UHGV virus genome: UHGV-1419557 | Direction: 5' to 3' (one strand) | Length of the DNA: 22,498 nt | DNA from: a virus | Shown here: one piece after another, positions 1 through 22,498 of the stretch | Layout: each line of letters begins with the position of its first letter | Numbering within the stretch: the first letter of the stretch is position 1 | The notes under the pieces: generated by a model | What the model saw: the letters and a program-made list of their open reading frames with translations, nothing else | Told to the model about the DNA's origin: nothing | The model's database searches: none | Translations under genes and position numbers: made by a program

Positions 1-330
1 GCCCTGACTTTCCAGAACCATACGAACTGCCCGTTGACGGACTTCGGGGGAAAAACGAGTATTTTTAGTCATCCTGTTTACCTCTTTCTCAGGAAGTTTA
101 GTCTCCAGGATTCCCGGGGCGGTTCACGACTCCGTATCAAAGTCATCGCAGACGTTCCAGACTCCCGCCGCCGCGACCTCGACAACATCCTGAAAGGTTT
201 ACTCGACTCCCTTATCCACGCCGGATTTGCGGAAGACGACGAGCAATTCGATGACATTCGCGTAATTCGTGGTGTGAAAGTACCAGGCGGAAGGCTTGGA
301 ATAAAAATCACCGAACTGGAGAACGCATGA
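1..330 (+). CDS. rusA: RusA-family Holliday junction resolvase, 5-prime partial; N-terminal portion uncertain
   Basis: C-terminal 65 aa (LRIKVIADVPDSRRRDLDNILKGLLDSLIHAGFAEDDEQFDDIRVIRGVKVPGGRLGIKITELENA) matches the recalled RusA C-terminus. Frame is open to the window start. Stop overlaps the next start (ATGA at 327-330). Confidence 0.7.
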   Translation, partial: ALTFQNHTNCPLTDFGGKTSIFSHPVYLFLRKFSLQDSRGGSRLRIKVIADVPDSRRRDLDNILKGLLDSLIHAGFAEDDEQFDDIRVIRGVKVPGGRLGIKITELENA

Positions 331-515
331 ACGCCACAATTCAAACGATACCAGAGCTTCTTATCCAGACACGAGGCAATCAGACCGAAGTGGCGAGGAT
401 GCTTTCCTGCGCAAGAGGAACAGTGCTCAAGTACAACCGAGACAGCAAAGGCGAGCGTCACGTAATAGTTAACGGCGTCCTGATGGTCAAACAAGGCAAG
501 AGGGGAAGACGATGA
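327..515 (+). CDS. ninH: NinH-like protein
   Basis: 62 aa; IQTIPELLIQTRGNQTEVARMLSCARGTVLKYNRDSKGERHVIVNGVLMV closely parallels recalled lambda NinH. ATGA overlaps with both neighbours. Confidence 0.8.
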   Translation: MNATIQTIPELLIQTRGNQTEVARMLSCARGTVLKYNRDSKGERHVIVNGVLMVKQGKRGRR

Positions 516-1030
516 GCATAAGAGAACTAAACCTCACCAAAGAGCAGCACGAGTGGCTGAATGGCTGGCTTGAACTGTGGGGCGCATGGGTTTATTCAGG
601 TCGTCTGGAAAAGCGCATGAGCAGCGTAATAGCGAAGTTCATGGAGAGCGTAGAGCCGGGAAGAATTATGACAAGGCCAATGTGTAATGATGATGATGGA
701 ATGTTGATTTCTCAGGTCGTTGATTCCGTCATGTACATTGACAAGAAAGCCTTTGGCATCCTCCTCAGCTACTACGCTCATGGTTCATCTAAGCGAGCAA
801 TTGCATCCTACTATCACGCGACTGCAAAGCCACGCAAGATGTGTGGACGTGGTGGCGAGGGATGGAGAAAACCTTCACTGGCAACCTGTAGAAACGAAAT
901 TGACGACATCCTGAAAGCGTCATTATTTGTTTTATACCAGCCAATGCAAAATGCTTTCAAAATGCGTAAACGTGTTGAGAAAGTTAAGCATGTTGCTGTT
1001 AAAAACCTTGACATGCAATTATCCATTTAG
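512..1030 (+). CDS. Q: Late gene antiterminator, Q family (P22 gene 23 / phage 82 Q type, not lambda Q type)
   Basis: 172 aa, last gene of the nin region and immediately upstream of a promoter-terminator pair and the lysis cassette. Cys/His-containing central region; family assignment is from recollection. Confidence 0.7.
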   Translation: MSIRELNLTKEQHEWLNGWLELWGAWVYSGRLEKRMSSVIAKFMESVEPGRIMTRPMCNDDDGMLISQVVDSVMYIDKKAFGILLSYYAHGSSKRAIASYYHATAKPRKMCGRGGEGWRKPSLATCRNEIDDILKASLFVLYQPMQNAFKMRKRVEKVKHVAVKNLDMQLSI

Positions 1031-1037
1031 CCATAAT
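1008..1037 (+). promoter_or_regulatory. Candidate late promoter (PR-prime-like) with qut expected nearby
   Basis: TTGACA at 1008-1013, 18-bp spacer, CATAAT at 1032-1037, overlapping the 3-prime end of Q as in lambdoid late promoters. Confidence 0.35.
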
Positions 1038-1047
1038 TAGAAGGTAA

Positions 1048-1090
1048 GCTGCCGTTAGTGACTCTTAAGTTGCAACGGTGGCTTTTTTGT
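1048..1090 (+). terminator. Intrinsic terminator downstream of late promoter (tR-prime-like)
   Basis: 9-bp stem gctgccgtt (1048-1056) / aacggtggc (1074-1082) with two G-U pairs, followed directly by TTTTTT (1083-1088). Confidence 0.5.
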
Positions 1091-1473
1091 TTGCACAACA
1101 GGTAAGAGCATTGAACCCGCAGACCTCGCGGAATTGGTGAAAGGTGCCGCGCAGTACTCTTATCGTTGTGGTGAATACGCAGGCTGATGCGTTAATCAGG
1201 TGAACGAGACACCCGCCGGTCCGTGATATGGCACACCGTGCCGGTCATATCTGCCGCGGTTAGGTTTACGAGGATTTCGTAAAGCTGGTCTAGGGTGAAG
1301 CCGTGAAAGCGGAGGAAGTAAAACGAGGCGTCGGTACACGCCTATCGTCATTAAGTCGGAGTTCAGCACCGACCGCCACAACCCAACCTGAGCCGTAGCC
1401 ACTGGCTATCCTGAATTCATCAGTGATAGTTATGCTGCGGCCTTCTACACATGACCTTCGTGAAAGCGGGTGG

Positions 1474-1508
1474 CATGAGGTTGCGCTAACAACCTCATGC
1501 CGTTTTGC
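1474..1508 (+). terminator. Strong hairpin in late leader, terminator-like
   Basis: Perfect 12-bp stem ggcatgaggttg / caacctcatgcc with 6-nt loop, followed by gttttgcc (short T run). Confidence 0.35.
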
Positions 1509-1626
1509 CCGTGCATATCGGTCACGAACAAATCTGATTACTAAACACAGTAGCCTGGATTTGTTCTATCAGTAATCGACCTTATTCCTAATTAAATAGA
1601 GCAAATCCCCTTATTGGGGGTAAGAC

Positions 1627-1950
1627 ATGAAGATGCCAGAAAAACATGACCTGTTAGCCGCCATTCTCGCGGCAAAGGAACAAGGCATCGGGGCAATCCT
1701 TGCGTTTGCAATGGCGTACCTTCGCGGCAGATATAATGGCGGTGCGTTTACAAAAACAGTAATCGACGCAACGATGTGCGCCATTATCGCCTGGTTCATT
1801 CGTGACCTTCTCGACTTCGCCGGACTAAGTAGCAATCTCGCTTATATAACGAGCGTGTTCATCGGCTACATCGGTACTGACTCGATTGGTTCGCTTATCA
1901 AACGCTTCGCTGCTAAAAAAGCCGGAGTAGAAGATGGTGGAAATCAATAA
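1627..1950 (+). CDS. S: Class I holin, lambda S type (dual start: antiholin S107 at 1627, holin S105 at 1633)
   Basis: Translation [39 protein letters not shown]... is essentially the recalled lambda S sequence. Met-Lys-Met dual-start motif present. Confidence 0.95.
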
Positions 1951-2410
1951 TCAACGTAAGGCGTTCCTCGATATGCTGGCGTGGTCAGAGGGAACTGATA
2001 ACGGACGGCAGAAAACCAGAAATCATGGTTATGACGTCATTGTAGGCGGAGAGCTATTTACTGATTACTCCGATCACCCTCGCAAGCTTGTCACGCTAAA
2101 CCCAAAACTCAAATCAACAGCCGCCGGACGCTACCAGCTTCTTTCCCGTTGGTGGGATGCCTACCGTAAGCAGCTTGGTCTGAAAGACTTCTCTCCGAAA
2201 AGTCAGGACGCTGTGGCATTGCAGCAGATTAAAGAGCGTGGCGCTTTACCGATGATTGACCGCGGTGATATTCGTCAGGCAATCGACCGTTGCAGCAATA
2301 TCTGGGCTTCACTGCCGGGCGCTGGTTATGGTCAGTTCGAGCATAAGGCTGACAACCTGATTGCAAAATTCAAAGAGGCTGGCGGAACGGTCAGAGAGAT
2401 TGAGGTATGA
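1934..2410 (+). CDS. R: Endolysin, lambda R type lytic transglycosylase
   Basis: 158 aa; [51 protein letters not shown]... matches recalled lambda R. Start overlaps the S stop. Confidence 0.95.
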
Positions 2411-2844
2411 GCAGAGTCACCGCGATTATCTCCGCTCTGATTATTTGCATCATCGTCTGCCTGTCATGGGCTGTTAATCATTACCGTGATAATGCAATCG
2501 CCTACAAAGAGCAGCGCGATAAAGCCACATCCATCATCGCTGATATGCGGAAGCGTCAACGTGATGTAGCAGAACTCGACGCAAGATACACAAAGGAGCT
2601 TGCTGATGCTAACGCGACTATCGAAAGTCTCCGTGCTGATGTTTCTGCTGGGCGTAAGCGCCTGCAAGTCGCCGCCACCTGTGCAAAGTCAACGACCGGA
2701 GCCAGCAGCATGGGCGATGGAGAAAACCCAAGACTTACAGCAGATGCTGAACTCAATTATTACCGTCTCCGAAGTGGAATCGACAGGATAACCGCGCAGG
2801 TTAACTACCTGCAGGAGTACATCAGGACGCAATGCCTTCGATGA
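2407..2844 (+). CDS. Rz: Spanin inner-membrane subunit (i-spanin), lambda Rz type
   Basis: 145 aa with N-terminal TM helix ([18 protein letters not shown]) and coiled-coil body. N- and C-termini match recalled lambda Rz, middle diverges. ATGA overlap with R. Confidence 0.9.
2606..2791 (+). CDS. Rz1: Spanin outer-membrane lipoprotein subunit (o-spanin), embedded in Rz in the +1 frame
   Basis: ORF in +1 frame wholly inside Rz. SD aaaggag at 2592-2598, ATG at 2606, signal peptide with lipobox-like VSAC, Pro-rich mature region. Start could also be the TTG at 2600. Confidence 0.6.
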
Positions 2845-3017
2845 TAGCGATAATTTTACTCATCATCCTTCACATCTGGCTCTGTAGACAGGGTGGTGAT
2901 CACTTCTGGAGTGAATCCAGATTAAACATCTCATTGCTGATGCTTGATATTGAGCATCTGGCGCGCGGTAAGGGGCTGCGTTGAGATAAGAGCCAGTCAT
3001 TACAAATACCAGGATTT

Positions 3018-3042
3018 AGCCTCGCATTCGCGGGGCTTTTTT
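3018..3042 (+). terminator. Intrinsic terminator after lysis cassette
   Basis: Stem agcctcgc / gcggggct (one G-U pair), loop attc, then TTTTT. Confidence 0.4.
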
Positions 3043-3189
3043 ATATCTGCAGTAAACCGCGCATCGCAGCGCGTAACAATCCCGAGTCTTTCAGAAAGCT
3101 GAGCCTGAGAACTGCCGTATATGGTGGCGACCATCTCGGGGCGGCTTTTCTGTGCGAACAGGCTCATCTTTCTAAAAGGTAAAGACGCA

Positions 3190-3732
3190 ATGAACTACCC
3201 AACCGTTGTTAACGATATAGATTTCAGAGACCTAATTTTTGTAGCAAACAACGATCCGGTTACAGATTCTTTTATGGTGGCAAAAGCATTTGGAAAGCTG
3301 CCGAAGAACGTGGTTCGTGACATTGAACGAACCATAGAAGCTTGCCCTCCTGAGTTTGATACAAAGCTCAACTTTGAGCTTTGCTATAAAAACAATGAGT
3401 TACAGAATGGTAAGCCGCAAAAATTCTACCGTCTCCGCAAGGATGGGTTGATGCTTTTGGTTATGTCCTACACCAAAAAAGAAGCAATGCGTATCAAAAT
3501 TGCTTACATCAACGCATTCAACTGGATGTACGCCATGCTTCAGGTTGGTCATCGTCAATTTGAAGAAGAGAGAAATGCCGTAATGCTGGAGTACATGAAA
3601 GAGAAGGATGTTGCCAGCATGTCAGGCCGCCTGCTTAATCGCTGGGGAAAAATTAAGAAGCCTCAGCTACTGGCGAGAATTGAACGCCTTGAACAGCACG
3701 GGCAAACCGTAATCCCCGGACTCACCAATTAA
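3190..3732 (+). CDS. rha: Rha-family phage regulatory protein
   Basis: Rha-like N-terminal motif (DSFMVAKAFGKLPKNVVRDIERTIE). Sits between lysis and packaging genes, where P22 carries rha. Start at ATG 3190 preferred; upstream ATG 3121 is possible. Confidence 0.7.
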   Translation: MNYPTVVNDIDFRDLIFVANNDPVTDSFMVAKAFGKLPKNVVRDIERTIEACPPEFDTKLNFELCYKNNELQNGKPQKFYRLRKDGLMLLVMSYTKKEAMRIKIAYINAFNWMYAMLQVGHRQFEEERNAVMLEYMKEKDVASMSGRLLNRWGKIKKPQLLARIERLEQHGQTVIPGLTN

Positions 3733-3959
3733 CGGCAGTACAGCGAAACAACCCAAGCCAGAAAGTGGGGAAATAACACTGGCAGCCACTGAAAGATGAA
3801 CCTCCTGCCTTATGGCAAAAAAGATTCTTTGTGGTGGCGGACTGATGGAAAGACATCGGTTATTGCAGAGACCATTCAATGAGTGGTCTCGACAATGGCT
3901 TATACCCTACACGGGATAACTTAACTGATATCCCTTTTAACGGATAAACGGAGCCAACA

Positions 3960-4202
3960 ATGGCAGAGATTATTCCCATGACTGAAGAACAGAAATTCCA
4001 GTTAGAGATTTACAAGCTGGTCATGAACCAGAACGCAGCCGCAGAGGAAGCATTTCAGTTCATTGGCACTGACGAACTGAAGCTTGAGCTATTCAAAATT
4101 CACTTCCAGTCAGGCGGCGCTAATTCAGATATCACGACCCGCACTATCGAAGCGGTGCGTAAATCGAAGGAAGCGTTAGACCTGTTCACCACCGGAGCAT
4201 AA
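3960..4202 (+). CDS. Hypothetical small protein (80 aa) upstream of terminase genes
   Basis: ORF with SD (aacggag) upstream of the ATG, immediately preceding the small terminase gene. No recognisable domain. Confidence 0.5.
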   Translation: MAEIIPMTEEQKFQLEIYKLVMNQNAAAEEAFQFIGTDELKLELFKIHFQSGGANSDITTRTIEAVRKSKEALDLFTTGA

Positions 4203-4204
4203 AC

Positions 4205-4645
4205 ATGGCGCGCCCAACAAAGTATCAAGAGGCGTATGCCGAACAGGCACGCAAACTGTGCTTGCTGGGCTACACCGATGCAGAGCTTGCTGATTTCTTC
4301 GAAGTCAGTGAGTCAACTATTAACAAGTGGAAGCTTGATTATCCTGAGTTTTCGGAGTCCATAAAAAAGGGTAAGGCCGTCGCTGATGCAGAAGTTAGTG
4401 ACCGTCTTTATCAACGCGCTATGGGCTTCGTGGCTCCAGACATCGATATTCGTGTTATTGAAAACAGAATTGTCGAAACTCCTCTTGAGAAGTATTACCC
4501 GCCTGATACAACAGCTGCCATCTTCTGGCTTAAGAACCGACAGAAGGATAAATGGCGCGACAAGGTTGATCACGAGCTAACAGGCAAAGACGGCGGCGCA
4601 ATCCAGATTGAAACATCACCGATGAGCACTCTATTCGGAAAATGA
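4205..4645 (+). CDS. Terminase small subunit (headful/pac type)
   Basis: 146 aa directly upstream of and overlapping (ATGA) the large terminase. N-terminal HTH-like region, basic C-terminal segment (QIETSPMSTLFGK). Confidence 0.8.
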   Translation: MARPTKYQEAYAEQARKLCLLGYTDAELADFFEVSESTINKWKLDYPEFSESIKKGKAVADAEVSDRLYQRAMGFVAPDIDIRVIENRIVETPLEKYYPPDTTAAIFWLKNRQKDKWRDKVDHELTGKDGGAIQIETSPMSTLFGK

Positions 4646-6057
4646 CCTCGATTAATCCTATCTTTGAACCGTTCATTGAGGCGCATCGCTACAAAGTCGC
4701 CAAAGGCGGTCGAGGTAGCGGTAAATCATGGGCAATTGCGAGACTGCTTGTTGAAGCGGCGCGTCGGCAGCCAGTGCGTATTCTCTGCGCTCGTGAACTG
4801 CAAAACAGTATCAGCGATTCGGTAATCCGGCTGCTTGAAGACACCATAGAGCGTGAAGGGTATACGGCTGAGTTTGAAATTCAGCGTTCCATGATTCGTC
4901 ATCTCGGGACGAATGCTGAGTTCATGTTCTACGGCATCAAAAACAACCCGACGAAGATTAAATCGCTCGAAGGCATTGATATCTGCTGGGTGGAGGAAGC
5001 GGAAGCGGTAACGAAGGAATCATGGGATATCCTGATACCAACCATCCGCAAGCCATTTTCCGAAATATGGGTGAGCTTCAACCCGAAAAACATCCTCGAC
5101 GATACCTATCAGCGATTCGTAGTAAACCCTCCCGATGATATTTGTCTGCTGACGGTGAACTACACCGACAACCCGCACTTTCCTGAAGTTCTCCGTCTGG
5201 AGATGGAAGAGTGTAAACGCAGAAACCCGACACTGTATCGTCACATCTGGCTTGGTGAGCCAGTAAGCGCAAGTGATATGGCAATCATCAAACGTGAATG
5301 GCTTGAAGCCGCAACCGATGCGCACAAGAAACTCGGATGGAAAGCGAAAGGCGCTGTTGTCTCTGCGCATGACCCATCAGATACAGGGCCAGATGCTAAA
5401 GGTTATGCATCGCGTCACGGTTCGGTAGTTAAGCGCATTGCCGAAGGTCTGCTGATGGACATCAACGAGGGTGCTGACTGGGCTACTTCGCTGGCGATTG
5501 AAGACGGCGCTGACCATTACCTGTGGGATGGCGATGGTGTCGGTGCAGGGCTACGCAGACAGACAACGGAAGCATTCTCCGGCAAGAAAATTACCGCCAC
5601 GATGTTCAAGGGCAGCGAATCGCCATTCGATGAAGATGCTCCGTATCAGGCCGGAGCATGGGCTGATGAAGTCGTACAGGGTGACAACGTTCGCACTATT
5701 GGCGATGTATTCCGCAATAAGCGAGCGCAATTCTATTACGCGCTGGCTGACAGGCTGTATCTGACATATCGGGCGGTTGTCCACGGTGAGTATGCAGACC
5801 CCGACGACATGCTGAGCTTCGACAAAGAAGCGATAGGCGAGAAGATGCTGGAGAAACTGTTTGCAGAACTGACGCAGATTCAGCGCAAATTCAATAATAA
5901 CGGGAAACTGGAGCTTATGACTAAGGTCGAAATGAAGCAGAAGCTCGGTATCCCATCTCCTAACCTGGCTGATGCGCTGATGATGTGTATGCATTGCCCG
6001 GAGTCGGCTGCGCAACCCGACTATTCCAGTTACTCAATTCCTTGTGGTGTAGGTTGA
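4642..6057 (+). CDS. Terminase large subunit (P22/Sf6-group headful terminase)
   Basis: 471 aa; Walker A-like KGGRGSGKS near the N-terminus, nuclease-type C-terminal half. Recalled as closest to the Sf6 gp2 type. Confidence 0.95.
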   Translation: MTSINPIFEPFIEAHRYKVAKGGRGSGKSWAIARLLVEAARRQPVRILCARELQNSISDSVIRLLEDTIEREGYTAEFEIQRSMIRHLGTNAEFMFYGIKNNPTKIKSLEGIDICWVEEAEAVTKESWDILIPTIRKPFSEIWVSFNPKNILDDTYQRFVVNPPDDICLLTVNYTDNPHFPEVLRLEMEECKRRNPTLYRHIWLGEPVSASDMAIIKREWLEAATDAHKKLGWKAKGAVVSAHDPSDTGPDAKGYASRHGSVVKRIAEGLLMDINEGADWATSLAIEDGADHYLWDGDGVGAGLRRQTTEAFSGKKITATMFKGSESPFDEDAPYQAGAWADEVVQGDNVRTIGDVFRNKRAQFYYALADRLYLTYRAVVHGEYADPDDMLSFDKEAIGEKMLEKLFAELTQIQRKFNNNGKLELMTKVEMKQKLGIPSPNLADALMMCMHCPESAAQPDYSSYSIPCGVG

Positions 6058-6058
6058 T

Positions 6059-8257
6059 ATGGCAGAAAAAAAGATGACTGACTGGCATCGCAAGGTGCTG
6101 TGCAACTTTGATAATGCCTGGTCAGCAACGCAGGATATGCGTGAGCAGATTATTGAGGCTCAACGTTTCGTCCGGGTATCCGGCGCACAGTGGGAAGGCA
6201 GCACAAACGCTGGTTACTCATTTGATGAAGGCAGGTTTGAGCATTACCCGCGCTTTGAACTGAATAAGATTGCCCGTGAATGTGATCGCATCATTGGCGA
6301 GTATCGACAGAATCGCATCAGCGTTAAATTCAGGCCGAAGGATGACAAGGCATCGGAAGCGTTAGCCAAAAAGATGAACGGCAAATTCCGCGCTGACTAT
6401 CAGGAAACATCAGGTGGCGAAGCGTGTGATAACGCATTTGATGATGCTGTAACGGGCGGATTCGGTTGTTTCCGCATGTGTGCCGATTACGAAGATGAAA
6501 TGGACCCAAGTAACGAGCAGCGACGCATCAGCCTTCTTCCTGTTTACGACCCAGCGACATGCGTCTTCTTCGATCAGGACAGCAAGCAATATGACCGTTC
6601 TGATGCTATGTGGGCTATGGAAATGTTCTCCATGACGCCTAAAGCGTTCGAGGCTGAATACCCTGATTCCATCGCGGCAGGCCTTTCTCGTGATGAGACT
6701 GGCACTCAATATGACTGGTCAACGCCAGATGCCATCTATGTTGGGCGCTACTACGAAGTTCGCATAGAGAAGGTGAAGCTCACGGCATGGCGCAACCCTG
6801 TTAGCGGAGAAACGGCAATCTATGATGAAGAGCAAATCAAAGATATTGTCGACGAGCTGACCGATGGTGCATTCGAACTGATTGGCGAGCGAACGGTGAA
6901 GAAACGCCGCGTTTATTGCGGCCTTCTGTCTGGCGCTGAATGGCTGGAAGAACCGAAGCGTATTCCGGGCGAACATATTCCTCTCATCCCGGTATATGGA
7001 CGTCGCTCATTTGTTGATAATCAGGAACGAATCGAAGGCCACGCAGCAAAAGCGATGGATGCACAGCGTCTTGAGAACCTGATGGTTTCCATGATTGCAG
7101 ATAACGCTACTCAGGCTGGCGGTGATGGCATTCCTGTAGTTGATGTTGACATGATTCCTGGTCCTCTCGCCACTCATTGGGCGGAGCGCAACAAAAAGCG
7201 CCCGGCGTTCCTGCCGATGGTCAGTCTGAAAAACAAAAACGGAGATATTACTGCGCAGGCTCAGGTCAGCAGTTATACGCCTCCGACACAAATGCCTCCA
7301 GCTCTTGCCGGGCTATTGCAGTACACCGGAACGGCTATTCAGCAAATTACAGGTGCGTCGCAGCTTGAGAACATGCCGAGCAACGTTGCTACCGATACCG
7401 TTGATAGCATCTTTAACCGGATGGATACGCAGTCCTATATCTACATGGACAACATGGCTAAATCCATGCGTCGCGCTGGCGTTGTGTGGCTTTCTATGGC
7501 TCGTGAAGTCTATGGCAGCGATACGCCGATGCGTATCGTTAATGAGGACGGCAGCGATGACGTGGCGCTGATGACTGGTGAAGTGGTTGACCGTCAGACA
7601 GGGCAGGTTATCGCGCTTAACGACCTTTCGCAGGGTAACTATGAAGTGACTGTCGATGTCGGTCAGTCGTTCGCTACTCGCCGTGACGCAACGGTTAAGT
7701 CGTTACTTTCCATGCTGGCACTTATCCCGCCCGGAACGCCGAAACACGACCTTGTATCGTCGATGATCCTCGACAATATGGACGGCGAAGGGATGGACGA
7801 CCTTAAAGAATACAACCGCAATCAGTTGCTTCTGTCTGGAGTTATCAAGCCGAGAACGCCAGAAGAACAGCAGATGGTTGAGCAGGCGAAACAACAACAG
7901 GCCAGTCAGCCAGATCCGGCTATGGTTGCTGCGCAAGGTCAGCTTCTTGCTGGTCAGGCTGAATTGCAGAAAGCGCAGAACGAGCAGGCAGCCATTCAGG
8001 TTAAAGCATTCCAGGCACAGACTGATGCTCAGGTTGCAGCGGCAAATGTTGTGAAAATCCTCGCATCTGCCGATAGCCAGCAGAAATCTGATATCCGCGA
8101 GGCTCTGAAACTGCTCGGACAGTTCCAGCAACAGCAAGGAGACAATGCCCGTGCTGATGCAGAGCTTGTCCTGAAAAGTCAGGCACAGGGCCATGCGCAG
8201 CGCATGGACATCAGCAGCATCCTGCAAAAATCAACTCAGCAACAACCACAGCAGTAA
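6059..8257 (+). CDS. Portal protein (P22 gp1 type)
   Basis: 732 aa; conserved core (GEHIPLIPVYG, RRRVY) and the long Q/A-rich C-terminal helical barrel typical of P22-like portals. Confidence 0.95.
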   Translation: MAEKKMTDWHRKVLCNFDNAWSATQDMREQIIEAQRFVRVSGAQWEGSTNAGYSFDEGRFEHYPRFELNKIARECDRIIGEYRQNRISVKFRPKDDKASEALAKKMNGKFRADYQETSGGEACDNAFDDAVTGGFGCFRMCADYEDEMDPSNEQRRISLLPVYDPATCVFFDQDSKQYDRSDAMWAMEMFSMTPKAFEAEYPDSIAAGLSRDETGTQYDWSTPDAIYVGRYYEVRIEKVKLTAWRNPVSGETAIYDEEQIKDIVDELTDGAFELIGERTVKKRRVYCGLLSGAEWLEEPKRIPGEHIPLIPVYGRRSFVDNQERIEGHAAKAMDAQRLENLMVSMIADNATQAGGDGIPVVDVDMIPGPLATHWAERNKKRPAFLPMVSLKNKNGDITAQAQVSSYTPPTQMPPALAGLLQYTGTAIQQITGASQLENMPSNVATDTVDSIFNRMDTQSYIYMDNMAKSMRRAGVVWLSMAREVYGSDTPMRIVNEDGSDDVALMTGEVVDRQTGQVIALNDLSQGNYEVTVDVGQSFATRRDATVKSLLSMLALIPPGTPKHDLVSSMILDNMDGEGMDDLKEYNRNQLLLSGVIKPRTPEEQQMVEQAKQQQASQPDPAMVAAQGQLLAGQAELQKAQNEQAAIQVKAFQAQTDAQVAAANVVKILASADSQQKSDIREALKLLGQFQQQQGDNARADAELVLKSQAQGHAQRMDISSILQKSTQQQPQQ

Positions 8258-8347
8258 TTAACCCATAACGTGCAATGGCTGTCTTTATGAGGCCTGGCAC
8301 CCTATTGCCTTCCGATGGGCTGAACATCGAGTAAACAGGGGTAACAA

Positions 8348-9241
8348 ATGGACCAGATGGCAGAAAACACACCAGAAGTTGAAATCGAAACCGACGCGTC
8401 AGAGCAGATTCCTGATGATGTCGAACTGGCTGAAAAAGTCGAAACAGAAGATGGCAGTGAGTCCTCAGGCAATGATGCAGAGGAGGCTACTGAAACTGAT
8501 GACGACGAATCAGAACAGGAATTCTACTTTGGTGACGAAAAGCTGGATTCGCCAACCAGCGAAGATGGCGCTGAGCATGGACTGGTAAAACACCTGCGCA
8601 AGACGATTAAAGAGAAAGACCGCGAGCTGAAAGAGCTGATGCGTCAGTCTCAGAAACCCGTCGAGCAGCAGCCGGTAATCACTCAACCACCGCGAATGCC
8701 AAAACTGGATGATGAGGACATCGGTTTCGATGAAGAAATCTACCAGCAACGCATGGCTAAGTGGGCAGAGGATAATGGCAAGTACCAGCAACAGGAGATG
8801 GCTCGCAAGCAGAAGGAGCAGGAGCTTCAGGCTGCCTATCAAGAGCGATTATCCAAATATCAGCAACGTGTTAAGGCTCTCAAAGTTCCTGGCTATCAGG
8901 AAGCTGAGCAGGCCGTACTCGAGGAAATCCCCATCGAGACACAAAACGCGATCCTGTTTGAGTCAGAGAAGCCGGAAATCGTTGTTCTGGCGCTTGGTCG
9001 CAACGCTGAACTGCGCAAGCAACTGGCAGAAGCTACCAACCCCGTAGCAATTGGTCGTCTGCTGGAACGTATCGAATCGAAGGCCAGAATCATGCCAAAA
9101 GCAAAAACCACGGCAGCCACAACCCCGACGGTTAAGGGGAGCAACGGCGCAGTAATCAACAACCTCGACAAATTGAAAGCCAAGGCGCTGGAAACTGGTG
9201 ACTGGACGCCGTATTTCGCCGCTAAAAAGGCAAAAAAATAA
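8348..9241 (+). CDS. Scaffolding protein (P22 gp8 type)
   Basis: 297 aa, highly acidic N-terminus, charged helical middle, basic C-terminal helix-turn-helix-like end (KAKALETGDWTPYFAAKKAKK). Located between portal and coat. Confidence 0.8.
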   Translation: MDQMAENTPEVEIETDASEQIPDDVELAEKVETEDGSESSGNDAEEATETDDDESEQEFYFGDEKLDSPTSEDGAEHGLVKHLRKTIKEKDRELKELMRQSQKPVEQQPVITQPPRMPKLDDEDIGFDEEIYQQRMAKWAEDNGKYQQQEMARKQKEQELQAAYQERLSKYQQRVKALKVPGYQEAEQAVLEEIPIETQNAILFESEKPEIVVLALGRNAELRKQLAEATNPVAIGRLLERIESKARIMPKAKTTAATTPTVKGSNGAVINNLDKLKAKALETGDWTPYFAAKKAKK

Positions 9242-9259
9242 CCTATTGGAGCATTAAGC

Positions 9260-10513
9260 ATGGCTAACCAATTAGCAAAAGACCTTGAAATCATGTTCGA
9301 AAACTACGTTGAAGGCTTTGAGGCCGCCTGCGTAGTTTCCCGTAACGCTAAAAAATTCCGTCCCGGTGATACAGCAATGCAGCGAGCAGGTGATGTTCTG
9401 TATCGTCCGCAGCATTACCACATGAATATTGAGGAAGGCCTCGACCTCAGCAGCAAAACGCCAACAGCACTGGTTCAGCGCCTTGTTCCTTCAGTGTTCA
9501 AGGAGCCGAAAAACATTCTGTACACTCTGGATGCGCGTGAAATGCGTGATCCGGAACATAAAACTGAAGCTGGTCGCGCCGCAGGTATGCGCCTTGCTGC
9601 ACAGATTGACTCTGACCTGATTTCCATGGTCACGCAGCGTGCTACTAACGTGATCACGATGGCTGACTCAACCGCAGGTACACAGGGCCGTGATTTGTGG
9701 AACTGTGCGGCAGGTATTGATGCCACCATGACGGCGATTGGTGTACCTCAGGGTATCAACCGTCGCTCTTTCTGGAACCCCTTCAACTACAAAGACCTTG
9801 CTGGCGAGCTTGGTCACCGTGCCTATGCTCAGGGCGCAACCCTGACAGCATACGAAAAAGCGCAAATCCCTCCGGTTGCGTCCTTCGATAGCTACAAGAC
9901 CGATATTTCTGGTCGATTACCGAAAGGAAGCACTGAATCCTTGACAGTATCAGGCCAACCTGAACACAAGGTTGAAGCGAAAGATTCAAATGGTATGCCA
10001 GTTGATAACCGACAGGGGACTATTACGGTATCTGCATCTGGCTTGCAGGTTGGTGATGCGTTCACCATTGCCGGTGTGAATTCCGTACACCAGATCACAA
10101 AAGATACCACCGGTCAACCGCAGGTATTCCGTGTTCTGGCTGTTAGCGGAACTACCGTAACAATTTCTCCAAAGATTCTCCCTGTTGAAAATACTGATGT
10201 TGCGAGTCGTCCATATGCAAACGTCGATGCCAAACCGGCAGAATCAGCAGCAATCACCATTCTCAACAAGAACGCAGCACCTGCTAACCTGTTCTGGGCT
10301 GATGGTTCTGTTGAACTGATGTACGGCAAACTGGCGTTCCCAACTGGTCAGGGTCCACAGGTAATGACAGCAACCACCGAGCAGGGCGCTACGCTGATCA
10401 TGTCTTACTCCTTCGACCACATCAAAGGCGTAACCACTGCGCGTTTCACCACTCTGTACGGTTGCTCTGTACTGGTTCCTGAATATACGGGCATCGTTAT
10501 TGCTGGGCAGTAA
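9260..10513 (+). CDS. Major capsid (coat) protein (P22 gp5 type)
   Basis: 417 aa, SD ggag 8 nt upstream, directly after scaffold and followed by a strong terminator. Size and position match P22-like coat proteins. Confidence 0.9.
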   Translation: MANQLAKDLEIMFENYVEGFEAACVVSRNAKKFRPGDTAMQRAGDVLYRPQHYHMNIEEGLDLSSKTPTALVQRLVPSVFKEPKNILYTLDAREMRDPEHKTEAGRAAGMRLAAQIDSDLISMVTQRATNVITMADSTAGTQGRDLWNCAAGIDATMTAIGVPQGINRRSFWNPFNYKDLAGELGHRAYAQGATLTAYEKAQIPPVASFDSYKTDISGRLPKGSTESLTVSGQPEHKVEAKDSNGMPVDNRQGTITVSASGLQVGDAFTIAGVNSVHQITKDTTGQPQVFRVLAVSGTTVTISPKILPVENTDVASRPYANVDAKPAESAAITILNKNAAPANLFWADGSVELMYGKLAFPTGQGPQVMTATTEQGATLIMSYSFDHIKGVTTARFTTLYGCSVLVPEYTGIVIAGQ

Positions 10514-10520
10514 TTTTGGT

Positions 10521-10541
10521 GGGGCTTCGGCCCCATTTTTA
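10521..10541 (+). terminator. Intrinsic terminator/attenuator immediately after coat gene
   Basis: Perfect hairpin ggggc-ttcg-gcccc followed by ATTTTTA. Confidence 0.7.
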
Positions 10542-10554
10542 TTGGGAGAAGACA

Positions 10555-10743
10555 ATGGCACGAACAATGCTCTATAAGCCAGGCAACATGATCACCTGCG
10601 GTCAGTTTGCTGTCGATTACATCATTGTTGATGACGAAGAAGTTAAATCTCACCTGAAAAAAGGTTGGGTAAAAACTCCTGAAGAAACCGCAACGAAGCA
10701 AAAAGTGGCTAAGGCGGAAGAAGATGGCGAAAACGAAGGGTGA
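10555..10743 (+). CDS. Hypothetical small protein (62 aa)
   Basis: SD gggagaag then ATG at 10555. The longer ORF call from 10516 would start inside the terminator hairpin. Overlaps the gp4-like start by 20 nt. Confidence 0.5.
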   Translation: MARTMLYKPGNMITCGQFAVDYIIVDDEEVKSHLKKGWVKTPEETATKQKVAKAEEDGENEG

Positions 10744-11185
10744 TCTCGTTCTAAAGGCTTTACGAAAAGCCGGGCTGTATTCCAATGCCACGTTGACAGA
10801 TGCTGACCCTCAGGCAATTGAAGATGCCATTAATGACCTCGAAGACATGATGGCAGCATGGCAGGCGAAAGGTATCGAGCTTGGGTATCAGTTTGCTGAT
10901 ACAGAAAACGGCATCATGCCGTTACCTGACGATGATTCAGGCATCCCTGCATGGGCAAATGATGGCGTCGCTTTGAAACTCGCTGTGCAAGTGTGCATGG
11001 ATAACGTCATTCAGCCGTCAGACGCTCTCCTTACCGCTGCTGACAGTGCATATCAGACAATCTGTATCGCTTTAACCAAAATACCACCACTTGAGCGGCG
11101 AAATGACATGCCTCGCGGTAGTGGTAACAAAAGCGCGTTTACGTGGAATCGGTTTTACATCGAGAAAGATGATCCGAGTACGTGA
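10724..11185 (+). CDS. Head completion / packaged-DNA stabilisation protein, P22 gp4-like
   Basis: 153 aa in the position of P22 gene 4 (after coat, before gp10). Confidence 0.75.
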   Translation: MAKTKGDLVLKALRKAGLYSNATLTDADPQAIEDAINDLEDMMAAWQAKGIELGYQFADTENGIMPLPDDDSGIPAWANDGVALKLAVQVCMDNVIQPSDALLTAADSAYQTICIALTKIPPLERRNDMPRGSGNKSAFTWNRFYIEKDDPST

Positions 11186-11194
11186 GGTGAATAA

Positions 11195-12613
11195 ATGCCG
11201 ATTCAGCAACTTCCGCTTATGAAAGGTGTCGGCAAAGACTTTCGAAACGCCGACTATATCGACTATCTGCCAGTGAATATGTTGGCTACGCCCAAAGAAA
11301 TCCTGAACAGCAGCGGATATCTTCGCTCATTCCCGGGCATTGCCAAACGTTCTGATGTGAATGGTATATCGCGCGGCGTCGAGTACAACATGGCGCAGAG
11401 TGCTGTTTATCGCGTGTGTGGCGGCAAGCTGTACAAAGGAGAAAGCGAAGTCGGTGACGTCGCCGGAAGTGGTCGCGTATCAATGGCGCATGGTCGAACA
11501 TCACAGGCTGTAGGCGTTAATGGTCAACTGGTCGAGTATCGTTATGATGGCACGGTTAAAACCGTCTCAAACTGGCCTACAGACAGTGGATTCACGCAGT
11601 ATGAGTTAGGTTCAGTTCGCGACATTACTCGCTTACGTGGGCGTTATGCGTGGTCAAAAGACGGAACTGATTCATGGTTTATCACTGACCTTGAAGACGA
11701 ATCGCACCCTGACCGATACAGTGCACAATATCGCGCAGAATCGCAGCCGGACGGCATCATCGGTATCGGGACATGGCGAGACTTCATCGTCTGCTTTGGT
11801 TCATCGACTATTGAATATTTCTCCCTGACTGGCGCAACCACCGTTGGTGCTGCTTTGTATGTCGCACAGCCATCACTGATGGTGCAAAAAGGCATCGCCG
11901 GAACCTATTGCAAAACGCCATTCGCTGATTCCTATGCGTTCATCAGCAATCCGGCAACAGGTGCGCCGTCTGTATACATCATCGGTTCCGGGCAGGTGTC
12001 ACCAATCGCCAGCGCGAGCATTGAGAAAATTCTTCGCTCCTACACTGCTGATGAACTGGCTGATGGTGTGATGGAGTCTCTGCGATTTGATGCGCATGAG
12101 CTGCTGATTATCCATCTTCCGCGCCATGTCCTCGTATACGACGCATCTTCAAGCGCCAATGCTCCGCAATGGTGTGTACTGAAAACAGGTCTGTATGACG
12201 ATGTGTACCGCGCTATCGACTTCATTTACGAAGGCAATCAGATAACGTGCGGCGATAAGCTGGAGTCCGTGACCGGGAAATTGCAATTCGACATCAGCAG
12301 CCAGTACGACAAGCAACAGGAGCATCTGCTGTTTACTCCTCTGTTCAAAGCGGATAACGCCAGAGTTTTCGACCTTGAAGTTGAATCTTCAACTGGCGTT
12401 GCGCAGTACGCCGACCGCCTTTTTCTCTCTGCAACCACTGACGGCATCAATTACGGTCGTGAGCAGATGATTGAGCAGAATGAACCGTTTGTTTACGACA
12501 AACGCGTTTTGTGGAAGCGAGTCGGGCGCATCAGGAAAAATGTCGGCTTCAAATTGCGCGTTATCACGAAGTCACCTGTCACTCTGTCTGGCTGCCAGAT
12601 AAGGATCGAGTAA
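11195..12613 (+). CDS. Head completion / tail adaptor protein, P22 gp10-like
   Basis: 472 aa, the same length recalled for P22 gp10. Immediately precedes the tail needle gene with overlapping stop/start. Confidence 0.85.
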
Positions 12614-13314
12614 TGGCTGATTCGAATCTCAACACCCCTGTTATTGTGCAGGCGACGCGGCTCGATACATCAATCCTTCCACGCAATATATTCAGCCAGT
12701 CTTACCTGCTGTATGTCATTAATCAGGGGGCTGATGTCGGCGCAATTGCCGGGAAAGCAAATCAGGCTGGTCAGGGCGCTTACGATGCTCAGGTGAAAAA
12801 CGATGAACAGGATGTCGAACTGGCTGACCACGATGCAAGAATCACCGCAAACACAAAAGCGATAAATCTCCTTGAGGTCAGGTTAACAACCGCCGAAGGG
12901 AAGATAGTTGTACTGCGTAGCGATGTTGATTACTTGCTGGATGAGGTTATCGATATTCAGGCGCATCTGGTCACTGTTGACCAAAGACTGGATGGCGTAG
13001 AAAGCGATATATCTGACATTAAGAGTGATTACGTATCGAAAACCGTAACAGAATCGCAGTCTCTTGCGTCACCGCTGGATGTAAAAACATCATATTCAGT
13101 TGATGGAATTCAGGTCGTTGGAGCAAGGCAGACCGGATGGACAGCGGCCACAGGCACACCACTTCTTGGCTCATTCAACGCTAACCAGTCATACACGGTC
13201 GGCACTACGTACACACAATCCGAAGTCGCAGCTATCGCTACAGGTTTGGAGCAGGCGCGGCAGCGTATTCTGGCGCTTGAAACAGCACTTAGATTACATG
13301 GGCTGATTGACTGA
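12613..13314 (+). CDS. Tail needle protein, P22 gp26-like
   Basis: 233 aa from ATG 12613 (overlaps gp10 stop). [77 protein letters not shown]... and C-terminal [13 protein letters not shown] match recalled P22 gp26. Confidence 0.9.
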
Positions 13315-13769
13315 TGATTACATTCAAACCAACGCGAAACATCGACCTGATCGAAGCAGTAGGAAATCACCCTGACATCATCGCCGGGAGCAACAACGGT
13401 GATGGATACGACTACAAACCTGATTGCCGTTACTTTGAGGTGAACGTGCACGGTCAGTTTGGCGGCATTGTTTACTATCAGGAGATTCAGCCGCTTACAT
13501 TCGATTGCCACGCCATGTACCTGCCAGAGATTCGCGGCTTCAGCAAGGAAATAGGGCTGGCGTTCTGGCGATACATTCTGACCAACACCACCGTTCAGTG
13601 CGTCACATCATTTGCTGCACGCAAATTCCGCCACGGGCAGATGTACTGCGCAATGATTGGCCTTAAGCGTGTAGGAACCATCAAGAAATACTTCAAAGGC
13701 GTGGATGACGTGACGTTTTACAGCGCCACACGCGAAGAACTAATCGACTTCCTGAATCACGGGAGATAG
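13314..13769 (+). CDS. Virion-associated protein at the P22 gene 14 position (assignment positional only)
   Basis: 151 aa between needle and gp7, start overlapping the needle stop. No sequence motif recognised. Confidence 0.5.
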   Translation: MITFKPTRNIDLIEAVGNHPDIIAGSNNGDGYDYKPDCRYFEVNVHGQFGGIVYYQEIQPLTFDCHAMYLPEIRGFSKEIGLAFWRYILTNTTVQCVTSFAARKFRHGQMYCAMIGLKRVGTIKKYFKGVDDVTFYSATREELIDFLNHGR

Positions 13770-13771
13770 CC

Positions 13772-14464
13772 ATGTTATATGCATTTACGCTGGGCAGAAA
13801 ACTGCGCGGCGAGGAACCTTATTACCCTGAAAAAGGCGGGAAAGGTGGCAGTTCTGATAAAAGCGCAAAGTATGCAGCAGAAGCTCAGAAGTATGCCGCA
13901 GACCTGCAAAATCAGCAGTTCAACACCATCATGAACAACCTGAAGCTGTTTACTCCTCTGGCTGGGAAGTATGTCGGCAGCCTTGAGAACTTATCGTCTC
14001 TGGAAGGGCAAGGTCAGGCACTTAACCAGTATTACAACTCTCAGCAGTATAAAGACCTTGCAGGTCAGGCTCGCTATCAGAGTCTGGCGGCAGCGGAAGC
14101 AACAGGTGGATTGGGTTCCACCGCAACCAGTAATCAGTTAGCAACAATCGCACCAACGCTTGGTCAGCAATGGCTATCTGGACAAATGAACAATTACAAC
14201 AACCTGGCAAATATCGGTCTTGGCGCTCTTCAGGGGCAGGCAAACGCCGGGCAAACATATGCCAACAACATGAGTCAGATTTCACAGCAAAGCGCGGCTC
14301 TTGCAGCGGCAAACGCCAACCGACCGTCAGCATTGCAGCAGGGTGTTAGTGGTGCTGCATCCGGTGCGCTTTTGGGTGGTGGCATAGCCAGTGCTCTCGA
14401 GCTATCAACTCCGTGGGGTGCTGGTATCGGTGCTGGTCTTGGTCTGCTTGGCTCGTTGTTTTAA
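13772..14464 (+). CDS. Ejection (injection) protein, P22 gp7-like
   Basis: 230 aa, Q/N/A/G-rich low-complexity body with Gly-rich hydrophobic C-terminus. Position and composition match gp7. Confidence 0.85.
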   Translation: MLYAFTLGRKLRGEEPYYPEKGGKGGSSDKSAKYAAEAQKYAADLQNQQFNTIMNNLKLFTPLAGKYVGSLENLSSLEGQGQALNQYYNSQQYKDLAGQARYQSLAAAEATGGLGSTATSNQLATIAPTLGQQWLSGQMNNYNNLANIGLGALQGQANAGQTYANNMSQISQQSAALAAANANRPSALQQGVSGAASGALLGGGIASALELSTPWGAGIGAGLGLLGSLF

Positions 14465-14474
14465 GGGGTAATCA

Positions 14475-15926
14475 ATGGCTACGTGGCAACAGGGTATTAA
14501 TTCTGGTGGGTTTCTGGCTGGCATCGGTACGCAAAATGAGAATGCGCCAAAGGCAAGCGACATTAACGCAACGCTTGGTCTGATCCGCGAAAACAATGAA
14601 CTGGCTCGATCAGGTGCAAATAACGTTGCTCTGACAGGTCTTCGTGGTCTGGCTGGAGTTGCTGATATTTATAAGCAGCAGCAAAAGCAGGAGCGTAAAG
14701 CGGCATTCCAGAAAGGTTATGCGGATGCTTATGCGTCCGGCGACAGGGAGCAGATGCGTAATCTTATTACAGCATTCCCCGAAGAGTTTGAGGAAGTCCG
14801 TAAAGGCATGGGGTATGTCGATGACGCCCAGCGGGATGATTTTGGCAATCTGGCGCTTAAGGCTCAGGTCGCTTCGTCGCTTGGTCCGGGTGCATTTGGC
14901 AGGTTCATGATGGATAACGAAAAGGAGATGCGTCGTTTAGGTATCCCTCCAGAAACTATTGCGGAAATGCAGGTTAATGACCCGCAGGGCTTCCAGCACT
15001 TCGCAGGTAATCTGGCACTATTTTCTCTCGGTCATGAGAAGTATTTCGATATCAAAGATCAAATGGAAGGTCGGGATATTGAGCGTGGCAAGTTGGCAGA
15101 GACGATTCGCAGCAATAAAGCTGGGGAAGGTTTAAAGGCGCAAAGCATTGCTGTTAGCCGTGAAAACTCCCTGCGCACTGCTGGAGGTGCTGTTCCTGCA
15201 TCTGTTAAAGAATATCAATATTTCAACAGCCTGTCTCCAGAGCAACAAAAGACATATCTTCGTGTTCGAGGTCGTCCTGATGCTGGCGGGGAGAATGTTG
15301 TGCAACTGGCAGATGGCAGAACGGTAACGGTTGGTAGGAAGCTTCACGGCGCTGGTGCTAATGCGTTCTACGAAGGAATAGACAACGAGGGCAATATGAT
15401 TCGCGTCCCCGCCAGTTCTATTGCTGCTCCGGCTACATCGGCAGCTAATGCACAGAATTACGAAATGAAGAAAGATCTTGATGCAATTTCTGGCGCATCA
15501 ATTGACGATCTTGGCTTCATGACAGGTATTACAGGTTCTTCAGGTTCTTTTGCTCTTGGTGCAGATATTCGTAGCAGGGCATCTGGTGTTGAGGAGAGGA
15601 GGCTATACAACGCTGCACAGCGAATCATGGGCAAAATGCAAAATCAGGGGATTGCAGCAGCCCGAGATATGGGGGCATCTGGCATCAACACCGAAGCAGA
15701 GGCCAATAGGTATTTTCAGGGTATGCCAAAGCCTGATTTCTCAAGTCCTGAAGCGCTGCAACAATCAATGCGCGACATTCAGCAATATACCGACAATTAC
15801 AACCAGCAATATAACGTTAATGTTGGTAATGGCGGGAAGAAATCATCAAGGCAACAGCCAGCTACTCAGCAATCAGCAGGAGGTAGCTACACGTCAAAAT
15901 CAGGCATTCAATTTACGGTGGAATGA
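14475..15926 (+). CDS. Ejection protein, P22 gp20-like
   Basis: 483 aa following gp7; size and order match P22 gene 20. Confidence 0.85.
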
Positions 15927-17938
15927 TGAAAGTAACTGCAAATGGTAAGACATTTACCTTTCCTGATGGTACGAGCACGGAAGATATTGGGTCCGCCATT
16001 GATGAGTATTTTGCTGGTCAGTCAGCGCCAACACAACAAGGTGTTCAGCAATCGCCAGCAGACAACTCACTTGCATCAGGATATGCACAGCTTGCCACTC
16101 AGCAGAAGGAAGGACTAGATCGCTCTGCTGAGCAAGGGGCTGTTTTAGGTGCTGCAATGCGCGATGCCGTTACCGGTGAAAGCCGAATGACACCAGAAAT
16201 GGAGAGACTGCAAAATGTTGGGGCTGCCCCTGAGTTGAACTCACTAAGCATGGATGCCCTGAAGGCTGGATGGTCTCAACTTTTCGGCTCCGACGCGTCT
16301 CAGGAAAAGATTCTTCAGAGTATGGGGGCGAAATTAAGGCAGGATGAGAAGGGTAACACTATCGTTTCCCTGCCATCCGGTGATTATGCCCTGAACAAGC
16401 CAGGTTTATCACCGCAAGACCTGACTTCGTTTCTTGCTAATGCGTTAGCGTTCACACCAGCGGGCAGGGCTGGAACGGTGCTTGGTGCCATAGGGAAATC
16501 AGCTGCTACAGATTTAGCACTACAGGGTGGCACCAGCCTTGCTGGCGGAGAAGATATTGATCCTGCACAAACGGTAATTTCTGCTGGCATTGGTGGTGTT
16601 GGCAAGGGGCTGGAAAATACAGTTAGTGCGGTTTCCAGGGCTGTTCGCGGTGAGATGTCACCGGAAGCAAAGGCTGCTGTCGATTTTGCGTCGGAAAGAA
16701 ACCTGCCGTTAATGACCAGTGACACGCTGAAAGATAAAACCTTTATGCAGAGTCAGGCTCAGACATTAGGCGAAAGAGTTCCTTTTTTTGGAACCGGTAA
16801 GAATCGGCTGAATCAACAACAAGCACGAGAAAATTTAGTCAGAACATTTAGCGATGGTCTGGGTGGCATTTCTGATAAACAGCTTTATGAATCTGCGACT
16901 AAAGGGCAACAAAAATTCATTGAGGCAGCAGGAAAGCGATATAACCGCATAATTGACGCTATGGGGGATACCCCTGTCGATCTCTCAAACACGGTAAAAG
17001 CTATCGACAATCAGATTGCCGTGTTAAGCCGCCCGGGCAAATCTCAGGATAGAGCCGCGGTAAAAGTCTTGCAGCAATTTAAAGACGATATCACCAGCGG
17101 ACCCAATGACCTGCGTCTGGCGAGAGAAAACAGAACTGACCTTCGAAAGCGGTTCATGAATTCAAACGAGACTGTTGATAAAGACACGCTCCAGAAAGCC
17201 AGCGATATTGTCTACAAGGCATATACAGCGGATATGAAAAAAGCAGTATCCCAAAAACTAGGCTCAGAAGAAGCTGCCAATATGTCTAGGGTTGATCGCT
17301 CATGGGCTAGATTCAATGACATGATGAGAAGAACGCGCGTTCAAAAGGCAATAGCCAGCGGCAAGGCTACACCTGAGGATGTAACAAAACTCGTTTTTAG
17401 CCAAAACCCATCAGAACGTTCTCAGCTTTACAGGCTTCTGGATGACAATGGTAGGCAAAACGCACGAGCAGCCATAGTTCAGAATGCTGTAGATAAGGCG
17501 ACTGATCCGTCTGGAAATATTAGTGTTGAAAAGTTTATTAATGCGTTACACCGGAACAGGAAGCAATCAGCAACTTTCTTTAAAGGCGTACATGGAAAGG
17601 AACTGGACGGCGTTATTAAATACCTCAACGATACAAGACACGCGGCAAAAGCGAACGTTCAAAACTTAAATGGTCAGCAGCTTTATGGATTGTTAGTTGG
17701 TGGTGGCATCATAAACGCAGCAGTATTAGCGGGGATGCTAAAAACGGCTGCGTTTGTTGTTCCTGCTGCTGGTGTCGTAGGAGGAGCTGCGAAGGCATAC
17801 GAAAGCCCTGTTATACGAAATGCCTTGTTACGTCTGGCAAATACGCCAAAAGGTAGCACAGCATATGACAGAGCGATCAGTACGGTCACACAATCGCTCA
17901 CCAGAGTCGCACAGGCATCACAAAAAGAAGCTCAATAA
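15923..17938 (+). CDS. Ejection protein, P22 gp16-like
   Basis: 671 aa, ATGA overlap with gp20, Gly/Ala-rich hydrophobic segment near the C-terminus. Last gene of the ejection cluster. Confidence 0.85.
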
Positions 17939-17943
17939 CTGGC

Positions 17944-17972
17944 AGCCACGGATGGCTAATTTTTATTCTTTG
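17944..17972 (+). terminator. Weak intrinsic terminator after gene 16
   Basis: 5-bp stem agcca / tggct with cgga loop, followed by AATTTTTATTCTTT. Confidence 0.3.
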
Positions 17973-18306
17973 ATCTCGTCCACAGGTAAAGAAGAGCAAT
18001 GGCAAGACAGGAAACAGAGAATAGATAACCTACCTCATATGGTGCGCCAAAAAAATTAGCTATTGATACGGGCAAAAAAGCCGAAGCGATCAGAATTGAA
18101 AGGCAAAAAATAAGCCCAGTAACATAGTTTATTAAACTCTTAAATGAGAAACGTTTTGCTTGATTTACGGTCTCAGCGAGTGATCGCTTAACGATGGATA
18201 AAAGCAAATAGATGGCGACAGTAGCTAATGCCCCTTTCCACCAGTCTGGATATAGTTTTGCGACAATCAGCCCAAGGAAAACCATGATGACAGACTGAGC
18301 ATTCAC
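17956..18306 (-). CDS. Small integral membrane protein (about 4 TM helices), function unknown; candidate superinfection-exclusion-type moron
   Basis: 116 aa with four hydrophobic segments. GTG start with SD aaggagg 5 nt upstream. Convergent with gene 16, divergent from the adjacent + strand operon. AT-rich. Confidence 0.6.
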   Translation of the reverse strand: MNAQSVIMVFLGLIVAKLYPDWWKGALATVAIYLLLSIVKRSLAETVNQAKRFSFKSLINYVTGLIFCLSILIASAFLPVSIANFFGAPYEVGYLFSVSCLAIALLYLWTRSKNKN

Positions 18307-18385
18307 ACCAACCTCCTTAGTTTTGCGCAGGATACCAGATGATGTATAGGAGTGGGAGTAAAGTTAGTCGGTGATAGAACGGTGG

Positions 18386-18414
18386 TTGCATAATGATATC
18401 ACGTGACGTAAACT
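18386..18414 (+). promoter_or_regulatory. Candidate promoter for the two-gene operon, with embedded palindrome TCACGTGA
   Basis: TTGCAT (18386-18391), 17-bp spacer, TAAACT (18409-18414). Perfect 8-bp palindrome TCACGTGA (18399-18406) lies inside the spacer. Confidence 0.3.
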
Positions 18415-18481
18415 TATTGCGCATAGCGTGTATTCAATGGATGCATAGCTATTGATAATCTCCGATAAGAAGGAGGTTTGT

Positions 18482-19048
18482 ATGAGCAATGAGACTAATG
18501 GGATTGATGAAATGTTTAGCTTGAACGCTGCCAAAGCTGGAGTCGCAATAGGTTTGCTATTACAGCAAGCTTCTGCGTTCAGTTGTGAGGTGGTTGTTAC
18601 TGATAACGTTCAGCACGCTTACCATCAATCCTCATTCAGCAGTGAACGGGCTAATGATGAGCTTCATGAGGCGGTGTCTTCGATTAAAGAATTGTCTCGA
18701 ATGCTGAAATACGCTTATCGTGTTCTTGCAAACGCTACCGATGAGAATGTAGACAATGTGTTGTCTATCATTGAACCAGAAAAGTCTCGATTGATAGAGC
18801 ATCAATTGAGAGGACTTGAAGGGGCAATGAAATCGGTATTCAAAGAAGCTTCTGCTGATTTTAAAGAGATCGCAAGAGATATCTATATCGTTGTTGCTGA
18901 TGCCAGATCTGCCGTAACCAACCTGAATAGTCTTATTAAACAACGCTCATGTGTTCCGGTTGTTTTTGATAGTTCCGTAGATATGGCTGGTTTGCGTGCG
19001 CTTGCTGAGCACGGGACTCGTGTGTTTCACTCTGGTAACTTCCACTGA
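18482..19048 (+). CDS. Hypothetical protein (188 aa), first gene of a two-gene operon; candidate partner/antitoxin of the downstream YafO-like protein
   Basis: Strong SD aaggagg 6-7 nt upstream of ATG 18482. Stop is 8 nt before the next start, whose SD lies across this stop. No recognised domain. Confidence 0.65.
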   Translation: MSNETNGIDEMFSLNAAKAGVAIGLLLQQASAFSCEVVVTDNVQHAYHQSSFSSERANDELHEAVSSIKELSRMLKYAYRVLANATDENVDNVLSIIEPEKSRLIEHQLRGLEGAMKSVFKEASADFKEIARDIYIVVADARSAVTNLNSLIKQRSCVPVVFDSSVDMAGLRALAEHGTRVFHSGNFH

Positions 19049-19056
19049 GGTAAAAC

Positions 19057-19506
19057 ATGCAAGTAACCGTGGAATATAATCAGGATAGTTTTGACTATTT
19101 TTTCTCCCCGGTTTTTGTTGAGTTTCCTGATTTAAAACAAACACTTGTAGATGATTTTATCATCTACAAGTCTACGGGAACGTTGCCCAGCTATTTTGGC
19201 AGAGACACCTCTTATCATCGACCTCCTGATATTGAAGATGCAGGCCTTATGCACCTTCATTTAGCAATTGGTGAAAATAAATTTGAGCCAATAAAAAATG
19301 GCACAGATATCAGCACACCGCAAAAGTTGCAGTGGCATAAAACATCCAATACCGCTCTCGTTTATGCACAAAATCTTTTTGATGAGAACAGGTATTCATT
19401 GATTGCTCTTTTTCATCCTGTAGCTCACATGTCTGCTAACAATCATAATAGAATGAGAGTGTTAGCAGGGTATGCGAGAGACTTTAGAAACACTATGTTT
19501 GACTAA
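19057..19506 (+). CDS. YafO-family toxin-like protein (putative ribosome-dependent mRNA interferase domain)
   Basis: 149 aa. DFIIYKSTGTLPSYFGRD ... HLHLAIGEN.F.P ... ALVYAQNLFDEN.YSLIALFHPVAHMSANNHNRM ... FR parallels recalled E. coli YafO (DFISYKRDGVLPDIFGRD ... HIHLANENNPFPP ... HLVYCQGAFDEQAWLLIAILKPEPH ... DNNQM ... FR). Followed by a strong terminator. Confidence 0.6.
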   Translation: MQVTVEYNQDSFDYFFSPVFVEFPDLKQTLVDDFIIYKSTGTLPSYFGRDTSYHRPPDIEDAGLMHLHLAIGENKFEPIKNGTDISTPQKLQWHKTSNTALVYAQNLFDENRYSLIALFHPVAHMSANNHNRMRVLAGYARDFRNTMFD

Positions 19507-19530
19507 ACCCACCGTCAGGTGGGTTTTTTA
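19507..19530 (+). terminator. Intrinsic terminator after the YafO-like operon, possibly partly bidirectional
   Basis: Stem aacccacc / ggtgggtt, loop gtca, then TTTTTT. A-run upstream gives weak reverse-strand potential for the convergent ClpP-like gene. Confidence 0.7.
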
Positions 19531-19554
19531 TAAGGAGTAATCATGATTTACCCA

Positions 19555-20091
19555 TCAAACAACCCACCAGTTTGCCTGATTGGATGCCAGCCTTGCAGTT
19601 TTTATGGAATTAATTATGCCATGCTCAAGAGCCTTGTTAGCATCCAAAATGGTCGAGTCTGCTATCAGGGATGCCCACCTAATATGGGTTCCGATGTCGA
19701 TATTGAACGTCTCAACGAAGCGATCAAGATCGTTATCGAGGCATTTCCCGTACTCTCTCAATCTGGCATGGTCGGCGGCTGGGGAGGCAAAGCACCATAA
19801 TAGAGGATGTAACAGGAATCTTGATAATGGGTTTGCGAAACGTTCTGAGCCAGCCAGGAAAACGATATTAGCTATGGATTCAACATTGCTTATGTTGTGA
19901 GTTCTAACGGTAACAGGGAGTGACTTAAGAAAGTTATACGCAGTAAAGCCAGCAGCAGTTTCCCCTCCCTGACTTGATATATGGATATTTAATTCAGTTG
20001 CGCCTTGAGATAATGCGGTGAGACAGTGGTTCTGAAGTTGCCCAACAGTGGCAGTGTTAACAGGGCATAAGAAATGAATTGTGTGCAGCAT
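19555..20091 (-). CDS. Compact ClpP-like (peptidase S14 / ClpP-crotonase fold) protein, translationally coupled to mnt
   Basis: 178 aa. IHISSQGGETAAGFTAYNFLKSLPVTVRTHNISNVESIANIVFLAGSERFANPLSRFLLHP aligns by eye with ClpP [63 protein letters not shown], with the catalytic Ser and His positions conserved and a candidate Asp downstream. Start ATG overlaps mnt stop (TAATG on - strand); SD aagga upstream. Confidence 0.65.
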   Translation of the reverse strand: MLHTIHFLCPVNTATVGQLQNHCLTALSQGATELNIHISSQGGETAAGFTAYNFLKSLPVTVRTHNISNVESIANIVFLAGSERFANPLSRFLLHPLLWCFASPAADHARLREYGKCLDNDLDRFVETFNIDIGTHIRWASLIADSTILDANKALEHGIINSIKTARLASNQANWWVV

Positions 20092-20339
20092 TATTTTTCA
20101 TCCTTAGCATACATGGTCTTTAGCGTCTCAAGTAGCGCCTCTTTGAATTTATCAGCTTCTTGCTGAGCAAATGACTCAACTGACTTTGGCGACCTATCTT
20201 CATCAATCGCGGCTTGCAAAATCATGACGATCTCGGAGTTAACAGAGCGACCATTTTTTGATGCTCTGACAGCAAGAGCCTCGCGTAAAGATTCAGGGAT
20301 TCTTACCGTAGTTGGAGAAATTGACACACCCTTTGCCAT
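20091..20339 (-). CDS. mnt: Mnt repressor (ribbon-helix-helix, Arc/MetJ superfamily)
   Basis: 82 aa from ATG 20339 (- strand). NGRSVNSEIVMILQAAI motif and ...ETLKTMYAKDEK C-terminus parallel recalled P22 Mnt. Divergent from arc as in P22 immI. Confidence 0.8.
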   Translation of the reverse strand: MAKGVSISPTTVRIPESLREALAVRASKNGRSVNSEIVMILQAAIDEDRSPKSVESFAQQEADKFKEALLETLKTMYAKDEK

Positions 20340-20453
20340 ATAACACCTTTGGTATTCAATTTGATAGCAAAGTGTATGCAAAAAAATTTTGACTAGATAT
20401 ACTCACTTTGCTATCTTTTGTATTCGAAAAGAGTTGTTTGCGTGGAGGGTAAC
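20340..20453. promoter_or_regulatory. mnt-arc divergent control region (candidate Pant/Pmnt and operators)
   Basis: 12-bp inverted repeat arms GATAGCAAAGTG (20363-20374) and CACTTTGCTATC (20404-20415). Candidate Pant: TTGACT at 20389-20394, TATCTT at 20412-20417. Arc SD ggaggg at 20444-20449. Confidence 0.5.
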
Positions 20454-20606
20454 ATGGAGAAAGAAATAAGTAAGATTTTGGTAAGGATGCCGCAGTCGTT
20501 AAAGGATGCTATCGGTAGCAGGGCAAAGGAAGAGTGCAGGTCGTTTAACTCAGAGGTTATCAAGCGCCTGATAGACAGCCTGAAGAGAGAGGGGGTAACG
20601 GTGTGA
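20454..20606 (+). CDS. arc: Arc repressor (ribbon-helix-helix)
   Basis: 50 aa from ATG 20454. ECRSFNSEVIKRLIDSLKREG parallels recalled P22 Arc NGRSVNSEIYQRVMESFKKEG. Upstream of ant as in immI. Confidence 0.8.
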   Translation: MEKEISKILVRMPQSLKDAIGSRAKEECRSFNSEVIKRLIDSLKREGVTV

Positions 20607-20776
20607 TTCGCTTGGATGCAGTAGTCAAAGAGATTGCGATTACCATTTTAAGACCAAATTTTGTTCATGGCGAATCATTTGGCACGAACGAAAAATTGAG
20701 AAGAGAAAGAGTATTCAGTGGCAAGCGCACGTTTTCAGAAGTGATGCTTGATGCGGCAAAGAAATCAAAACAGTGA
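20603..20776 (+). CDS. Possible small ORF (57 aa, GTG start) in the arc-ant spacer; speculative
   Basis: GTG at 20603 overlaps the arc stop (GTGTGA) with SD-like gagggggt 7 nt upstream. Open to TGA at 20774-20776. Lys/Arg-rich product, no known domain. Confidence 0.25.
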
Positions 20777-20842
20777 AGCCCCAACTGCTGGAACAGTCAG
20801 GGCTTCGGTTGTCGGTAAATCCGTGGAGAAAAACCAACATGA
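20758..20842 (-). ncRNA. sar: Candidate sar-like antisense RNA covering the ant ribosome-binding site
   Basis: On the - strand: extended -10 TGCTATACT (complement of 20845-20853) would start transcription near the ant ATG. Hairpin (gaagccc 20775-20781 / gggcttc 20800-20806 plus inner 4-bp stem) followed on the - strand by TGTTTTGATTTCTTT acts as terminator. Predicted RNA about 70-85 nt, antisense to the ant SD and start, as for P22 sar. Confidence 0.35.
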
Positions 20843-21741
20843 ATAGTATAGCAATTTTAGAAGCAGTGAACACCTCTTACGTGCCATTCAACGGTCAGCA
20901 AATTATCACCGCCATGGCTGCCGGAGTTGCATATGTTGCGATGAAGCCAATCGTTGAAAACCTCGGAATGAGCTGGTCAACGCAGCAAACAAAACTCATG
21001 AAGCAGATTAGCAAATTCAACTGTGTTCATATGAACATGGTTGCCGCTGATGGTAAGCTTCGTAAGCTACTCTGCCTTCCTTTGAAGAAGTTAAATGGAT
21101 GGCTGTTCAGCATCAACCCTGAGAAAGTTCGTGCTGACATCCGCGATAAACTGATTCAGTACCAGGAAGAATGCTTTACTGTGCTGCATGACTACTGGAC
21201 AAAGGGAGAGGCAGCAAATGCACGGAAGAAAACATCTGTTGATGACAGGACTCCGCTTCGTGATGCTGTAAATATGCTAGTCAGCAAAAAGCATCTAATG
21301 TACCCAGAAGCTTATGCAATGATTCATCAGCGTTTCAATGTGGAAAGTATTGAAGAGCTTGATGCATCTCAGATACCACAAGCAGTAGAGTACATCCACA
21401 GGGTAGTGCTTGAAGGTGAGTTCATCGGCAAACAAGAGAAGAAAACCAACGAGCTTTCTGCAAAAGAAGCAAACAGCCTTGTATGGCTATGGGATTATGC
21501 CAACCGCTCACAGGCATTATTCCGCGAACTGTATCCGGCGCTAAAACAAATTCAATCGAACTATTCCGGCAGATGTCATGACTGCGGTTATGAGTTCTCC
21601 CGTATTATCGATATGGCGAGAGACGTTTTAATCAATCACACACGAGATGTTGATATCAATGAGCCAGACGGACCAACGAATCTTTCCGCATGGATGAGAC
21701 TTAAGAATAAAGAATTACCTCCTTCAGTACATAATTACTGA
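20839..21741 (+). CDS. ant: Antirepressor Ant
   Basis: 300 aa from ATG 20839. [57 protein letters not shown]... matches recalled P22 Ant. Follows arc and is followed by a terminator and the tailspike gene. Confidence 0.9.
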
Positions 21742-21760
21742 CAGATAACCAACGCAACGA

Positions 21761-21783
21761 CCCAGCTTCGGCTGGGTTTTTTT
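21761..21783 (+). terminator. Intrinsic terminator after ant
   Basis: cccagc-ttcg-gctggg hairpin followed by TTTTTTT. Confidence 0.75.
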
Positions 21784-21841
21784 ATGCCCAAAATTCACCG
21801 TGGCCATGCTGCGGCGATTCTTTGCATCTGGAGCAAATTAA

Positions 21842-22498
21842 ATGACAGACATTACAGCCAATGTGATTGTATCGATGCCTTCGCAACTCTTCACTATGGC
21901 GCGTTCTTTTAAAGCCGTAGCCAATGGCAAAATTTATATCGGTAAAATTGACACTGACCCGGTAAATCCTGAAAACCGGATTCAGGTTTATGTAGAGAAC
22001 GAAGACGGCTCTCACGTTCCTGTTTCGCAACCAATCATCATTAACGCTGCTGGTTACCCTGTATATAACGGACGGATTGCCAAGTTCGTAACTGTGCAAG
22101 GCCATTCTATGGCTGTGTACGATGCGTATGGCGTACAGCAGTTCTATTTCCAGAATGTGCTGAAGTATGATCCTGATCAACTACGGCAGCAATTAGAAGA
22201 CCCAGATGGAGCGAATAAATACCCAAAACTTCAGATAGCAAGATGGAGAGACAGTTATGATGTAAGAGGTTGGGGGGCTATTGGTGATGGTGTTCATGAT
22301 GATACATCAGCTCTATCAGAATTACTTTCTGTTGCAACAGGTGGTGAAAAGATAGATGGGCGAGGGCTTACTTTTAAAGTATCAACTCTTCCAGATGTCA
22401 GTCGATTTAAAAATGCTCGTTTTTTATTTGAGAGAATACCGGGTGGATTTGCCCCTATATTTCCAGACACCTGTTATCACTTAACCCATTACTGGCTT
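21842..22498 (+). CDS. Tailspike protein, 3-prime partial: P22 gp9-type head-binding domain followed by a different receptor-binding domain
   Basis: SD ggag 8 nt upstream of ATG 21842. First ~115 aa ([59 protein letters not shown]...VLKYDPDQ) match recalled P22 tailspike N-terminus. Downstream [15 protein letters not shown] is a pectate-lyase-superfamily beta-helix entry motif. Open to window end. Confidence 0.9.

Follow-up and report, generated by a model that had tools for sequence, protein, structure and literature searches.

Genes and signals between gene 16 and mnt

In the window, meaning the whole 22,498-nucleotide stretch of virus genome UHGV-1419557 analysed here, four intact genes are found between gene 16 and mnt (17956-20091). 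These are a membrane ORF, orf188, a YafO-family gene and a ClpP-like gene. The first-pass annotation had claimed four genes at this place, between the last ejection gene and immI, and the coordinates it gave were correct. The features of the interval and its surroundings are as follows.

End at 17938: gene 16 (last DNA-ejection gene), left limit of the interval
17944..17957, plus strand: weak hairpin and T-run between the convergent gene 16 and membrane ORF, from a pattern scan
17956..18306, minus strand: membrane ORF, 116 aa, four predicted hydrophobic helices, GTG start at 18306
18304..18337, minus strand: sieA-type leader, Shine-Dalgarno and GTG (TGGTATCCTGCGCAAAACTAAGGAGGTTGGTGTG), 34 nt, conserved upstream of P22 sieA
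18372..18430, plus strand: upstream block of the orf188-yafO cassette, conserved with locus L009
18482..19048, plus strand: orf188, 188 aa, all-helical, directly upstream of the YafO-family gene, putative antitoxin
19057..19506, plus strand: YafO-family toxin gene (PF13957, BECR-fold mRNA endonuclease family), 149 aa, Pfam E = 3.4e-22
19505..19532, plus strand: intrinsic terminator of the orf188-yafO cassette, hairpin 19505-19526 (-14.9 kcal/mol), then U6
19555..20091, minus strand: ClpP-like gene, N-terminally truncated ClpP paralogue, 178 aa, Pfam CLP_protease E = 2.2e-11
20091..20339, minus strand: mnt, for a ribbon-helix-helix repressor (Arc/Mnt), at the head of the mnt-ClpP-like operon, given for context, Pfam Arc E = 1.4e-10
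20091-20093: mnt stop codon, right limit of the interval
20772..20838, minus strand: immI sar antisense RNA (Rfam RF00262, score of 83.9 bits where the gathering score is 43)

The whole element is present with 100% identity in E. coli S88, APEC O1 and ATCC 11775, and outside the interval it is 99.5% identical to CUS-3. The presence of the sar antisense RNA indicates that immI is complete. The window Mnt is 36% identical to P22 Mnt (E = 7e-14).

The interval has a GC content of 42.0%, compared with 49.6% for positions 1-17939, and only 2.8% of the windows of equal size have a GC content as low. The drop starts already within gene 16 (47.6%), and the DNA from 20091 to 22498, with immI and the tailspike, has 43.3%. 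Because this downstream DNA is similarly AT-rich, base composition does not set a right edge, and the proposed AT-rich island stands out against its left side, but not against its right side.

The first-pass annotation had also proposed three transcription units, with promoter and terminator signals of their own. The strong terminator at 19505-19526, the conserved sieA leader and the conserved block at 18372-18430 speak for such units. However, the hairpin on the gene 16 side is weak, the consensus promoter scan is at chance level (6 sites, against 6.8 expected in shuffled sequence), and the ClpP-like gene belongs to the mnt operon. The weak hairpin (17944..17957, -5.7 kcal/mol, z = -0.7) is no better than shuffled sequence, and may be a terminator. 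For promoters it is conservation that points to candidates, namely the sieA leader and the 18372-18430 block. The mnt stop codon and the ATG of the ClpP-like gene overlap in TAATG (20089-20093), with one base common to both, which places the ClpP-like gene in the mnt operon without a promoter of its own, and suggests that it is translationally coupled to mnt. It is part of the mnt operon of immI and does not stand as a unit by itself.

The orf188-yafO cassette

The YafO-family gene starts 8 nt past orf188. Its product scores 78.9 bits against PF13957 (cut-off 25), but misses the equivalog of E. coli YafO (NCBIfam PRK09885) with 79 bits against a cut-off of 153. It is 36% identical to K-12 YafO, with His66, His68, His124 and 16 further residues invariant.

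The pairing of the two genes is tight. An orf188-family gene lies 3-12 nt 5' of a PF13957 gene in nine of nine contexts, down to 19% identity. All nine are phage or prophage contexts (the window, HK639 and L007-L014, with L011-13 taken as one). The order of PF_YafO systems is antitoxin then toxin (PMC11980606), and all nine contexts, the window among them, have this same order of partner, then toxin. Identity to HK639 is 38% for orf188 and 59.5% for the toxin, and identity to L009 is 55% and 83%, respectively, which suggests that orf188 evolves faster than the toxin. It is nevertheless under purifying selection (dN/dS 0.14). The upstream block is conserved with L009 despite the low identity of the orf188 proteins, and contains a candidate promoter, read by eye and not flagged by the consensus scan: TTGCAT (18386-18391), a 17-nt spacer and TAAACT (18409-18414). 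At the other end of the cassette, the terminator hairpin is followed on the minus-strand side by just UUU. Position 19505 is the exact start of homology with phages EC.P3, phiv205-1, PhiR12 and Emek, so that the terminator appears to be a mosaic boundary as well.

The orf188 family is tiny, with 6 clusters in 5.8 billion proteins and 24 representatives in 1.84 billion. Pfam, PDB and fold searches with the protein gave no match, nothing consistent came from scanning 22 members of the family against Pfam, and neither a recognisable DNA-binding domain nor an alignment to YafN was found. A Foldseek search against the PDB returned generic helical bundles only (best E = 0.06), and a fold assignment was dropped. 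A lipoprotein assignment was also rejected: a lipobox fits at Cys35, but the -1 residue in the relatives is His, Pro or Asn. The C-terminal motif is conserved, and predicted to be disordered in isolation.

We consider orf188 the putative antitoxin of the YafO-family RNase toxin, and the two genes a candidate toxin-antitoxin module. Judged by its sequence and gene order, orf188 would be a new, previously undescribed partner family for a YafO-class toxin. It is possible, though unlikely, that orf188 is instead an envelope protein, either exported or anchored in the membrane, such as an exclusion factor, with the YafO-like protein otherwise controlled or non-toxic. The N-termini of the family carry a short hydrophobic stretch (9-residue Kyte-Doolittle maxima of 1.7-2.8), which in distant members (P0015-P0021 and P0025-P0028) takes the form of a classical n-h-c Sec-signal-like N-terminus. 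In the window protein, AGVAIGLLL is followed by an ASA|F site, and the AlphaFold2 model (mean pLDDT 70) has a separate N-terminal helix, then a disordered linker. A signal-peptide-like N-terminus would be odd for a cytoplasmic antitoxin. However, from the start codon with a strong Shine-Dalgarno sequence the protein gains the acidic extension MSNETNGIDE at its N-terminus, which would disfavour Sec targeting, and GLLxQQ within the hydrophobic stretch is kept where overall identity is 30%, something not usual in signal peptides. Furthermore, the tight coupling with the toxin gene and the faster evolution of the partner fit an antitoxin, and there is no further ORF that could be a candidate antitoxin.

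As a toxin-antitoxin module, orf188-YafO would stabilise the prophage or kill superinfected cells. Our literature search for a phage-defence role of YafO found nothing specific. The cassette travels among podoviruses and siphoviruses.

Assortment of the modules and possible functions

All four genes, and indeed the entire interval, are conserved together at 100% in 51 complete E. coli genomes. Yet the modules are also found apart from each other. The membrane ORF, the orf188-YafO and the ClpP-like modules occur in 229, 56 and 128 of 5426 E. coli genomes, respectively. The toxin cassette is present in L007, L009, L014 and HK639, where the ClpP-like gene and the membrane ORF are both missing, and the ClpP-like gene without the toxin cassette in L004, L005 and most of 45 viral loci. 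L051 has the membrane ORF and the ClpP-like gene, with the toxin cassette absent, and L039 is another of the loci in which the modules assort independently. The single cargo block of the first-pass annotation thus dissolves into modules that differ in their combinations.

The modules assort independently, and this is shown by the data, as are the gene structures, the homologies, the shared leader, the conserved synteny and the purifying selection. Taken together, the interval is probably a junction at which a CUS-3-like prophage of the P22 type, from K1/ST95 E. coli, carries accessory genes, in three separately exchangeable cassettes that are candidates for lysogen functions. All four genes are uncharacterised candidates for functions expressed in the lysogen. 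We infer transcription in lysogens, toxicity and its neutralisation, a membrane location, and a role in exclusion, defence or proteolysis. The locus lies in well-studied pathogens, the neonatal-meningitis strain S88 and the avian pathogenic APEC O1, as well as in the E. coli type strain, where the annotation of its genes has so far not gone beyond hypothetical, YafO or ClpP.

A cargo of defence or exclusion genes, as initially proposed, is plausible. The small membrane protein and the toxin, which comes from a known toxin-antitoxin family, fit this proposal, but PADLOC gave no convincing match to a defence model. In PADLOC-DB v2, the membrane ORF, YafO-like and ClpP-like proteins had no match at E <=1 and orf188 had a spurious ZorA match alone (E = 0.004), and a known defence system was dropped as an assignment.

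The junction could also be imagined as a three-layer, lysogen-expressed protection locus, composed of an orf188-YafO abortive-infection module, an mnt-coupled ClpP and a sieA-socket protein, although we regard this more elaborate reading as doubtful. Here, orf188 would be membrane-associated via its hydrophobic N-terminus and would restrain the RNase via its C-terminal motif, and the RNase would be released once a superinfecting phage disturbs the envelope. In lysogens, the truncated ClpP would join host ClpP in mixed assemblies and adjust proteolysis by ClpXP/ClpAP.

Quite improbable is a single integrated defence system, in which the membrane protein senses infection and the ClpP-like protein breaks down orf188, so that the YafO-type RNase is set free and makes the infection abortive. 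The joint conservation of the four adjacent genes would suit such a system, and proteolysis is the classical control of antitoxins in type II toxin-antitoxin systems. Furthermore, orf188-YafO adjoins an mnt/arc/ant module in unrelated phages (L007, L008, L009 and L014). However, the toxin cassette on its own, the ClpP-like gene without it, the pairing in L051 and the unequal genome counts all argue against an obligate unit. So do the more distant relatives of the ClpP-like gene, which are lone genes on the opposite strand, adjoining lysis genes.

Comparison with known phage and bacterial systems

Each reference phage compared differs from the window at the gene 16-mnt interval. The interval is empty in Sf6, and contains hkcB and hkcC in HK620, sieA followed by orf59a-mnt in P22, and hkcB, two hypothetical genes and two mnt genes in CUS-3 (strain RS218). 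The hkcB genes of HK620 and CUS-3 and their neighbours are alternative occupants of the interval, with no sequence similarity to the window genes.

What is shared with these phages is the leader. An identical copy of its 22-nt core is found upstream of P22 sieA (L032, 2329-2350), the core is present in 31 of 113 loci, and hkcB of HK620 is preceded by the leader within 2 mismatches. Among the fetched loci, at least 8 products that are unrelated to each other follow the leader (<=2 mismatches), and 7 of these have hydrophobic segments. In other phages, the same slot has a SieA-like gene or a toxin-antitoxin pair of the SocA/Panacea type. This suggests that the leader is an exchange junction, or “expression socket”, which takes unrelated genes. 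Since phages seem to swap unrelated small membrane proteins there, the socket could serve as a catalogue of candidate exclusion factors.

The membrane ORF occupies this socket, which bears out the earlier placement at the sieA position. It has AAGGAGG 5 nt 5' of its GTG; the RefSeq start differs (ATG 18285, product of 109 aa). The ORF and gene 16 converge with 17 nt between them, and the relatives of the ORF, a narrow enterobacterial family, are always convergent with a P22_gp16 gene, with a gap of 17-19 nt. Furthermore, its allele co-varies with the gp16 allele. A Kyte-Doolittle scan gives four hydrophobic segments, and AlphaFold2 gives four helices of low confidence (pLDDT 57, pTM 0.30), a model too poor for a fold search. 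Neither Pfam nor PHROG yielded a match.

P22 SieA (Leavitt et al. 2024, PMC10883804) is, like the membrane ORF, convergent with gene 16 across a gap of about 20 nt and borne by a P22-like prophage. P22 SieA is a small polytopic membrane protein, which the product of the membrane ORF is predicted to be as well, and both genes have the identical 22-nt core of leader, Shine-Dalgarno and GTG. It is nonetheless very unlikely that the membrane ORF belongs to the SieA family as a divergent member. The position, leader, start codon and several predicted membrane helices would agree with such a relationship, but BLASTP against P22 SieA gave nothing significant (best E = 0.29 over 32 residues), the protein is shorter (116 aa compared with 164 aa), and the FxRYPxEAxxFNK motif common to SieA types A-C (PMC10883804) is absent from its sequence. 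There was also no similarity to HkcB of HK620 or CUS-3. A canonical sieA is not present in the interval, so that the result named in the first-pass annotation as its refutation, an alignment to a locus of this kind, did not arise, and an identity with sieA or hkcB was ruled out for lack of sequence similarity. Since leader, Shine-Dalgarno and GTG are the same as for P22 sieA, the membrane ORF is best viewed as a positional and regulatory analogue of SieA. Its product would be located in the inner membrane, made in the lysogen and most likely directed against the delivery of incoming phage DNA.

The orf188-YafO cassette resembles K-12 YafN-YafO (PMC2814082, PMC11980606) in a toxin of the same Pfam family, with conserved histidines and the partner gene directly upstream. 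In contrast to the 97-aa Phd/YefM-type YafN, the partner here is a 188-aa all-helical protein without similarity to it. Moreover, the K-12 pair belongs to the dinB operon, whereas orf188-YafO is phage-borne at accessory-gene (“moron”) sites.

The ClpP-like protein matched 62 ClpP sequences in the PDB, and its closest solved relative is PpClpP1 (PDB 9UXT, E = 1.6e-35 over residues 3-175). It begins at approximately precursor residue 38 of E. coli ClpP, leaving the N-terminal axial-loop region without a counterpart. Ser72 and His95 are invariant, while the triad Asp is absent: the column of ClpP Asp171 has Ser here, and either Ser or Ala in the family as a whole. Each of the 45 close viral copies (>=80% identity) follows a Mnt-type gene, lambda-like siphoviruses included, and the Mnt alleles preceding them are 36-100% identical to the window Mnt. 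In phiv205-1, the annotation is that of a prohead (head-maturation) protease. A match to “head maturation protease” (PHROG phrog_94, E = 7e-21) and a weak one to Clp_rel_HeadMat of NCBIfam agree with this annotation, but it is almost certainly wrong for this gene, since NCBIfam NF045542 reaches 49 bits where the cut-off is 120, the phage database has true head proteases at <=30% identity only, the gene is mnt-coupled in immI on the strand opposite to the late operon, its distant relatives stand alone beside lysis genes, and P22 heads are assembled without a protease.

PpClpP1, of Pseudomonas plecoglossicida, forms a tetradecamer with low intrinsic activity, does not bind ClpX, and enters a hetero-complex with canonical ClpP (PMC12900304). 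Both proteins have a length of about 180 aa, lack the axial-loop region, keep Ser and His, and have a residue other than Asp at the third triad position (Ser in the ClpP-like protein, Pro in PpClpP1). PpClpP1 differs in being encoded on the chromosome, at a syntenic place in the P. putida group, whereas the window gene is phage cargo in the mnt operon. A prophage origin of PpClpP1 was ruled out: orthologues with 80-99% identity occur in the 80 genomes listed, which are Pseudomonas with few exceptions, and a comparison of seven loci showed a mostly syntenic upstream flank. Because PpClpP1 is chromosomal and not a phage gene, the transfer of its function is uncertain. By homology, the ClpP-like protein probably forms tetradecamers of low activity without ClpX binding of its own, and may co-assemble with host ClpP. 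Our search of the literature on prophage ClpP accessory genes found nothing specific. This phage-borne branch of an unusual truncated ClpP family, under a lysogeny-maintenance promoter, could link prophages to host proteolysis.

In P22, the corresponding place is taken by orf59a, which also comes second in the leftward mnt transcript, 5' of the terminator of that operon. It encodes an unrelated 59-aa hypothetical protein, in contrast to the 178-aa ClpP paralogue. In the orf59a position, and coupled to the mnt stop codon, the ClpP-like gene should be expressed whenever Mnt is made, i.e., in lysogens. The sieA socket, the orf188-YafO cassette and the truncated ClpP each extend a known category, and none of them is a new one.

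A mosaic between gene 16 and mnt

The window represents the late region of a Lederbergvirus (P22-like) prophage; it shows 99.5% identity to CUS-3 across 69% of its length. Segment 17900-20400 is 100% identical in the prophage of E. coli S88, APEC O1, ATCC 11775 and many other ST95/K1 strains. The interval between gene 16 and mnt is not one island, but a three-part mosaic: a membrane ORF, a toxin cassette and a ClpP-like gene.

Features of the region (coordinates, strand, feature)
15923-17938, +, gene 16
17956-18306, -, membrane ORF
18482-19048, +, orf188
19057-19506, +, YafO-family gene
19555-20091, -, ClpP-like gene
20091-20339, -, mnt
20454-20606, +, arc
20772-20838, -, sar RNA (Rfam RF00262, 83.9 bits)
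20839-21741, +, ant
beyond 21741, +, tailspike gene, aligning with the CUS-3 endosialidase gene

The sar antisense RNA lies directly upstream of ant and overlaps the 3' part of a 57-codon ORF (20603-20776). With this RNA present at full length, immI is complete and P22-like.

The first-pass annotation described the interval as a single AT-rich island of four genes, in three transcription units with their own signals. The observation was largely correct, and its coordinates and gene count are right. The single island does not hold, since one part belongs to the mnt operon and the modules are also found separately. The GC content is indeed low (42.0% vs 49.6% upstream), as low as in only 2.8% of equal-sized windows, but the immI/tailspike DNA to the right has 43.3% GC, and the fall starts already within gene 16. 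Composition therefore marks the transition from late to accessory genes, rather than a bounded island. Of the proposed signals, one hairpin, at 19505-19526, has a strong fold (-14.9 kcal/mol), with U6 after it on the + strand and only UUU on the - strand. In contrast, the hairpin 3' of gene 16 folds no better than shuffled sequence, and a consensus promoter scan gave matches at chance level. No match to a known defence system was found among the interval's genes, whose functions we infer.

The membrane gene and the toxin cassette

For the membrane ORF, GTG 18306 is the most likely start codon, preceded at 5 nt by AAGGAGG; RefSeq places the start at an ATG further downstream. Its leader comprises the 34 nt up to and including this GTG (18304-18337, - strand). 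A 22-nt core is identical to the P22 sieA leader (locus L032, 2329-2350), and these common expression signals confirm the first-pass placement at the sieA position. Of the first 113 loci collected, 31 have the exact core. Allowing up to two mismatches, 38 such leaders, or sockets, precede 19 distinct products from at least eight unrelated families. They include proteins of 62 aa and 75 aa, each with two transmembrane segments, a 109-aa HkcB type, the 116-aa type of the window with four transmembrane segments, a 129-aa secreted type, a 149-aa anchored type, P22 SieA, and one soluble 140-aa protein.

Among the socket products, only SieA has a demonstrated function. It is an inner-membrane block of DNA injection, which targets ejection proteins (PMC10883804). 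By sequence, the window protein resembles neither SieA nor HkcB, and the SieA motif FxRYPxEAxxFNK (PMC10883804) is absent from it. Its family is narrow and enterobacterial, and the ORF, always 17-19 nt from the P22_gp16 gene, co-varies with the gp16 allele. Position, common expression signals and predicted membrane location suggest that this protein may have a role in exclusion.

The membrane ORF and orf188 are divergent, and their translation-initiation regions nearly mirror each other, forming a 16-nt inverted repeat (88% complementary) between 18303-18318 (AAGGAGGTTGGTGTGA) and 18470-18485 (AAGGAGGTTTGTATGA). This could be due to chance, or to a common origin of both cassette junctions.

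The YafO-family protein matches PF13957 (E = 3.4e-22), with a score below the NCBI equivalog cut-off. It is 36% identical to K-12 YafO and keeps all residues invariant across an eight-sequence alignment. PF_YafO toxins are BECR-fold mRNA endonucleases, encoded in the order antitoxin, then toxin (PMC11980606). Upstream, orf188 encodes an all-helical protein without Pfam, PDB or fold match, which we infer to be the antitoxin; its identity with yafN was ruled out by sequence comparison. The orf188 family is tiny (6 clusters in 5.8 billion proteins, 24 representatives in 1.84 billion). Nine contexts were inspected, with family members down to 19% identity; in each, an orf188-family gene precedes a PF13957 gene by 3-12 nt. 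All nine are in phage DNA: in the gene 16-mnt slot of P22-like prophages, in gaps of siphovirus tail operons (HK639, L011-L013, L014), or beside an integrase (L010). Both genes are under purifying selection, with orf188 diverging faster than the toxin (38% vs 59.5% identity for HK639, 55% vs 83% for L009).

The cassette is delimited by the sieA leader on the left and by the terminator hairpin on the right, where homology to other phages begins. An upstream block (18372-18430), holding TTGCAT-17-TAAACT, shows stronger conservation with L009 than the coding sequence does. Within orf188, conservation is highest in an N-terminal GLLxQQ helix and a C-terminal motif, F.S.IDM.GLR.LA.HGT..F.SG.FH. The low confidence of this motif in the monomer model is as would be expected from partner-induced folding. 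Alternatively, orf188 could be an exported or membrane-anchored partner, as suggested by its hydrophobic N-terminal stretch, which is signal-peptide-like, clearly so in distant members. The putative antitoxin-toxin cassette adjoins an immI-type module (mnt/arc/ant) in the otherwise unrelated phages L007, L008, L009 and L014, one of which carries both within a siphovirus tail operon. This may reflect hitch-hiking or a functional link.

A truncated ClpP paralogue coupled to mnt

The stop codon of mnt and the ATG of the ClpP-like gene overlap by one A (TAATG), and AAGGA is found 9 nt upstream of this ATG. The ClpP-like gene is therefore no separate unit, but the second cistron in the mnt operon. 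The nearest solved structure is ClpP1 of Pseudomonas plecoglossicida (PpClpP1; PDB 9UXT, E = 1.6e-35), and what the phage protein may do is suggested by this relative only. PpClpP1 is without N-terminal axial loops, has a Ser-His-Pro triad, low peptidase activity and no ClpX binding, and forms with canonical ClpP a more active hetero-tetradecamer (PMC12900304). Both proteins have this truncation, and Ser72 and His95 are invariant, whereas the Asp171 column holds Ser in the window protein and the triad Pro in PpClpP1. The phage family has a conserved C-terminal NWWV (Trp175, Trp176, Val177), without counterpart in E. coli ClpP.

A prophage origin of PpClpP1 itself was ruled out, as the gene is chromosomal and syntenic throughout the P. 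putida group. Its orthologues (L114-L193) are 80-99% identical in the 80 genomes listed, nearly all Pseudomonas; comparison of seven loci with L114 showed a mostly conserved upstream and a variable downstream flank. The truncated ClpP family thus has chromosomal and phage-borne branches.

In a curated phage database, only six records matched, at 98% identity; the next were true head proteases, at most 30% identical. From 124 confirmed matches, 80 viral-contig loci were kept. There, all 45 copies with at least 80% identity directly follow an Mnt-type gene, whose allele is 36-100% identical to the window Mnt; most of these ClpP-like genes are 94-100% identical (L074, 80%). Lambda-like siphoviruses account for ten of the 45, with the whole ant-arc-mnt-ClpP-like module between tail genes. 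The 54-kb siphovirus PhiR12_1 (L004, PV340549.1) carries it in full at 2525-4537, between the lambda-type tail genes L and K. Most copies in the 52-75% identity range stand alone on the other strand next to Rz/lysozyme lysis genes, where accessory ("moron") genes are typically found. Together, the lone and the mnt-linked copies indicate a mobile accessory gene, which in this clade depends on the mnt promoter.

In E. coli E10 (L003, NZ_CP104533.1; 3709-4922), an IS3-family element sits exactly between mnt and the ClpP-like gene, likewise in FY26 and NCTC11151. By breaking the TAATG coupling, the insertion makes these strains natural uncoupling mutants; the annotated ClpP-like ORF is extended to 570 nt.

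Module assortment and reference phages

The modules recur in different combinations. In L007 the toxin cassette abuts mnt, with no ClpP-like gene and another socket occupant; L004 and L005 combine mnt-ClpP-like with different cargo; L039 has the toxin cassette with another gp16 allele and without the membrane ORF; and L051 carries both the membrane ORF and a ClpP-like gene, with a P63C-domain gene instead of the toxin cassette. Elsewhere, the inner slot holds a SocA/Panacea antitoxin and a downstream partner. This antitoxin gene (PF13274, E = 2e-24) is just downstream of the ClpP-like gene in the viral contigs L040, L055-L057, L059, L068 and L070, and its overlapping 139-aa partner has a weak PADLOC match to NsnC (E = 9e-6). 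The pair is a different toxin-antitoxin cassette at the same slot. Some loci have, next to gene 16, a SieA-like gene with 28% identity to P22 SieA. Of 5426 complete E. coli genomes, 51 have the whole interval; taken singly, the membrane gene occurs in 229, the ClpP-like gene in 128 and the toxin cassette in 56.

No two of the reference phages examined have the same gene 16-mnt interval, and the window cargo matches none of them. In Sf6, the tailspike gene directly follows gene 16, and HK620 carries hkcB, hkcC and immI remnants. P22 has sieA under its own promoter, then an mnt-orf59a operon, with orf59a in the slot of the ClpP-like gene. In CUS-3 of strain RS218 (L001, CP000711.1; 18361-20282), two tandem mnt genes and three unrelated genes, hkcB and two hypothetical ones, stand in place of the window cargo. 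At this locus, then, the S88/APEC O1 prophage represents a CUS-3 variant of its own.

Follow-up and report, generated by a model that had tools for sequence, protein, structure and literature searches.

The window, the whole stretch of 22,498 nucleotides analysed here, is a P22-like (Lederbergvirus) prophage of Escherichia coli of the CUS-3/P22-like kind. Prophages of ATCC 11775, S88, APEC O1 and other ST95-type strains are 100% identical to it, and CUS-3 matches it at 99.5% identity over 69% of the window length. The segment 17800-19600, which comprises a gene for a hydrophobic protein of 116 amino acids (aa) and its neighbours, has no match in CUS-3, where hkcB is held at the place taken in the window by the 116-aa gene. 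The genes of this region follow the order gp7, gp20, gp16, 116-aa gene (minus strand), p188, YafO toxin, ClpP-like and Mnt-like RHH genes (minus strand), arc, sar RNA and ant. The features on which the present analysis draws are as follows:

14475..15926, plus strand: gp20-type ejection protein (Inj_translocase), which accompanies gp16 and the 116-aa gene on PICI-like islands
15923..17938, plus strand: gp16-type ejection protein, the convergent neighbour at 17 nt, adjoining the 116-aa gene in every intact locus examined
17944..17967, plus strand: gene-16 terminator hairpin AGCCACGGATGGCT with a T-run, the second conserved boundary of the slot, overlapping the stop codon of the 116-aa gene
17956..18306, minus strand: gene for the 116-aa, four-helix hydrophobic protein, GTG start, an orphan family in the sieA slot
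18304..18344, minus strand: slot leader cassette CATCATCTGGTATCCTGCGCAAAACTAAGGAGGTTGGTGTG, with the SD at 18312-18319 and the start codon, which also precedes P22 sieA, HS1 sieA (diverged) and unrelated slot genes
18329..18337, minus strand: putative extended -10 TGGTATCCT, of the pattern TGnTAnnnT
18370..18414, plus strand: p188-YafO promoter region, with an invariant block (18370-18389), -35 TTGCAT (18386-18391) and -10 TAAACT (18409-18414)
18394-18401 and 18399-18406: palindromes TGATATCA and TCACGTGA, respectively, in the 17-nt spacer of that promoter
18482..19506, plus strand: p188-YafO, a separate moron of two genes, the first for a helical protein of 188 aa (phrog_8416, presumed antitoxin) and the second for a YafO-family toxin
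19555-20339, minus strand: ClpP-like and Mnt-like RHH repressor genes (immI), the 178-aa ClpP-like gene directly downstream of the Mnt-like gene
20772-20838, minus strand: sar antisense RNA (Rfam, 83.9 bits), at the start of ant

With this sar RNA, the immI region is confirmed to be of the P22 type. The nearest relatives of the 178-aa ClpP-like protein are ClpP-related head-maturation proteases. According to the ATCC 11775 annotation, the IS21-family element ISEc12 lies between ant and the tailspike gene (window about 22064-22498; L001 from 9265 onward), and the prophage copy in the window may therefore be impaired.

The 116-aa gene begins with GTG, and the minus strand immediately upstream reads TAAGGAGG-TTGGT-GTG, in which a spacer of 5 nt separates a strong SD from the start codon, as the first-pass annotation of this DNA had proposed. 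Database annotations place the start elsewhere. PGAP/RefSeq begins the gene at an internal ATG, for a product of 109 aa, and some records and alleles carry a 129-130-aa form that starts further upstream. The GTG is favoured over these annotated starts because the N-terminal MN.Q..I is kept in homologues of only 35-38% identity, one allele has Ile in place of the internal Met of the PGAP form, and the SD and GTG are conserved at the DNA level. The open reading frame is a real coding gene under purifying selection, with a dN/dS of 0.11-0.21 against the Yersinia allele (at a dS of about 1.0-1.5) and of 0.3-0.5 among closer alleles.

The earlier description of the product as a hydrophobic protein with four transmembrane (TM) segments agrees with both hydropathy and structure prediction. 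The GRAVY of the protein is +0.88, and a Kyte-Doolittle plot with a 19-residue window gives four peaks (1.57, 1.66, 2.47 and 1.82), two of them robust and two at the classical threshold of 1.6. The AlphaFold2 model, of modest-to-low confidence (pLDDT 64), is composed of four helices at residues 3-18, 22-49, 55-85 and 90-115. The loop at residues 40-57 carries a positive charge of +4 and the C-terminal tail one of +3, a distribution that fits an N-in/C-in topology. The family has a conserved motif of its own, VAKLYPDxW, of which KLYPDxW is invariant, situated at the predicted periplasmic turn.

The protein is labelled “hypothetical” in every source and matched no family in Pfam, PHROGs, NCBIfam or PADLOC. 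A sequence search of the PDB returned no relative, and Foldseek of the AlphaFold2 model (pLDDT 64) against BFVD returned nothing significant, with a best E of 0.5. A one-genome-per-species scan yielded no relatives, and an HMM search run exhaustively over 1.8 billion cluster representatives recovered only seven proteins, all of 96-120 aa. By tblastn the gene was absent from all 50,697 isolated phage records.

Homology to SieA (types A-C, with type A in P22 and type B in HS1; PF26849/phrog_7745) was rejected. BLASTP gave E = 0.29 against P22 SieA and 7.3 against HS1 SieA, and hhalign of the family profiles returned a probability of 0.2%. The Pfam set searched was one without the SieA model PF26849; in a PHROGs control, P22 SieA was assigned to phrog_7745 at 9e-109 and the 116-aa protein to no PHROG. 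SieA proteins are also longer, at 164-212 aa against 116, and have three or four helices in a different arrangement from the four predicted here. The motif FxRYPxEAxxFNK, conserved in the C-terminal cytoplasmic part of SieA (PMC10883804), occurs neither in the 116-aa sequence nor in the alignment of its family, which instead has VAKLYPDxW on the predicted periplasmic side.

Despite this lack of homology, the two genes agree in position, and the predicted character of the 116-aa product resembles that of SieA. SieA is, by experiment, a small polytopic inner-membrane protein of P22-like prophages of Enterobacteriaceae; for the 116-aa product the same character is predicted. P22 sieA is located just beyond gene 16 on the opposite strand, as is HS1 type B sieA. 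The 116-aa gene comes 17 nt past the gp16 stop codon, convergent with gp16, and is flanked in its prophage by the homologues of genes 16 and 9. It thus occupies exactly the place of P22 sieA, with a shared stretch just upstream, in agreement with the exclusion-type position that had been claimed for it.

This shared stretch is the slot leader. The leader of P22 sieA, CATGGTATCCTGCACAAAACTAAGGAGGTTGGTGTG, is near-identical to the approximately 40 nt upstream of the 116-aa gene, the SD and the GTG start included, whereas HS1 sieA is preceded by a diverged copy and starts with ATG. Upstream fragments of 85 bp for P22 sieA, or 106 bp for HS1 sieA, sufficed for full single-copy exclusion (Leavitt et al., PMC10883804), and the leader stretch common to the 116-aa gene falls within these functional fragments. 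The leader contains a putative extended -10 element of the pattern TGnTAnnnT, which is kept in the diverged leader variants TGGTAGAGT, TGCTACAGT and TGCTATCCT and lost in HS1 and in locus L045. Owing to this loss, the assignment of a promoter to the 116-aa gene is inferential, and a consensus promoter scan of both strands of the 175-bp gap upstream of the gene called none.

The slot, at window positions 17944-18344, was compared with L002 (4300-4900), L030 (3800-4045), L032 (35440-36125) and loci L041-L048. At its gene-16 boundary is the terminator hairpin, with the consensus CCATCC(G/A/T)TGG across slots, and at the other is the leader-side flank AAAACTAAGGAGGTTGGTGTG, with AAAACTAAGGAGG as a further marker of the leader. 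Beyond the leader, several versions of the upstream sequence combine freely with the downstream slot gene. A terminator hairpin on one side and a leader before unrelated genes on the other make the slot a swappable cassette site. Each element examined has one such slot, which in two cases (L003 and L043) holds two small envelope genes.

At least nine unrelated gene families reside in this slot, and most encode membrane-anchored or secreted proteins. Apart from SieA in P22 and HS1, the occupants behind the shared leader include a 62-aa two-TM protein (phrog_21338; L030 3817-4005), a C-terminally anchored 297-aa protein, a soluble 140-aa protein, a secreted 111-aa protein (of a 111+75 aa pair), a 107-aa hkcB-like protein (L045) and a 115-aa Rap1a-like secreted or periplasmic protein. 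The slot of CUS-3 holds the coiled-coil hkcB, and that of phage N7 the N-terminally anchored ORF14 of 106 aa, without the shared leader. The small, membrane-anchored products of hkcB (HK620/CUS-3), the 62-aa gene and N7 ORF14 are positional equivalents of the 116-aa protein in closely related prophages, although they are unrelated to it and are built from a single N-terminal TM segment and a coiled coil, or from two TM helices. The leader of the 116-aa gene is common to the 62-aa gene and the hkcB-like gene of L045, but not to N7 ORF14. The 62-aa gene is unannotated by RefSeq in the records examined (E66 and others), and the exact protein occurs on at least 1000 contigs. The presence of the soluble 140-aa, Rap1a-like and coiled-coil hkcB proteins among the occupants indicates that a SieA-like mechanism does not follow from position alone. 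The sieA locus has been cited among the “recognized hotspots of immunity” (PMC11364771).

Among the slot residents checked, the 116-aa gene is the commonest in E. coli. A megablast census, which captures close relatives only, found it in 275 of 5,426 complete E. coli genomes (about 5%), compared with 89 for the 62-aa gene, 35 for sieA type A and 21 for sieA type B. Its carriers include ST95 ExPEC/APEC lineages, strain 83972 and O111 EHEC. Across 34 loci, drawn from genomes of E. coli, Yersinia enterocolitica and Edwardsiella tarda together with metagenome and IMG/VR contigs, a gp16 gene adjoins the 116-aa gene or its homologue (down to 35% identity) in 33. The gp16 concerned is of the window type, at 63-100% identity; P22 gp16 is only about 30% identical to it. 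The upstream neighbours vary, and include p188-YafO, a same-strand ClpP-like gene and a secreted 110-aa protein, among others. The single exception is a decayed O111:H8 island by ykgL (L040 7010-7399), where the 116-aa gene stands without gp16, and its retention there may reflect selection for this gene alone. The same remnant also keeps PerC and an HTH gene, and has lost both gp16 and gp20.

Phage N7 has a 70%-identical gp16 and a different slot gene, and this rules out strict co-inheritance of the 116-aa gene with one gp16 type. The linkage is therefore one of adjacency and cassette exchange rather than obligate pairing.

The gene is also carried by satellites. EcCIMP1-like PICIs of E. coli 83972 and other strains and of Edwardsiella tarda (L009-L013, L004 and L039) contain gp20, gp16 and the 116-aa gene in succession, without capsid genes, and the 83972 island has gp14 and gp7 homologues in addition. 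These islands encode AlpA and PerC, their primase shares 99.7% identity with the EcCIMP1 primase, and they often lie beside the vat island or cadC. The literature searched contained no report that satellites carry the 116-aa gene together with ejection-protein genes. EcCIMP1 itself, the PICI of E. coli MP1, depends for its mobilisation on Kapi1, a P22-like phage. It is the one related satellite reported to contribute to superinfection immunity, and no known defence system was identified in it (PMC11773190). It resembles the islands described here in its ejection-protein genes, near-identical primase, PerC and AlpA. In contrast, its gp16 is of a different type, and both the 116-aa gene and the leader cassette are absent. 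EcCIMP1 was thus rejected as a carrier, and its superinfection immunity cannot be credited to the 116-aa protein.

On the basis of the sieA position and the common upstream stretch, superinfection exclusion appears to be the best available hypothesis for the 116-aa gene, one founded on position and expression signals and not on homology. The product would be a lysogen-expressed inner-membrane exclusion protein, a SieA analogue without homology to SieA, that blocks DNA delivery by P22-like phages; the probability of this reading is put at about 0.5. According to this proposal, prophages and satellites would bear a four-TM protein of the inner membrane, about 13 kDa in size, and its gene would be expressed in the lysogen by a sieA-type promoter, separately from the late operon and the YafO module. 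The protein would be inserted N-in/C-in, with its invariant KLYPDxW turn facing the periplasm, and, like SieA, it may interfere at the inner membrane with the trans-envelope conduit formed by gp20 and gp16 of the superinfecting phage. Small phage membrane proteins such as T4 Imm are comparable, being hydrophobic inner-membrane products of a resident phage that would stop translocation of the genomes of its relatives. T4, however, belongs to a different phage group and uses a different entry machinery from the P22-like elements.

The exclusion reading is favoured by the sieA position and leader, the predicted polytopy, the adjacency to gp16 and carriage on PICIs, the envelope-type character of other occupants at an immunity hotspot, purifying selection, and retention in the O111:H8 remnant. 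It is weakened by the missing homology to SieA, the mixed builds of the occupants, the absence of the gene from isolated phages and from EcCIMP1, the case of N7, the inferred promoter and the pLDDT of 64.

Since slot residents of other builds exist, a different defensive or envelope function constitutes a serious rival, although it is judged a tentative possibility only. The 116-aa gene might then be a lysogen-expressed membrane moron with another job, such as abortive infection or ion-channel activity (depolarisation of the membrane in the manner of SieB, RexB or holins), a defence directed at unrelated phages, or a contribution to host envelope physiology or fitness. A hotspot with many unrelated occupants is consistent with such a role, as is the survival of the gene without gp16 in O111:H8, and Tai-type defences have been reported at this kind of locus (PMC11364771). 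A weak likeness to holins points in the same direction: PF07332 (holin superfamily III) was hit at E = 0.065 and Foldseek matched LydA/holin structures at E = 0.8-0.9. None of these matches is significant, however, with PF07332 scoring 13.7 bits against a cut-off of 28.4, and the 116-aa gene is outside the lysis cassette, the lysis genes of the window being at about 1.6-2.8 kb on the opposite strand; identity as a holin is not supported. Nor is there a conserved partner gene of the kind that RexA represents for RexB, as the upstream neighbours vary, and PADLOC found no defence match.

A role in the element's own DNA ejection is improbable. The 116-aa protein would in that case serve its own gp16 and gp20 as a membrane partner or immunity factor, for instance by protecting the producer cell or aiding conduit formation, and its close adjacency to one gp16 type, both in prophages and in PICIs that retain only gp20 and gp16, would be explained. 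However, the gene is on the strand opposite to the late operon and behind a sieA-type leader, phage N7 has this type of gp16 without it, no isolated phage carries it, and the O111 remnant keeps it when gp16 is gone.

The remaining question is how the gene relates to the divergent unit on its upstream side. The gap between the start of the 116-aa gene and the ATG of the 188-aa gene (p188) spans 175 bp (18307-18481), and the gene downstream of p188 encodes a YafO-family toxin (PF13957, E = 3e-22), as expected from the earlier claim of divergence from a toxin-like operon. The palindrome TCACGTGA is also found as described, at 18399-18406 within the 17-nt spacer of the hexamers TTGCAT and TAAACT. 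Although this pair matches the consensus at only 7 of 12 positions, an alignment of seven regions upstream of p188 homologues (encoded proteins 54-100% identical) keeps TTGCA-N17-TAnA(C/A)T at a constant spacing of 17 nt, with the leader conserved too. The conserved hexamers and spacing thus support the candidate promoter of the first-pass annotation. A 20-nt block at 18370-18389 is nearly invariant in the same alignment, and better conserved than the coding sequence.

The palindrome itself does not share in this conservation. Across p188 promoters of proteins 54-79% identical, only three of its eight positions are invariant, the site reads GCACATGA, CCATGTAT, TCACGTCA or TCATGTCA in other prophages, and the region upstream of the HK639 p188 orthologue lacks the palindrome. 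Perfect 8-bp palindromes number 64 in the window, with at least one in 35% of 175-bp windows, and the occurrence of TCACGTGA is not above chance. For these reasons it was rejected as a conserved operator of the type II toxin-antitoxin kind. The left edge of the YafO module lies near 18345-18365, a variable stretch where window-type and L017-type sequences diverge, which places the palindrome well inside the module, at about 35-55 bp from its edge. The idea of a dedicated operator for the 116-aa gene is therefore not sustained, and TCACGTGA belongs to the p188-YafO promoter region and is probably not a control site of the 116-aa gene.

The gap was also described as a shared control region, which is not supported; it is the mosaic junction of two independently mobile modules, each found with other partners. 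The p188-YafO module occurs in only 55-78 complete E. coli genomes, compared with the 275 that carry the 116-aa gene. It is present in the tail region of the siphophage HK639 (L034 2462-3480), and several P22-like prophages of Salmonella and E. coli have it in their immI region, beside different slot genes. In loci L005-L008, the same ClpP-like gene is found 55 nt upstream of the 116-aa gene on the same strand, so that p188-YafO in the window looks like an insertion between the two.

A dedicated regulator encoded within the module could not be recognised. The p188 protein has no Pfam or NCBIfam domain, neither its sequence nor its fold has a significant match in the PDB, and its AlphaFold2 model (pLDDT 70) is an all-helical bundle without HTH or RHH; its identity as a recognisable DNA-binding antitoxin is not supported. 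The pairing of a YafO toxin with the all-helical p188 (phrog_8416) differs from the classical DNA-binding antitoxin arrangement. Arc or Mnt of immI was considered as a regulator of the p188 promoter from a match of TGATAGAA to a half-site of the P22 Arc operator. This candidate is not supported either, as the motif occurs at chance frequency, the arc operator region of the window itself is different, and prophages whose Arc/Mnt types differ all keep the block unchanged. More plausibly, regulation of the p188 promoter is exerted through the invariant block or a repeated TGAYA motif, and concerns the toxin module rather than the 116-aa gene.

A reading along the lines of the first-pass annotation, with the 116-aa gene and the toxin operon regulated together through TCACGTGA by a dedicated regulator, is very improbable. 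The starts are divergent at a distance of 175 bp, the back-to-back layout recurs with p188-YafO in other prophages, three 8-bp palindromes are present in the gap where about 0.5 are expected, and the nearly invariant 20-nt block suggests regulation, but those other prophages have a different slot gene, most genomes with the 116-aa gene have no YafO module, TCACGTGA is not conserved among orthologous p188 promoters, neither unit encodes a recognisable DNA-binding protein, and the stretch between the two conserved parts is variable.

Membrane proteins encoded by prophages in the sieA immunity slot are a kind already known. The family of the 116-aa protein is unnamed, unrelated to SieA and commoner in E. 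coli than sieA. An extension of the exclusion reading, offered here as a speculative possibility, is that the sieA slot is dedicated to anti-entry proteins, of which the 116-aa family might be a fourth, non-SieA class, and that EcCIMP1-like satellites might co-mobilise the cassette with a matching gp20-gp16 pair and so control from which P22-like particles their host can receive DNA.

No inhibitor of the P22-type ejection-protein conduit other than SieA has been characterised, and its gp16 and gp20 targets, to which escape mutations map, are very diverse. If the exclusion reading is true, an unrelated protein in the sieA slot would serve as an independent probe of this conduit, and would also account for some of the resistance to P22-like phages that prophages and satellites confer, a matter of relevance to phage typing and therapy. 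The conserved flanks of the slot offer a simple route to more candidate anti-entry genes.

Follow-up and report, generated by a model that had tools for sequence, protein, structure and literature searches.

A YafO-family toxin homologue and its uncharacterised, phage-restricted partner: a candidate toxin-antitoxin cassette in a P22-like prophage of Escherichia coli

Do two small, adjoining genes in the accessory region of an E. coli prophage act as toxin and antitoxin, and if so, what kind of protein is the antitoxin? The pair lies in the virus genome UHGV-1419557, a stretch of 22,498 nucleotides that was analysed as a whole and is called the window here. From its letters alone, an original prediction had described a protein of 188 residues without recognised family, followed by a YafO-like toxin homologue, as a candidate toxin-antitoxin or abortive-infection module. 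Both open reading frames exist as predicted. They are listed here with the elements around them (positions are those of the window).

18386–18414, plus strand: candidate sigma-70 promoter (TTGCAT at 18386–18391, 17-nt spacer, TAAACT at 18409–18414)
18399–18406, plus strand: 8-bp palindrome TCACGTGA inside the promoter spacer, read by eye
18470–18476, plus strand: Shine-Dalgarno sequence AAGGAGG of the partner gene, 5 nt before the ATG at 18482
18482–19048, plus strand: partner gene, 188 aa, ATG start (WP_000064337.1, 'hypothetical protein'; phrog_8416)
19047–19050, plus strand: Shine-Dalgarno sequence GAGG of the toxin gene, 6 nt before the ATG at 19057, overlapping the partner's TGA at 19046–19048
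19057–19506, plus strand: YafO-family toxin homologue, 149 aa (WP_001198454.1; phrog_1651)
19505–19529, plus strand: intrinsic terminator (9-bp stem 19505–19513/19518–19526, loop GTCA, then a T-run)
19555–20091, minus strand: ClpP-like protease gene, convergent, 48 nt past the toxin stop; part of the mnt operon

The window is a P22-like (Lederbergvirus-type) E. coli prophage; E. coli ATCC 11775, S88, APEC O1 and others carry the region at 100% identity. Among 5,426 complete E. coli genomes, 55 (∼ 1%) carry it at our threshold of at least 80% of a 1.3-kb query, on the chromosome in every case. RefSeq annotates the identical stretch in the order DNA-ejection proteins, a small minus-strand hypothetical gene, WP_000064337.1, WP_001198454.1, the convergent ClpP-like gene, an Arc-family gene in the Mnt position, Arc, Ant, an IS21-family element and the tailspike. 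This order puts the two-gene cassette (∼ 1.17 kb) in the accessory region immI, with the DNA-ejection genes on one side and mnt/arc/ant on the other; a gene for a small membrane protein also adjoins it. Its GC content (∼ 40–42%) is lower than that of the structural genes (46–51%), a difference that we count in favour of a toxin-antitoxin moron.

The original prediction had staked itself on a significant YafO-family profile match for the second gene, and the search found one. Residues 37–145 of the toxin align with positions 3–101 of the 101 in Pfam PF13957 (YafO_toxin) at 78.9 bits (E = 3.4e-22), where the gathering threshold is 25 bits. The NCBIfam model NF007377 gives 79 bits, below its equivalog cut-off of 153. 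These scores place the toxin within the YafO family without making it an equivalog of the K-12 protein, with which it shares 38% identity over 120 residues (BLASTP, E = 7e-20; K-12 sequence from NC_000913). The family has been placed among the RelE/ParE (BECR-fold) mRNA-cleaving toxins (PMC11980606). In an alignment of 22 phage representatives and K-12 YafO, F34, G48, H66, H68, L101, Y103 and H124 are invariant. The likely active-site histidines H66, H68 and H124, being among these residues, have thus been kept. A search of the PDB for a solved relative of YafO found none, and for this reason we infer the catalytic role of H66, H68, H124 and Y103. RefSeq/PGAP already names the protein 'type II toxin-antitoxin system YafO family toxin'. 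It matches none of the PADLOC-DB v2 models and is therefore not a catalogued defence gene.

The pair resembles the K-12 YafN–YafO system (dinB-yafNOP) in several respects. Both toxins belong to PF13957 and share the HxH motif, the equivalent of H124 and the tyrosine, and in both loci the gene in the antitoxin position comes first and nearly abuts the second. However, the window partner is a helical protein of 188 aa, whereas YafN is a Phd/YefM-type protein of 97 aa, and no similarity between the two was detected. The toxin itself has an N-terminus ∼ 17 aa longer than that of K-12 YafO, and an insertion in the middle. The K-12 system is chromosomal; the window pair is phage-borne, in the prophage immI region, and has neither a LexA box nor an SOS operon context: no CTG-N10-CAG was found upstream of the cassette, and the stricter form of the box is absent from the whole window. 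As far as sequence and setting tell, the window pair is not a YafN–YafO system.

What, then, is the partner? The original prediction had seen no recognisable antitoxin fold in it and had proposed a comparison with antitoxin profiles. Its observation holds. Pfam, NCBIfam and PADLOC gave no significant match, and RHH, HTH, AbrB and Phd domains, looked for with Pfam and NCBIfam, were not found. The sole PADLOC match is a chance-level one to ZorA (E = 0.0039) over a coiled stretch. The Panacea profile PF13274 does not match the partner, nor did a profile search of the PDB sequences return anything, and PHROG 8416, the group to which the partner belongs, has no assigned function. The mean pLDDT of the AlphaFold2 models rose from 70 to 78 as the number of sequences went from 6 to 14. 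The predicted protein is all-helical: a hydrophobic N-terminal helix at about residues 16–41 is followed by a disordered linker (37–53), a confident bundle (54–156, pLDDT ∼ 90) and a conserved C-terminal helix (168–184), and the chain ends in F-H. The C-terminal region is of low confidence in the model from 6 sequences and a moderately confident helix in that from 14. Structure comparison returned generic helical bundles and no specific fold match.

Relatives of the partner are few. When 1.84 billion representative proteins were searched exhaustively with a profile, 24 representatives came up at E ≤ 1e-3; word-indexed protein searches reached only 6 and 17 relatives, which have no Pfam domain and no name except 'hypothetical protein', and a pattern search of genome contigs with the window partner gave no match. 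By this sampling of sequences, the family is rare and fast-evolving. Conservation is highest at three places: an L-R-G-L-E motif, a V-A-K-A-R-S...L-N motif and the final ∼ 30 residues, with a C-terminus that is usually F/L-H. The C-terminal stretch, the most conserved of the partner, resembles toxin-binding tails, a likeness that we count towards a toxin-antitoxin reading.

HMMs built from both families were run over all 90 fetched loci and yielded 90 YafO-like genes. Wherever a phage or prophage YafO-like gene has upstream room, a partner-family ORF lies directly upstream (77 of 77), with intergenic gaps of −10 to +16 nt. The remaining 13 comprise 12 genes at a contig edge and K-12 yafNO, which has no such partner. 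Among the phage loci no toxin without a partner was found; the partner occurs once without a toxin (L093). The 44 distinct pairs, from phage and prophage loci, come from phages of Escherichia, Salmonella, Proteus, Klebsiella and Pseudomonas. They include E. coli lambdoid prophages, the E. coli phages PhiR40_1 and PhiR55_1, the Pseudomonas phages D14L and YMC11/02/R656, phage-plasmids of Klebsiella and Escherichia, Proteus and metagenomic prophages in which the pair adjoins integrases or tail genes, and HK639, where it stands between the tape-measure and minor-tail genes. Conservation of both genes far exceeds what chance would give. When pairs are compared, the identity between partners rises and falls with that between toxins (Pearson r = 0.88, 903 comparisons), and the partner diverges faster, with a mean identity of 28% versus 50% for the toxin. 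Faster divergence of the partner fits the usual behaviour of antitoxins and is likewise counted for that role. In one locus (L087) the partner gene has a 1-nt frameshift relative to L088, which may be real or a sequencing error.

The arrangement of the two genes in the window is as tight as had been predicted: the gap is 8 nt, and the GAGG of the toxin gene spans the TGA of the partner gene. This overlap suggests translational coupling of the two. The order, partner first and toxin second, is typical of antitoxin-then-toxin operons and also speaks for a toxin-antitoxin pair. The upstream region was less clear-cut. A promoter at 18386–18414 can be inferred from the sequence, and the hexamer positions are kept in two related prophages (TTGCAT/TAGAAT in L016, TTGCAG/TAGACT in L017). 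However, a consensus promoter scan upstream of the partner called none, with no more sites than in shuffled sequence. The promoter of the original prediction is thus backed by its conserved hexamers and not by the scan. Its palindromic operator did not survive: at 8 bp, TCACGTGA is of a length expected about by chance, and it is lost in L017. This loss, and a partner that has no DNA-binding domain, led us to reject the palindrome as an operator. Because no DNA-binding domain is recognisable in the partner, operator autoregulation of the classical kind is not supported.

At the other end, the predicted strong terminator is real (−14.9 kcal/mol, z = −2.6), but it is not a part of the cassette, since phages without the cassette have it too. 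It begins within the toxin stop codon, between convergent genes, and phage matches to the window restart exactly at 19505, inside that codon. The terminator and the ClpP-like gene are common to phages phiv205-1 and Emek; the Emek record annotates the identical sequence as 'terminator', and phiv205-1 has the same sequence. In these two phages the slot is filled by two genes, one with a Panacea domain (PF13274) and, downstream of it, an unassigned one of ∼ 160 aa. As a different cassette stands before the same terminator there, the terminator is backbone sequence, and the slot is a place where antitoxin-then-toxin cassettes are exchanged. The hotspot of the original prediction is thereby borne out. 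Panacea (PanA, DUF4065/PF13274) cassettes agree with the window pair in slot, orientation, two-gene layout and the identical terminator. They differ in that the window partner does not contain PF13274 and in that the toxins are unrelated, YafO here and the unassigned 160-aa protein there. Panacea antitoxins are not known to have a classical DNA-binding domain, and none was detected in the window partner, which adds a further likeness. We count the presence of a Panacea antitoxin gene in the same slot as an argument for a toxin-antitoxin pair.

On balance, and with moderate confidence, we favour a reading in which the two genes form a moron of the type II-like toxin-antitoxin or abortive-infection kind, whose antitoxin represents a new family. 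From the homology of the toxin, the strict linkage, the co-divergence and the hotspot context, this reading predicts a toxic second protein, direct binding by the first, a trigger and a role in defence. The YafO-family (RelE/ParE-superfamily) endoribonuclease would arrest translation by cutting mRNA, and the upstream helical, phage-specific protein would be its cognate neutraliser, in place of the Phd-type YafN. Both would be made from one transcript by coupled translation, the partner first and the toxin second. The partner would keep the toxin inactive, probably via its last ∼ 45 residues (the helix and the invariant-type C-terminal F-H), and the toxin would be freed when the supply of partner fails. 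The charge of the partner C-terminus and that of the toxin are negatively correlated (rho −0.36 to −0.47), a weak trend, uncorrected for phylogeny, that can at best hint at physical contact between the two proteins. The benefit to the prophage may be abortive infection or superinfection defence, in which the toxin would be freed as an incoming phage shuts off host expression, or the pair may be an addiction module for the prophage. By the gene criterion of type II systems, the locus has two small co-oriented genes in one operon and a toxin homologous to a validated one; the DNA-binding antitoxin with its operator, a further mark of the type, is not seen. Operator autoregulation would not be expected, since the partner, unlike a classical type II antitoxin, shows no recognisable DNA-binding domain.

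What mainly keeps us from more than moderate confidence in a plain cytoplasmic antitoxin is the partner's N-terminus, which resembles a signal peptide. Across the family, N-termini show the hallmarks of Sec signal peptides: a basic n-region, an uncharged hydrophobic core and an end of the P...A-x-A type. Examples, with a slash after this end, are MARTKVPFSKVAMLSLALSVSTSCAQLAAA/TP (L010), ...SSLQPQAKA/AE (L013), ...VLTQPAALA/EA (L005) and ...MSGYSEA/AS (L071). A crude Sec rule (basic n-region, hydrophobic core of at least 10 residues, small residues at −3/−1) is satisfied by 19 of 22 partner-family representatives versus 7–18% of 236 background ORFs. These N-termini suggest export rather than cytoplasmic residence, and they fit poorly with a simple cytoplasmic antitoxin, which should not need a signal peptide. 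A lipoprotein anchored via a Cys after the hydrophobic segment was considered and rejected, as the residues before the Cys misfit a lipobox in most members.

In the strongest competing explanation, which we consider unlikely, the partner is not a resident cytoplasmic antitoxin but a protein exported by Sec that is periplasmic or tethered to the membrane. The explanation comes in two versions. Either only the cytoplasmic precursor would neutralise, so that control of the toxin would hang on ongoing synthesis and on Sec/PMF status, or the partner would act in the envelope, in superinfection exclusion or the sensing of phage entry, with the YafO-like RNase as a second, cytoplasmic arm. Besides the N-termini themselves, with their high score under the crude rule, the AlphaFold2 model is in keeping with export, as the N-terminal helix is separated from the bundle by a disordered linker of 15 residues. 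So is the position of the cassette, whose neighbours are the DNA-ejection genes and a gene for a small membrane protein; exclusion functions of P22-type phages are located in such a neighbourhood. However, the window clade itself is borderline. Its hydrophobic core, AGVAIGLLL, is only 9 residues long, and the start supported by the Shine-Dalgarno sequence puts ten residues of acidic character ahead of the near-invariant M11, which gives the N-terminus a net charge of −2 from M1, as opposed to +1 from the conserved M11. In a clade of Klebsiella phage-plasmids (L011, L012) the N-terminus is polar and basic, yet the pairing is kept, and a G-L-L-x-Q motif is more conserved than is usual for signal peptides. 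Strict linkage and coupling to a cytoplasmic RNase would also be hard to explain if the two proteins never met.

A union of the two ideas can be imagined, although we think it improbable: the partner would be an antitoxin with a working Sec signal peptide, whose cytoplasmic lifetime would be set by export and not by Lon/Clp proteolysis. The YafO-type RNase would then be freed when synthesis of the partner stops, or alternatively control of the toxin would shift upon a disturbance of Sec/PMF, for example by an infecting phage. Under such a scheme, the M1 start with its acidic extension and the M11 start of the window clade might give retained and exported isoforms.

The toxin-antitoxin reading must also be weighed against the idea that the two genes are merely inherited together as a moron, with no such relation between them. 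In that case the YafO-like protein would lack toxicity or would help the phage in another manner, for example in host mRNA turnover during lytic growth, and the function of the partner would be unrelated. Phage-type YafO-like proteins are acidic (median pI 6.0), the NF007377 score falls well short of equivalog level and the HK639 pair sits among late tail genes, all of which would suit this idea. Still, the pair persists down to 15–20% partner identity on unrelated phage backbones and at sites as varied as the immI region, tail-gene clusters and integrase-proximal ends. The putative catalytic histidines are kept, and the same slot holds a bona fide antitoxin-domain cassette in other phages. 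We therefore give mere co-inheritance a small chance of being right. Least credible by far is a three-part system in which the ClpP-like protease degrades the partner and so frees the toxin, which we rejected because, close as this convergent ClpP-family gene is to the toxin stop, it is distributed independently of the cassette, phiv205-1 having the protease without the YafO cassette and the HK639, Pseudomonas and Klebsiella phages the cassette without the protease. The protease gene also lies on the opposite strand, in the mnt operon.

How new is the pair? The original prediction had held that such an architecture would be previously undescribed, a claim that calls for qualification. The toxin already bears its PGAP name. 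Submitters of PhiR40_1 and PhiR55_1 labelled the genes 'YafM antitoxin' and 'YafO toxin', and GenBank PV340560 tags a homologous pair, with a partner of the same family, 'YafM antitoxin / YafO toxin'. An earlier survey describes YafO toxins whose partners are either Phd or unnamed 'guilt-by-association' proteins (Leplae 2011, PMC3141249), and for the YafO toxins of E. coli 13 partner clusters have been counted, 8% of them known (Singh 2023, PMC10790755). Papers on P. aeruginosa prophages list a YafO toxin without an identified antitoxin (PMC10449497). Our pair thus agrees with the surveys of Leplae 2011 and Singh 2023, in which many YafO toxins have non-Phd, unnamed upstream partners. However, the family, its restriction to phages, the strict linkage and the signal-peptide-like N-terminus are defined neither in these surveys nor in PV340560. 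A search of the literature for an experimental study of this pair found none. What the locus holds is a known toxin family joined to an uncharacterised, phage-restricted partner family.

The analysis defines a phage-restricted family of YafO partners that is absent from Pfam, NCBIfam and PADLOC, and it points to a slot before a conserved terminator in P22-like prophages that swaps toxin-antitoxin cassettes, of which two kinds have been seen. A functional signal-peptide-like N-terminus, if there is one, would challenge the view of protein antitoxins as resident cytoplasmic proteins, and an antitoxin made labile by export would represent a new way to antitoxin lability and a toxin-antitoxin module wired to the status of the envelope. 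If the pair proves to be toxic, neutralising and protective, a YafO-based module would join the defences encoded by prophages.

The partner gene (18482-19048) of the cassette opens with two in-frame start codons, and the window and two phage loci hold further features that bear on the cassette and its surroundings.

Features of the window and of the corresponding phage loci
Window 18482-18514: two in-frame starts, M1 and M11, of the partner gene
Window 19143-19171: perfect inverted repeat (13 bp, 3-nt loop) inside the toxin coding region
Window 19555-20381, minus strand: ClpP-family protein gene and Arc-family repressor gene
Window 20091-20381, minus strand: Arc-family repressor gene, in the Mnt position
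Window 17956-18306, minus strand: small hydrophobic protein gene
Window about 22064-22498: IS21-family element ISEc12 (istA/istB), from the annotation of the identical ATCC 11775 prophage (L001)
Window 1472-1501: perfect inverted repeat (12 bp, 6-nt loop), intergenic
L091:2125-2998 (phage Emek): Panacea-domain (PF13274) gene and a ∼ 160-aa unassigned gene
L090:2132-2998 (phage phiv205-1): Panacea-domain (PF13274) gene and a ∼ 160-aa unassigned gene

A strong SD lies before M1, and initiation there extends the protein by an acidic decapeptide. Many members of the family begin at M11, which is near-invariant across it. The partner could thus exist as two isoforms that differ in N-terminal charge. 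Two loci lack an intact pair. At L087 (1900-2480) a single-base deletion relative to L088, another locus with a related pair, splits the partner gene and leaves the toxin gene intact; the deletion may be genuine or may reflect an error in sequencing. The partner gene at L093 (2501-2914) is an N-terminally shortened orphan in non-phage surroundings, with no YafO gene downstream.

In Emek and phiv205-1 the genomic slot of the cassette is filled by the Panacea-domain gene and its neighbour, with an identical terminator at the end. These occupants are presumably a PanA-type toxin-antitoxin pair whose toxin is unclassified; in phiv205-1 a truncation leaves 91 aa of the Panacea gene product.

The repeat within the toxin gene (ACTTGTAGATGAT TTT ATCATCTACAAGT; −16.2 kcal/mol as RNA) encodes L-V-D-D-F-I-I-Y-K, and no other perfect hairpin of the window is as long. 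The related pair at L017 keeps part of the repeat, that at L005 forms a different hairpin at the equivalent position, and several other clades lack it. The repeat could be an element of the mRNA or arise by a coincidence of codons.

The 178-aa ClpP-family protein matches PF00574 (E = 2e-11) and comes nearest to the models of phage head-maturation proteases. Its gene, also present in phiv205-1, lies directly downstream of the Arc-family repressor gene and overlaps it; the two genes appear to belong to one leftward operon of immI. So far from the head genes, a ClpP-like gene would not be expected.

The small hydrophobic protein (109-116 aa), divergently transcribed relative to the cassette, has several predicted membrane helices and no family match. 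Emek carries an Sf6 gene-38-like ORF at this position, and the product is a candidate superinfection-exclusion-type membrane protein. The intergenic repeat (GGCATGAGGTTG CGCTAA CAACCTCATGCC, then GTTTTG) looks like a terminator. In the ATCC 11775 prophage ISEc12, within which the window ends, lies between the antirepressor and tailspike genes, and the prophage may therefore be defective for tail expression.

What the first reader, a model, noticed from the sequence alone, without database searches (positions are those of the whole stretch)
19555..20339. Truncated ClpP-like serine-peptidase gene translationally coupled to the mnt repressor gene
The 178-aa product aligns by eye to the ClpP core from the GG motif through the catalytic Ser and His, with a plausible Asp downstream, but lacks the N-terminal axial-pore segment. 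Its start overlaps the mnt stop by one base, so it should be made with Mnt in the lysogen. A standalone ClpP-like protease in the immunity region is unexpected: it could degrade an incoming-phage or host target, or control the convergent toxin-like operon. This linkage to the toxin pair is speculation.
Basis: partly seen in the sequence, partly recalled or inferred. Interest (0 to 1): 0.75.

Follow-up and report, generated by a model that had tools for sequence, protein, structure and literature searches.

The report
Prophage short ClpP coupled to mnt
A P22-like E. coli prophage carries, right behind its Mnt repressor gene, an intact gene for a naturally short ClpP-type peptidase subunit of a recently solved family, so it is a real lysogen-expressed cargo gene of unknown role and has no conserved tie to the neighbouring toxin genes.

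Summary
ORF 19555-20091 (-) encodes a 178-aa ClpP-superfamily protein, and its ATG overlaps the stop of an Mnt-type repressor gene (TAATG).

It is not a broken gene. It aligns end to end with PpClpP1 of Pseudomonas plecoglossicida (PDB 9UXT, E 1.6e-35; model TM 0.93). PpClpP1 is a natural short ClpP that lacks the axial loops.

Ser72 and His95 are invariant in the family. The third triad position is Ser146, not Asp, and is S/A/T/G in relatives. Most residues of the ClpX/ClpA docking pocket are polar. Selection is purifying (dN/dS about 0.08).

128 of 5,426 complete E. coli genomes carry the gene, always after an Mnt-type gene.

More distant relatives (75% identity or less) have no such partner. 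They sit alone, antisense, in other prophage cargo slots, or on chromosomes.

The YafO-like pair accompanies the gene in only 5 of 50 close loci, so the toxin link is not supported.

Best reading: a lysogen-expressed accessory ClpP subunit that acts through the host ClpP/ClpX, as PpClpP1 does. This step is inferred, and the biological role is unknown.

Verdict: new member of a known kind in an undescribed prophage setting, of moderate interest.

The parts
19555..20091 (-). Gene for a 178-aa short (N-terminally truncated) ClpP paralogue of the PpClpP1 type. Ser72 and His95 are the catalytic pair, and Ser146 sits at the position of the canonical Asp.
   Evidence: ORF. Pfam PF00574 at 44.4 bits. 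PDB 9uxt_A E 1.6e-35. AF2 pLDDT 91.6 and TM 0.93. Family alignment. dN/dS 0.08.
20091..20339 (-). Mnt-type ribbon-helix-helix repressor gene (82 aa), first cistron of the operon.
   Evidence: Pfam Arc 9.5e-11. 36% identity over the full length to P22 Mnt, E 7e-14. RefSeq names it 'Arc family DNA-binding protein'.
20089..20093 (-). TAATG stop/start overlap between mnt and the ClpP-like gene.
   Evidence: Read directly from the sequence. The same junction is present in the close-clade loci that carry an Mnt-type gene upstream.
20101..20105 (-). AAGGA Shine-Dalgarno sequence for the ClpP-like gene, inside the last codons of mnt, 9 nt from the ATG.
   Evidence: Sequence. The mnt 3' end (...ETLKxxYGKDxK) is conserved while the mnt 5' part varies.
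19505..19529 (.). Hairpin AAACCCACC-GTCA-GGTGGGTTT plus a T run, between the convergent YafO-like and ClpP-like genes. It is probably a bidirectional intrinsic terminator, strong rightward and weaker leftward (only TTT after the stem).
   Evidence: Sequence. An identical 42-bp stretch in Salmonella phage Emek is annotated as a terminator (H8/H9). The consensus scan did not flag it.
20389..20417 (+). Pant-like promoter (TTGACT-17-TATCTT) for arc and ant, divergent from mnt. No Pmnt was identified with confidence.
   Evidence: Promoter scans. Layout compared with the P22 record.
20362..20415 (.). 12-bp perfect inverted repeat, GATAGCAAAGTG (20362-20373) and CACTTTGCTATC (20404-20415), bracketing the Pant -35 hexamer. 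Candidate operator half-sites.
   Evidence: Sequence. Not tested further.
20454..20606 (+). arc-like repressor gene (50 aa).
   Evidence: Pfam Arc 9.6e-12. RefSeq annotation.
20839..21741 (+). Antirepressor gene ant.
   Evidence: Pfam P22_AR_N 5e-45 and P22_AR_C 2.7e-28. RefSeq names it 'phage antirepressor Ant'.

Best explanation
The gene encodes an accessory, naturally short ClpP subunit of the PpClpP1 type. A P22-like prophage carries it as cargo (a moron), placed as the second cistron of the mnt operon. It is therefore made together with Mnt while the phage is a prophage.

Shown here:
- ClpP fold.
- Invariant Ser72-His95 pair and oxyanion Gly43.
- No axial N-terminal loops and no helix A.
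- No Asp at the third triad position.
- A mostly polar surface where canonical ClpP binds the IGF/IGL loops of ClpX and ClpA.
- Strong purifying selection.
- A TAATG junction with an internal ribosome-binding site.

Inferred from the solved and assayed homologue (42% identity):
- It forms heptameric rings with a wide pore and weak peptidase activity.
- It cannot dock an unfoldase and does not degrade proteins on its own.
- It stacks on a ring of the host's single canonical ClpP, giving a mixed tetradecamer that ClpX or ClpA can enter from the host-ClpP face only. This would change the amount or output of Clp proteolysis in the lysogen.

What that achieves for the prophage is not known. Possibilities include steadier lysogeny, interference with superinfecting phages, or a fitness effect on the host.
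For: Homology and fold.

Catalytic residues and the loss of Asp and of the docking pocket. The pocket residue list comes from bioRxiv 10.1101/820209. The E. coli ClpP sequence used was verified against PDB 3mt6.

Properties of the homologue: a homo-tetradecamer with Ser73-His96-Pro151, a 42.7 A pore, no ClpX binding, no degradation of casein or GFP-ssrA alone, a hetero-tetradecamer with canonical ClpP2 and slightly higher ClpX-dependent degradation (PMC12900304). An analogous modulation of ClpXP assembly by P. aeruginosa ClpP2 is reported in PMC13056064.

Functional gene: dN/dS 0.077 against an 80%-identical copy. The length stays at 178-187 aa across genera. The N-terminus MLHT(I/V)HF is conserved in copies that have their own ribosome-binding site.

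Operon: the TAATG junction and SD. The junction recurs behind at least six different Mnt DNA-binding alleles and in Pectobacterium. The P22 mnt transcription unit also has a second cistron before its terminator.

Cargo behaviour: relatives lie antisense between lysis and terminase genes (Klebsiella, Leclercia, E. coli), between N and erf (Proteus) and between tail-fibre and lysis genes (Chromobacterium). The whole clpP-mnt-arc-ant block is also found between tail genes L and K of a lambda-like phage.
Against: - No expression data were examined, and Pmnt could not be located with confidence.
- Mixed-ring formation with E. coli ClpP rests on 42% identity to one studied protein from a different genus. 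Nothing here tests the ring-ring interface.
- Only a monomer was modelled, so the oligomeric state is not predicted.
- The leftward terminator is weak (three T residues).
- No partner gene is conserved. This fits use of host ClpP but proves nothing.
- The gene matches no PADLOC defence model.
Confidence: 0.55

Rival explanations
1. It is a self-sufficient, ATP-independent open-pore peptidase. The homo-tetradecamer, lacking the gating loops, lets unfolded or newly injected phage proteins or peptides diffuse in and destroys them, without host ClpP or an unfoldase. It would thus act as an exclusion or defence device.
For: - No axial loops. The homologue has a 42.7 A pore and forms a homo-tetradecamer.
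- Ser-His is invariant.
- It sits in lysogen-expressed cargo slots where exclusion genes such as sieA lie.
Against: - PpClpP1 alone did not degrade FITC-casein or GFP-ssrA and has 13-fold lower peptidase efficiency than the canonical paralogue.
- No hit to any PADLOC model.
Confidence: 0.15
2. It is a dampening or 'poison' subunit. By capping host ClpP rings with a face that cannot bind ClpX or ClpA, it lowers Clp proteolysis in the lysogen and stabilises some phage or host protein.
For: - The docking pocket is largely polar and the N-terminus is missing.
- The homologue does not bind ClpX.
- Its intrinsic activity is low.
Against: In the studied system the mixed particle was slightly more active with ClpX, not less. 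The catalytic Ser and His are invariant under purifying selection, which a pure blocker would not need.
Confidence: 0.15
3. It is a toxin-antitoxin-like pair, with the ribbon-helix-helix protein as antitoxin and autoregulator and the ClpP-like protein as toxin.
For: An RHH gene comes first with a one-base overlap, which is the usual type II layout. The RHH also hits the FitA-like antitoxin RHH family at 2.1e-8.
Against: - The RHH is a full-length Mnt homologue placed divergently from arc-ant, exactly as in P22.
- Family members at 75% identity or less have no RHH or other conserved partner and stand alone.
- In Massilia and Pseudomonas the gene is in chromosomal settings.
Confidence: 0.03
4. 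It is a decayed remnant of a ClpP-type prohead (head-maturation) protease, as the annotation of phage phiv205-1 suggests.
For: Best PHROG is phrog_94 'head maturation protease' at 7e-21. The phiv205-1 record calls it a head maturation protease.
Against: - NCBIfam Clp_rel_HeadMat scores 49 bits against a cut-off of 120.
- The gene lies outside the head module, on the opposite strand and behind a repressor gene.
- It shows full-length identity to a cellular ClpP paralogue with a solved structure.
- dN/dS is 0.08.
- From general knowledge, P22-type heads mature without a protease.
Confidence: 0.02

Closest known systems
PpClpP1 of Pseudomonas plecoglossicida (PDB 9UXT; PLoS Pathog 2026, PMC12900304)
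   Same: - Similar length (178 against 183 aa), with an end-to-end alignment (E 1.6e-35, 42% identity) and TM 0.93.
- No N-terminal axial loops.
- Ser and His retained, with a non-Asp residue at the third triad position.
   Different: - The third residue is Ser here and Pro in PpClpP1.
- This copy sits in a prophage operon behind mnt, in a host (E. coli) that otherwise has one ClpP. The Pseudomonas gene appears to be in a chromosomal setting, which was only partly examined.
- Oligomer formation and activity are untested for this protein.
Accessory ClpP paralogues that work only in mixed rings (P. aeruginosa ClpP2, Listeria ClpP1, Mycobacterium ClpP1P2)
   Same: A second ClpP type that pairs with a canonical ring and leaves unfoldase docking to one face. 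Listeria ClpP1 also lacks the canonical Asp (it has Asn), as cited.
   Different: Those are core chromosomal genes of normal length with N-terminal segments. They were much weaker matches here (E 1e-5 to 1e-7).
Canonical E. coli ClpP (TIGR00493)
   Same: Same fold (TM about 0.83), same Ser-His positions and the same oxyanion Gly.
   Different: - 19 bits against a cut-off of 308.6.
- Lacks about 40 N-terminal residues of the precursor.
- No Asp171 equivalent.
- 7 of 10 alignable IGF/IGL-pocket residues are polar.
ClpP-related phage prohead proteases (NF045542, phrog_94)
   Same: Phage-borne ClpP-superfamily domain of similar size.
   Different: The score is below the family cut-off. The gene is not in the head gene cluster, is expressed from a lysogenic operon, and has no scaffold or capsid fusion.
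P22 orf59a, the second cistron of the P22 mnt operon
   Same: Same slot: downstream of mnt, upstream of the terminator, next to the sieA region.
   Different: An unrelated 59-aa protein of unknown function, not overlapping mnt.

Membership tests
Pfam CLP_protease (PF00574) / MEROPS S14 superfamily | Profile score above the gathering threshold | tested here: met
   44.4 bits against 20.2, E 2.2e-11.
Pfam CLP_protease (PF00574) / MEROPS S14 superfamily | ClpP fold | tested here: met
   AF2 pLDDT 91.6. Foldseek TM 0.80-0.85 to many ClpP structures.
Pfam CLP_protease (PF00574) / MEROPS S14 superfamily | Catalytic Ser and His at the canonical positions | tested here: met
   Ser72 and His95 align with E. 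coli Ser97 and His122 and are invariant in 29 relatives.
Pfam CLP_protease (PF00574) / MEROPS S14 superfamily | Asp as the third triad residue | tested here: not met
   Ser146 aligns with Asp171. The column is S/A/T/G in the family and Pro in 9UXT. Mutating that residue in PpClpP1 kept about 60% of activity.
Canonical ATP-dependent ClpP (TIGR00493 / PRK00277) | Equivalog score above the cut-off | tested here: not met
   19.2 bits against 308.6, and 31.3 against 249.
Canonical ATP-dependent ClpP (TIGR00493 / PRK00277) | N-terminal axial loops and helix A that gate the pore and contact the unfoldase | tested here: not met
   The protein begins at the position of E. coli precursor residue 39.
Canonical ATP-dependent ClpP (TIGR00493 / PRK00277) | Hydrophobic IGF/IGL docking pocket (L48, F49, F82, Y60, Y62, I90, M92, F112, L114, L189) | tested here: not met
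   The aligned residues are L24, T25, S57, N35, H37, H65, I67, F85, N87 and K164.
Short ClpP paralogues of the PpClpP1 type | Full-length similarity to the solved member | tested here: met
   E 1.6e-35 over residues 3-175 against 4-179. 71 of 170 positions identical. TM 0.93, rmsd 1.6.
Short ClpP paralogues of the PpClpP1 type | N-terminal truncation with Ser-His and a non-Asp third residue | tested here: met
Short ClpP paralogues of the PpClpP1 type | Tetradecamer, and mixed tetradecamer with a canonical ClpP; no ClpX binding | not testable with these tools
   Only a monomer could be modelled. This needs biochemistry or multimer modelling.
ClpP-related prohead protease (NF045542) | Score above the cut-off and a position in the head-assembly module | tested here: not met
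   49.3 bits against 120. The gene lies in the immI region on the opposite strand.
Type II toxin-antitoxin pair | Conserved two-gene partnership across the toxin family | tested here: not met
   The RHH partner occurs only in the E. coli and Pectobacterium clade. Relatives at 75% identity or less stand alone.
S49 (SppA / lambda C) peptidases | Profile match | tested here: not met
   No S49 family among the Pfam hits at E up to 1.
Known anti-phage defence systems (PADLOC 2.0) | Match to any defence protein model | tested here: not met
   No family at E up to 0.1.

The most novel reading that the evidence does not exclude
Temperate phages of enterobacteria spread a short ClpP subunit as a lysogenic-conversion gene. 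In this reading it inserts into the host's single ClpP machine and rewires ClpXP or ClpAP proteolysis in lysogens. Here it is wired directly to the Mnt repressor, so that it is on exactly when the antirepressor is off. The pay-off would be protection of lysogeny or exclusion of other phages that depend on, or are sensitive to, Clp proteolysis.
Probability: 0.3. Interest if true: 0.7.

Novelty: new member of a known kind. Interest (0 to 1): 0.4.

Why it matters
E. coli is the reference organism for ClpXP and ClpAP and is treated as having one ClpP. About 2.4% of complete E. coli genomes (128 of 5,426) carry this second, prophage-borne, structurally atypical ClpP.

If it mixes with host ClpP, as its Pseudomonas relative does, lysogens would differ from non-lysogens in regulated proteolysis. 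That could affect stress responses, prophage induction, stability of toxin-antitoxin systems and the outcome of superinfection.

It would also be an example of a phage altering a host protease by supplying a subunit rather than an inhibitor.

The gene is easy to test in a tractable host. If it proves inert, the finding is simply a correctly annotated accessory ClpP.

Tried and rejected
- Fragment or assembly artefact. Rejected: identical length in 126 complete genomes and similar lengths in other genera, and a full-length match to a 183-aa solved protein.
- Canonical triad using Asp145 or Asp150. Rejected by the alignment with E. coli, M. tuberculosis and P. plecoglossicida ClpP. Neither Asp is conserved.
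- Functional link with the YafO-like pair. Rejected: they co-occur in 5 of 50 close loci, all of them the same prophage type.
- Obligate link with Ant. Rejected: Ant types vary or are replaced (Bro-N in Pectobacterium), and Ant is absent next to distant relatives.
- Defence-system membership. No PADLOC hit.
- S49 peptidase. No hit.
- Literature on a prophage or immI ClpP. Searches with protein accessions, 'prophage-encoded ClpP', 'P22-like + Clp protease + immI' and the P22 SieA paper gave nothing relevant.
- Locating Pmnt by consensus. No convincing leftward promoter was found.
- Neighbourhood analysis in Pseudomonas and Massilia by naive ORF calling. It was noisy in these GC-rich genomes. 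It shows only that the upstream gene in many Massilia loci ends ...YHVPLVxTPWSYSTYRGS, which from memory resembles a 5-hydroxyisourate hydrolase, and that a 404-408-aa protein with a conserved N-terminus lies downstream in two Pseudomonas loci.
- Measuring Ser-His geometry in the model.

Full report
**What is in the sequence**

The minus strand between 19555 and 20339 holds two tightly packed genes.

The upstream gene, 20339..20091, encodes an 82-aa ribbon-helix-helix protein. It hits Pfam Arc at 9.5e-11 and is 36% identical over its whole length to authentic P22 Mnt (E 7e-14).

The downstream gene, 20091..19555, encodes 178 aa. On the coding strand the junction reads TAATG, so the mnt stop and the second gene's ATG share one base. 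An AAGGA ribosome-binding site lies 9 nt upstream, inside the last mnt codons.

Arc-like and Ant genes diverge from mnt on the other strand. To the left, a 188/198-aa ORF and a YafO-family gene converge on the ClpP-like gene across a GC-rich hairpin at 19505-19529.

The rest of the window is the late region of a P22-like prophage. The stretch searched (19555-20339) is 100% identical to E. coli ATCC 11775.

**Is it a ClpP?**

Yes, at the level of fold and superfamily.
- Pfam CLP_protease scores 44.4 bits against a threshold of 20.2.
- An AlphaFold2 model built on 29 relatives has mean pLDDT 91.6.
- That model superposes on many ClpP structures with TM about 0.83.

It is not a canonical ClpP. 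NCBI's ClpP equivalog models score 19-40 bits against cut-offs of 228-361. The ClpP-related head-maturation model scores 49 against 120.

**The closest known protein**

The best match in the PDB is 9uxt_A: E 1.6e-35, residues 3-175 against 4-179, 42% identity, TM 0.93 and rmsd 1.6 A.

This is PpClpP1 of Pseudomonas plecoglossicida, published in 2026 (PMC12900304). That paper reports the following:
- It is the shortest characterised ClpP, and it lacks the N-terminal segment.
- It has a 42.7 A axial pore and forms a homo-tetradecamer.
- Its triad is Ser73-His96-Pro151. Ser and His are essential. Changing the Pro leaves about 60% of activity.
- Its peptidase efficiency is 13-fold lower than that of the canonical paralogue.
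- It does not bind ClpX and does not degrade casein or GFP-ssrA alone.
- It forms a stable mixed tetradecamer with the canonical ClpP, and with ClpX that particle degrades substrates slightly better.

'Truncated' is therefore the normal state of this family, not damage to this gene.

**Active site and docking surface**

I aligned 29 family members with E. coli ClpP, with a fragment of M. tuberculosis ClpP1 and with PpClpP1. The E. coli sequence was checked as identical to PDB 3mt6.
- Ser72, His95 and the oxyanion Gly43 are invariant.
- The column of E. coli Asp171 holds Ser146 here, S/A/T/G in relatives and Pro in PpClpP1.
- The protein starts where E. coli ClpP reads KERVIFL, so the axial loops and helix A are missing.
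- Ten residues of the E. coli pocket that binds the IGF/IGL loops of ClpX and ClpA can be aligned (residue list from bioRxiv 10.1101/820209). Seven of them are polar here: N35, H37, S57, H65, N87, K164 and T25.

The sequence thus predicts no unfoldase docking, in line with the pull-down result for PpClpP1.

**Is it a working gene?**

- Against an 80%-identical copy, dN is 0.130 and dS 1.68, giving a ratio of 0.077.
- Length and the MLHT(I/V)HF start are conserved across Escherichia, Pectobacterium, Leclercia, Serratia, Providencia, Klebsiella, Pantoea, Proteus and Chromobacterium.
- A search of 1.84 billion cluster representatives found 524 clusters at E up to 1e-10, many of about 180-190 aa starting at the same point.
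- 128 of 5,426 complete E. coli genomes carry the gene. It is always chromosomal, and in every listed full-length hit RefSeq annotates it beside an 'Arc family DNA-binding protein'.

**Context**

In the close clade (94% identity or more in E. coli, 80% in Pectobacterium) the gene follows an Mnt-type gene with the same TAATG junction. The exceptions are one copy with a frame-shifted junction (L129) and two copies cut short by insertions (L137, L149).

The Mnt proteins fall into at least six different DNA-binding alleles. All share the C-terminal ...ETLKxxYGKDxK. The recombination joint therefore lies inside mnt, and the 3' end of mnt, which carries the ClpP ribosome-binding site, travels with the ClpP gene.

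The clpP-mnt-arc-ant block also occurs between tail genes L and K of lambda-like PhiR12 phages. In other P22-like prophages it has different left-hand neighbours.

In P22 itself the annotated mnt terminator lies beyond a second cistron, orf59a. The slot occupied here is therefore an established part of the lysogenic mnt transcript.

Relatives at 75% identity or less have no RHH partner. They have their own ribosome-binding sites and sit alone, antisense to the surrounding phage operons:
- between the lysis and terminase genes in Klebsiella, Leclercia and E. coli;
- between N and erf in Proteus;
- between tail-fibre and lysis genes in Chromobacterium.

In Massilia and Pseudomonas the gene looks chromosomal. 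That context was only partly examined.

**The toxin link**

The YafO-like pair is present in only 5 of 50 close loci, all of them the same prophage as the window. Nothing ties the ClpP-like gene to it.

**Mechanism**

Shown: this is a catalytically equipped, short ClpP subunit placed in the lysogenic mnt operon.

Inferred: it forms rings and, like PpClpP1, stacks on the host's ClpP ring, so that ClpX or ClpA can engage only the host face. This would modulate Clp proteolysis in the lysogen. P. aeruginosa ClpP2 gives a precedent for an alternative ClpP that tunes ClpXP assembly (PMC13056064).

The benefit to the phage is unknown. Rival readings are an ungated stand-alone peptidase, a dampening cap, a toxin-antitoxin pair and a decayed prohead protease. 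The last two are essentially excluded by the comparative data.

**Novelty**

The protein family, its structure and its biochemistry are known, and RefSeq already names the gene a Clp protease subunit.

I found no paper that describes it as prophage cargo or as part of the immI/mnt operon. The searchable library is incomplete.

I file it as a new member of a known kind in an undescribed and testable setting.

Noticed in passing
L008 4492-4674 (E. coli 14EC017 prophage); also L114 4310-4489: In some P22-like immI regions the small ORF between arc and ant encodes a 60-aa protein with the ClpX N-terminal C4 zinc-finger motif (MNKEDGFKCSFCGKPQ...CSGC). RefSeq names it 'ClpX C4-type zinc finger protein'. 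One locus (L114) carries both this ORF and the short ClpP. This is a second hint that immI regions touch the ClpXP system.
   Followed up: partly
window 20603-20776 (+): A 57-aa ORF (GTG start, no cysteines) overlaps the arc stop and sits between arc and ant. It occupies the place of the zinc-finger ORF above but is unrelated. It is present in 13 of 50 close loci. P22 has the sar antisense RNA in this position.
   Followed up: partly
window 20362-20373 and 20404-20415: A perfect 12-bp inverted repeat, GATAGCAAAGTG / CACTTTGCTATC, flanks the -35 hexamer of the Pant-like promoter in the mnt-arc intergenic region. These are candidate operator half-sites for this Mnt or Arc allele.
   Followed up: no
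window 18452-19506 (+): A two-gene unit. The first gene is a 188/198-aa protein (phrog_8416, unknown function, no Pfam family). It is followed 8 nt later by a 149-aa YafO-family protein (Pfam 3.4e-22; NCBIfam 79 bits, below the 153-bit equivalog cut-off). The upstream gene is not YafN-like, so this would be an atypical partner for a YafO-type toxin.
   Followed up: partly
window 17956-18306 (-): A small predicted membrane protein lies in the position of P22 sieA, just after the gene 16 homologue, but shows no detectable similarity to P22 SieA (E 0.29) and has no PHROG or PADLOC hit. It could be another SieA type or a different exclusion protein.
   Followed up: partly
window 19505-19546: The hairpin region between the convergent genes is 100% identical over 42 bp to Salmonella phage Emek, where it is annotated as a terminator. 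Nothing else from 18300-20450 matched that phage at near-identity sensitivity. It may be a mosaic recombination joint.
   Followed up: no
window 21782-22498; L007 7510-9812: In ATCC 11775 an IS21-family element (ISEc12, istA/istB) is inserted between ant and the tailspike gene. The prophage may therefore be defective. The end of the window probably enters this element, which I did not check directly.
   Followed up: no
family alignment A1, C-terminus (query residues 174-178): The short-ClpP family ends in a conserved hydrophobic motif, N-W-W-V, often followed by one more residue and Cys. The model predicts it as a beta-strand (residues 173-177). In canonical ClpP the C-terminal strand borders the unfoldase-docking pocket, so this tail might occupy that surface.
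   Followed up: no
L137 and L149 (IMG/VR contigs): Two copies of the short ClpP gene are cut at their 5' end (matches start at residues 62 and 56). The flanking ORFs look foreign, and one resembles a transposase. The gene is thus occasionally inactivated.
   Followed up: no

Follow-up and report, generated by a model that had tools for sequence, protein, structure and literature searches.

The mnt/arc cassette and its host prophage

The stretch of DNA analyzed here, referred to as the window, comprises 22,498 nucleotides of the virus genome UHGV-1419557 and is 100% identical to a P22-like prophage of Escherichia coli ATCC 11775. Its closest phage is phiv205-1, a Lederbergvirus that is 98.6% identical to the window. 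We found that the window has the gene layout of a P22-type immI region, in which an mnt-like repressor gene diverges from an arc-ant operon between the DNA-ejection genes and an IS-interrupted tailspike gene (Table 1). This position is the 'ant moron' site of P22-like phages, which is highly variable in content (PMC2629481).

The Mnt-like protein matches the Pfam family Arc (PF03869, E 9.5e-11) and shares 36% identity with P22 Mnt over residues 11-79, almost its whole length. Its best PDB match is 1mnt (E 2.3e-6, covering residues 12-73), and an identical CDS is annotated in RefSeq. As in P22-type Mnt, an RHH domain is joined to a C-terminal region for which oligomerization is predicted. The Arc-like protein is 39% identical to P22 Arc and has PDB matches to Arc, and by Pfam both repressors are Arc-family RHH proteins. 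Downstream of the promoter Pant, the Arc homologue is accompanied by an Ant protein with P22_AR domains, as expected for a P22-type immI. Positions 20774-20900 are 93-98% identical to a region of P22 and epsilon34 that is annotated as sar in epsilon34; a sar antisense RNA region, the expression of which is predicted, is thus found at the start of ant.

Table 1. Features of the mnt/arc control region and the adjoining genes (positions in the window)
Feature	Position	Strand	Description
mnt-like repressor gene	20091..20339	-	ORF, 82 aa; N-terminal RHH domain and C-terminal region homologous to P22 Mnt
Outer left copy (c1)	20347..20357	+	CTTTGGTATTC; exact match to CTTTGNTAT; convergent pair with left arm
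Left arm	20363..20374	-	GATAGCAAAGTG on plus strand, CACTTTGCTATC on minus strand; putative Mnt-like operator over Pmnt
Best Pmnt -10 candidate	20371..20376	-	TACACT; putative
Conserved core	20377..20394	+	A7T4 tract (possible UP element or bend) and Pant -35 TTGACT; invariant columns
Pant -35	20389-20394	+	TTGACT (promoter scan)
Pant spacer element	20395..20403	+	AGATATACT; candidate Arc-like recognition element
Right arm	20404..20415	+	CACTTTGCTATC; putative Mnt-like operator overlapping Pant spacer and -10
Pant extended -10	20409..20417	+	TGcTATCTT, 9/12 match with TG; hexamer TATCTT 20412-20417
Outer right copy (c4)	20415..20425	+	CTTTTGTATTC; at about Pant +1
arc-like repressor gene	20454..20606	+	50 aa; Pfam Arc, E 5e-12
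Small ORF between arc and ant	20603..20776	+	57 aa; no family; absent from P22, present in relatives
sar-like antisense hairpin/terminator upstream of ant	20775..20806	-	Terminator scan; T run
ant antirepressor gene (regulated output)	20839..21741	+	Pfam P22_AR_N, E 4e-45; P22_AR_C, E 2e-28

Several neighboring features were recorded alongside the cassette. A sharp mosaic boundary lies at approximately 20774 (compared to L001 (P22) 1500-1627): the sar/ant leader and the start of ant carry the 93-98% identity to P22 and epsilon34, while mnt, the operator region, arc, and the 57-aa ORF to the left have only distant kinship to them. The 57-aa ORF overlaps the arc stop codon (GTGA), and its position is conserved in 611R6, Emek, and Salmonella relatives; a Pectobacterium relative has, at the corresponding place, an ORF with a ClpX-type zinc-finger match. 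On the other side, a gene for a ClpP-family protease homologue (178 aa, 19555-20091, minus strand; Pfam CLP_protease, E 2e-11) begins at the mnt stop codon and is probably co-transcribed from Pmnt in the lysogen. The mnt-ClpP pair is also present in phiv205-1, PhiR12_1, and E. coli HH97. Since the ClpP-like gene occupies the place of P22 sieA, it is a candidate exclusion or defense cargo gene. Further upstream, a YafO-family toxin gene (19057-19506, plus strand; Pfam E 3e-22) is preceded by a 198-aa ORF that has no family match, and together (18452-19506) they may form a toxin-antitoxin pair with an unusually large partner. The YafO gene adjoins an mnt gene of the same type as that of the window in a Salmonella Kottbus contig (L121). 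An IS21-family element (ISEc12, istA/istB; window positions ~21780-22498; L120 6474-8776) separates ant from the tailspike gene in the ATCC 11775 prophage, which may therefore be tail-defective; phiv205-1 also has transposase genes at the ISEc12 site, after a short tailspike fragment.

For comparison, we gathered immI cassettes and found six specificity types with the layout of the window, in addition to the differently laid-out cassettes of P22, Emek, and CUS-3/ISHS7. The types are distinguished by the N-terminal beta-strands of Mnt and Arc, given here in that order: W (this window; PTTVR, KILVR), E (611R6/EDL933; PYSVR, RILVR), R (PhiR12; PLGIR, PLGIR), Proteus (L101; PYSLR, KFQLR), Pectobacterium (L126/L127; PYGVR, DCIVR), and Edno5 (PYGIR, PVGIR). 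A scan of genome contigs by Mnt alignment returned mostly unrelated alphaproteobacterial RHH genes, and only two Proteus loci from it were useful.

Inverted arms, motif copies and promoters

The initial annotation described a control region built around two identical 12-bp inverted arms spaced 29 bp apart. The arms are exactly as it described: within the 114-nt mnt/arc intergenic region they are complementary at 12/12 positions with 29 nt between them. Of 20,000 dinucleotide-preserving shuffles of the intergenic region, 7 contained a perfect inverted repeat of 12 nt or longer (P = 3.5e-4, or 0.035%), and perfect 12-nt inverted repeats with a gap of 60 nt or less occur in only three places elsewhere in the 22.5-kb window. 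However, the region is not built around two identical arms, since these are the two best among at least four copies of the motif CTTTGNTAT (core starts at 20347 (+), 20364 (-), 20406 (+), and 20415 (+)) and most relatives have arms that agree at 11/12 positions. With up to one mismatch allowed, CTTTGNTAT occurs 25 times in the window compared to 20 expected. Five of these copies fall within 20331-20423 (93 bp), where approximately 0.08 would be expected from the window-wide density, and these five include three of the five exact matches in the window.

The outer copies, c1 and c4, resemble each other, c1 being a direct repeat of 20415-20425 at 10/11 positions. The position homologous to c1 bears a type-specific motif in other types, and c4 stands in tandem with the copy in the right arm, 9 bp start-to-start. 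In one relative (L124) the TGTATTC of c4 forms a perfect TGTATTC-N5-GAATACA inverted repeat, and in E-type relatives the c4 position is a 13-bp palindrome that is kept by compensatory changes. This E-type palindrome at Pant +1 occurs in two forms (L122 and L123 compared to L003/L006), TTGTGA-T-TCACAA and TTATGA-T-TCATAA, which differ by a compensated double change that preserves the dyad; EDL933 has a half-changed intermediate. The left arm overlaps a near-palindrome, TTTGATAGCAAA (20360-20371). Over the mnt start codon lies another motif copy (c0, 20331-20339), which was set aside as a probable coding coincidence, given that the E type does not have its own motif there. A rule of fixed half-sites and spacing (TTTG-N4-CAAA or GTGA-Nx-TCAC) was also rejected, since the spacing of the E-type copies is variable (1-3 nt).

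Promoters were compared by a consensus scan which, as a control, recovered both Pant and Pmnt of P22, fully overlapping. In the window the scan identified Pant as a strong promoter, with a 17-nt spacer between TTGACT and TATCTT and an upstream TG, and this arrangement is repeated in the E and R types. As had been proposed, the Pant -35 lies between the arms, and the right arm reaches into the Pant -10, covering approximately -20 to -9. Between the W and E types, conservation is highest in the stretch from the A-tract through the -35 (83-87% compared to ~70% elsewhere). Pant was the only promoter recovered, as no leftward consensus promoter was called by the scan here or in the E and R relatives. 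A relaxed scan for minus-strand -10-like hexamers with T1, A2, and T6 returned TACACT in W, E, and R, TATATT in Proteus, and TACATT in Edno5, such that a TAYAYT hexamer lies 12 nt before TTGAC in all five types scanned. TACACT also stands at this position in the Pectobacterium sequence, which was read by eye. TACACT is most likely the Pmnt -10, which would place the left arm from inside the hexamer to about +2. Two other candidates were ranked below the conserved TACACT: a Pmnt that mirrors the Pant -10 (TGcTATCAA, 20361-20366) and one whose spacer would contain the arm (TTTGCA-17-TTGAAT). The exact start is thus a guess among three candidates. The prediction that the left arm covers Pmnt appears robust to this choice, because all three candidates place the arm inside the promoter and it falls on the only plausible Pmnt region, where the initial annotation had located Pmnt.

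The arms vary among close relatives. In a set of 33 near-identical W-type loci from IMG/VR (L061 was read by eye), the arms are complementary at 12/12 positions in 7 loci and at 11/12 in 26. GATATC is found in the left arm in 20 of the 33 loci, where it makes TTTGATATCAAA a perfect palindrome, and in the right arm in 4 of the 33; CGC replaces CAC in 2 of the 33. The fifth base of either arm varies independently and without compensation, which argues against an RNA stem and fits the non-contacted center of a protein site.

These data bear on the possibility that the repeat has no operator role and that the arms are either mirrored -10 elements of two divergent promoters (TGcTATCtt and TGcTATCaa) or part of an RNA structure, a hairpin or terminator, that acts on read-through of the late operon. 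TGCTATC is indeed present in both arms, and the right one is the extended -10 of Pant, but the identity of the arms reaches 5 nt beyond any -10 element. Furthermore, the left hexamer TATCAA is without the conserved final T, is not kept in other types, and competes with a better -10 candidate elsewhere. For the plus-strand RNA, a fold energy of -17.1 kcal/mol (z = -3.1) was obtained, and UUUUG comes next, but such an energy is simply what a perfect repeat gives, and a hairpin is at odds with the non-wobble stem mismatch in 26 of the 33 close relatives, with pair 9 being unpaired in 8 of 12 sequences, and with the extra direct copies outside the stem. The repeat does not resemble an intrinsic terminator either: its loop is 29 nt, only 5 of the 12 stem pairs are G-C, and the terminator scan makes no call at the arms. 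We consider a repeat devoid of operator function highly improbable.

Co-variation of arms and repressors across specificity types

We found that the layout of the window recurs in the five other types as a left site, 29 bp, and a right site 15 nt after TTGAC, with arm sequences that differ between types and co-vary. A 29-nt gap separates the arms of the best or near-best 12-nt inverted repeat of the W, E, and R types; its right arm starts 15 nt after TTGAC, and the position of the left arm is conserved at IGR 27/28. A 53-nt unit aligns gap-free in W, E, R, Proteus, and Edno5. Among 12 distinct sequences, 84% of arm cells are complementary compared to 71% in shuffles (0 of 500 reached this value), 5 of 12 arm positions change on both sides, and slid registers are only 17-52% complementary. 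Pentamers specific to a type are repeated at homologous positions, with three copies of CTTTG in W, five of GTGAT in E, three of GTGAT in Proteus, five of TGTAG in R, and four of TGTAA in Edno5. The region therefore has the hallmark of RHH repressors that read repeated subsites, namely at least two motif copies over the regulated promoter that co-vary with the N-terminal strand of the repressor.

The wider set of cassettes yielded several observations on how these modules are put together. In the R type (L004 PhiR12_1 1592-2091; IMG/VR L085-L098) the N-terminal strands of the two repressors are nearly equal, RDIAPLGIRIP in the Arc-like and RDISPLGIRIP in the Mnt-like protein, and the intergenic region holds five copies of the 12-mer CACNGTGTAGCA; operators there seem to be shared between a dimeric repressor and another that is presumably a tetramer. 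Some prophages carry two tandem mnt genes of different types (L116 CUS-3 251-780; IMG/VR L082 and L084), either CUS-3 type with P22 type or CUS-3 type with E type, which looks like stacked immunities against antirepressor expression by heterologous superinfecting phages. The mnt-arc-ant cassette is also found between tail genes L and K of lambdoid siphovirus prophages (L005 EDL933 2492-4147; L004 PhiR12_1). Its presence at both this site and the podovirus ejection/tailspike site indicates that it moves as a module. The E. coli O157:H7 EDL933 cassette has a truncated arc of 36 aa and a degraded Pant -10 (TACGTT).

The 29-nt gap is invariant in all types examined though the arm sequences differ. 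The arms could be shared or overlapping sites for both repressors, with a Mnt-like tetramer or a pair of tetramers bridging 41 bp across the A-tract in a small repression loop that locks both promoters. Besides the invariant gap, this would be consistent with a separation of approximately 3.9 helical turns, which places the sites roughly on one face, with the conserved A7T4 tract between the arms, and with the asymmetry of the single W-type arms, which are symmetric about the global center and not each about its own. The identical N-terminus of Arc and Mnt in the R type means that sharing of sites occurs in the wider family. However, 41 bp (~140 Å) is far below the ordinary looping range, an 82-aa tetramer is small, and the adjacent partner copies c1 and c4 allow conventional one-turn cooperativity. 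A fixed promoter scaffold explains the spacing equally well, as a -10-like hexamer always lies 12 nt before TTGAC. Such bridging is, in our view, improbable. The same holds for a single 'split' operator of which the arms are half-sites, with one Mnt-like tetramer, or two that interact, contacting both asymmetric arms across 41 bp of intrinsically bent A-tract DNA, wrapping Pant -35/UP and turning both promoters off together; if true, it would explain both the invariant gap across types and the symmetry of the W arms about the global center. We know of no micro-loop geometry of this kind described for Arc/Mnt-family repressors. The fixed 41-bp center-to-center spacing mainly reflects the conserved scaffold of back-to-back promoters, which consists of the putative Pmnt -10, 12 nt, the Pant -35, 17 nt, and the Pant -10.

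Our data suggest that the arms follow the Mnt-like protein. Mnt N-termini of one kind (RDI-x-PY[S/G]xRMP) go together with GTGAT/ATCAC-type arms (GATATCACAGTG or GATATCACAATA) in the E, Proteus, and Pectobacterium types, while the Arc beta-strands of these types (RILVR, KFQLR, and DCIVR) are unrelated. Conversely, the W and E Arc proteins are identical at 43 of 50 residues (86%), whereas their Mnt N-termini differ (PTTVR compared to PYSVR, ~44% identity over the first 25 residues) and so do their arms (CACTTTGCTATC compared to CACGGTGATATG). The arms thus track the Mnt-like N-terminus and not the Arc-like protein in both directions of these natural 'swaps'. The 9-mer in the Pant spacer shows the opposite behavior and follows the Arc beta-strand type, not the Mnt type, across 12 loci. 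It reads (A/T)GATATA(C/G/T)T in all seven loci with a K/R-[IT]-L-[VI]-R Arc, irrespective of a W-like or E-like Mnt, and differs in every other Arc type. These associations are not explained by simple linkage, since the pattern is mosaic: the right arm and c4 have diverged, while the core on one side of them and the arc gene on the other are conserved. Knight and Sauer reportedly found in 1989 that operator specificity is set by N-terminal residues of Arc and Mnt. On the basis of this N-terminal specificity in P22, the separate tracking of arms and spacer, and the mosaic pattern, we assign the arms to the Mnt-like protein. On balance, it is fairly likely that they are operators through which this protein represses Pant and autoregulates Pmnt. 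The spacer element is tentatively a recognition element for the Arc-like protein, which is a less secure assignment than that of the arms. Distinct repressor-specific elements probably still exist as in P22, with the arms serving the Mnt type and the adjacent 9 nt serving Arc.

Alignment to the P22 operators gives a mixed picture. When anchored on TTGAC, 20394-20414 lies opposite the P22 Oarc with 14/21 matches, the spacer 9-mer aligns with its left half, and the right arm lies opposite its right half with 9/11 matches. The initial annotation held that its proposal would fall if the arms were ordinary parts of known P22 operators; this is partly so for the right arm, which is homologous in position, and partly in sequence, to the right half of Oarc. 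By positional homology, the right arm points to Arc rather than Mnt. One may accordingly ask whether the arms are half-sites of an Arc-like operator, a 21-bp Oarc split by 29 bp, through which the Arc-like protein shuts off both Pant and Pmnt, with the Mnt-like protein binding only 20347-20357 and 20415-20425. P22 Arc does repress both divergent promoters from one operator (PMC2724298). What the W and E arms have in common (ATA-CA--GTG) might be all that the Arc protein of both types needs, and with no more than 2-4 of 12 positions different between these arms, a single Arc protein could accept either. The outer copies, moreover, include one at Pant +1, the place of Omnt in P22, which is palindromic in the E-type relatives and in L124. 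Omnt of P22 is a 17-bp palindrome at Pant +1.

A split Oarc is nevertheless difficult to reconcile with the very similar arms of the E, Proteus, and Pectobacterium types, whose three Arc beta-strands are unrelated, or with arm changes from W to E that track Mnt while Arc is unchanged. The Arc type is tracked by the adjacent 9-mer and not by the arm, and the internal dyad of Oarc (TAGA-N5-TCTA) was not found in 20394-20414. Other candidate dyads for an Arc-like operator in 20371-20416 (GACT-N6-AGTC, AGATA-N12-TATCT, and GTAT/ATAC) were not convincing. We therefore regard the split Oarc as unlikely and retain the assignment of the arms to the Mnt-like protein. This assignment rests on about six lineages that are not independent, and the protein-to-DNA code is not simple, as the Edno5 and Pectobacterium types have near-identical Mnt beta-strands and different outer half-arms. 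A simple code in which the -2 residue of the beta-strand (S/T compared to G) goes with the outer half-arm does not hold in the Pectobacterium type. In addition, the matches of c1 and c4 are weaker, with a half-site spacing that differs from type to type.

Proposed control of the cassette and comparison with known systems

From the arrangement of sites and promoters we infer a regulatory scheme in which the arms, as members of an array of four or more related sites, are two operators of the prophage's own Mnt-like RHH repressor. On the right, the arm and the copy c4 in tandem with it would cover the -10 and the start of Pant, which would drive arc, the small ORF, and ant, while the left arm and its convergent neighbor c1 would cover the -10/+1 of a weak leftward Pmnt. 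The Mnt-like protein, probably a tetramer like P22 Mnt, would block Pant when it occupies the right pair of sites and would limit Pmnt, by negative autoregulation, when it occupies the left pair. In a lysogen, the antirepressor would be kept silent and synthesis of the Mnt-like protein would be self-limited. The Arc-like protein, made from Pant after infection, would most likely bind 20395-20403, with a footprint that overlaps the right arm, and might thereby cause a transient shut-off of Pant as in P22. Since the starts of the two promoters would lie approximately 60 bp apart, the footprints of RNA polymerase at both promoters would overlap, and competition as in P22 is possible.

The P22 immI is the textbook system for beta-sheet DNA recognition, and to our knowledge the P22 version is the only one that has been studied. 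In the literature, we found descriptions of the variable gene content of this region and none of the operators of this variant. The variant or its E-type sibling has matches in 631 of 5,426 complete E. coli genomes, including O157:H7 prophages, and in 416 of these the match covers at least 80% of the query. Across the types, repressor N-termini and operators vary in matched fashion while the promoter scaffold stays constant, a natural series that could be used for dissecting the RHH recognition code and for predicting which prophages cross-silence or cross-induce each other via antirepressors. The region is an uncharacterized but unsurprising variant of a classic phage control region, and nothing known is overturned by it.

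Among other systems, lambda PR/PRM works in a similar manner only in that one repressor acts over two back-to-back promoters, silencing the lytic side and autoregulating its own. The fold differs (HTH compared to RHH), and the comparison does not extend to activation or graded site affinities. RHH repressors that read repeats resemble the proposed arrangement more closely, with subsites of 7-12 bp in direct and inverted orientation that overlap promoter elements. Boxes of Arc and CopG lie a few bp apart and form a symmetric element (13 bp) over promoters (PMC2724298), to which TTTG-N4-CAAA at 20360-20371 may be compared. Reg576 of pLS20-family plasmids reads 7-bp repeats 9 bp apart (PMC6294495), the same start-to-start distance as that of the copies at 20406 and 20415. 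The omega/ParB protein of pSM19035 reads heptad arrays in mixed orientations (PMC9499535), as are the copies here. The subsites of these systems are contiguous, whereas the two best copies here are 41 bp apart around a promoter core, and these proteins have only the RHH fold in common with the proteins of the window, for which binding is predicted.

The closest comparison is P22 immI itself. Both regions have the same gene order and orientation, homologous Mnt (36%), Arc (39%), and Ant proteins, a sar/ant leader that is 93% identical, and a strong Pant with a repressor site, putative in the window, between the -35 and the -10. The presumed logic is also the same, with a maintenance repressor and a transient autoregulator of an antirepressor. 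As the initial annotation had suggested, the layout nevertheless differs. A search that allowed up to 3 mismatches found neither the Oarc (21 bp, TAGA-N5-TCTA, between the -35 and -10 in P22) nor the Omnt sequence here, and P22 has no counterpart of the 27-nt stretch in which the left arm lies. The intergenic region is 90 bp in P22 compared to 114 bp here. P22 has 'two divergent and overlapping promoters' (PMC2724298), Pant and Pmnt overlapping completely, whereas only Pant is consensus-like here and the leftward promoter would have to lie approximately 40 bp further left. An inverted copy of the -10-proximal site is found 29 bp upstream, over the putative Pmnt, where P22 has nothing, and the single 17-bp Mnt palindrome of P22 contrasts with a motif in at least four copies. 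The cassette is further distinguished by the additional ORF that separates arc from ant and by the ClpP-like gene downstream of mnt. In Emek, a phage with a P22-type Arc, a copy of the half-site of its own +1 palindrome stands at the -10-proximal position, which suggests that Mnt-type motifs can use this position. Taken together, these comparisons indicate that the promoter-proximal part of the region is a diverged homologue of the P22 control region, from which it differs by the upstream inverted site and the predicted displacement of Pmnt.

Follow-up and report, generated by a model that had tools for sequence, protein, structure and literature searches.

The interval between arc and ant in the virus genome UHGV-1419557, analysed here as one stretch of 22,498 nucleotides (the window), very probably holds two separate things within an immI operon of the P22 type (mnt ← Pmnt/Pant → arc-orf57-ant), namely a canonical sar antisense RNA and an accessory cassette, orf57. 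Taken as a whole, the interval belongs to a classic type of phage immunity region, of which it is an unremarkable variant. The gap measures 232 bp (arc end 20606, ant start 20839), as compared with 68 bp in the annotated record of P22 (arc end 15022, ant start 15091) and, as in P22, 68 bp in epsilon34; the initial annotation, which had put it at about 230 bp and longer than in P22, was correct on this point. Its description as an "expanded spacer" holds only in so far as the gap is longer than that of P22, because the spacing of sar and ant is unexpanded and the ≈ 170 bp of extra DNA are a discrete gene cassette, bounded by the 3' end of arc on one side and by the foot of the sar terminator on the other.

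The immI operon and its surroundings

The last 2.5 kb of the window represent the immI ("ant moron") region of a P22-like (Lederbergvirus) E. coli prophage. Throughout 20050-21850 the sequence shares 97.9% identity with phage phiv205-1, and 20340-20900 is a 100% match to prophages of several E. coli genomes, such as ATCC 11775. The operon has the composition of the P22 type, with an Arc-family gene in first position, a divergent Mnt-like gene, and an Ant protein with P22_AR domains. The arc gene (20454-20606, plus strand) encodes an Arc-family repressor of 50 amino acids (Pfam Arc PF03869, 45.9 bits), and ant (20839-21741, plus strand) an antirepressor of 300 amino acids (Pfam P22_AR_N, 153 bits; P22_AR_C, 98.5 bits), the gene being 96.9% identical in nucleotide sequence to ant of epsilon34. 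The ant terminator (21759-21778, plus strand) and the tailspike gene (from 21843, plus strand) follow. Divergent from arc is an mnt-like gene (20091-20339, minus strand) for a ribbon-helix-helix repressor of 82 amino acids (Pfam Arc PF03869, 41.8 bits; FitA-like_RHH, 34.4 bits), which carries the RefSeq label Arc family DNA-binding protein. On the mnt side a ClpP-like gene (19555-20091, minus strand; open reading frame and Pfam) is found, in contrast to orf59a and sieA in P22, and a YafO-family toxin gene (19057-19506) belongs to the prophage accessory region. A candidate Pant (TTGACT, 17 nt, TGcTATCTT; 9/12 in the consensus scan plus a TG extension) lies between mnt and arc at 20389-20417 on the plus strand, in the position that corresponds to the annotated Pant of P22; the matches of the promoter scan in this region are no commoner than in shuffled sequences.

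With the immI regions of P22 and epsilon34 the locus shares gene order and orientation, the divergent mnt and arc around a common control region, the co-transcription of arc and ant, and the tailspike gene downstream, together with the 96.9% identity of ant/sar to epsilon34. It differs from them by other mnt and arc alleles and by the extra cistron between arc and sar. Among P22-like phages, ten types of the "ant moron", including E. coli prophage types, were distinguished in sixteen genomes (Villafane et al. 2008, PMC2629481). That paper treats the variability as one of whole gene sets, whereas here it concerns a micro-slot that extends from the 3' end of arc to the sar terminator. As such the finding is not new, since sar occupies its known place, orf57 already figures in the databases as a hypothetical protein, and the variable nature of the region has been on record since 2008; the boundaries of the slot and its contents are treated further below.

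The sar antisense RNA and its promoter

The RNA sar has been a textbook case of antisense control since 1987. A sar-like antisense RNA had been proposed for the minus strand, with an Rfam search as one means to check it, and this search indeed returned RF00262 (sar) at 20772-20838 on the minus strand, at 83.9 bits (gathering threshold, 43; E = 1.8e-17); the match to the covariance model is full-length (positions 1-68 of 68). With the U-run, which reaches to about 20767, the element occupies 20767-20838, and its matched part is complementary to 20772-20838 of the plus strand, including the Shine-Dalgarno sequence of ant. Judged by its sequence, the minus-strand element is a true member of the sar family, canonical rather than merely sar-like. 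Partial Rfam matches to sroH and STnc370 were discarded as mere terminator hairpins with scores far below threshold.

The predicted fold of sar has a free energy of -32.4 kcal/mol (z = -6.4; equalled by 0 of 200 shuffles), and the minimum-free-energy structure is the Rfam consensus structure. Stem-loop I (20811-20838, minus strand; fold) is complementary to the ribosome-binding site of ant. Stem-loop II (20775-20806, minus strand), recognized by the terminator scan, the fold and the P22 alignment, is an intrinsic terminator with a 14-bp stem and a 4-nt loop, followed by ACUGUUUUGAUUU; along the minus strand, ACTGTTTTGATTT comes directly after this G+C-rich hairpin (20806-20775). The compound hairpin and T-run of the initial annotation thus exist as two hairpins and a U-run, but the length proposed for the RNA, 70-85 nt, has to be lowered to an expected ≈ 67-72 nt (20838 to about 20772-20767). 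The predicted 5' end, 20838, directly adjoins the start codon of ant (ATG at 20839). On the plus strand, the ant Shine-Dalgarno sequence GGAGA (20825-20829, by sequence reading) lies 9 nt 5' of the ATG, and the complementarity to sar covers it as well as all bases to position -1 of the start codon. Comparison of three sar/ant sequence types showed that five of the six pairs of stem I vary and that 97.6% of the cells are still paired, one pair being kept via changes on both sides. The terminator hairpin is invariant in the alignment of P22, epsilon34 and five E. coli prophages; in the wider sample of loci hairpin II served as the search pattern, and its invariance there is therefore partly an artefact.

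The extended -10 element noticed earlier on the minus strand near the ant start was recovered at 20845-20853, whose reverse complement is TGCTATACT, and it aligns with the annotated Psar of both P22 and epsilon34. On the plus strand it reads AGTATAGCA and forms codons 3-5 of ant (Ser-Ile-Ala). This Psar -10 is invariant in all eight aligned loci, the rest of the ant 5' coding region falling into different types, and in 80 of 98 loci with sar its offset is constant even though the N-terminal coding sequences of ant differ. The consensus promoter scan did not list Psar because its -35 region matches poorly. The alignment with P22, likewise suggested at the outset, places sar, the Psar -10 and the terminator at the positions of their annotated P22 counterparts.

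In its family (RF00262), its place antisense to the ant leader, its two hairpins with a terminator, and its Psar extended -10 within ant codons 3-5, the element resembles P22 sar; the two are unlike in the loop of hairpin I, in one stem I pair (G-U to G-C), and in loop II. The 3' tail is ACUGUUUUGAUUU here and AACUUUACG in P22, because the end of orf57, and not that of arc, lies beyond the terminator. From homology, a sar transcript and an active Psar are to be expected in this phage. Psar, located in the first codons of ant, would fire leftward from about 20838, and the resulting two-hairpin RNA would stop at its own terminator. By analogy with P22 it would pair with the Pant transcript and with late read-through transcripts and block translation of ant; in P22, sar pairs with the ant leader and blocks ant translation (Liao et al. 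1987, Wu et al. 1987, Schaefer & McClure 1997, as cited in PMC2629481).

The open reading frame orf57

A GTG frame on the arc stop, with a Shine-Dalgarno-like element upstream, had been pointed out in the initial annotation and is present. The frame, orf57, comprises 57 codons (20603-20776, plus strand); its GTG at 20603 overlaps the TGA of arc (20604-20606) within the tetranucleotide GTGA, and it ends with TGA. The Shine-Dalgarno-like GAGAGGGGG (GAGGGGG; 20587-20595, plus strand) lies in the 3' end of arc, 7 nt 5' of the start. At its other end the frame merges with sar, in that the terminator stem begins within its TGA and the final codons of the frame, AAA TCA AAA CAG, are the sar U-run on the opposite strand. 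The predicted product has a mass of 6.5 kDa and a pI of 10.3. It is already annotated as a CDS for a hypothetical protein (RefSeq WP_000620145.1; QGF19908.1 in phiv205-1) and corresponds to the phage protein family phrog_17642 (E = 1.3e-43; residues 2-57 against profile positions 2-57 of 57).

Of 5426 complete E. coli genomes, 93 carry the orf57 cassette. In all 20 viral contigs that carry it, orf57 is intact and in the same context (17 of the 20 are nucleotide-identical), and these contigs span three arc types and at least four N-terminal types of ant. A K. aerogenes prophage likewise has an undamaged frame, although 11 positions are substituted and the overlap with arc is altered, and so has E. 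coli O104:H4, where PGAP makes no call. The variants in O104:H4 and in locus L153 carry 3-5 substitutions and neither stop nor frameshift, and the overlap with the arc stop shifts from 4 to 8 nt among variants. Nearly all copies are at least 98% identical, so that evolution has hardly put the integrity of the frame to the test. The database also contains protein variants with a frameshift or a truncation (P0004, P0006, P0008, P0009), and two loci show a 45-codon in-frame deletion between short direct repeats.

It is probable that orf57 is translated. The adjacent arc is under strong purifying selection, with pS 0.54 and pN 0.03 (ratio 0.06) against the K. aerogenes copy. For the GTG frame, the synonymous-site analysis by which the initial annotation had wanted its conservation judged gave an equivocal outcome, since three synonymous and eight non-synonymous changes were counted against K. 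aerogenes, and the ratio of 0.73, drawn from only 11 substitutions, is indistinguishable from neutral (binomial P = 0.71 against neutrality). Most of the further changes contributed by E. coli variants are non-synonymous. In the same comparison the synonymous divergence is 0.08 in orf57 as opposed to 0.54 in arc, which shows that the cassette arrived recently by exchange; its recent spread across backgrounds renders the selection test almost powerless. A frame of 57 codons remains open in 5% of dinucleotide shuffles, which is marginal against chance for the open reading frame alone, and orf57 gave no codon-position GC signal.

Searches for relatives of orf57 returned no match in Pfam, NCBIfam, PADLOC or the PDB sequences, and in PHROGs only phrog_17642, a family of unknown function. 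A word search of 5.8 billion proteins yielded 10 clusters, all at least 78% identical, and a HMMER profile search of 1.84 billion representatives found the orf57 family and four long repeat proteins only. These repeat proteins were rejected as homologues and regarded as noise, their scores being summed over 5-7 repeats; one of them has FG-GAP/VCBS-like repeats that loosely resemble residues 5-32 of orf57. No copy turned up in the scan of one genome per species, and no mention of the protein accessions or of the PHROG id was found in the literature. AlphaFold2, applied to an alignment of five orf57 sequences, gave no confident fold (pLDDT 53.8, pTM 0.25).

A structured RNA or second small RNA within the insert was considered and dismissed (folding z = -0.39 and +0.21; sar only in a permissive Rfam scan), as was a minus-strand promoter-like site at 20673-20645, which is at chance level (3 sites against 4.0 expected). 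The scan revealed no promoter-like site between arc and orf57 and no plus-strand terminator after orf57. A classical phage moron has its own promoter and terminator; orf57 has neither and, for this reason, is not one; although it is inserted when compared with P22, it forms part of the Pant operon.

The slot between arc and sar

The boundaries of the cassette were observed from both sides. Megablast similarity to P22 and epsilon34 begins at position 20774 of the window, that is, at the stop of orf57, with none to its left. From the upstream stop codon to the ant ATG there are 62 nt here and 68 nt in P22, and the sar/ant control unit is therefore unexpanded. The other boundary is seen in locus L007, which matches the window at 95% identity or more from 20300, inside mnt, via Pant and arc to about 20600; past this point it continues with an unrelated 73-codon open reading frame, and similarity to the window returns at the sar terminator. 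Near-identical arc alleles are followed by an unrelated cargo, as in L007, or by a remnant of 12 codons, as in L042 and L083.

A survey of this slot, made by an IMG/VR scan with a 15-mer of the sar terminator to which E. coli and phage loci were added, comprised 99 loci with a real sar terminator. Of these, 33 are P22-like and devoid of cargo, in ≈ 18 arc itself stops at the TGA of the terminator foot, and ≈ 45 carry one small open reading frame. The cargos fall into at least nine unrelated families (orf57 and at least eight others), drawn from P22-like prophages of E. coli and Klebsiella. Besides the 57-codon orf57 of the present window, they include a 67-codon CCFCG...CSDC protein (12 loci; decayed in O157:H7 EDL933), the 73-codon protein unrelated to the other cargos, a 74-codon CxxC...CxxC protein, an 89-codon protein with an N-terminal segment judged by eye to be hydrophobic, and proteins of 60, 61, 63 and 80 codons in one or two loci each. 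The 60-codon cargo matches Pfam zf-C4_ClpX with 43 bits (threshold 27), and the cysteine-motif cargos of 61, 63 and 74 codons do so below threshold; several cargos belong to PHROGs families of unknown function. Almost all cargos begin with ATGA or GTGA on the arc stop, and the arc 3' end in front of them almost always encodes ...LKREG[IV]TV*. Almost all of them share one TGA as stop codon; its G and A open the terminator stem, and the A-rich last codons of the cargos are the sar U-run on the opposite strand. No description of this precisely bounded slot, of the shared start and stop of its cargos, or of ClpX-zinc-finger-like cargos was found in PMC8022706, in PMC2629481, or in the other literature searched.

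For orf57, transcription together with arc and ant would follow from the absence of a promoter of its own. Its start may be translationally coupled to arc, as suggested by the GTGA overlap and the Shine-Dalgarno sequence inside arc, and it would escape direct control by sar, which does not reach its ribosome-binding site. In P22, Pant fires in a short burst after infection that Arc brings to an end, and in lysogens Mnt keeps the promoter repressed, in agreement with PMC2629481. Along these lines, the small basic orf57 protein might be made in the short Pant burst after infection and again by late read-through, and its likeliest role, by way of a guess, is that of an accessory early protein expressed along with Arc from Pant. 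It appears dispensable for immI regulation, because P22 and epsilon34 do without it and deletion variants exist. Its target might lie in the host or in a competing phage, which is a guess, and the cassette would move between phages via recombination in the conserved 3' end of arc and in the sar terminator. Whether the slot as a whole is a dedicated, recombination-bounded site for small effectors of the early burst, orf57 among them, directed against a host defence or another host factor, is a tentative proposal that we regard as possible and rather doubtful.

Other readings of the insert have to be weighed against a translated accessory gene. With a considerably lower, though real, probability, the ≈ 170 bp could be non-coding filler or a decaying remnant, a mere spacer whose frame is open by chance and by recent ancestry. 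The dN/dS of 0.73 on 11 substitutions next to 0.06 for arc, the 5% of shuffles with an open frame, the near-identity of the copies, which leaves the integrity of orf57 barely tested, the frameshifted and in-frame-deleted variants, and the lack of a domain, a confident fold and a codon-position GC signal would all agree with this. Yet a start exactly on the arc stop behind a well-spaced Shine-Dalgarno sequence is hardly what filler would provide, and the same holds for at least eight unrelated inserts that each consist of a single, identically oriented open reading frame whose start and stop are arranged alike, some of them with a conserved CxxC...CxxC and one above the Pfam threshold for zf-C4_ClpX. 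Furthermore, orf57 came through 11 substitutions in K. aerogenes and 3-5 in O104:H4 and L153 with its frame undamaged, and it is intact in 20 of 20 viral contigs.

It is unlikely that the insert acts in cis on immI, such that the act of translating it, and not its protein sequence, would matter; it might then alter the way in which the ratio of Arc to Ant is set by translation termination 5' of the hairpin targeted by sar or by mRNA processing. In every variant the upstream cistron stops at the hairpin foot or 6 nt before it (6 nt for the TAA of P22 arc; the cargos, like several arc alleles, terminate on the TGA of the stem), and weak amino-acid constraint on orf57 would fit as well; however, a recombination boundary at the conserved sar block explains the common stop position equally, P22 and epsilon34 function without an insert, no RNA structure signal is seen in it, and the cargos vary widely in length (57-89 codons) and have in part clearly protein-like motifs. 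Very improbable is a toxin-antitoxin pair of type II, in which arc would supply the ribbon-helix-helix antitoxin and autorepressor and orf57 a small basic toxin. The arrangement here, with a small gene overlapping the end of a ribbon-helix-helix gene by 4 nt, is typical of such systems, and the YafO-family toxin gene at 19057-19506 is nearby, but orf57 matches no toxin family in Pfam, NCBIfam or PADLOC, the pair is not obligate, given that the same arc alleles occur with the other cargo of L007 or with the remnant of L042 and L083, and zinc-finger proteins, which do not resemble toxins, make up four or five of the alternative cargos. Also against such a pair, arc of the P22 type occurs without any partner gene, and Arc is the established repressor of Pant (primary papers cited in PMC2629481).

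With the accessory cassette as the preferred reading, a modest lead emerges from the arc-sar junction, a precisely bounded exchange point with many alternative small open reading frames. The cargos of the slot appear wired for co-expression with Arc at the onset of infection and thereby provide a short list of candidate early effectors. Anti-CRISPR/aca-type operons have small variable effector genes beside a conserved autorepressor and a strong early promoter. The arrangement recalls them in its strong promoter, its own small repressor (Arc) and the interchangeable small open reading frames co-transcribed with it, and it differs in that the variable gene lies 3' of the repressor here and 5' in the anti-CRISPR/aca operons. 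In the libraries searched, which were not anti-defence collections, no cargo matched a known anti-defence protein. If the reading as an effector slot were true, the arrangement would be a parallel to these operons, and the several cargos that resemble a free-standing ClpX zinc-binding domain could interfere with ClpXP. A culturable phage is at hand in phiv205-1, whose immI region is 97.9% identical to that of the window.

Small ORFs at the arc–sar junction

Comparison of the 57-codon GTG frame (window 20603-20776, + strand), which lies between arc and the antisense RNA gene sar, with the corresponding region of loci L005, L006, L007, L008, L009, L018, L044, L062, L073 and L086 shows that the arc–sar junction is a swap slot in P22-like prophages. 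At least nine unrelated small ORFs of 57-89 codons were found at this position across different P22-like prophages; in nearly all of them the start lies on the arc stop codon, and every one ends at a common TGA in the foot of the sar terminator hairpin. Several of these cargos are free-standing CxxC...CxxC proteins similar to the N-terminal zinc-binding domain of ClpX. The 60-codon ORF of L073 matches Pfam zf-C4_ClpX with 43 bits (threshold 27), the proteins of L018 (61 codons), L044 (63 codons) and L008 (74 codons) match the same model below threshold, and the 67-codon protein of L005 and L009 carries the CxxC...CxxC motif with no zf-C4_ClpX match. Such zinc-finger cargos might interfere with ClpXP.

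Deletion, divergence and decay at the junction

In two IMG/VR contigs (L042 and L083), only a 12-codon remnant of the 57-codon frame is left after an in-frame 135-bp deletion between the short direct repeats GGATGC and TGATGC. The deletion spares the sar terminator as well as the overlap with arc. An intact copy of the frame is present in E. coli O104:H4 2011C-3493 (NC_018658.1, 1597914-1598087), differing by R3C, I13L and one synonymous change; PGAP leaves it unannotated there, although other RefSeq genomes do have this ORF as an annotated gene. Annotation of the small gene is inconsistent. A decayed locus resides in a prophage with lambdoid context in E. coli O157:H7 EDL933 (NZ_CP008957.1, about 1662355-1662768), where a truncated arc encodes just 36 aa and the zinc-finger cargo of 67 codons is likewise disrupted. 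Upstream of ant, conservation persists in the sar terminator and in the -10 element of the sar promoter.

Neighboring genes and the tailspike end

Directly downstream of the repressor gene mnt, whose stop it overlaps with its start at 20091, a gene on the - strand (19555-20091) encodes a ClpP-like protein of 178 aa (Pfam CLP_protease, 44 bits; PGAP 'ATP-dependent Clp protease proteolytic subunit'), for which PADLOC returned no match. Expression in the prophage state would be shared with mnt, which is an unusual pairing for a repressor that maintains lysogeny. The prophage accessory region also holds a homologue of YafO-family type II toxins (19057-19506, + strand; NCBIfam PRK09885, 79 bits, below the 153-bit cutoff), named a YafO-family toxin by PGAP in ATCC 11775. 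A terminator hairpin comes after it (19500-19527), and Rfam gave a partial match there to the 3' end of sroH. The match to intact tailspike genes ends at window 22444, and the final 54 nt (22445-22498) have thousands of matches across chromosomes and plasmids of E. coli, with as many as 39 in a single genome. The tailspike gene thus seems to be interrupted by an insertion sequence, of which this segment would be one end, and the prophage is therefore probably defective.

Follow-up and report, generated by a model that had tools for sequence, protein, structure and literature searches.

A CUS-3-type endosialidase tailspike gene probably interrupted by an IS2 variant in the virus genome UHGV-1419557

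The reading frame that closes the virus genome UHGV-1419557 (22,498 nt, the whole of which is called the window below) appears to be the beginning of a known tailspike gene broken by an insertion sequence. Positions 21842-22443 would represent the 5' 602 nt of siaK1 from a P22-like Escherichia coli K1 prophage of the CUS-3 type, in the allele of E. coli S88 and APEC O1, interrupted by an IS2 variant after codon 200, and the probability of this reading is put at about 0.92. In an earlier note, made from the letters of the window, the tailspike had been drawn over 21842-22498. The real tailspike sequence ends at 22443/22444, and positions 22444-22498 are an IS2-type end. The features on which this reading rests are collected in Table 1.

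Table 1. Features of the window, domains of the intact S88 tailspike (Pfam) and insertion sequences found in siaK1 of other strains
Feature	Location	Strand	Basis
Putative terminator-like hairpin with T-run, ant/tailspike gap	window 21759..21785	+	consensus scan
P22-type virion-attachment (head-binding) domain, tailspike codons 1-113	window 21842..22180	+	Pfam and PDB matches
Codons 114-145, 32-residue linker with the S88/RS218 allele breakpoint	window 22181..22276	+	nucleotide differences between alleles
Endosialidase N-terminal extension, profile positions 1-56 of 67 (codons 146-200, +2 nt)	window 22277..22443	+	PF12218
Terminal 55 nt of the IS2 variant (right inverted-repeat end, as reverse complement)	window 22444..22498	-	55/55 to L001
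Head_binding (PF09008), S88	residues 1-113		E=3.8e-64
End_N_terminal (PF12218), S88	residues 146-212		E=2.9e-37
End_beta_propel (PF12217), S88	residues 213-662		E=1e-233
End_beta_barrel (PF12195), nested in the propeller, S88	residues 324-406		E=1.2e-46
End_tail_spike stalk (PF12219), S88	residues 663-817		E=6.7e-78
Peptidase_S74 chaperone (PF13884), S88	residues 818-878		E=2.8e-10
IS2 variant in siaK1 of GPEC128-620	gene nt 1283-1287		L001:5430-6760
IS3-family element with AL1L pseudoknot in siaK1 of FY26	gene nt 943-945		L007:2446-3755
ISEc52-family element in siaK1 of SF-088

The origin of the gene was traced by nucleotide comparison. Over 21700-22444 the window shows 100% identity with a gene annotated as 'phage tailspike protein' in E. 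coli S88, in APEC O1 and in many K1 ExPEC/APEC chromosomes, and over the longer interval 15700-22444 a single mismatch in 6745 nt separates the window from S88. In its entirety the window represents a P22-like prophage. Phage CUS-3 (CP000711, from the K1 strain RS218) matches the interval 124-14678 at 99.8% identity, and its later match also ends at 22444. In the CUS-3 record the orthologue is named siaK1, 'endosialidase tailspike protein', with direct-assay evidence which the record attributes to PMID 16689790, and it is followed by the heptanucleotide-repeat locus neuO, int and attL. The layout in S88 is the same and is continued by a tRNA-Arg gene, so that neuO, the integrase gene and the argW attachment site lie downstream of the tailspike in both S88 and RS218; the position of the S88 neuO between the endosialidase gene and int has also been reported (PMC8653822). 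CUS-3 had been listed in the earlier note among the phages to be compared with this tailspike, but the gene of the window is itself of the CUS-3 type.

The tailspike reading frame begins with ATG 21842 on the plus strand, with GGAG at 21830-21833 upstream of it, and is open through the end of the window, giving 219 codons. It is preceded by ant (20839-21741), and the putative hairpin in the gap between the two genes falls inside a conserved inter-module 'boundary sequence', annotated as bsq1 in the CUS-3 record, directly upstream of siaK1. The gene closes a P22-like morphogenesis cluster as its last virion gene and stands after ant/immI. Its N-terminal part was correctly recognized in the earlier note as a P22-type head-binding domain. 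The profile PF09008 (Head_binding) is matched by residues 1-113 in its full length (profile 1-113/113, E=4e-65, 217.6 bits against a cut-off of 24), and residues 1-118 correspond to the solved N-terminal domains of the P22, Sf6 and HK620 type with PDB E values from 1e-44 to 1e-66, among which Sf6 gp14 (7SG7) matches at E=1.7e-66 and the P22 gp9 N-terminal domains (2VKY/1LKT), as well as 8EB7, at 1e-44 or below. The VLKYDPDQ linker, which had been proposed as the end of this domain, occupies residues 106-113 (22157-22180), and this is also the place where the similarity of most other prophage tailspikes stops.

Behind the linker region the protein enters an endosialidase module. PF12218 (End_N_terminal, 'N terminal extension of bacteriophage endosialidase') is matched by residues 146-201 over profile positions 1-56 of 67, with E=2.5e-29 and 101.2 bits against a cut-off of 26.3, the match being truncated by the IS. 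Moreover, residues 145-202 align with the crystallised endosialidases of K1F (1V0E, 3GVL) and phi92 (4HIZ) over the initial ~58 residues of these, at E of about 1e-14, the counterpart in K1F endoNF 3GVL being residues 5-62. The general form of the chimera proposed in the earlier note, in which a P22-type anchor is joined to a non-P22 receptor module for another surface polysaccharide, is thus borne out by PF09008 followed by PF12218. What the complete protein looks like can be seen from the intact S88 tailspike of 981 aa (WP_000129907.1), which matches K1F endoNF (3GVL/1V0E) at E=0 over residues 145-817, phi92 4HIZ at 2e-273 and the structure of the K1F chaperone domain 3GW6 at 2e-93. With respect to the family of GH58-type endo-N-acetylneuraminidase tailspikes, the reading frame of the window contains the PF12218 extension with its GDG motif, while PF12217, PF12195, PF12219 and PF13884 are missing from it and are all present in the S88 allele. 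The gene of the window would therefore be classed, judging by its sequence, as an endosialidase tailspike by descent, but a disrupted one.

The point of disruption was located by a three-way alignment. The window follows S88 through ...ATACCGGG(T), in the longer form ...GAGAGAATACCGGG(T), and then departs: from 22444 it reads TGGATTTGCCCCTATATTTCCAGACACCTGTTATCACTTAACCCATTACTGGCTT, where S88 has instead CAGCCTCTTTTTTATG..., and an uninterrupted siaK1 frame across the site would read ...ATACCGGGTCAGCCTCTTTTTTATG.... The tailspike sequence ends at this point, after codon 200, with G201 kept by the common T, and the last 18 residues of the window translation are IS-encoded and do not belong to the tailspike. 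The tail of the window is identical in 55 of 55 nt to L001:5430-5484, the end of an IS in strain GPEC128-620. The complete element in that strain measures 1331 bp, is flanked by 5-bp CTCCT direct repeats, encodes an IS3-family transposase with programmed frameshift (orfA/orfB) and shows 97.7% identity to IS2A of K-12 MG1655 over 1331 bp (30 differences). Compared directly with the reverse complement of the right end of K-12 IS2A, the window tail agrees in 50 of 55 positions, and the 55 visible nt carry the IS2 terminal inverted repeat. Since this tail corresponds to the right end of IS2 in reverse complement, the element lies antisense to the tailspike gene. The statement of the earlier note that the enzymatic domain is cut off by the end of the window has to be corrected accordingly, as the IS cuts the gene 55 nt earlier, and truncation by the window end alone was ruled out by the alignment with the intact S88 gene and by the IS end.

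The IS end itself is widespread: among 5,426 complete E. coli genomes, 3,826 contain it, at about 10,000 places altogether, with the annotation 'IS3 family transposase'. The junction with the tailspike was found in none of the same 5,426 genomes. For a simple insertion, the predicted right junction would lead from the opposite IS2 end (...GATTCAGGGGGCCAGTCTA) into CCGGGTCAGCCTCTTTTTTATG / CCGGGTCAGCCTCTTTT..., and exact-pattern scans of the GTDB species representatives, the JGI metagenomes and IMG/VR returned neither the exact left junction nor this predicted right one. Several apparent occurrences were rejected. Two matches with coverage of at least 80% are chance flank matches of 90% identity beside pcoS; IS matches which extend upstream to 22419-22434, and could be taken for a different boundary, are likewise chance flank matches (90-97% identity) chosen by the coverage ranking; and the copy in GPEC128-620 is not the same junction, as there the same IS2 variant lies 685 bp deeper in the gene. 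A literature search on IS in prophage endosialidase genes, covering titles and abstracts, gave no report of the insertion seen in the window.

Three other explanations were weighed against simple insertion. The one contained in the earlier note, which takes the gene for an intact chimera with a beta-helix receptor part of new specificity and ascribes its truncation solely to the window's end, is extremely improbable. It was derived from the 15-residue GDG-motif stretch (residues 144-158, 22271-22315), which had been taken for a pectate-lyase-superfamily entry motif, and its GDGxxDDT part does give a sub-threshold match to the rhamnogalacturonase/pectate-lyase-like profile PF12708 (13.4 bits against a cut-off of 27, E=0.068, 23 residues only) and weak matches to the beta-helix glucanases 5M5Z/3EQN (E=0.002-0.4 over ~25 residues); the same motif also stands ahead of non-endosialidase domains in two other prophage tailspikes (L008, L009). 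However, the same residues reach 101 bits with the endosialidase N-terminal extension, and a pectate-lyase-superfamily depolymerase was rejected on this comparison, all beta-helix matches in the PDB having E of 0.002 or higher. In the alignment with K1F endoNF, K1F shows SAKGDGVTDDTAAL opposite this stretch, and therefore the motif lies where the endosialidase fragment starts and does not introduce a pectate-lyase beta-helix. Furthermore, the gene to which the DNA shows 100% identity goes on to encode a beta-propeller endosialidase, the Pfam search of the intact S88 allele gave no match to a beta-helix family, and the sequence departs at 22444 into the IS2 end and not at the end of the window. 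The earlier reading of the motif was not wholly unfounded, because the DVRGWGAxGDGxxDDTSAL stretch also occurs in other prophage tailspikes, where it precedes unrelated non-endosialidase domains, and this partly explains why it had been linked to other depolymerase folds.

The two remaining alternatives concern the IS end and what lies behind it. That the IS2 end at 22444-22498 arose during assembly, through misextension of a contig into a repeat, and that the tailspike is in reality intact, is very unlikely. Such an origin would agree with the location of both window ends in multi-copy IS elements (1-126 and 22444-22498), as for a short-read contig, and with the absence of the junction from all other public sequence searched, so that it rests on one sequence. 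Contigs, however, usually end in repeats that truly abut unique sequence, and the joint coincides exactly with the canonical terminus of IS2, TGGATTTGCCCC. Only one base (T22444) is common to the tailspike and the IS at the joint, which disfavours a misjoin through k-mer overlap, and closed genomes contain true IS interruptions of the same gene at other sites. It is unlikely as well that the IS2 copy marks a more extensive rearrangement or a deletion, such as IS-mediated loss of the 3' part of the tailspike gene, neuO, int and attR. At the opposite window end rus is cut short by a second element of the IS3 family, which makes recombination between IS copies conceivable, and the window stops 55 nt into the IS; in the closed genomes of GPEC128-620 and FY26, on the other hand, both halves of the gene flank the IS with target duplications, as results from simple insertions. 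Under simple insertion of the IS2 variant into siaK1, the 3' remainder of the gene would follow behind the IS together with neuO and int, and CCGGG (22439-22443) would be the target duplication.

The second IS lies on the minus strand of window 1-126, where the terminus of an IS3-family element with TGAACCGCCCCGGG ends was found, the prophage junction being at 124-126. This terminus has 98.4% identity with the IS found in the tailspike gene of FY26 (L007:3630-3755). Homology to CUS-3 sets in at 124, within rus, a Holliday-junction resolvase gene that has lost its first ~52 codons. As each end of the window lies in an IS element, the window probably corresponds to a short-read contig delimited by repeats.

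The consequences of the insertion can be outlined from the intact allele, for which the mechanism is established knowledge of P22-like tailspikes and endoNF. In the intact spike, residues 1-113 would plug the trimer into the tail hub, and residues ~146-981 form the endosialidase, composed of the extension, a six-bladed propeller with the inserted barrel, the stalk and an intramolecular chaperone. The C-terminal chaperone domain of the endoNF type drives trimer folding and is then released. The intact endosialidase would bind and cleave the alpha-2,8-polysialic-acid K1 capsule, by which the virion would reach the outer membrane. Transposition of the IS2 variant into siaK1 after codon 200, in antisense orientation, would leave a frame of 200 tailspike residues running into IS sequence and reaching a stop after about 259 aa, provided that the IS matches the L001 copy beyond the window. 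The propeller, barrel, stalk and chaperone domains would no longer be translated with the spike. The truncated product is predicted to be unable to degrade the capsule, and any particles carrying it would not infect K1 cells. The other virion genes of the window, namely the upstream set of terminase, portal, scaffold, coat, gp10-, gp26- and gp14-like genes, the ejection proteins, arc/mnt and ant, are intact, with 98-100% identity to CUS-3/S88 proteins and no frameshifts. With these genes intact, the prophage may still build particles, which would be spike-defective, and K1-infective particles can probably not be produced from this copy.

The insertion is an ordinary kind of prophage lesion, and the gene has been hit more than once. 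Five of the 60 closest complete-genome copies of siaK1 are IS-interrupted, at sites other than that of the window; NCTC11151 and MS20654 carry an IS3-family AL1L-pseudoknot element with the same 4259-bp span as FY26, and the other interrupted copies are given in Table 1. At least three other IS insertions in siaK1, by at least three different elements, can be counted elsewhere, and the insertion in the window is a further independent IS event in a repeatedly interrupted gene. Counted together, the window, GPEC128-620, the FY26 group and SF-088 give at least four sites and three IS types. On this basis it may be speculated that the repeated insertions reflect selection in K1 ExPEC/APEC, by which the capsule-degrading spike is silenced and the prophage immobilised while neuO, a locus for capsule acetylation, is kept, although this idea is regarded as rather doubtful. 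If it were true, prophage domestication would be aimed at the receptor-destroying enzyme and would not be neutral decay.

The comparison of alleles and strains also shows where the gene is assembled from its modules. Complete E. coli genomes with a match to siaK1 number 1166, of which 181 match over at least 80% of the length and about 985 have only the head-binding part in common; most sampled partial matches stop at gene nt ~334-339 (codon 112-113), at the end of VLKYDPDQ, and the nucleotide similarity of HK620 and Sf101 ends at window 22176-22179. The siaK1 genes of S88 and RS218 CUS-3 (L003:26316-29261) differ at 29 nt, all within gene nt 27-361 (window 21868-22202), with 0 differences in the 2585 nt from 362 to 2946. 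This distribution points to a clean recombination breakpoint between the two alleles in the linker just after VLKYDPDQ, and the head-binding domain goes with the upstream virion/immI module and the endosialidase with the neuO/int side. The pattern agrees with window 14679-21408, which is unlike RS218 CUS-3 and identical to S88. That segment of ~6.7 kb, which holds ejection-protein genes and immI/ant and has no nucleotide match to RS218 CUS-3, also contains a YafO-family type II toxin gene at 19057-19506 (plus strand) and a ClpP-like protease subunit gene at 19555-20091 (minus strand), both according to the RefSeq annotation of S88. They resemble moron-like cargo placed between the ejection genes and arc/mnt.

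The endosialidase module was also found outside this context. E. coli SCU-125 encodes a 1039-aa endosialidase (L006:2803-5922) whose catalytic part has 99.5% nucleotide identity from siaK1 nt 522 on and whose N-terminus is an unrelated stretch of 204 residues with no Pfam domain. This gene belongs to a different prophage and adjoins holin and GH19 endolysin genes, and by sequence it appears to be the K1-capsule module on a second virion adaptor. The opposite combination is represented by the tailspikes of strains 100248 and C4, in which the head-binding domain, the linker and a DVRGWGAKGDGITDDTSAL-type motif are as in CUS-3 and are followed by non-endosialidase domains. In the prophage tailspikes L008:3001-5151 and L009:3001-5418, the parts resembling CUS-3 are the head-binding domain, a 14-residue linker stretch and the DVRGWGAKGDGITDDTSAL-type motif; their central domains gave no Pfam match, and a Peptidase_S74 chaperone domain closes L009. 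These two tailspikes suggest a second joint of recombination directly behind the GDG motif.

Summarizing, the chimera of a P22 anchor and a K1F-type endosialidase is a textbook case of tailspike module exchange, and finding it again adds nothing new. The annotation of the reading frame should read disrupted (pseudogene) CUS-3 endosialidase tailspike and not novel beta-helix depolymerase. When prophages are mined for depolymerases, contig ends should be checked for IS termini before a domain is called truncated.

Among known systems, the closest to the gene of the window is the S88/APEC O1 allele (WP_000129907.1), with which its first 200 codons are identical in both protein and DNA, whereas they differ by 6 aa from siaK1 of CUS-3 in RS218 (ABQ88383.1 / CAJ29292.1). 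The context of ant, boundary sequence and tailspike is the same as in CUS-3, as are the P22-like virion genes upstream. In CUS-3, however, siaK1 is intact, whereas the gene of the window is broken by IS2 after codon 200 and retains in frame the head-binding domain and linker together with 55 residues of the endosialidase N-terminal extension. The inserted element ends in the IS2 terminus TGGATTTGCCCCTATATTTCCAGACA... and is a variant, with 5 terminal differences in 55 nt from K-12 IS2A (IS3 family); the L001 copy is full-length and has a 5-bp target duplication. With P22 gp9, Sf6 gp14 and HK620 the tailspike of the window has the head-binding domain in common up to VLKYDPDQ, and no similarity of the window/S88 spike to the tailspikes of P22, Sf6 and HK620 was detected past residue ~118 in the PDB comparison. 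The receptor-binding parts of these three phages are right-handed parallel beta-helices with endorhamnosidase or endo-N-acetylglucosaminidase activity. The P22-anchor/endosialidase chimera of CUS-3 was reportedly described, as an enzymatically active protein, by Stummeyer and colleagues in 2006. The tailspikes of CUS-3, HK620, Sf6 and P22 possess a common N-terminal domain and the domain responsible for catalysis in CUS-3 is an endosialidase, which in K1F is carried by an N-terminal adaptor of the T7-tail-fibre type and not by the P22 head-binding domain (PMC5380687, which cites Stummeyer et al. 2006 for the relationships of the CUS-3 tailspike). The combination of P22 anchor and endosialidase is therefore already known and well studied, and the catalytic domains present in K1F endoNF and in the phi92 endosialidase are absent from the reading frame of the window.
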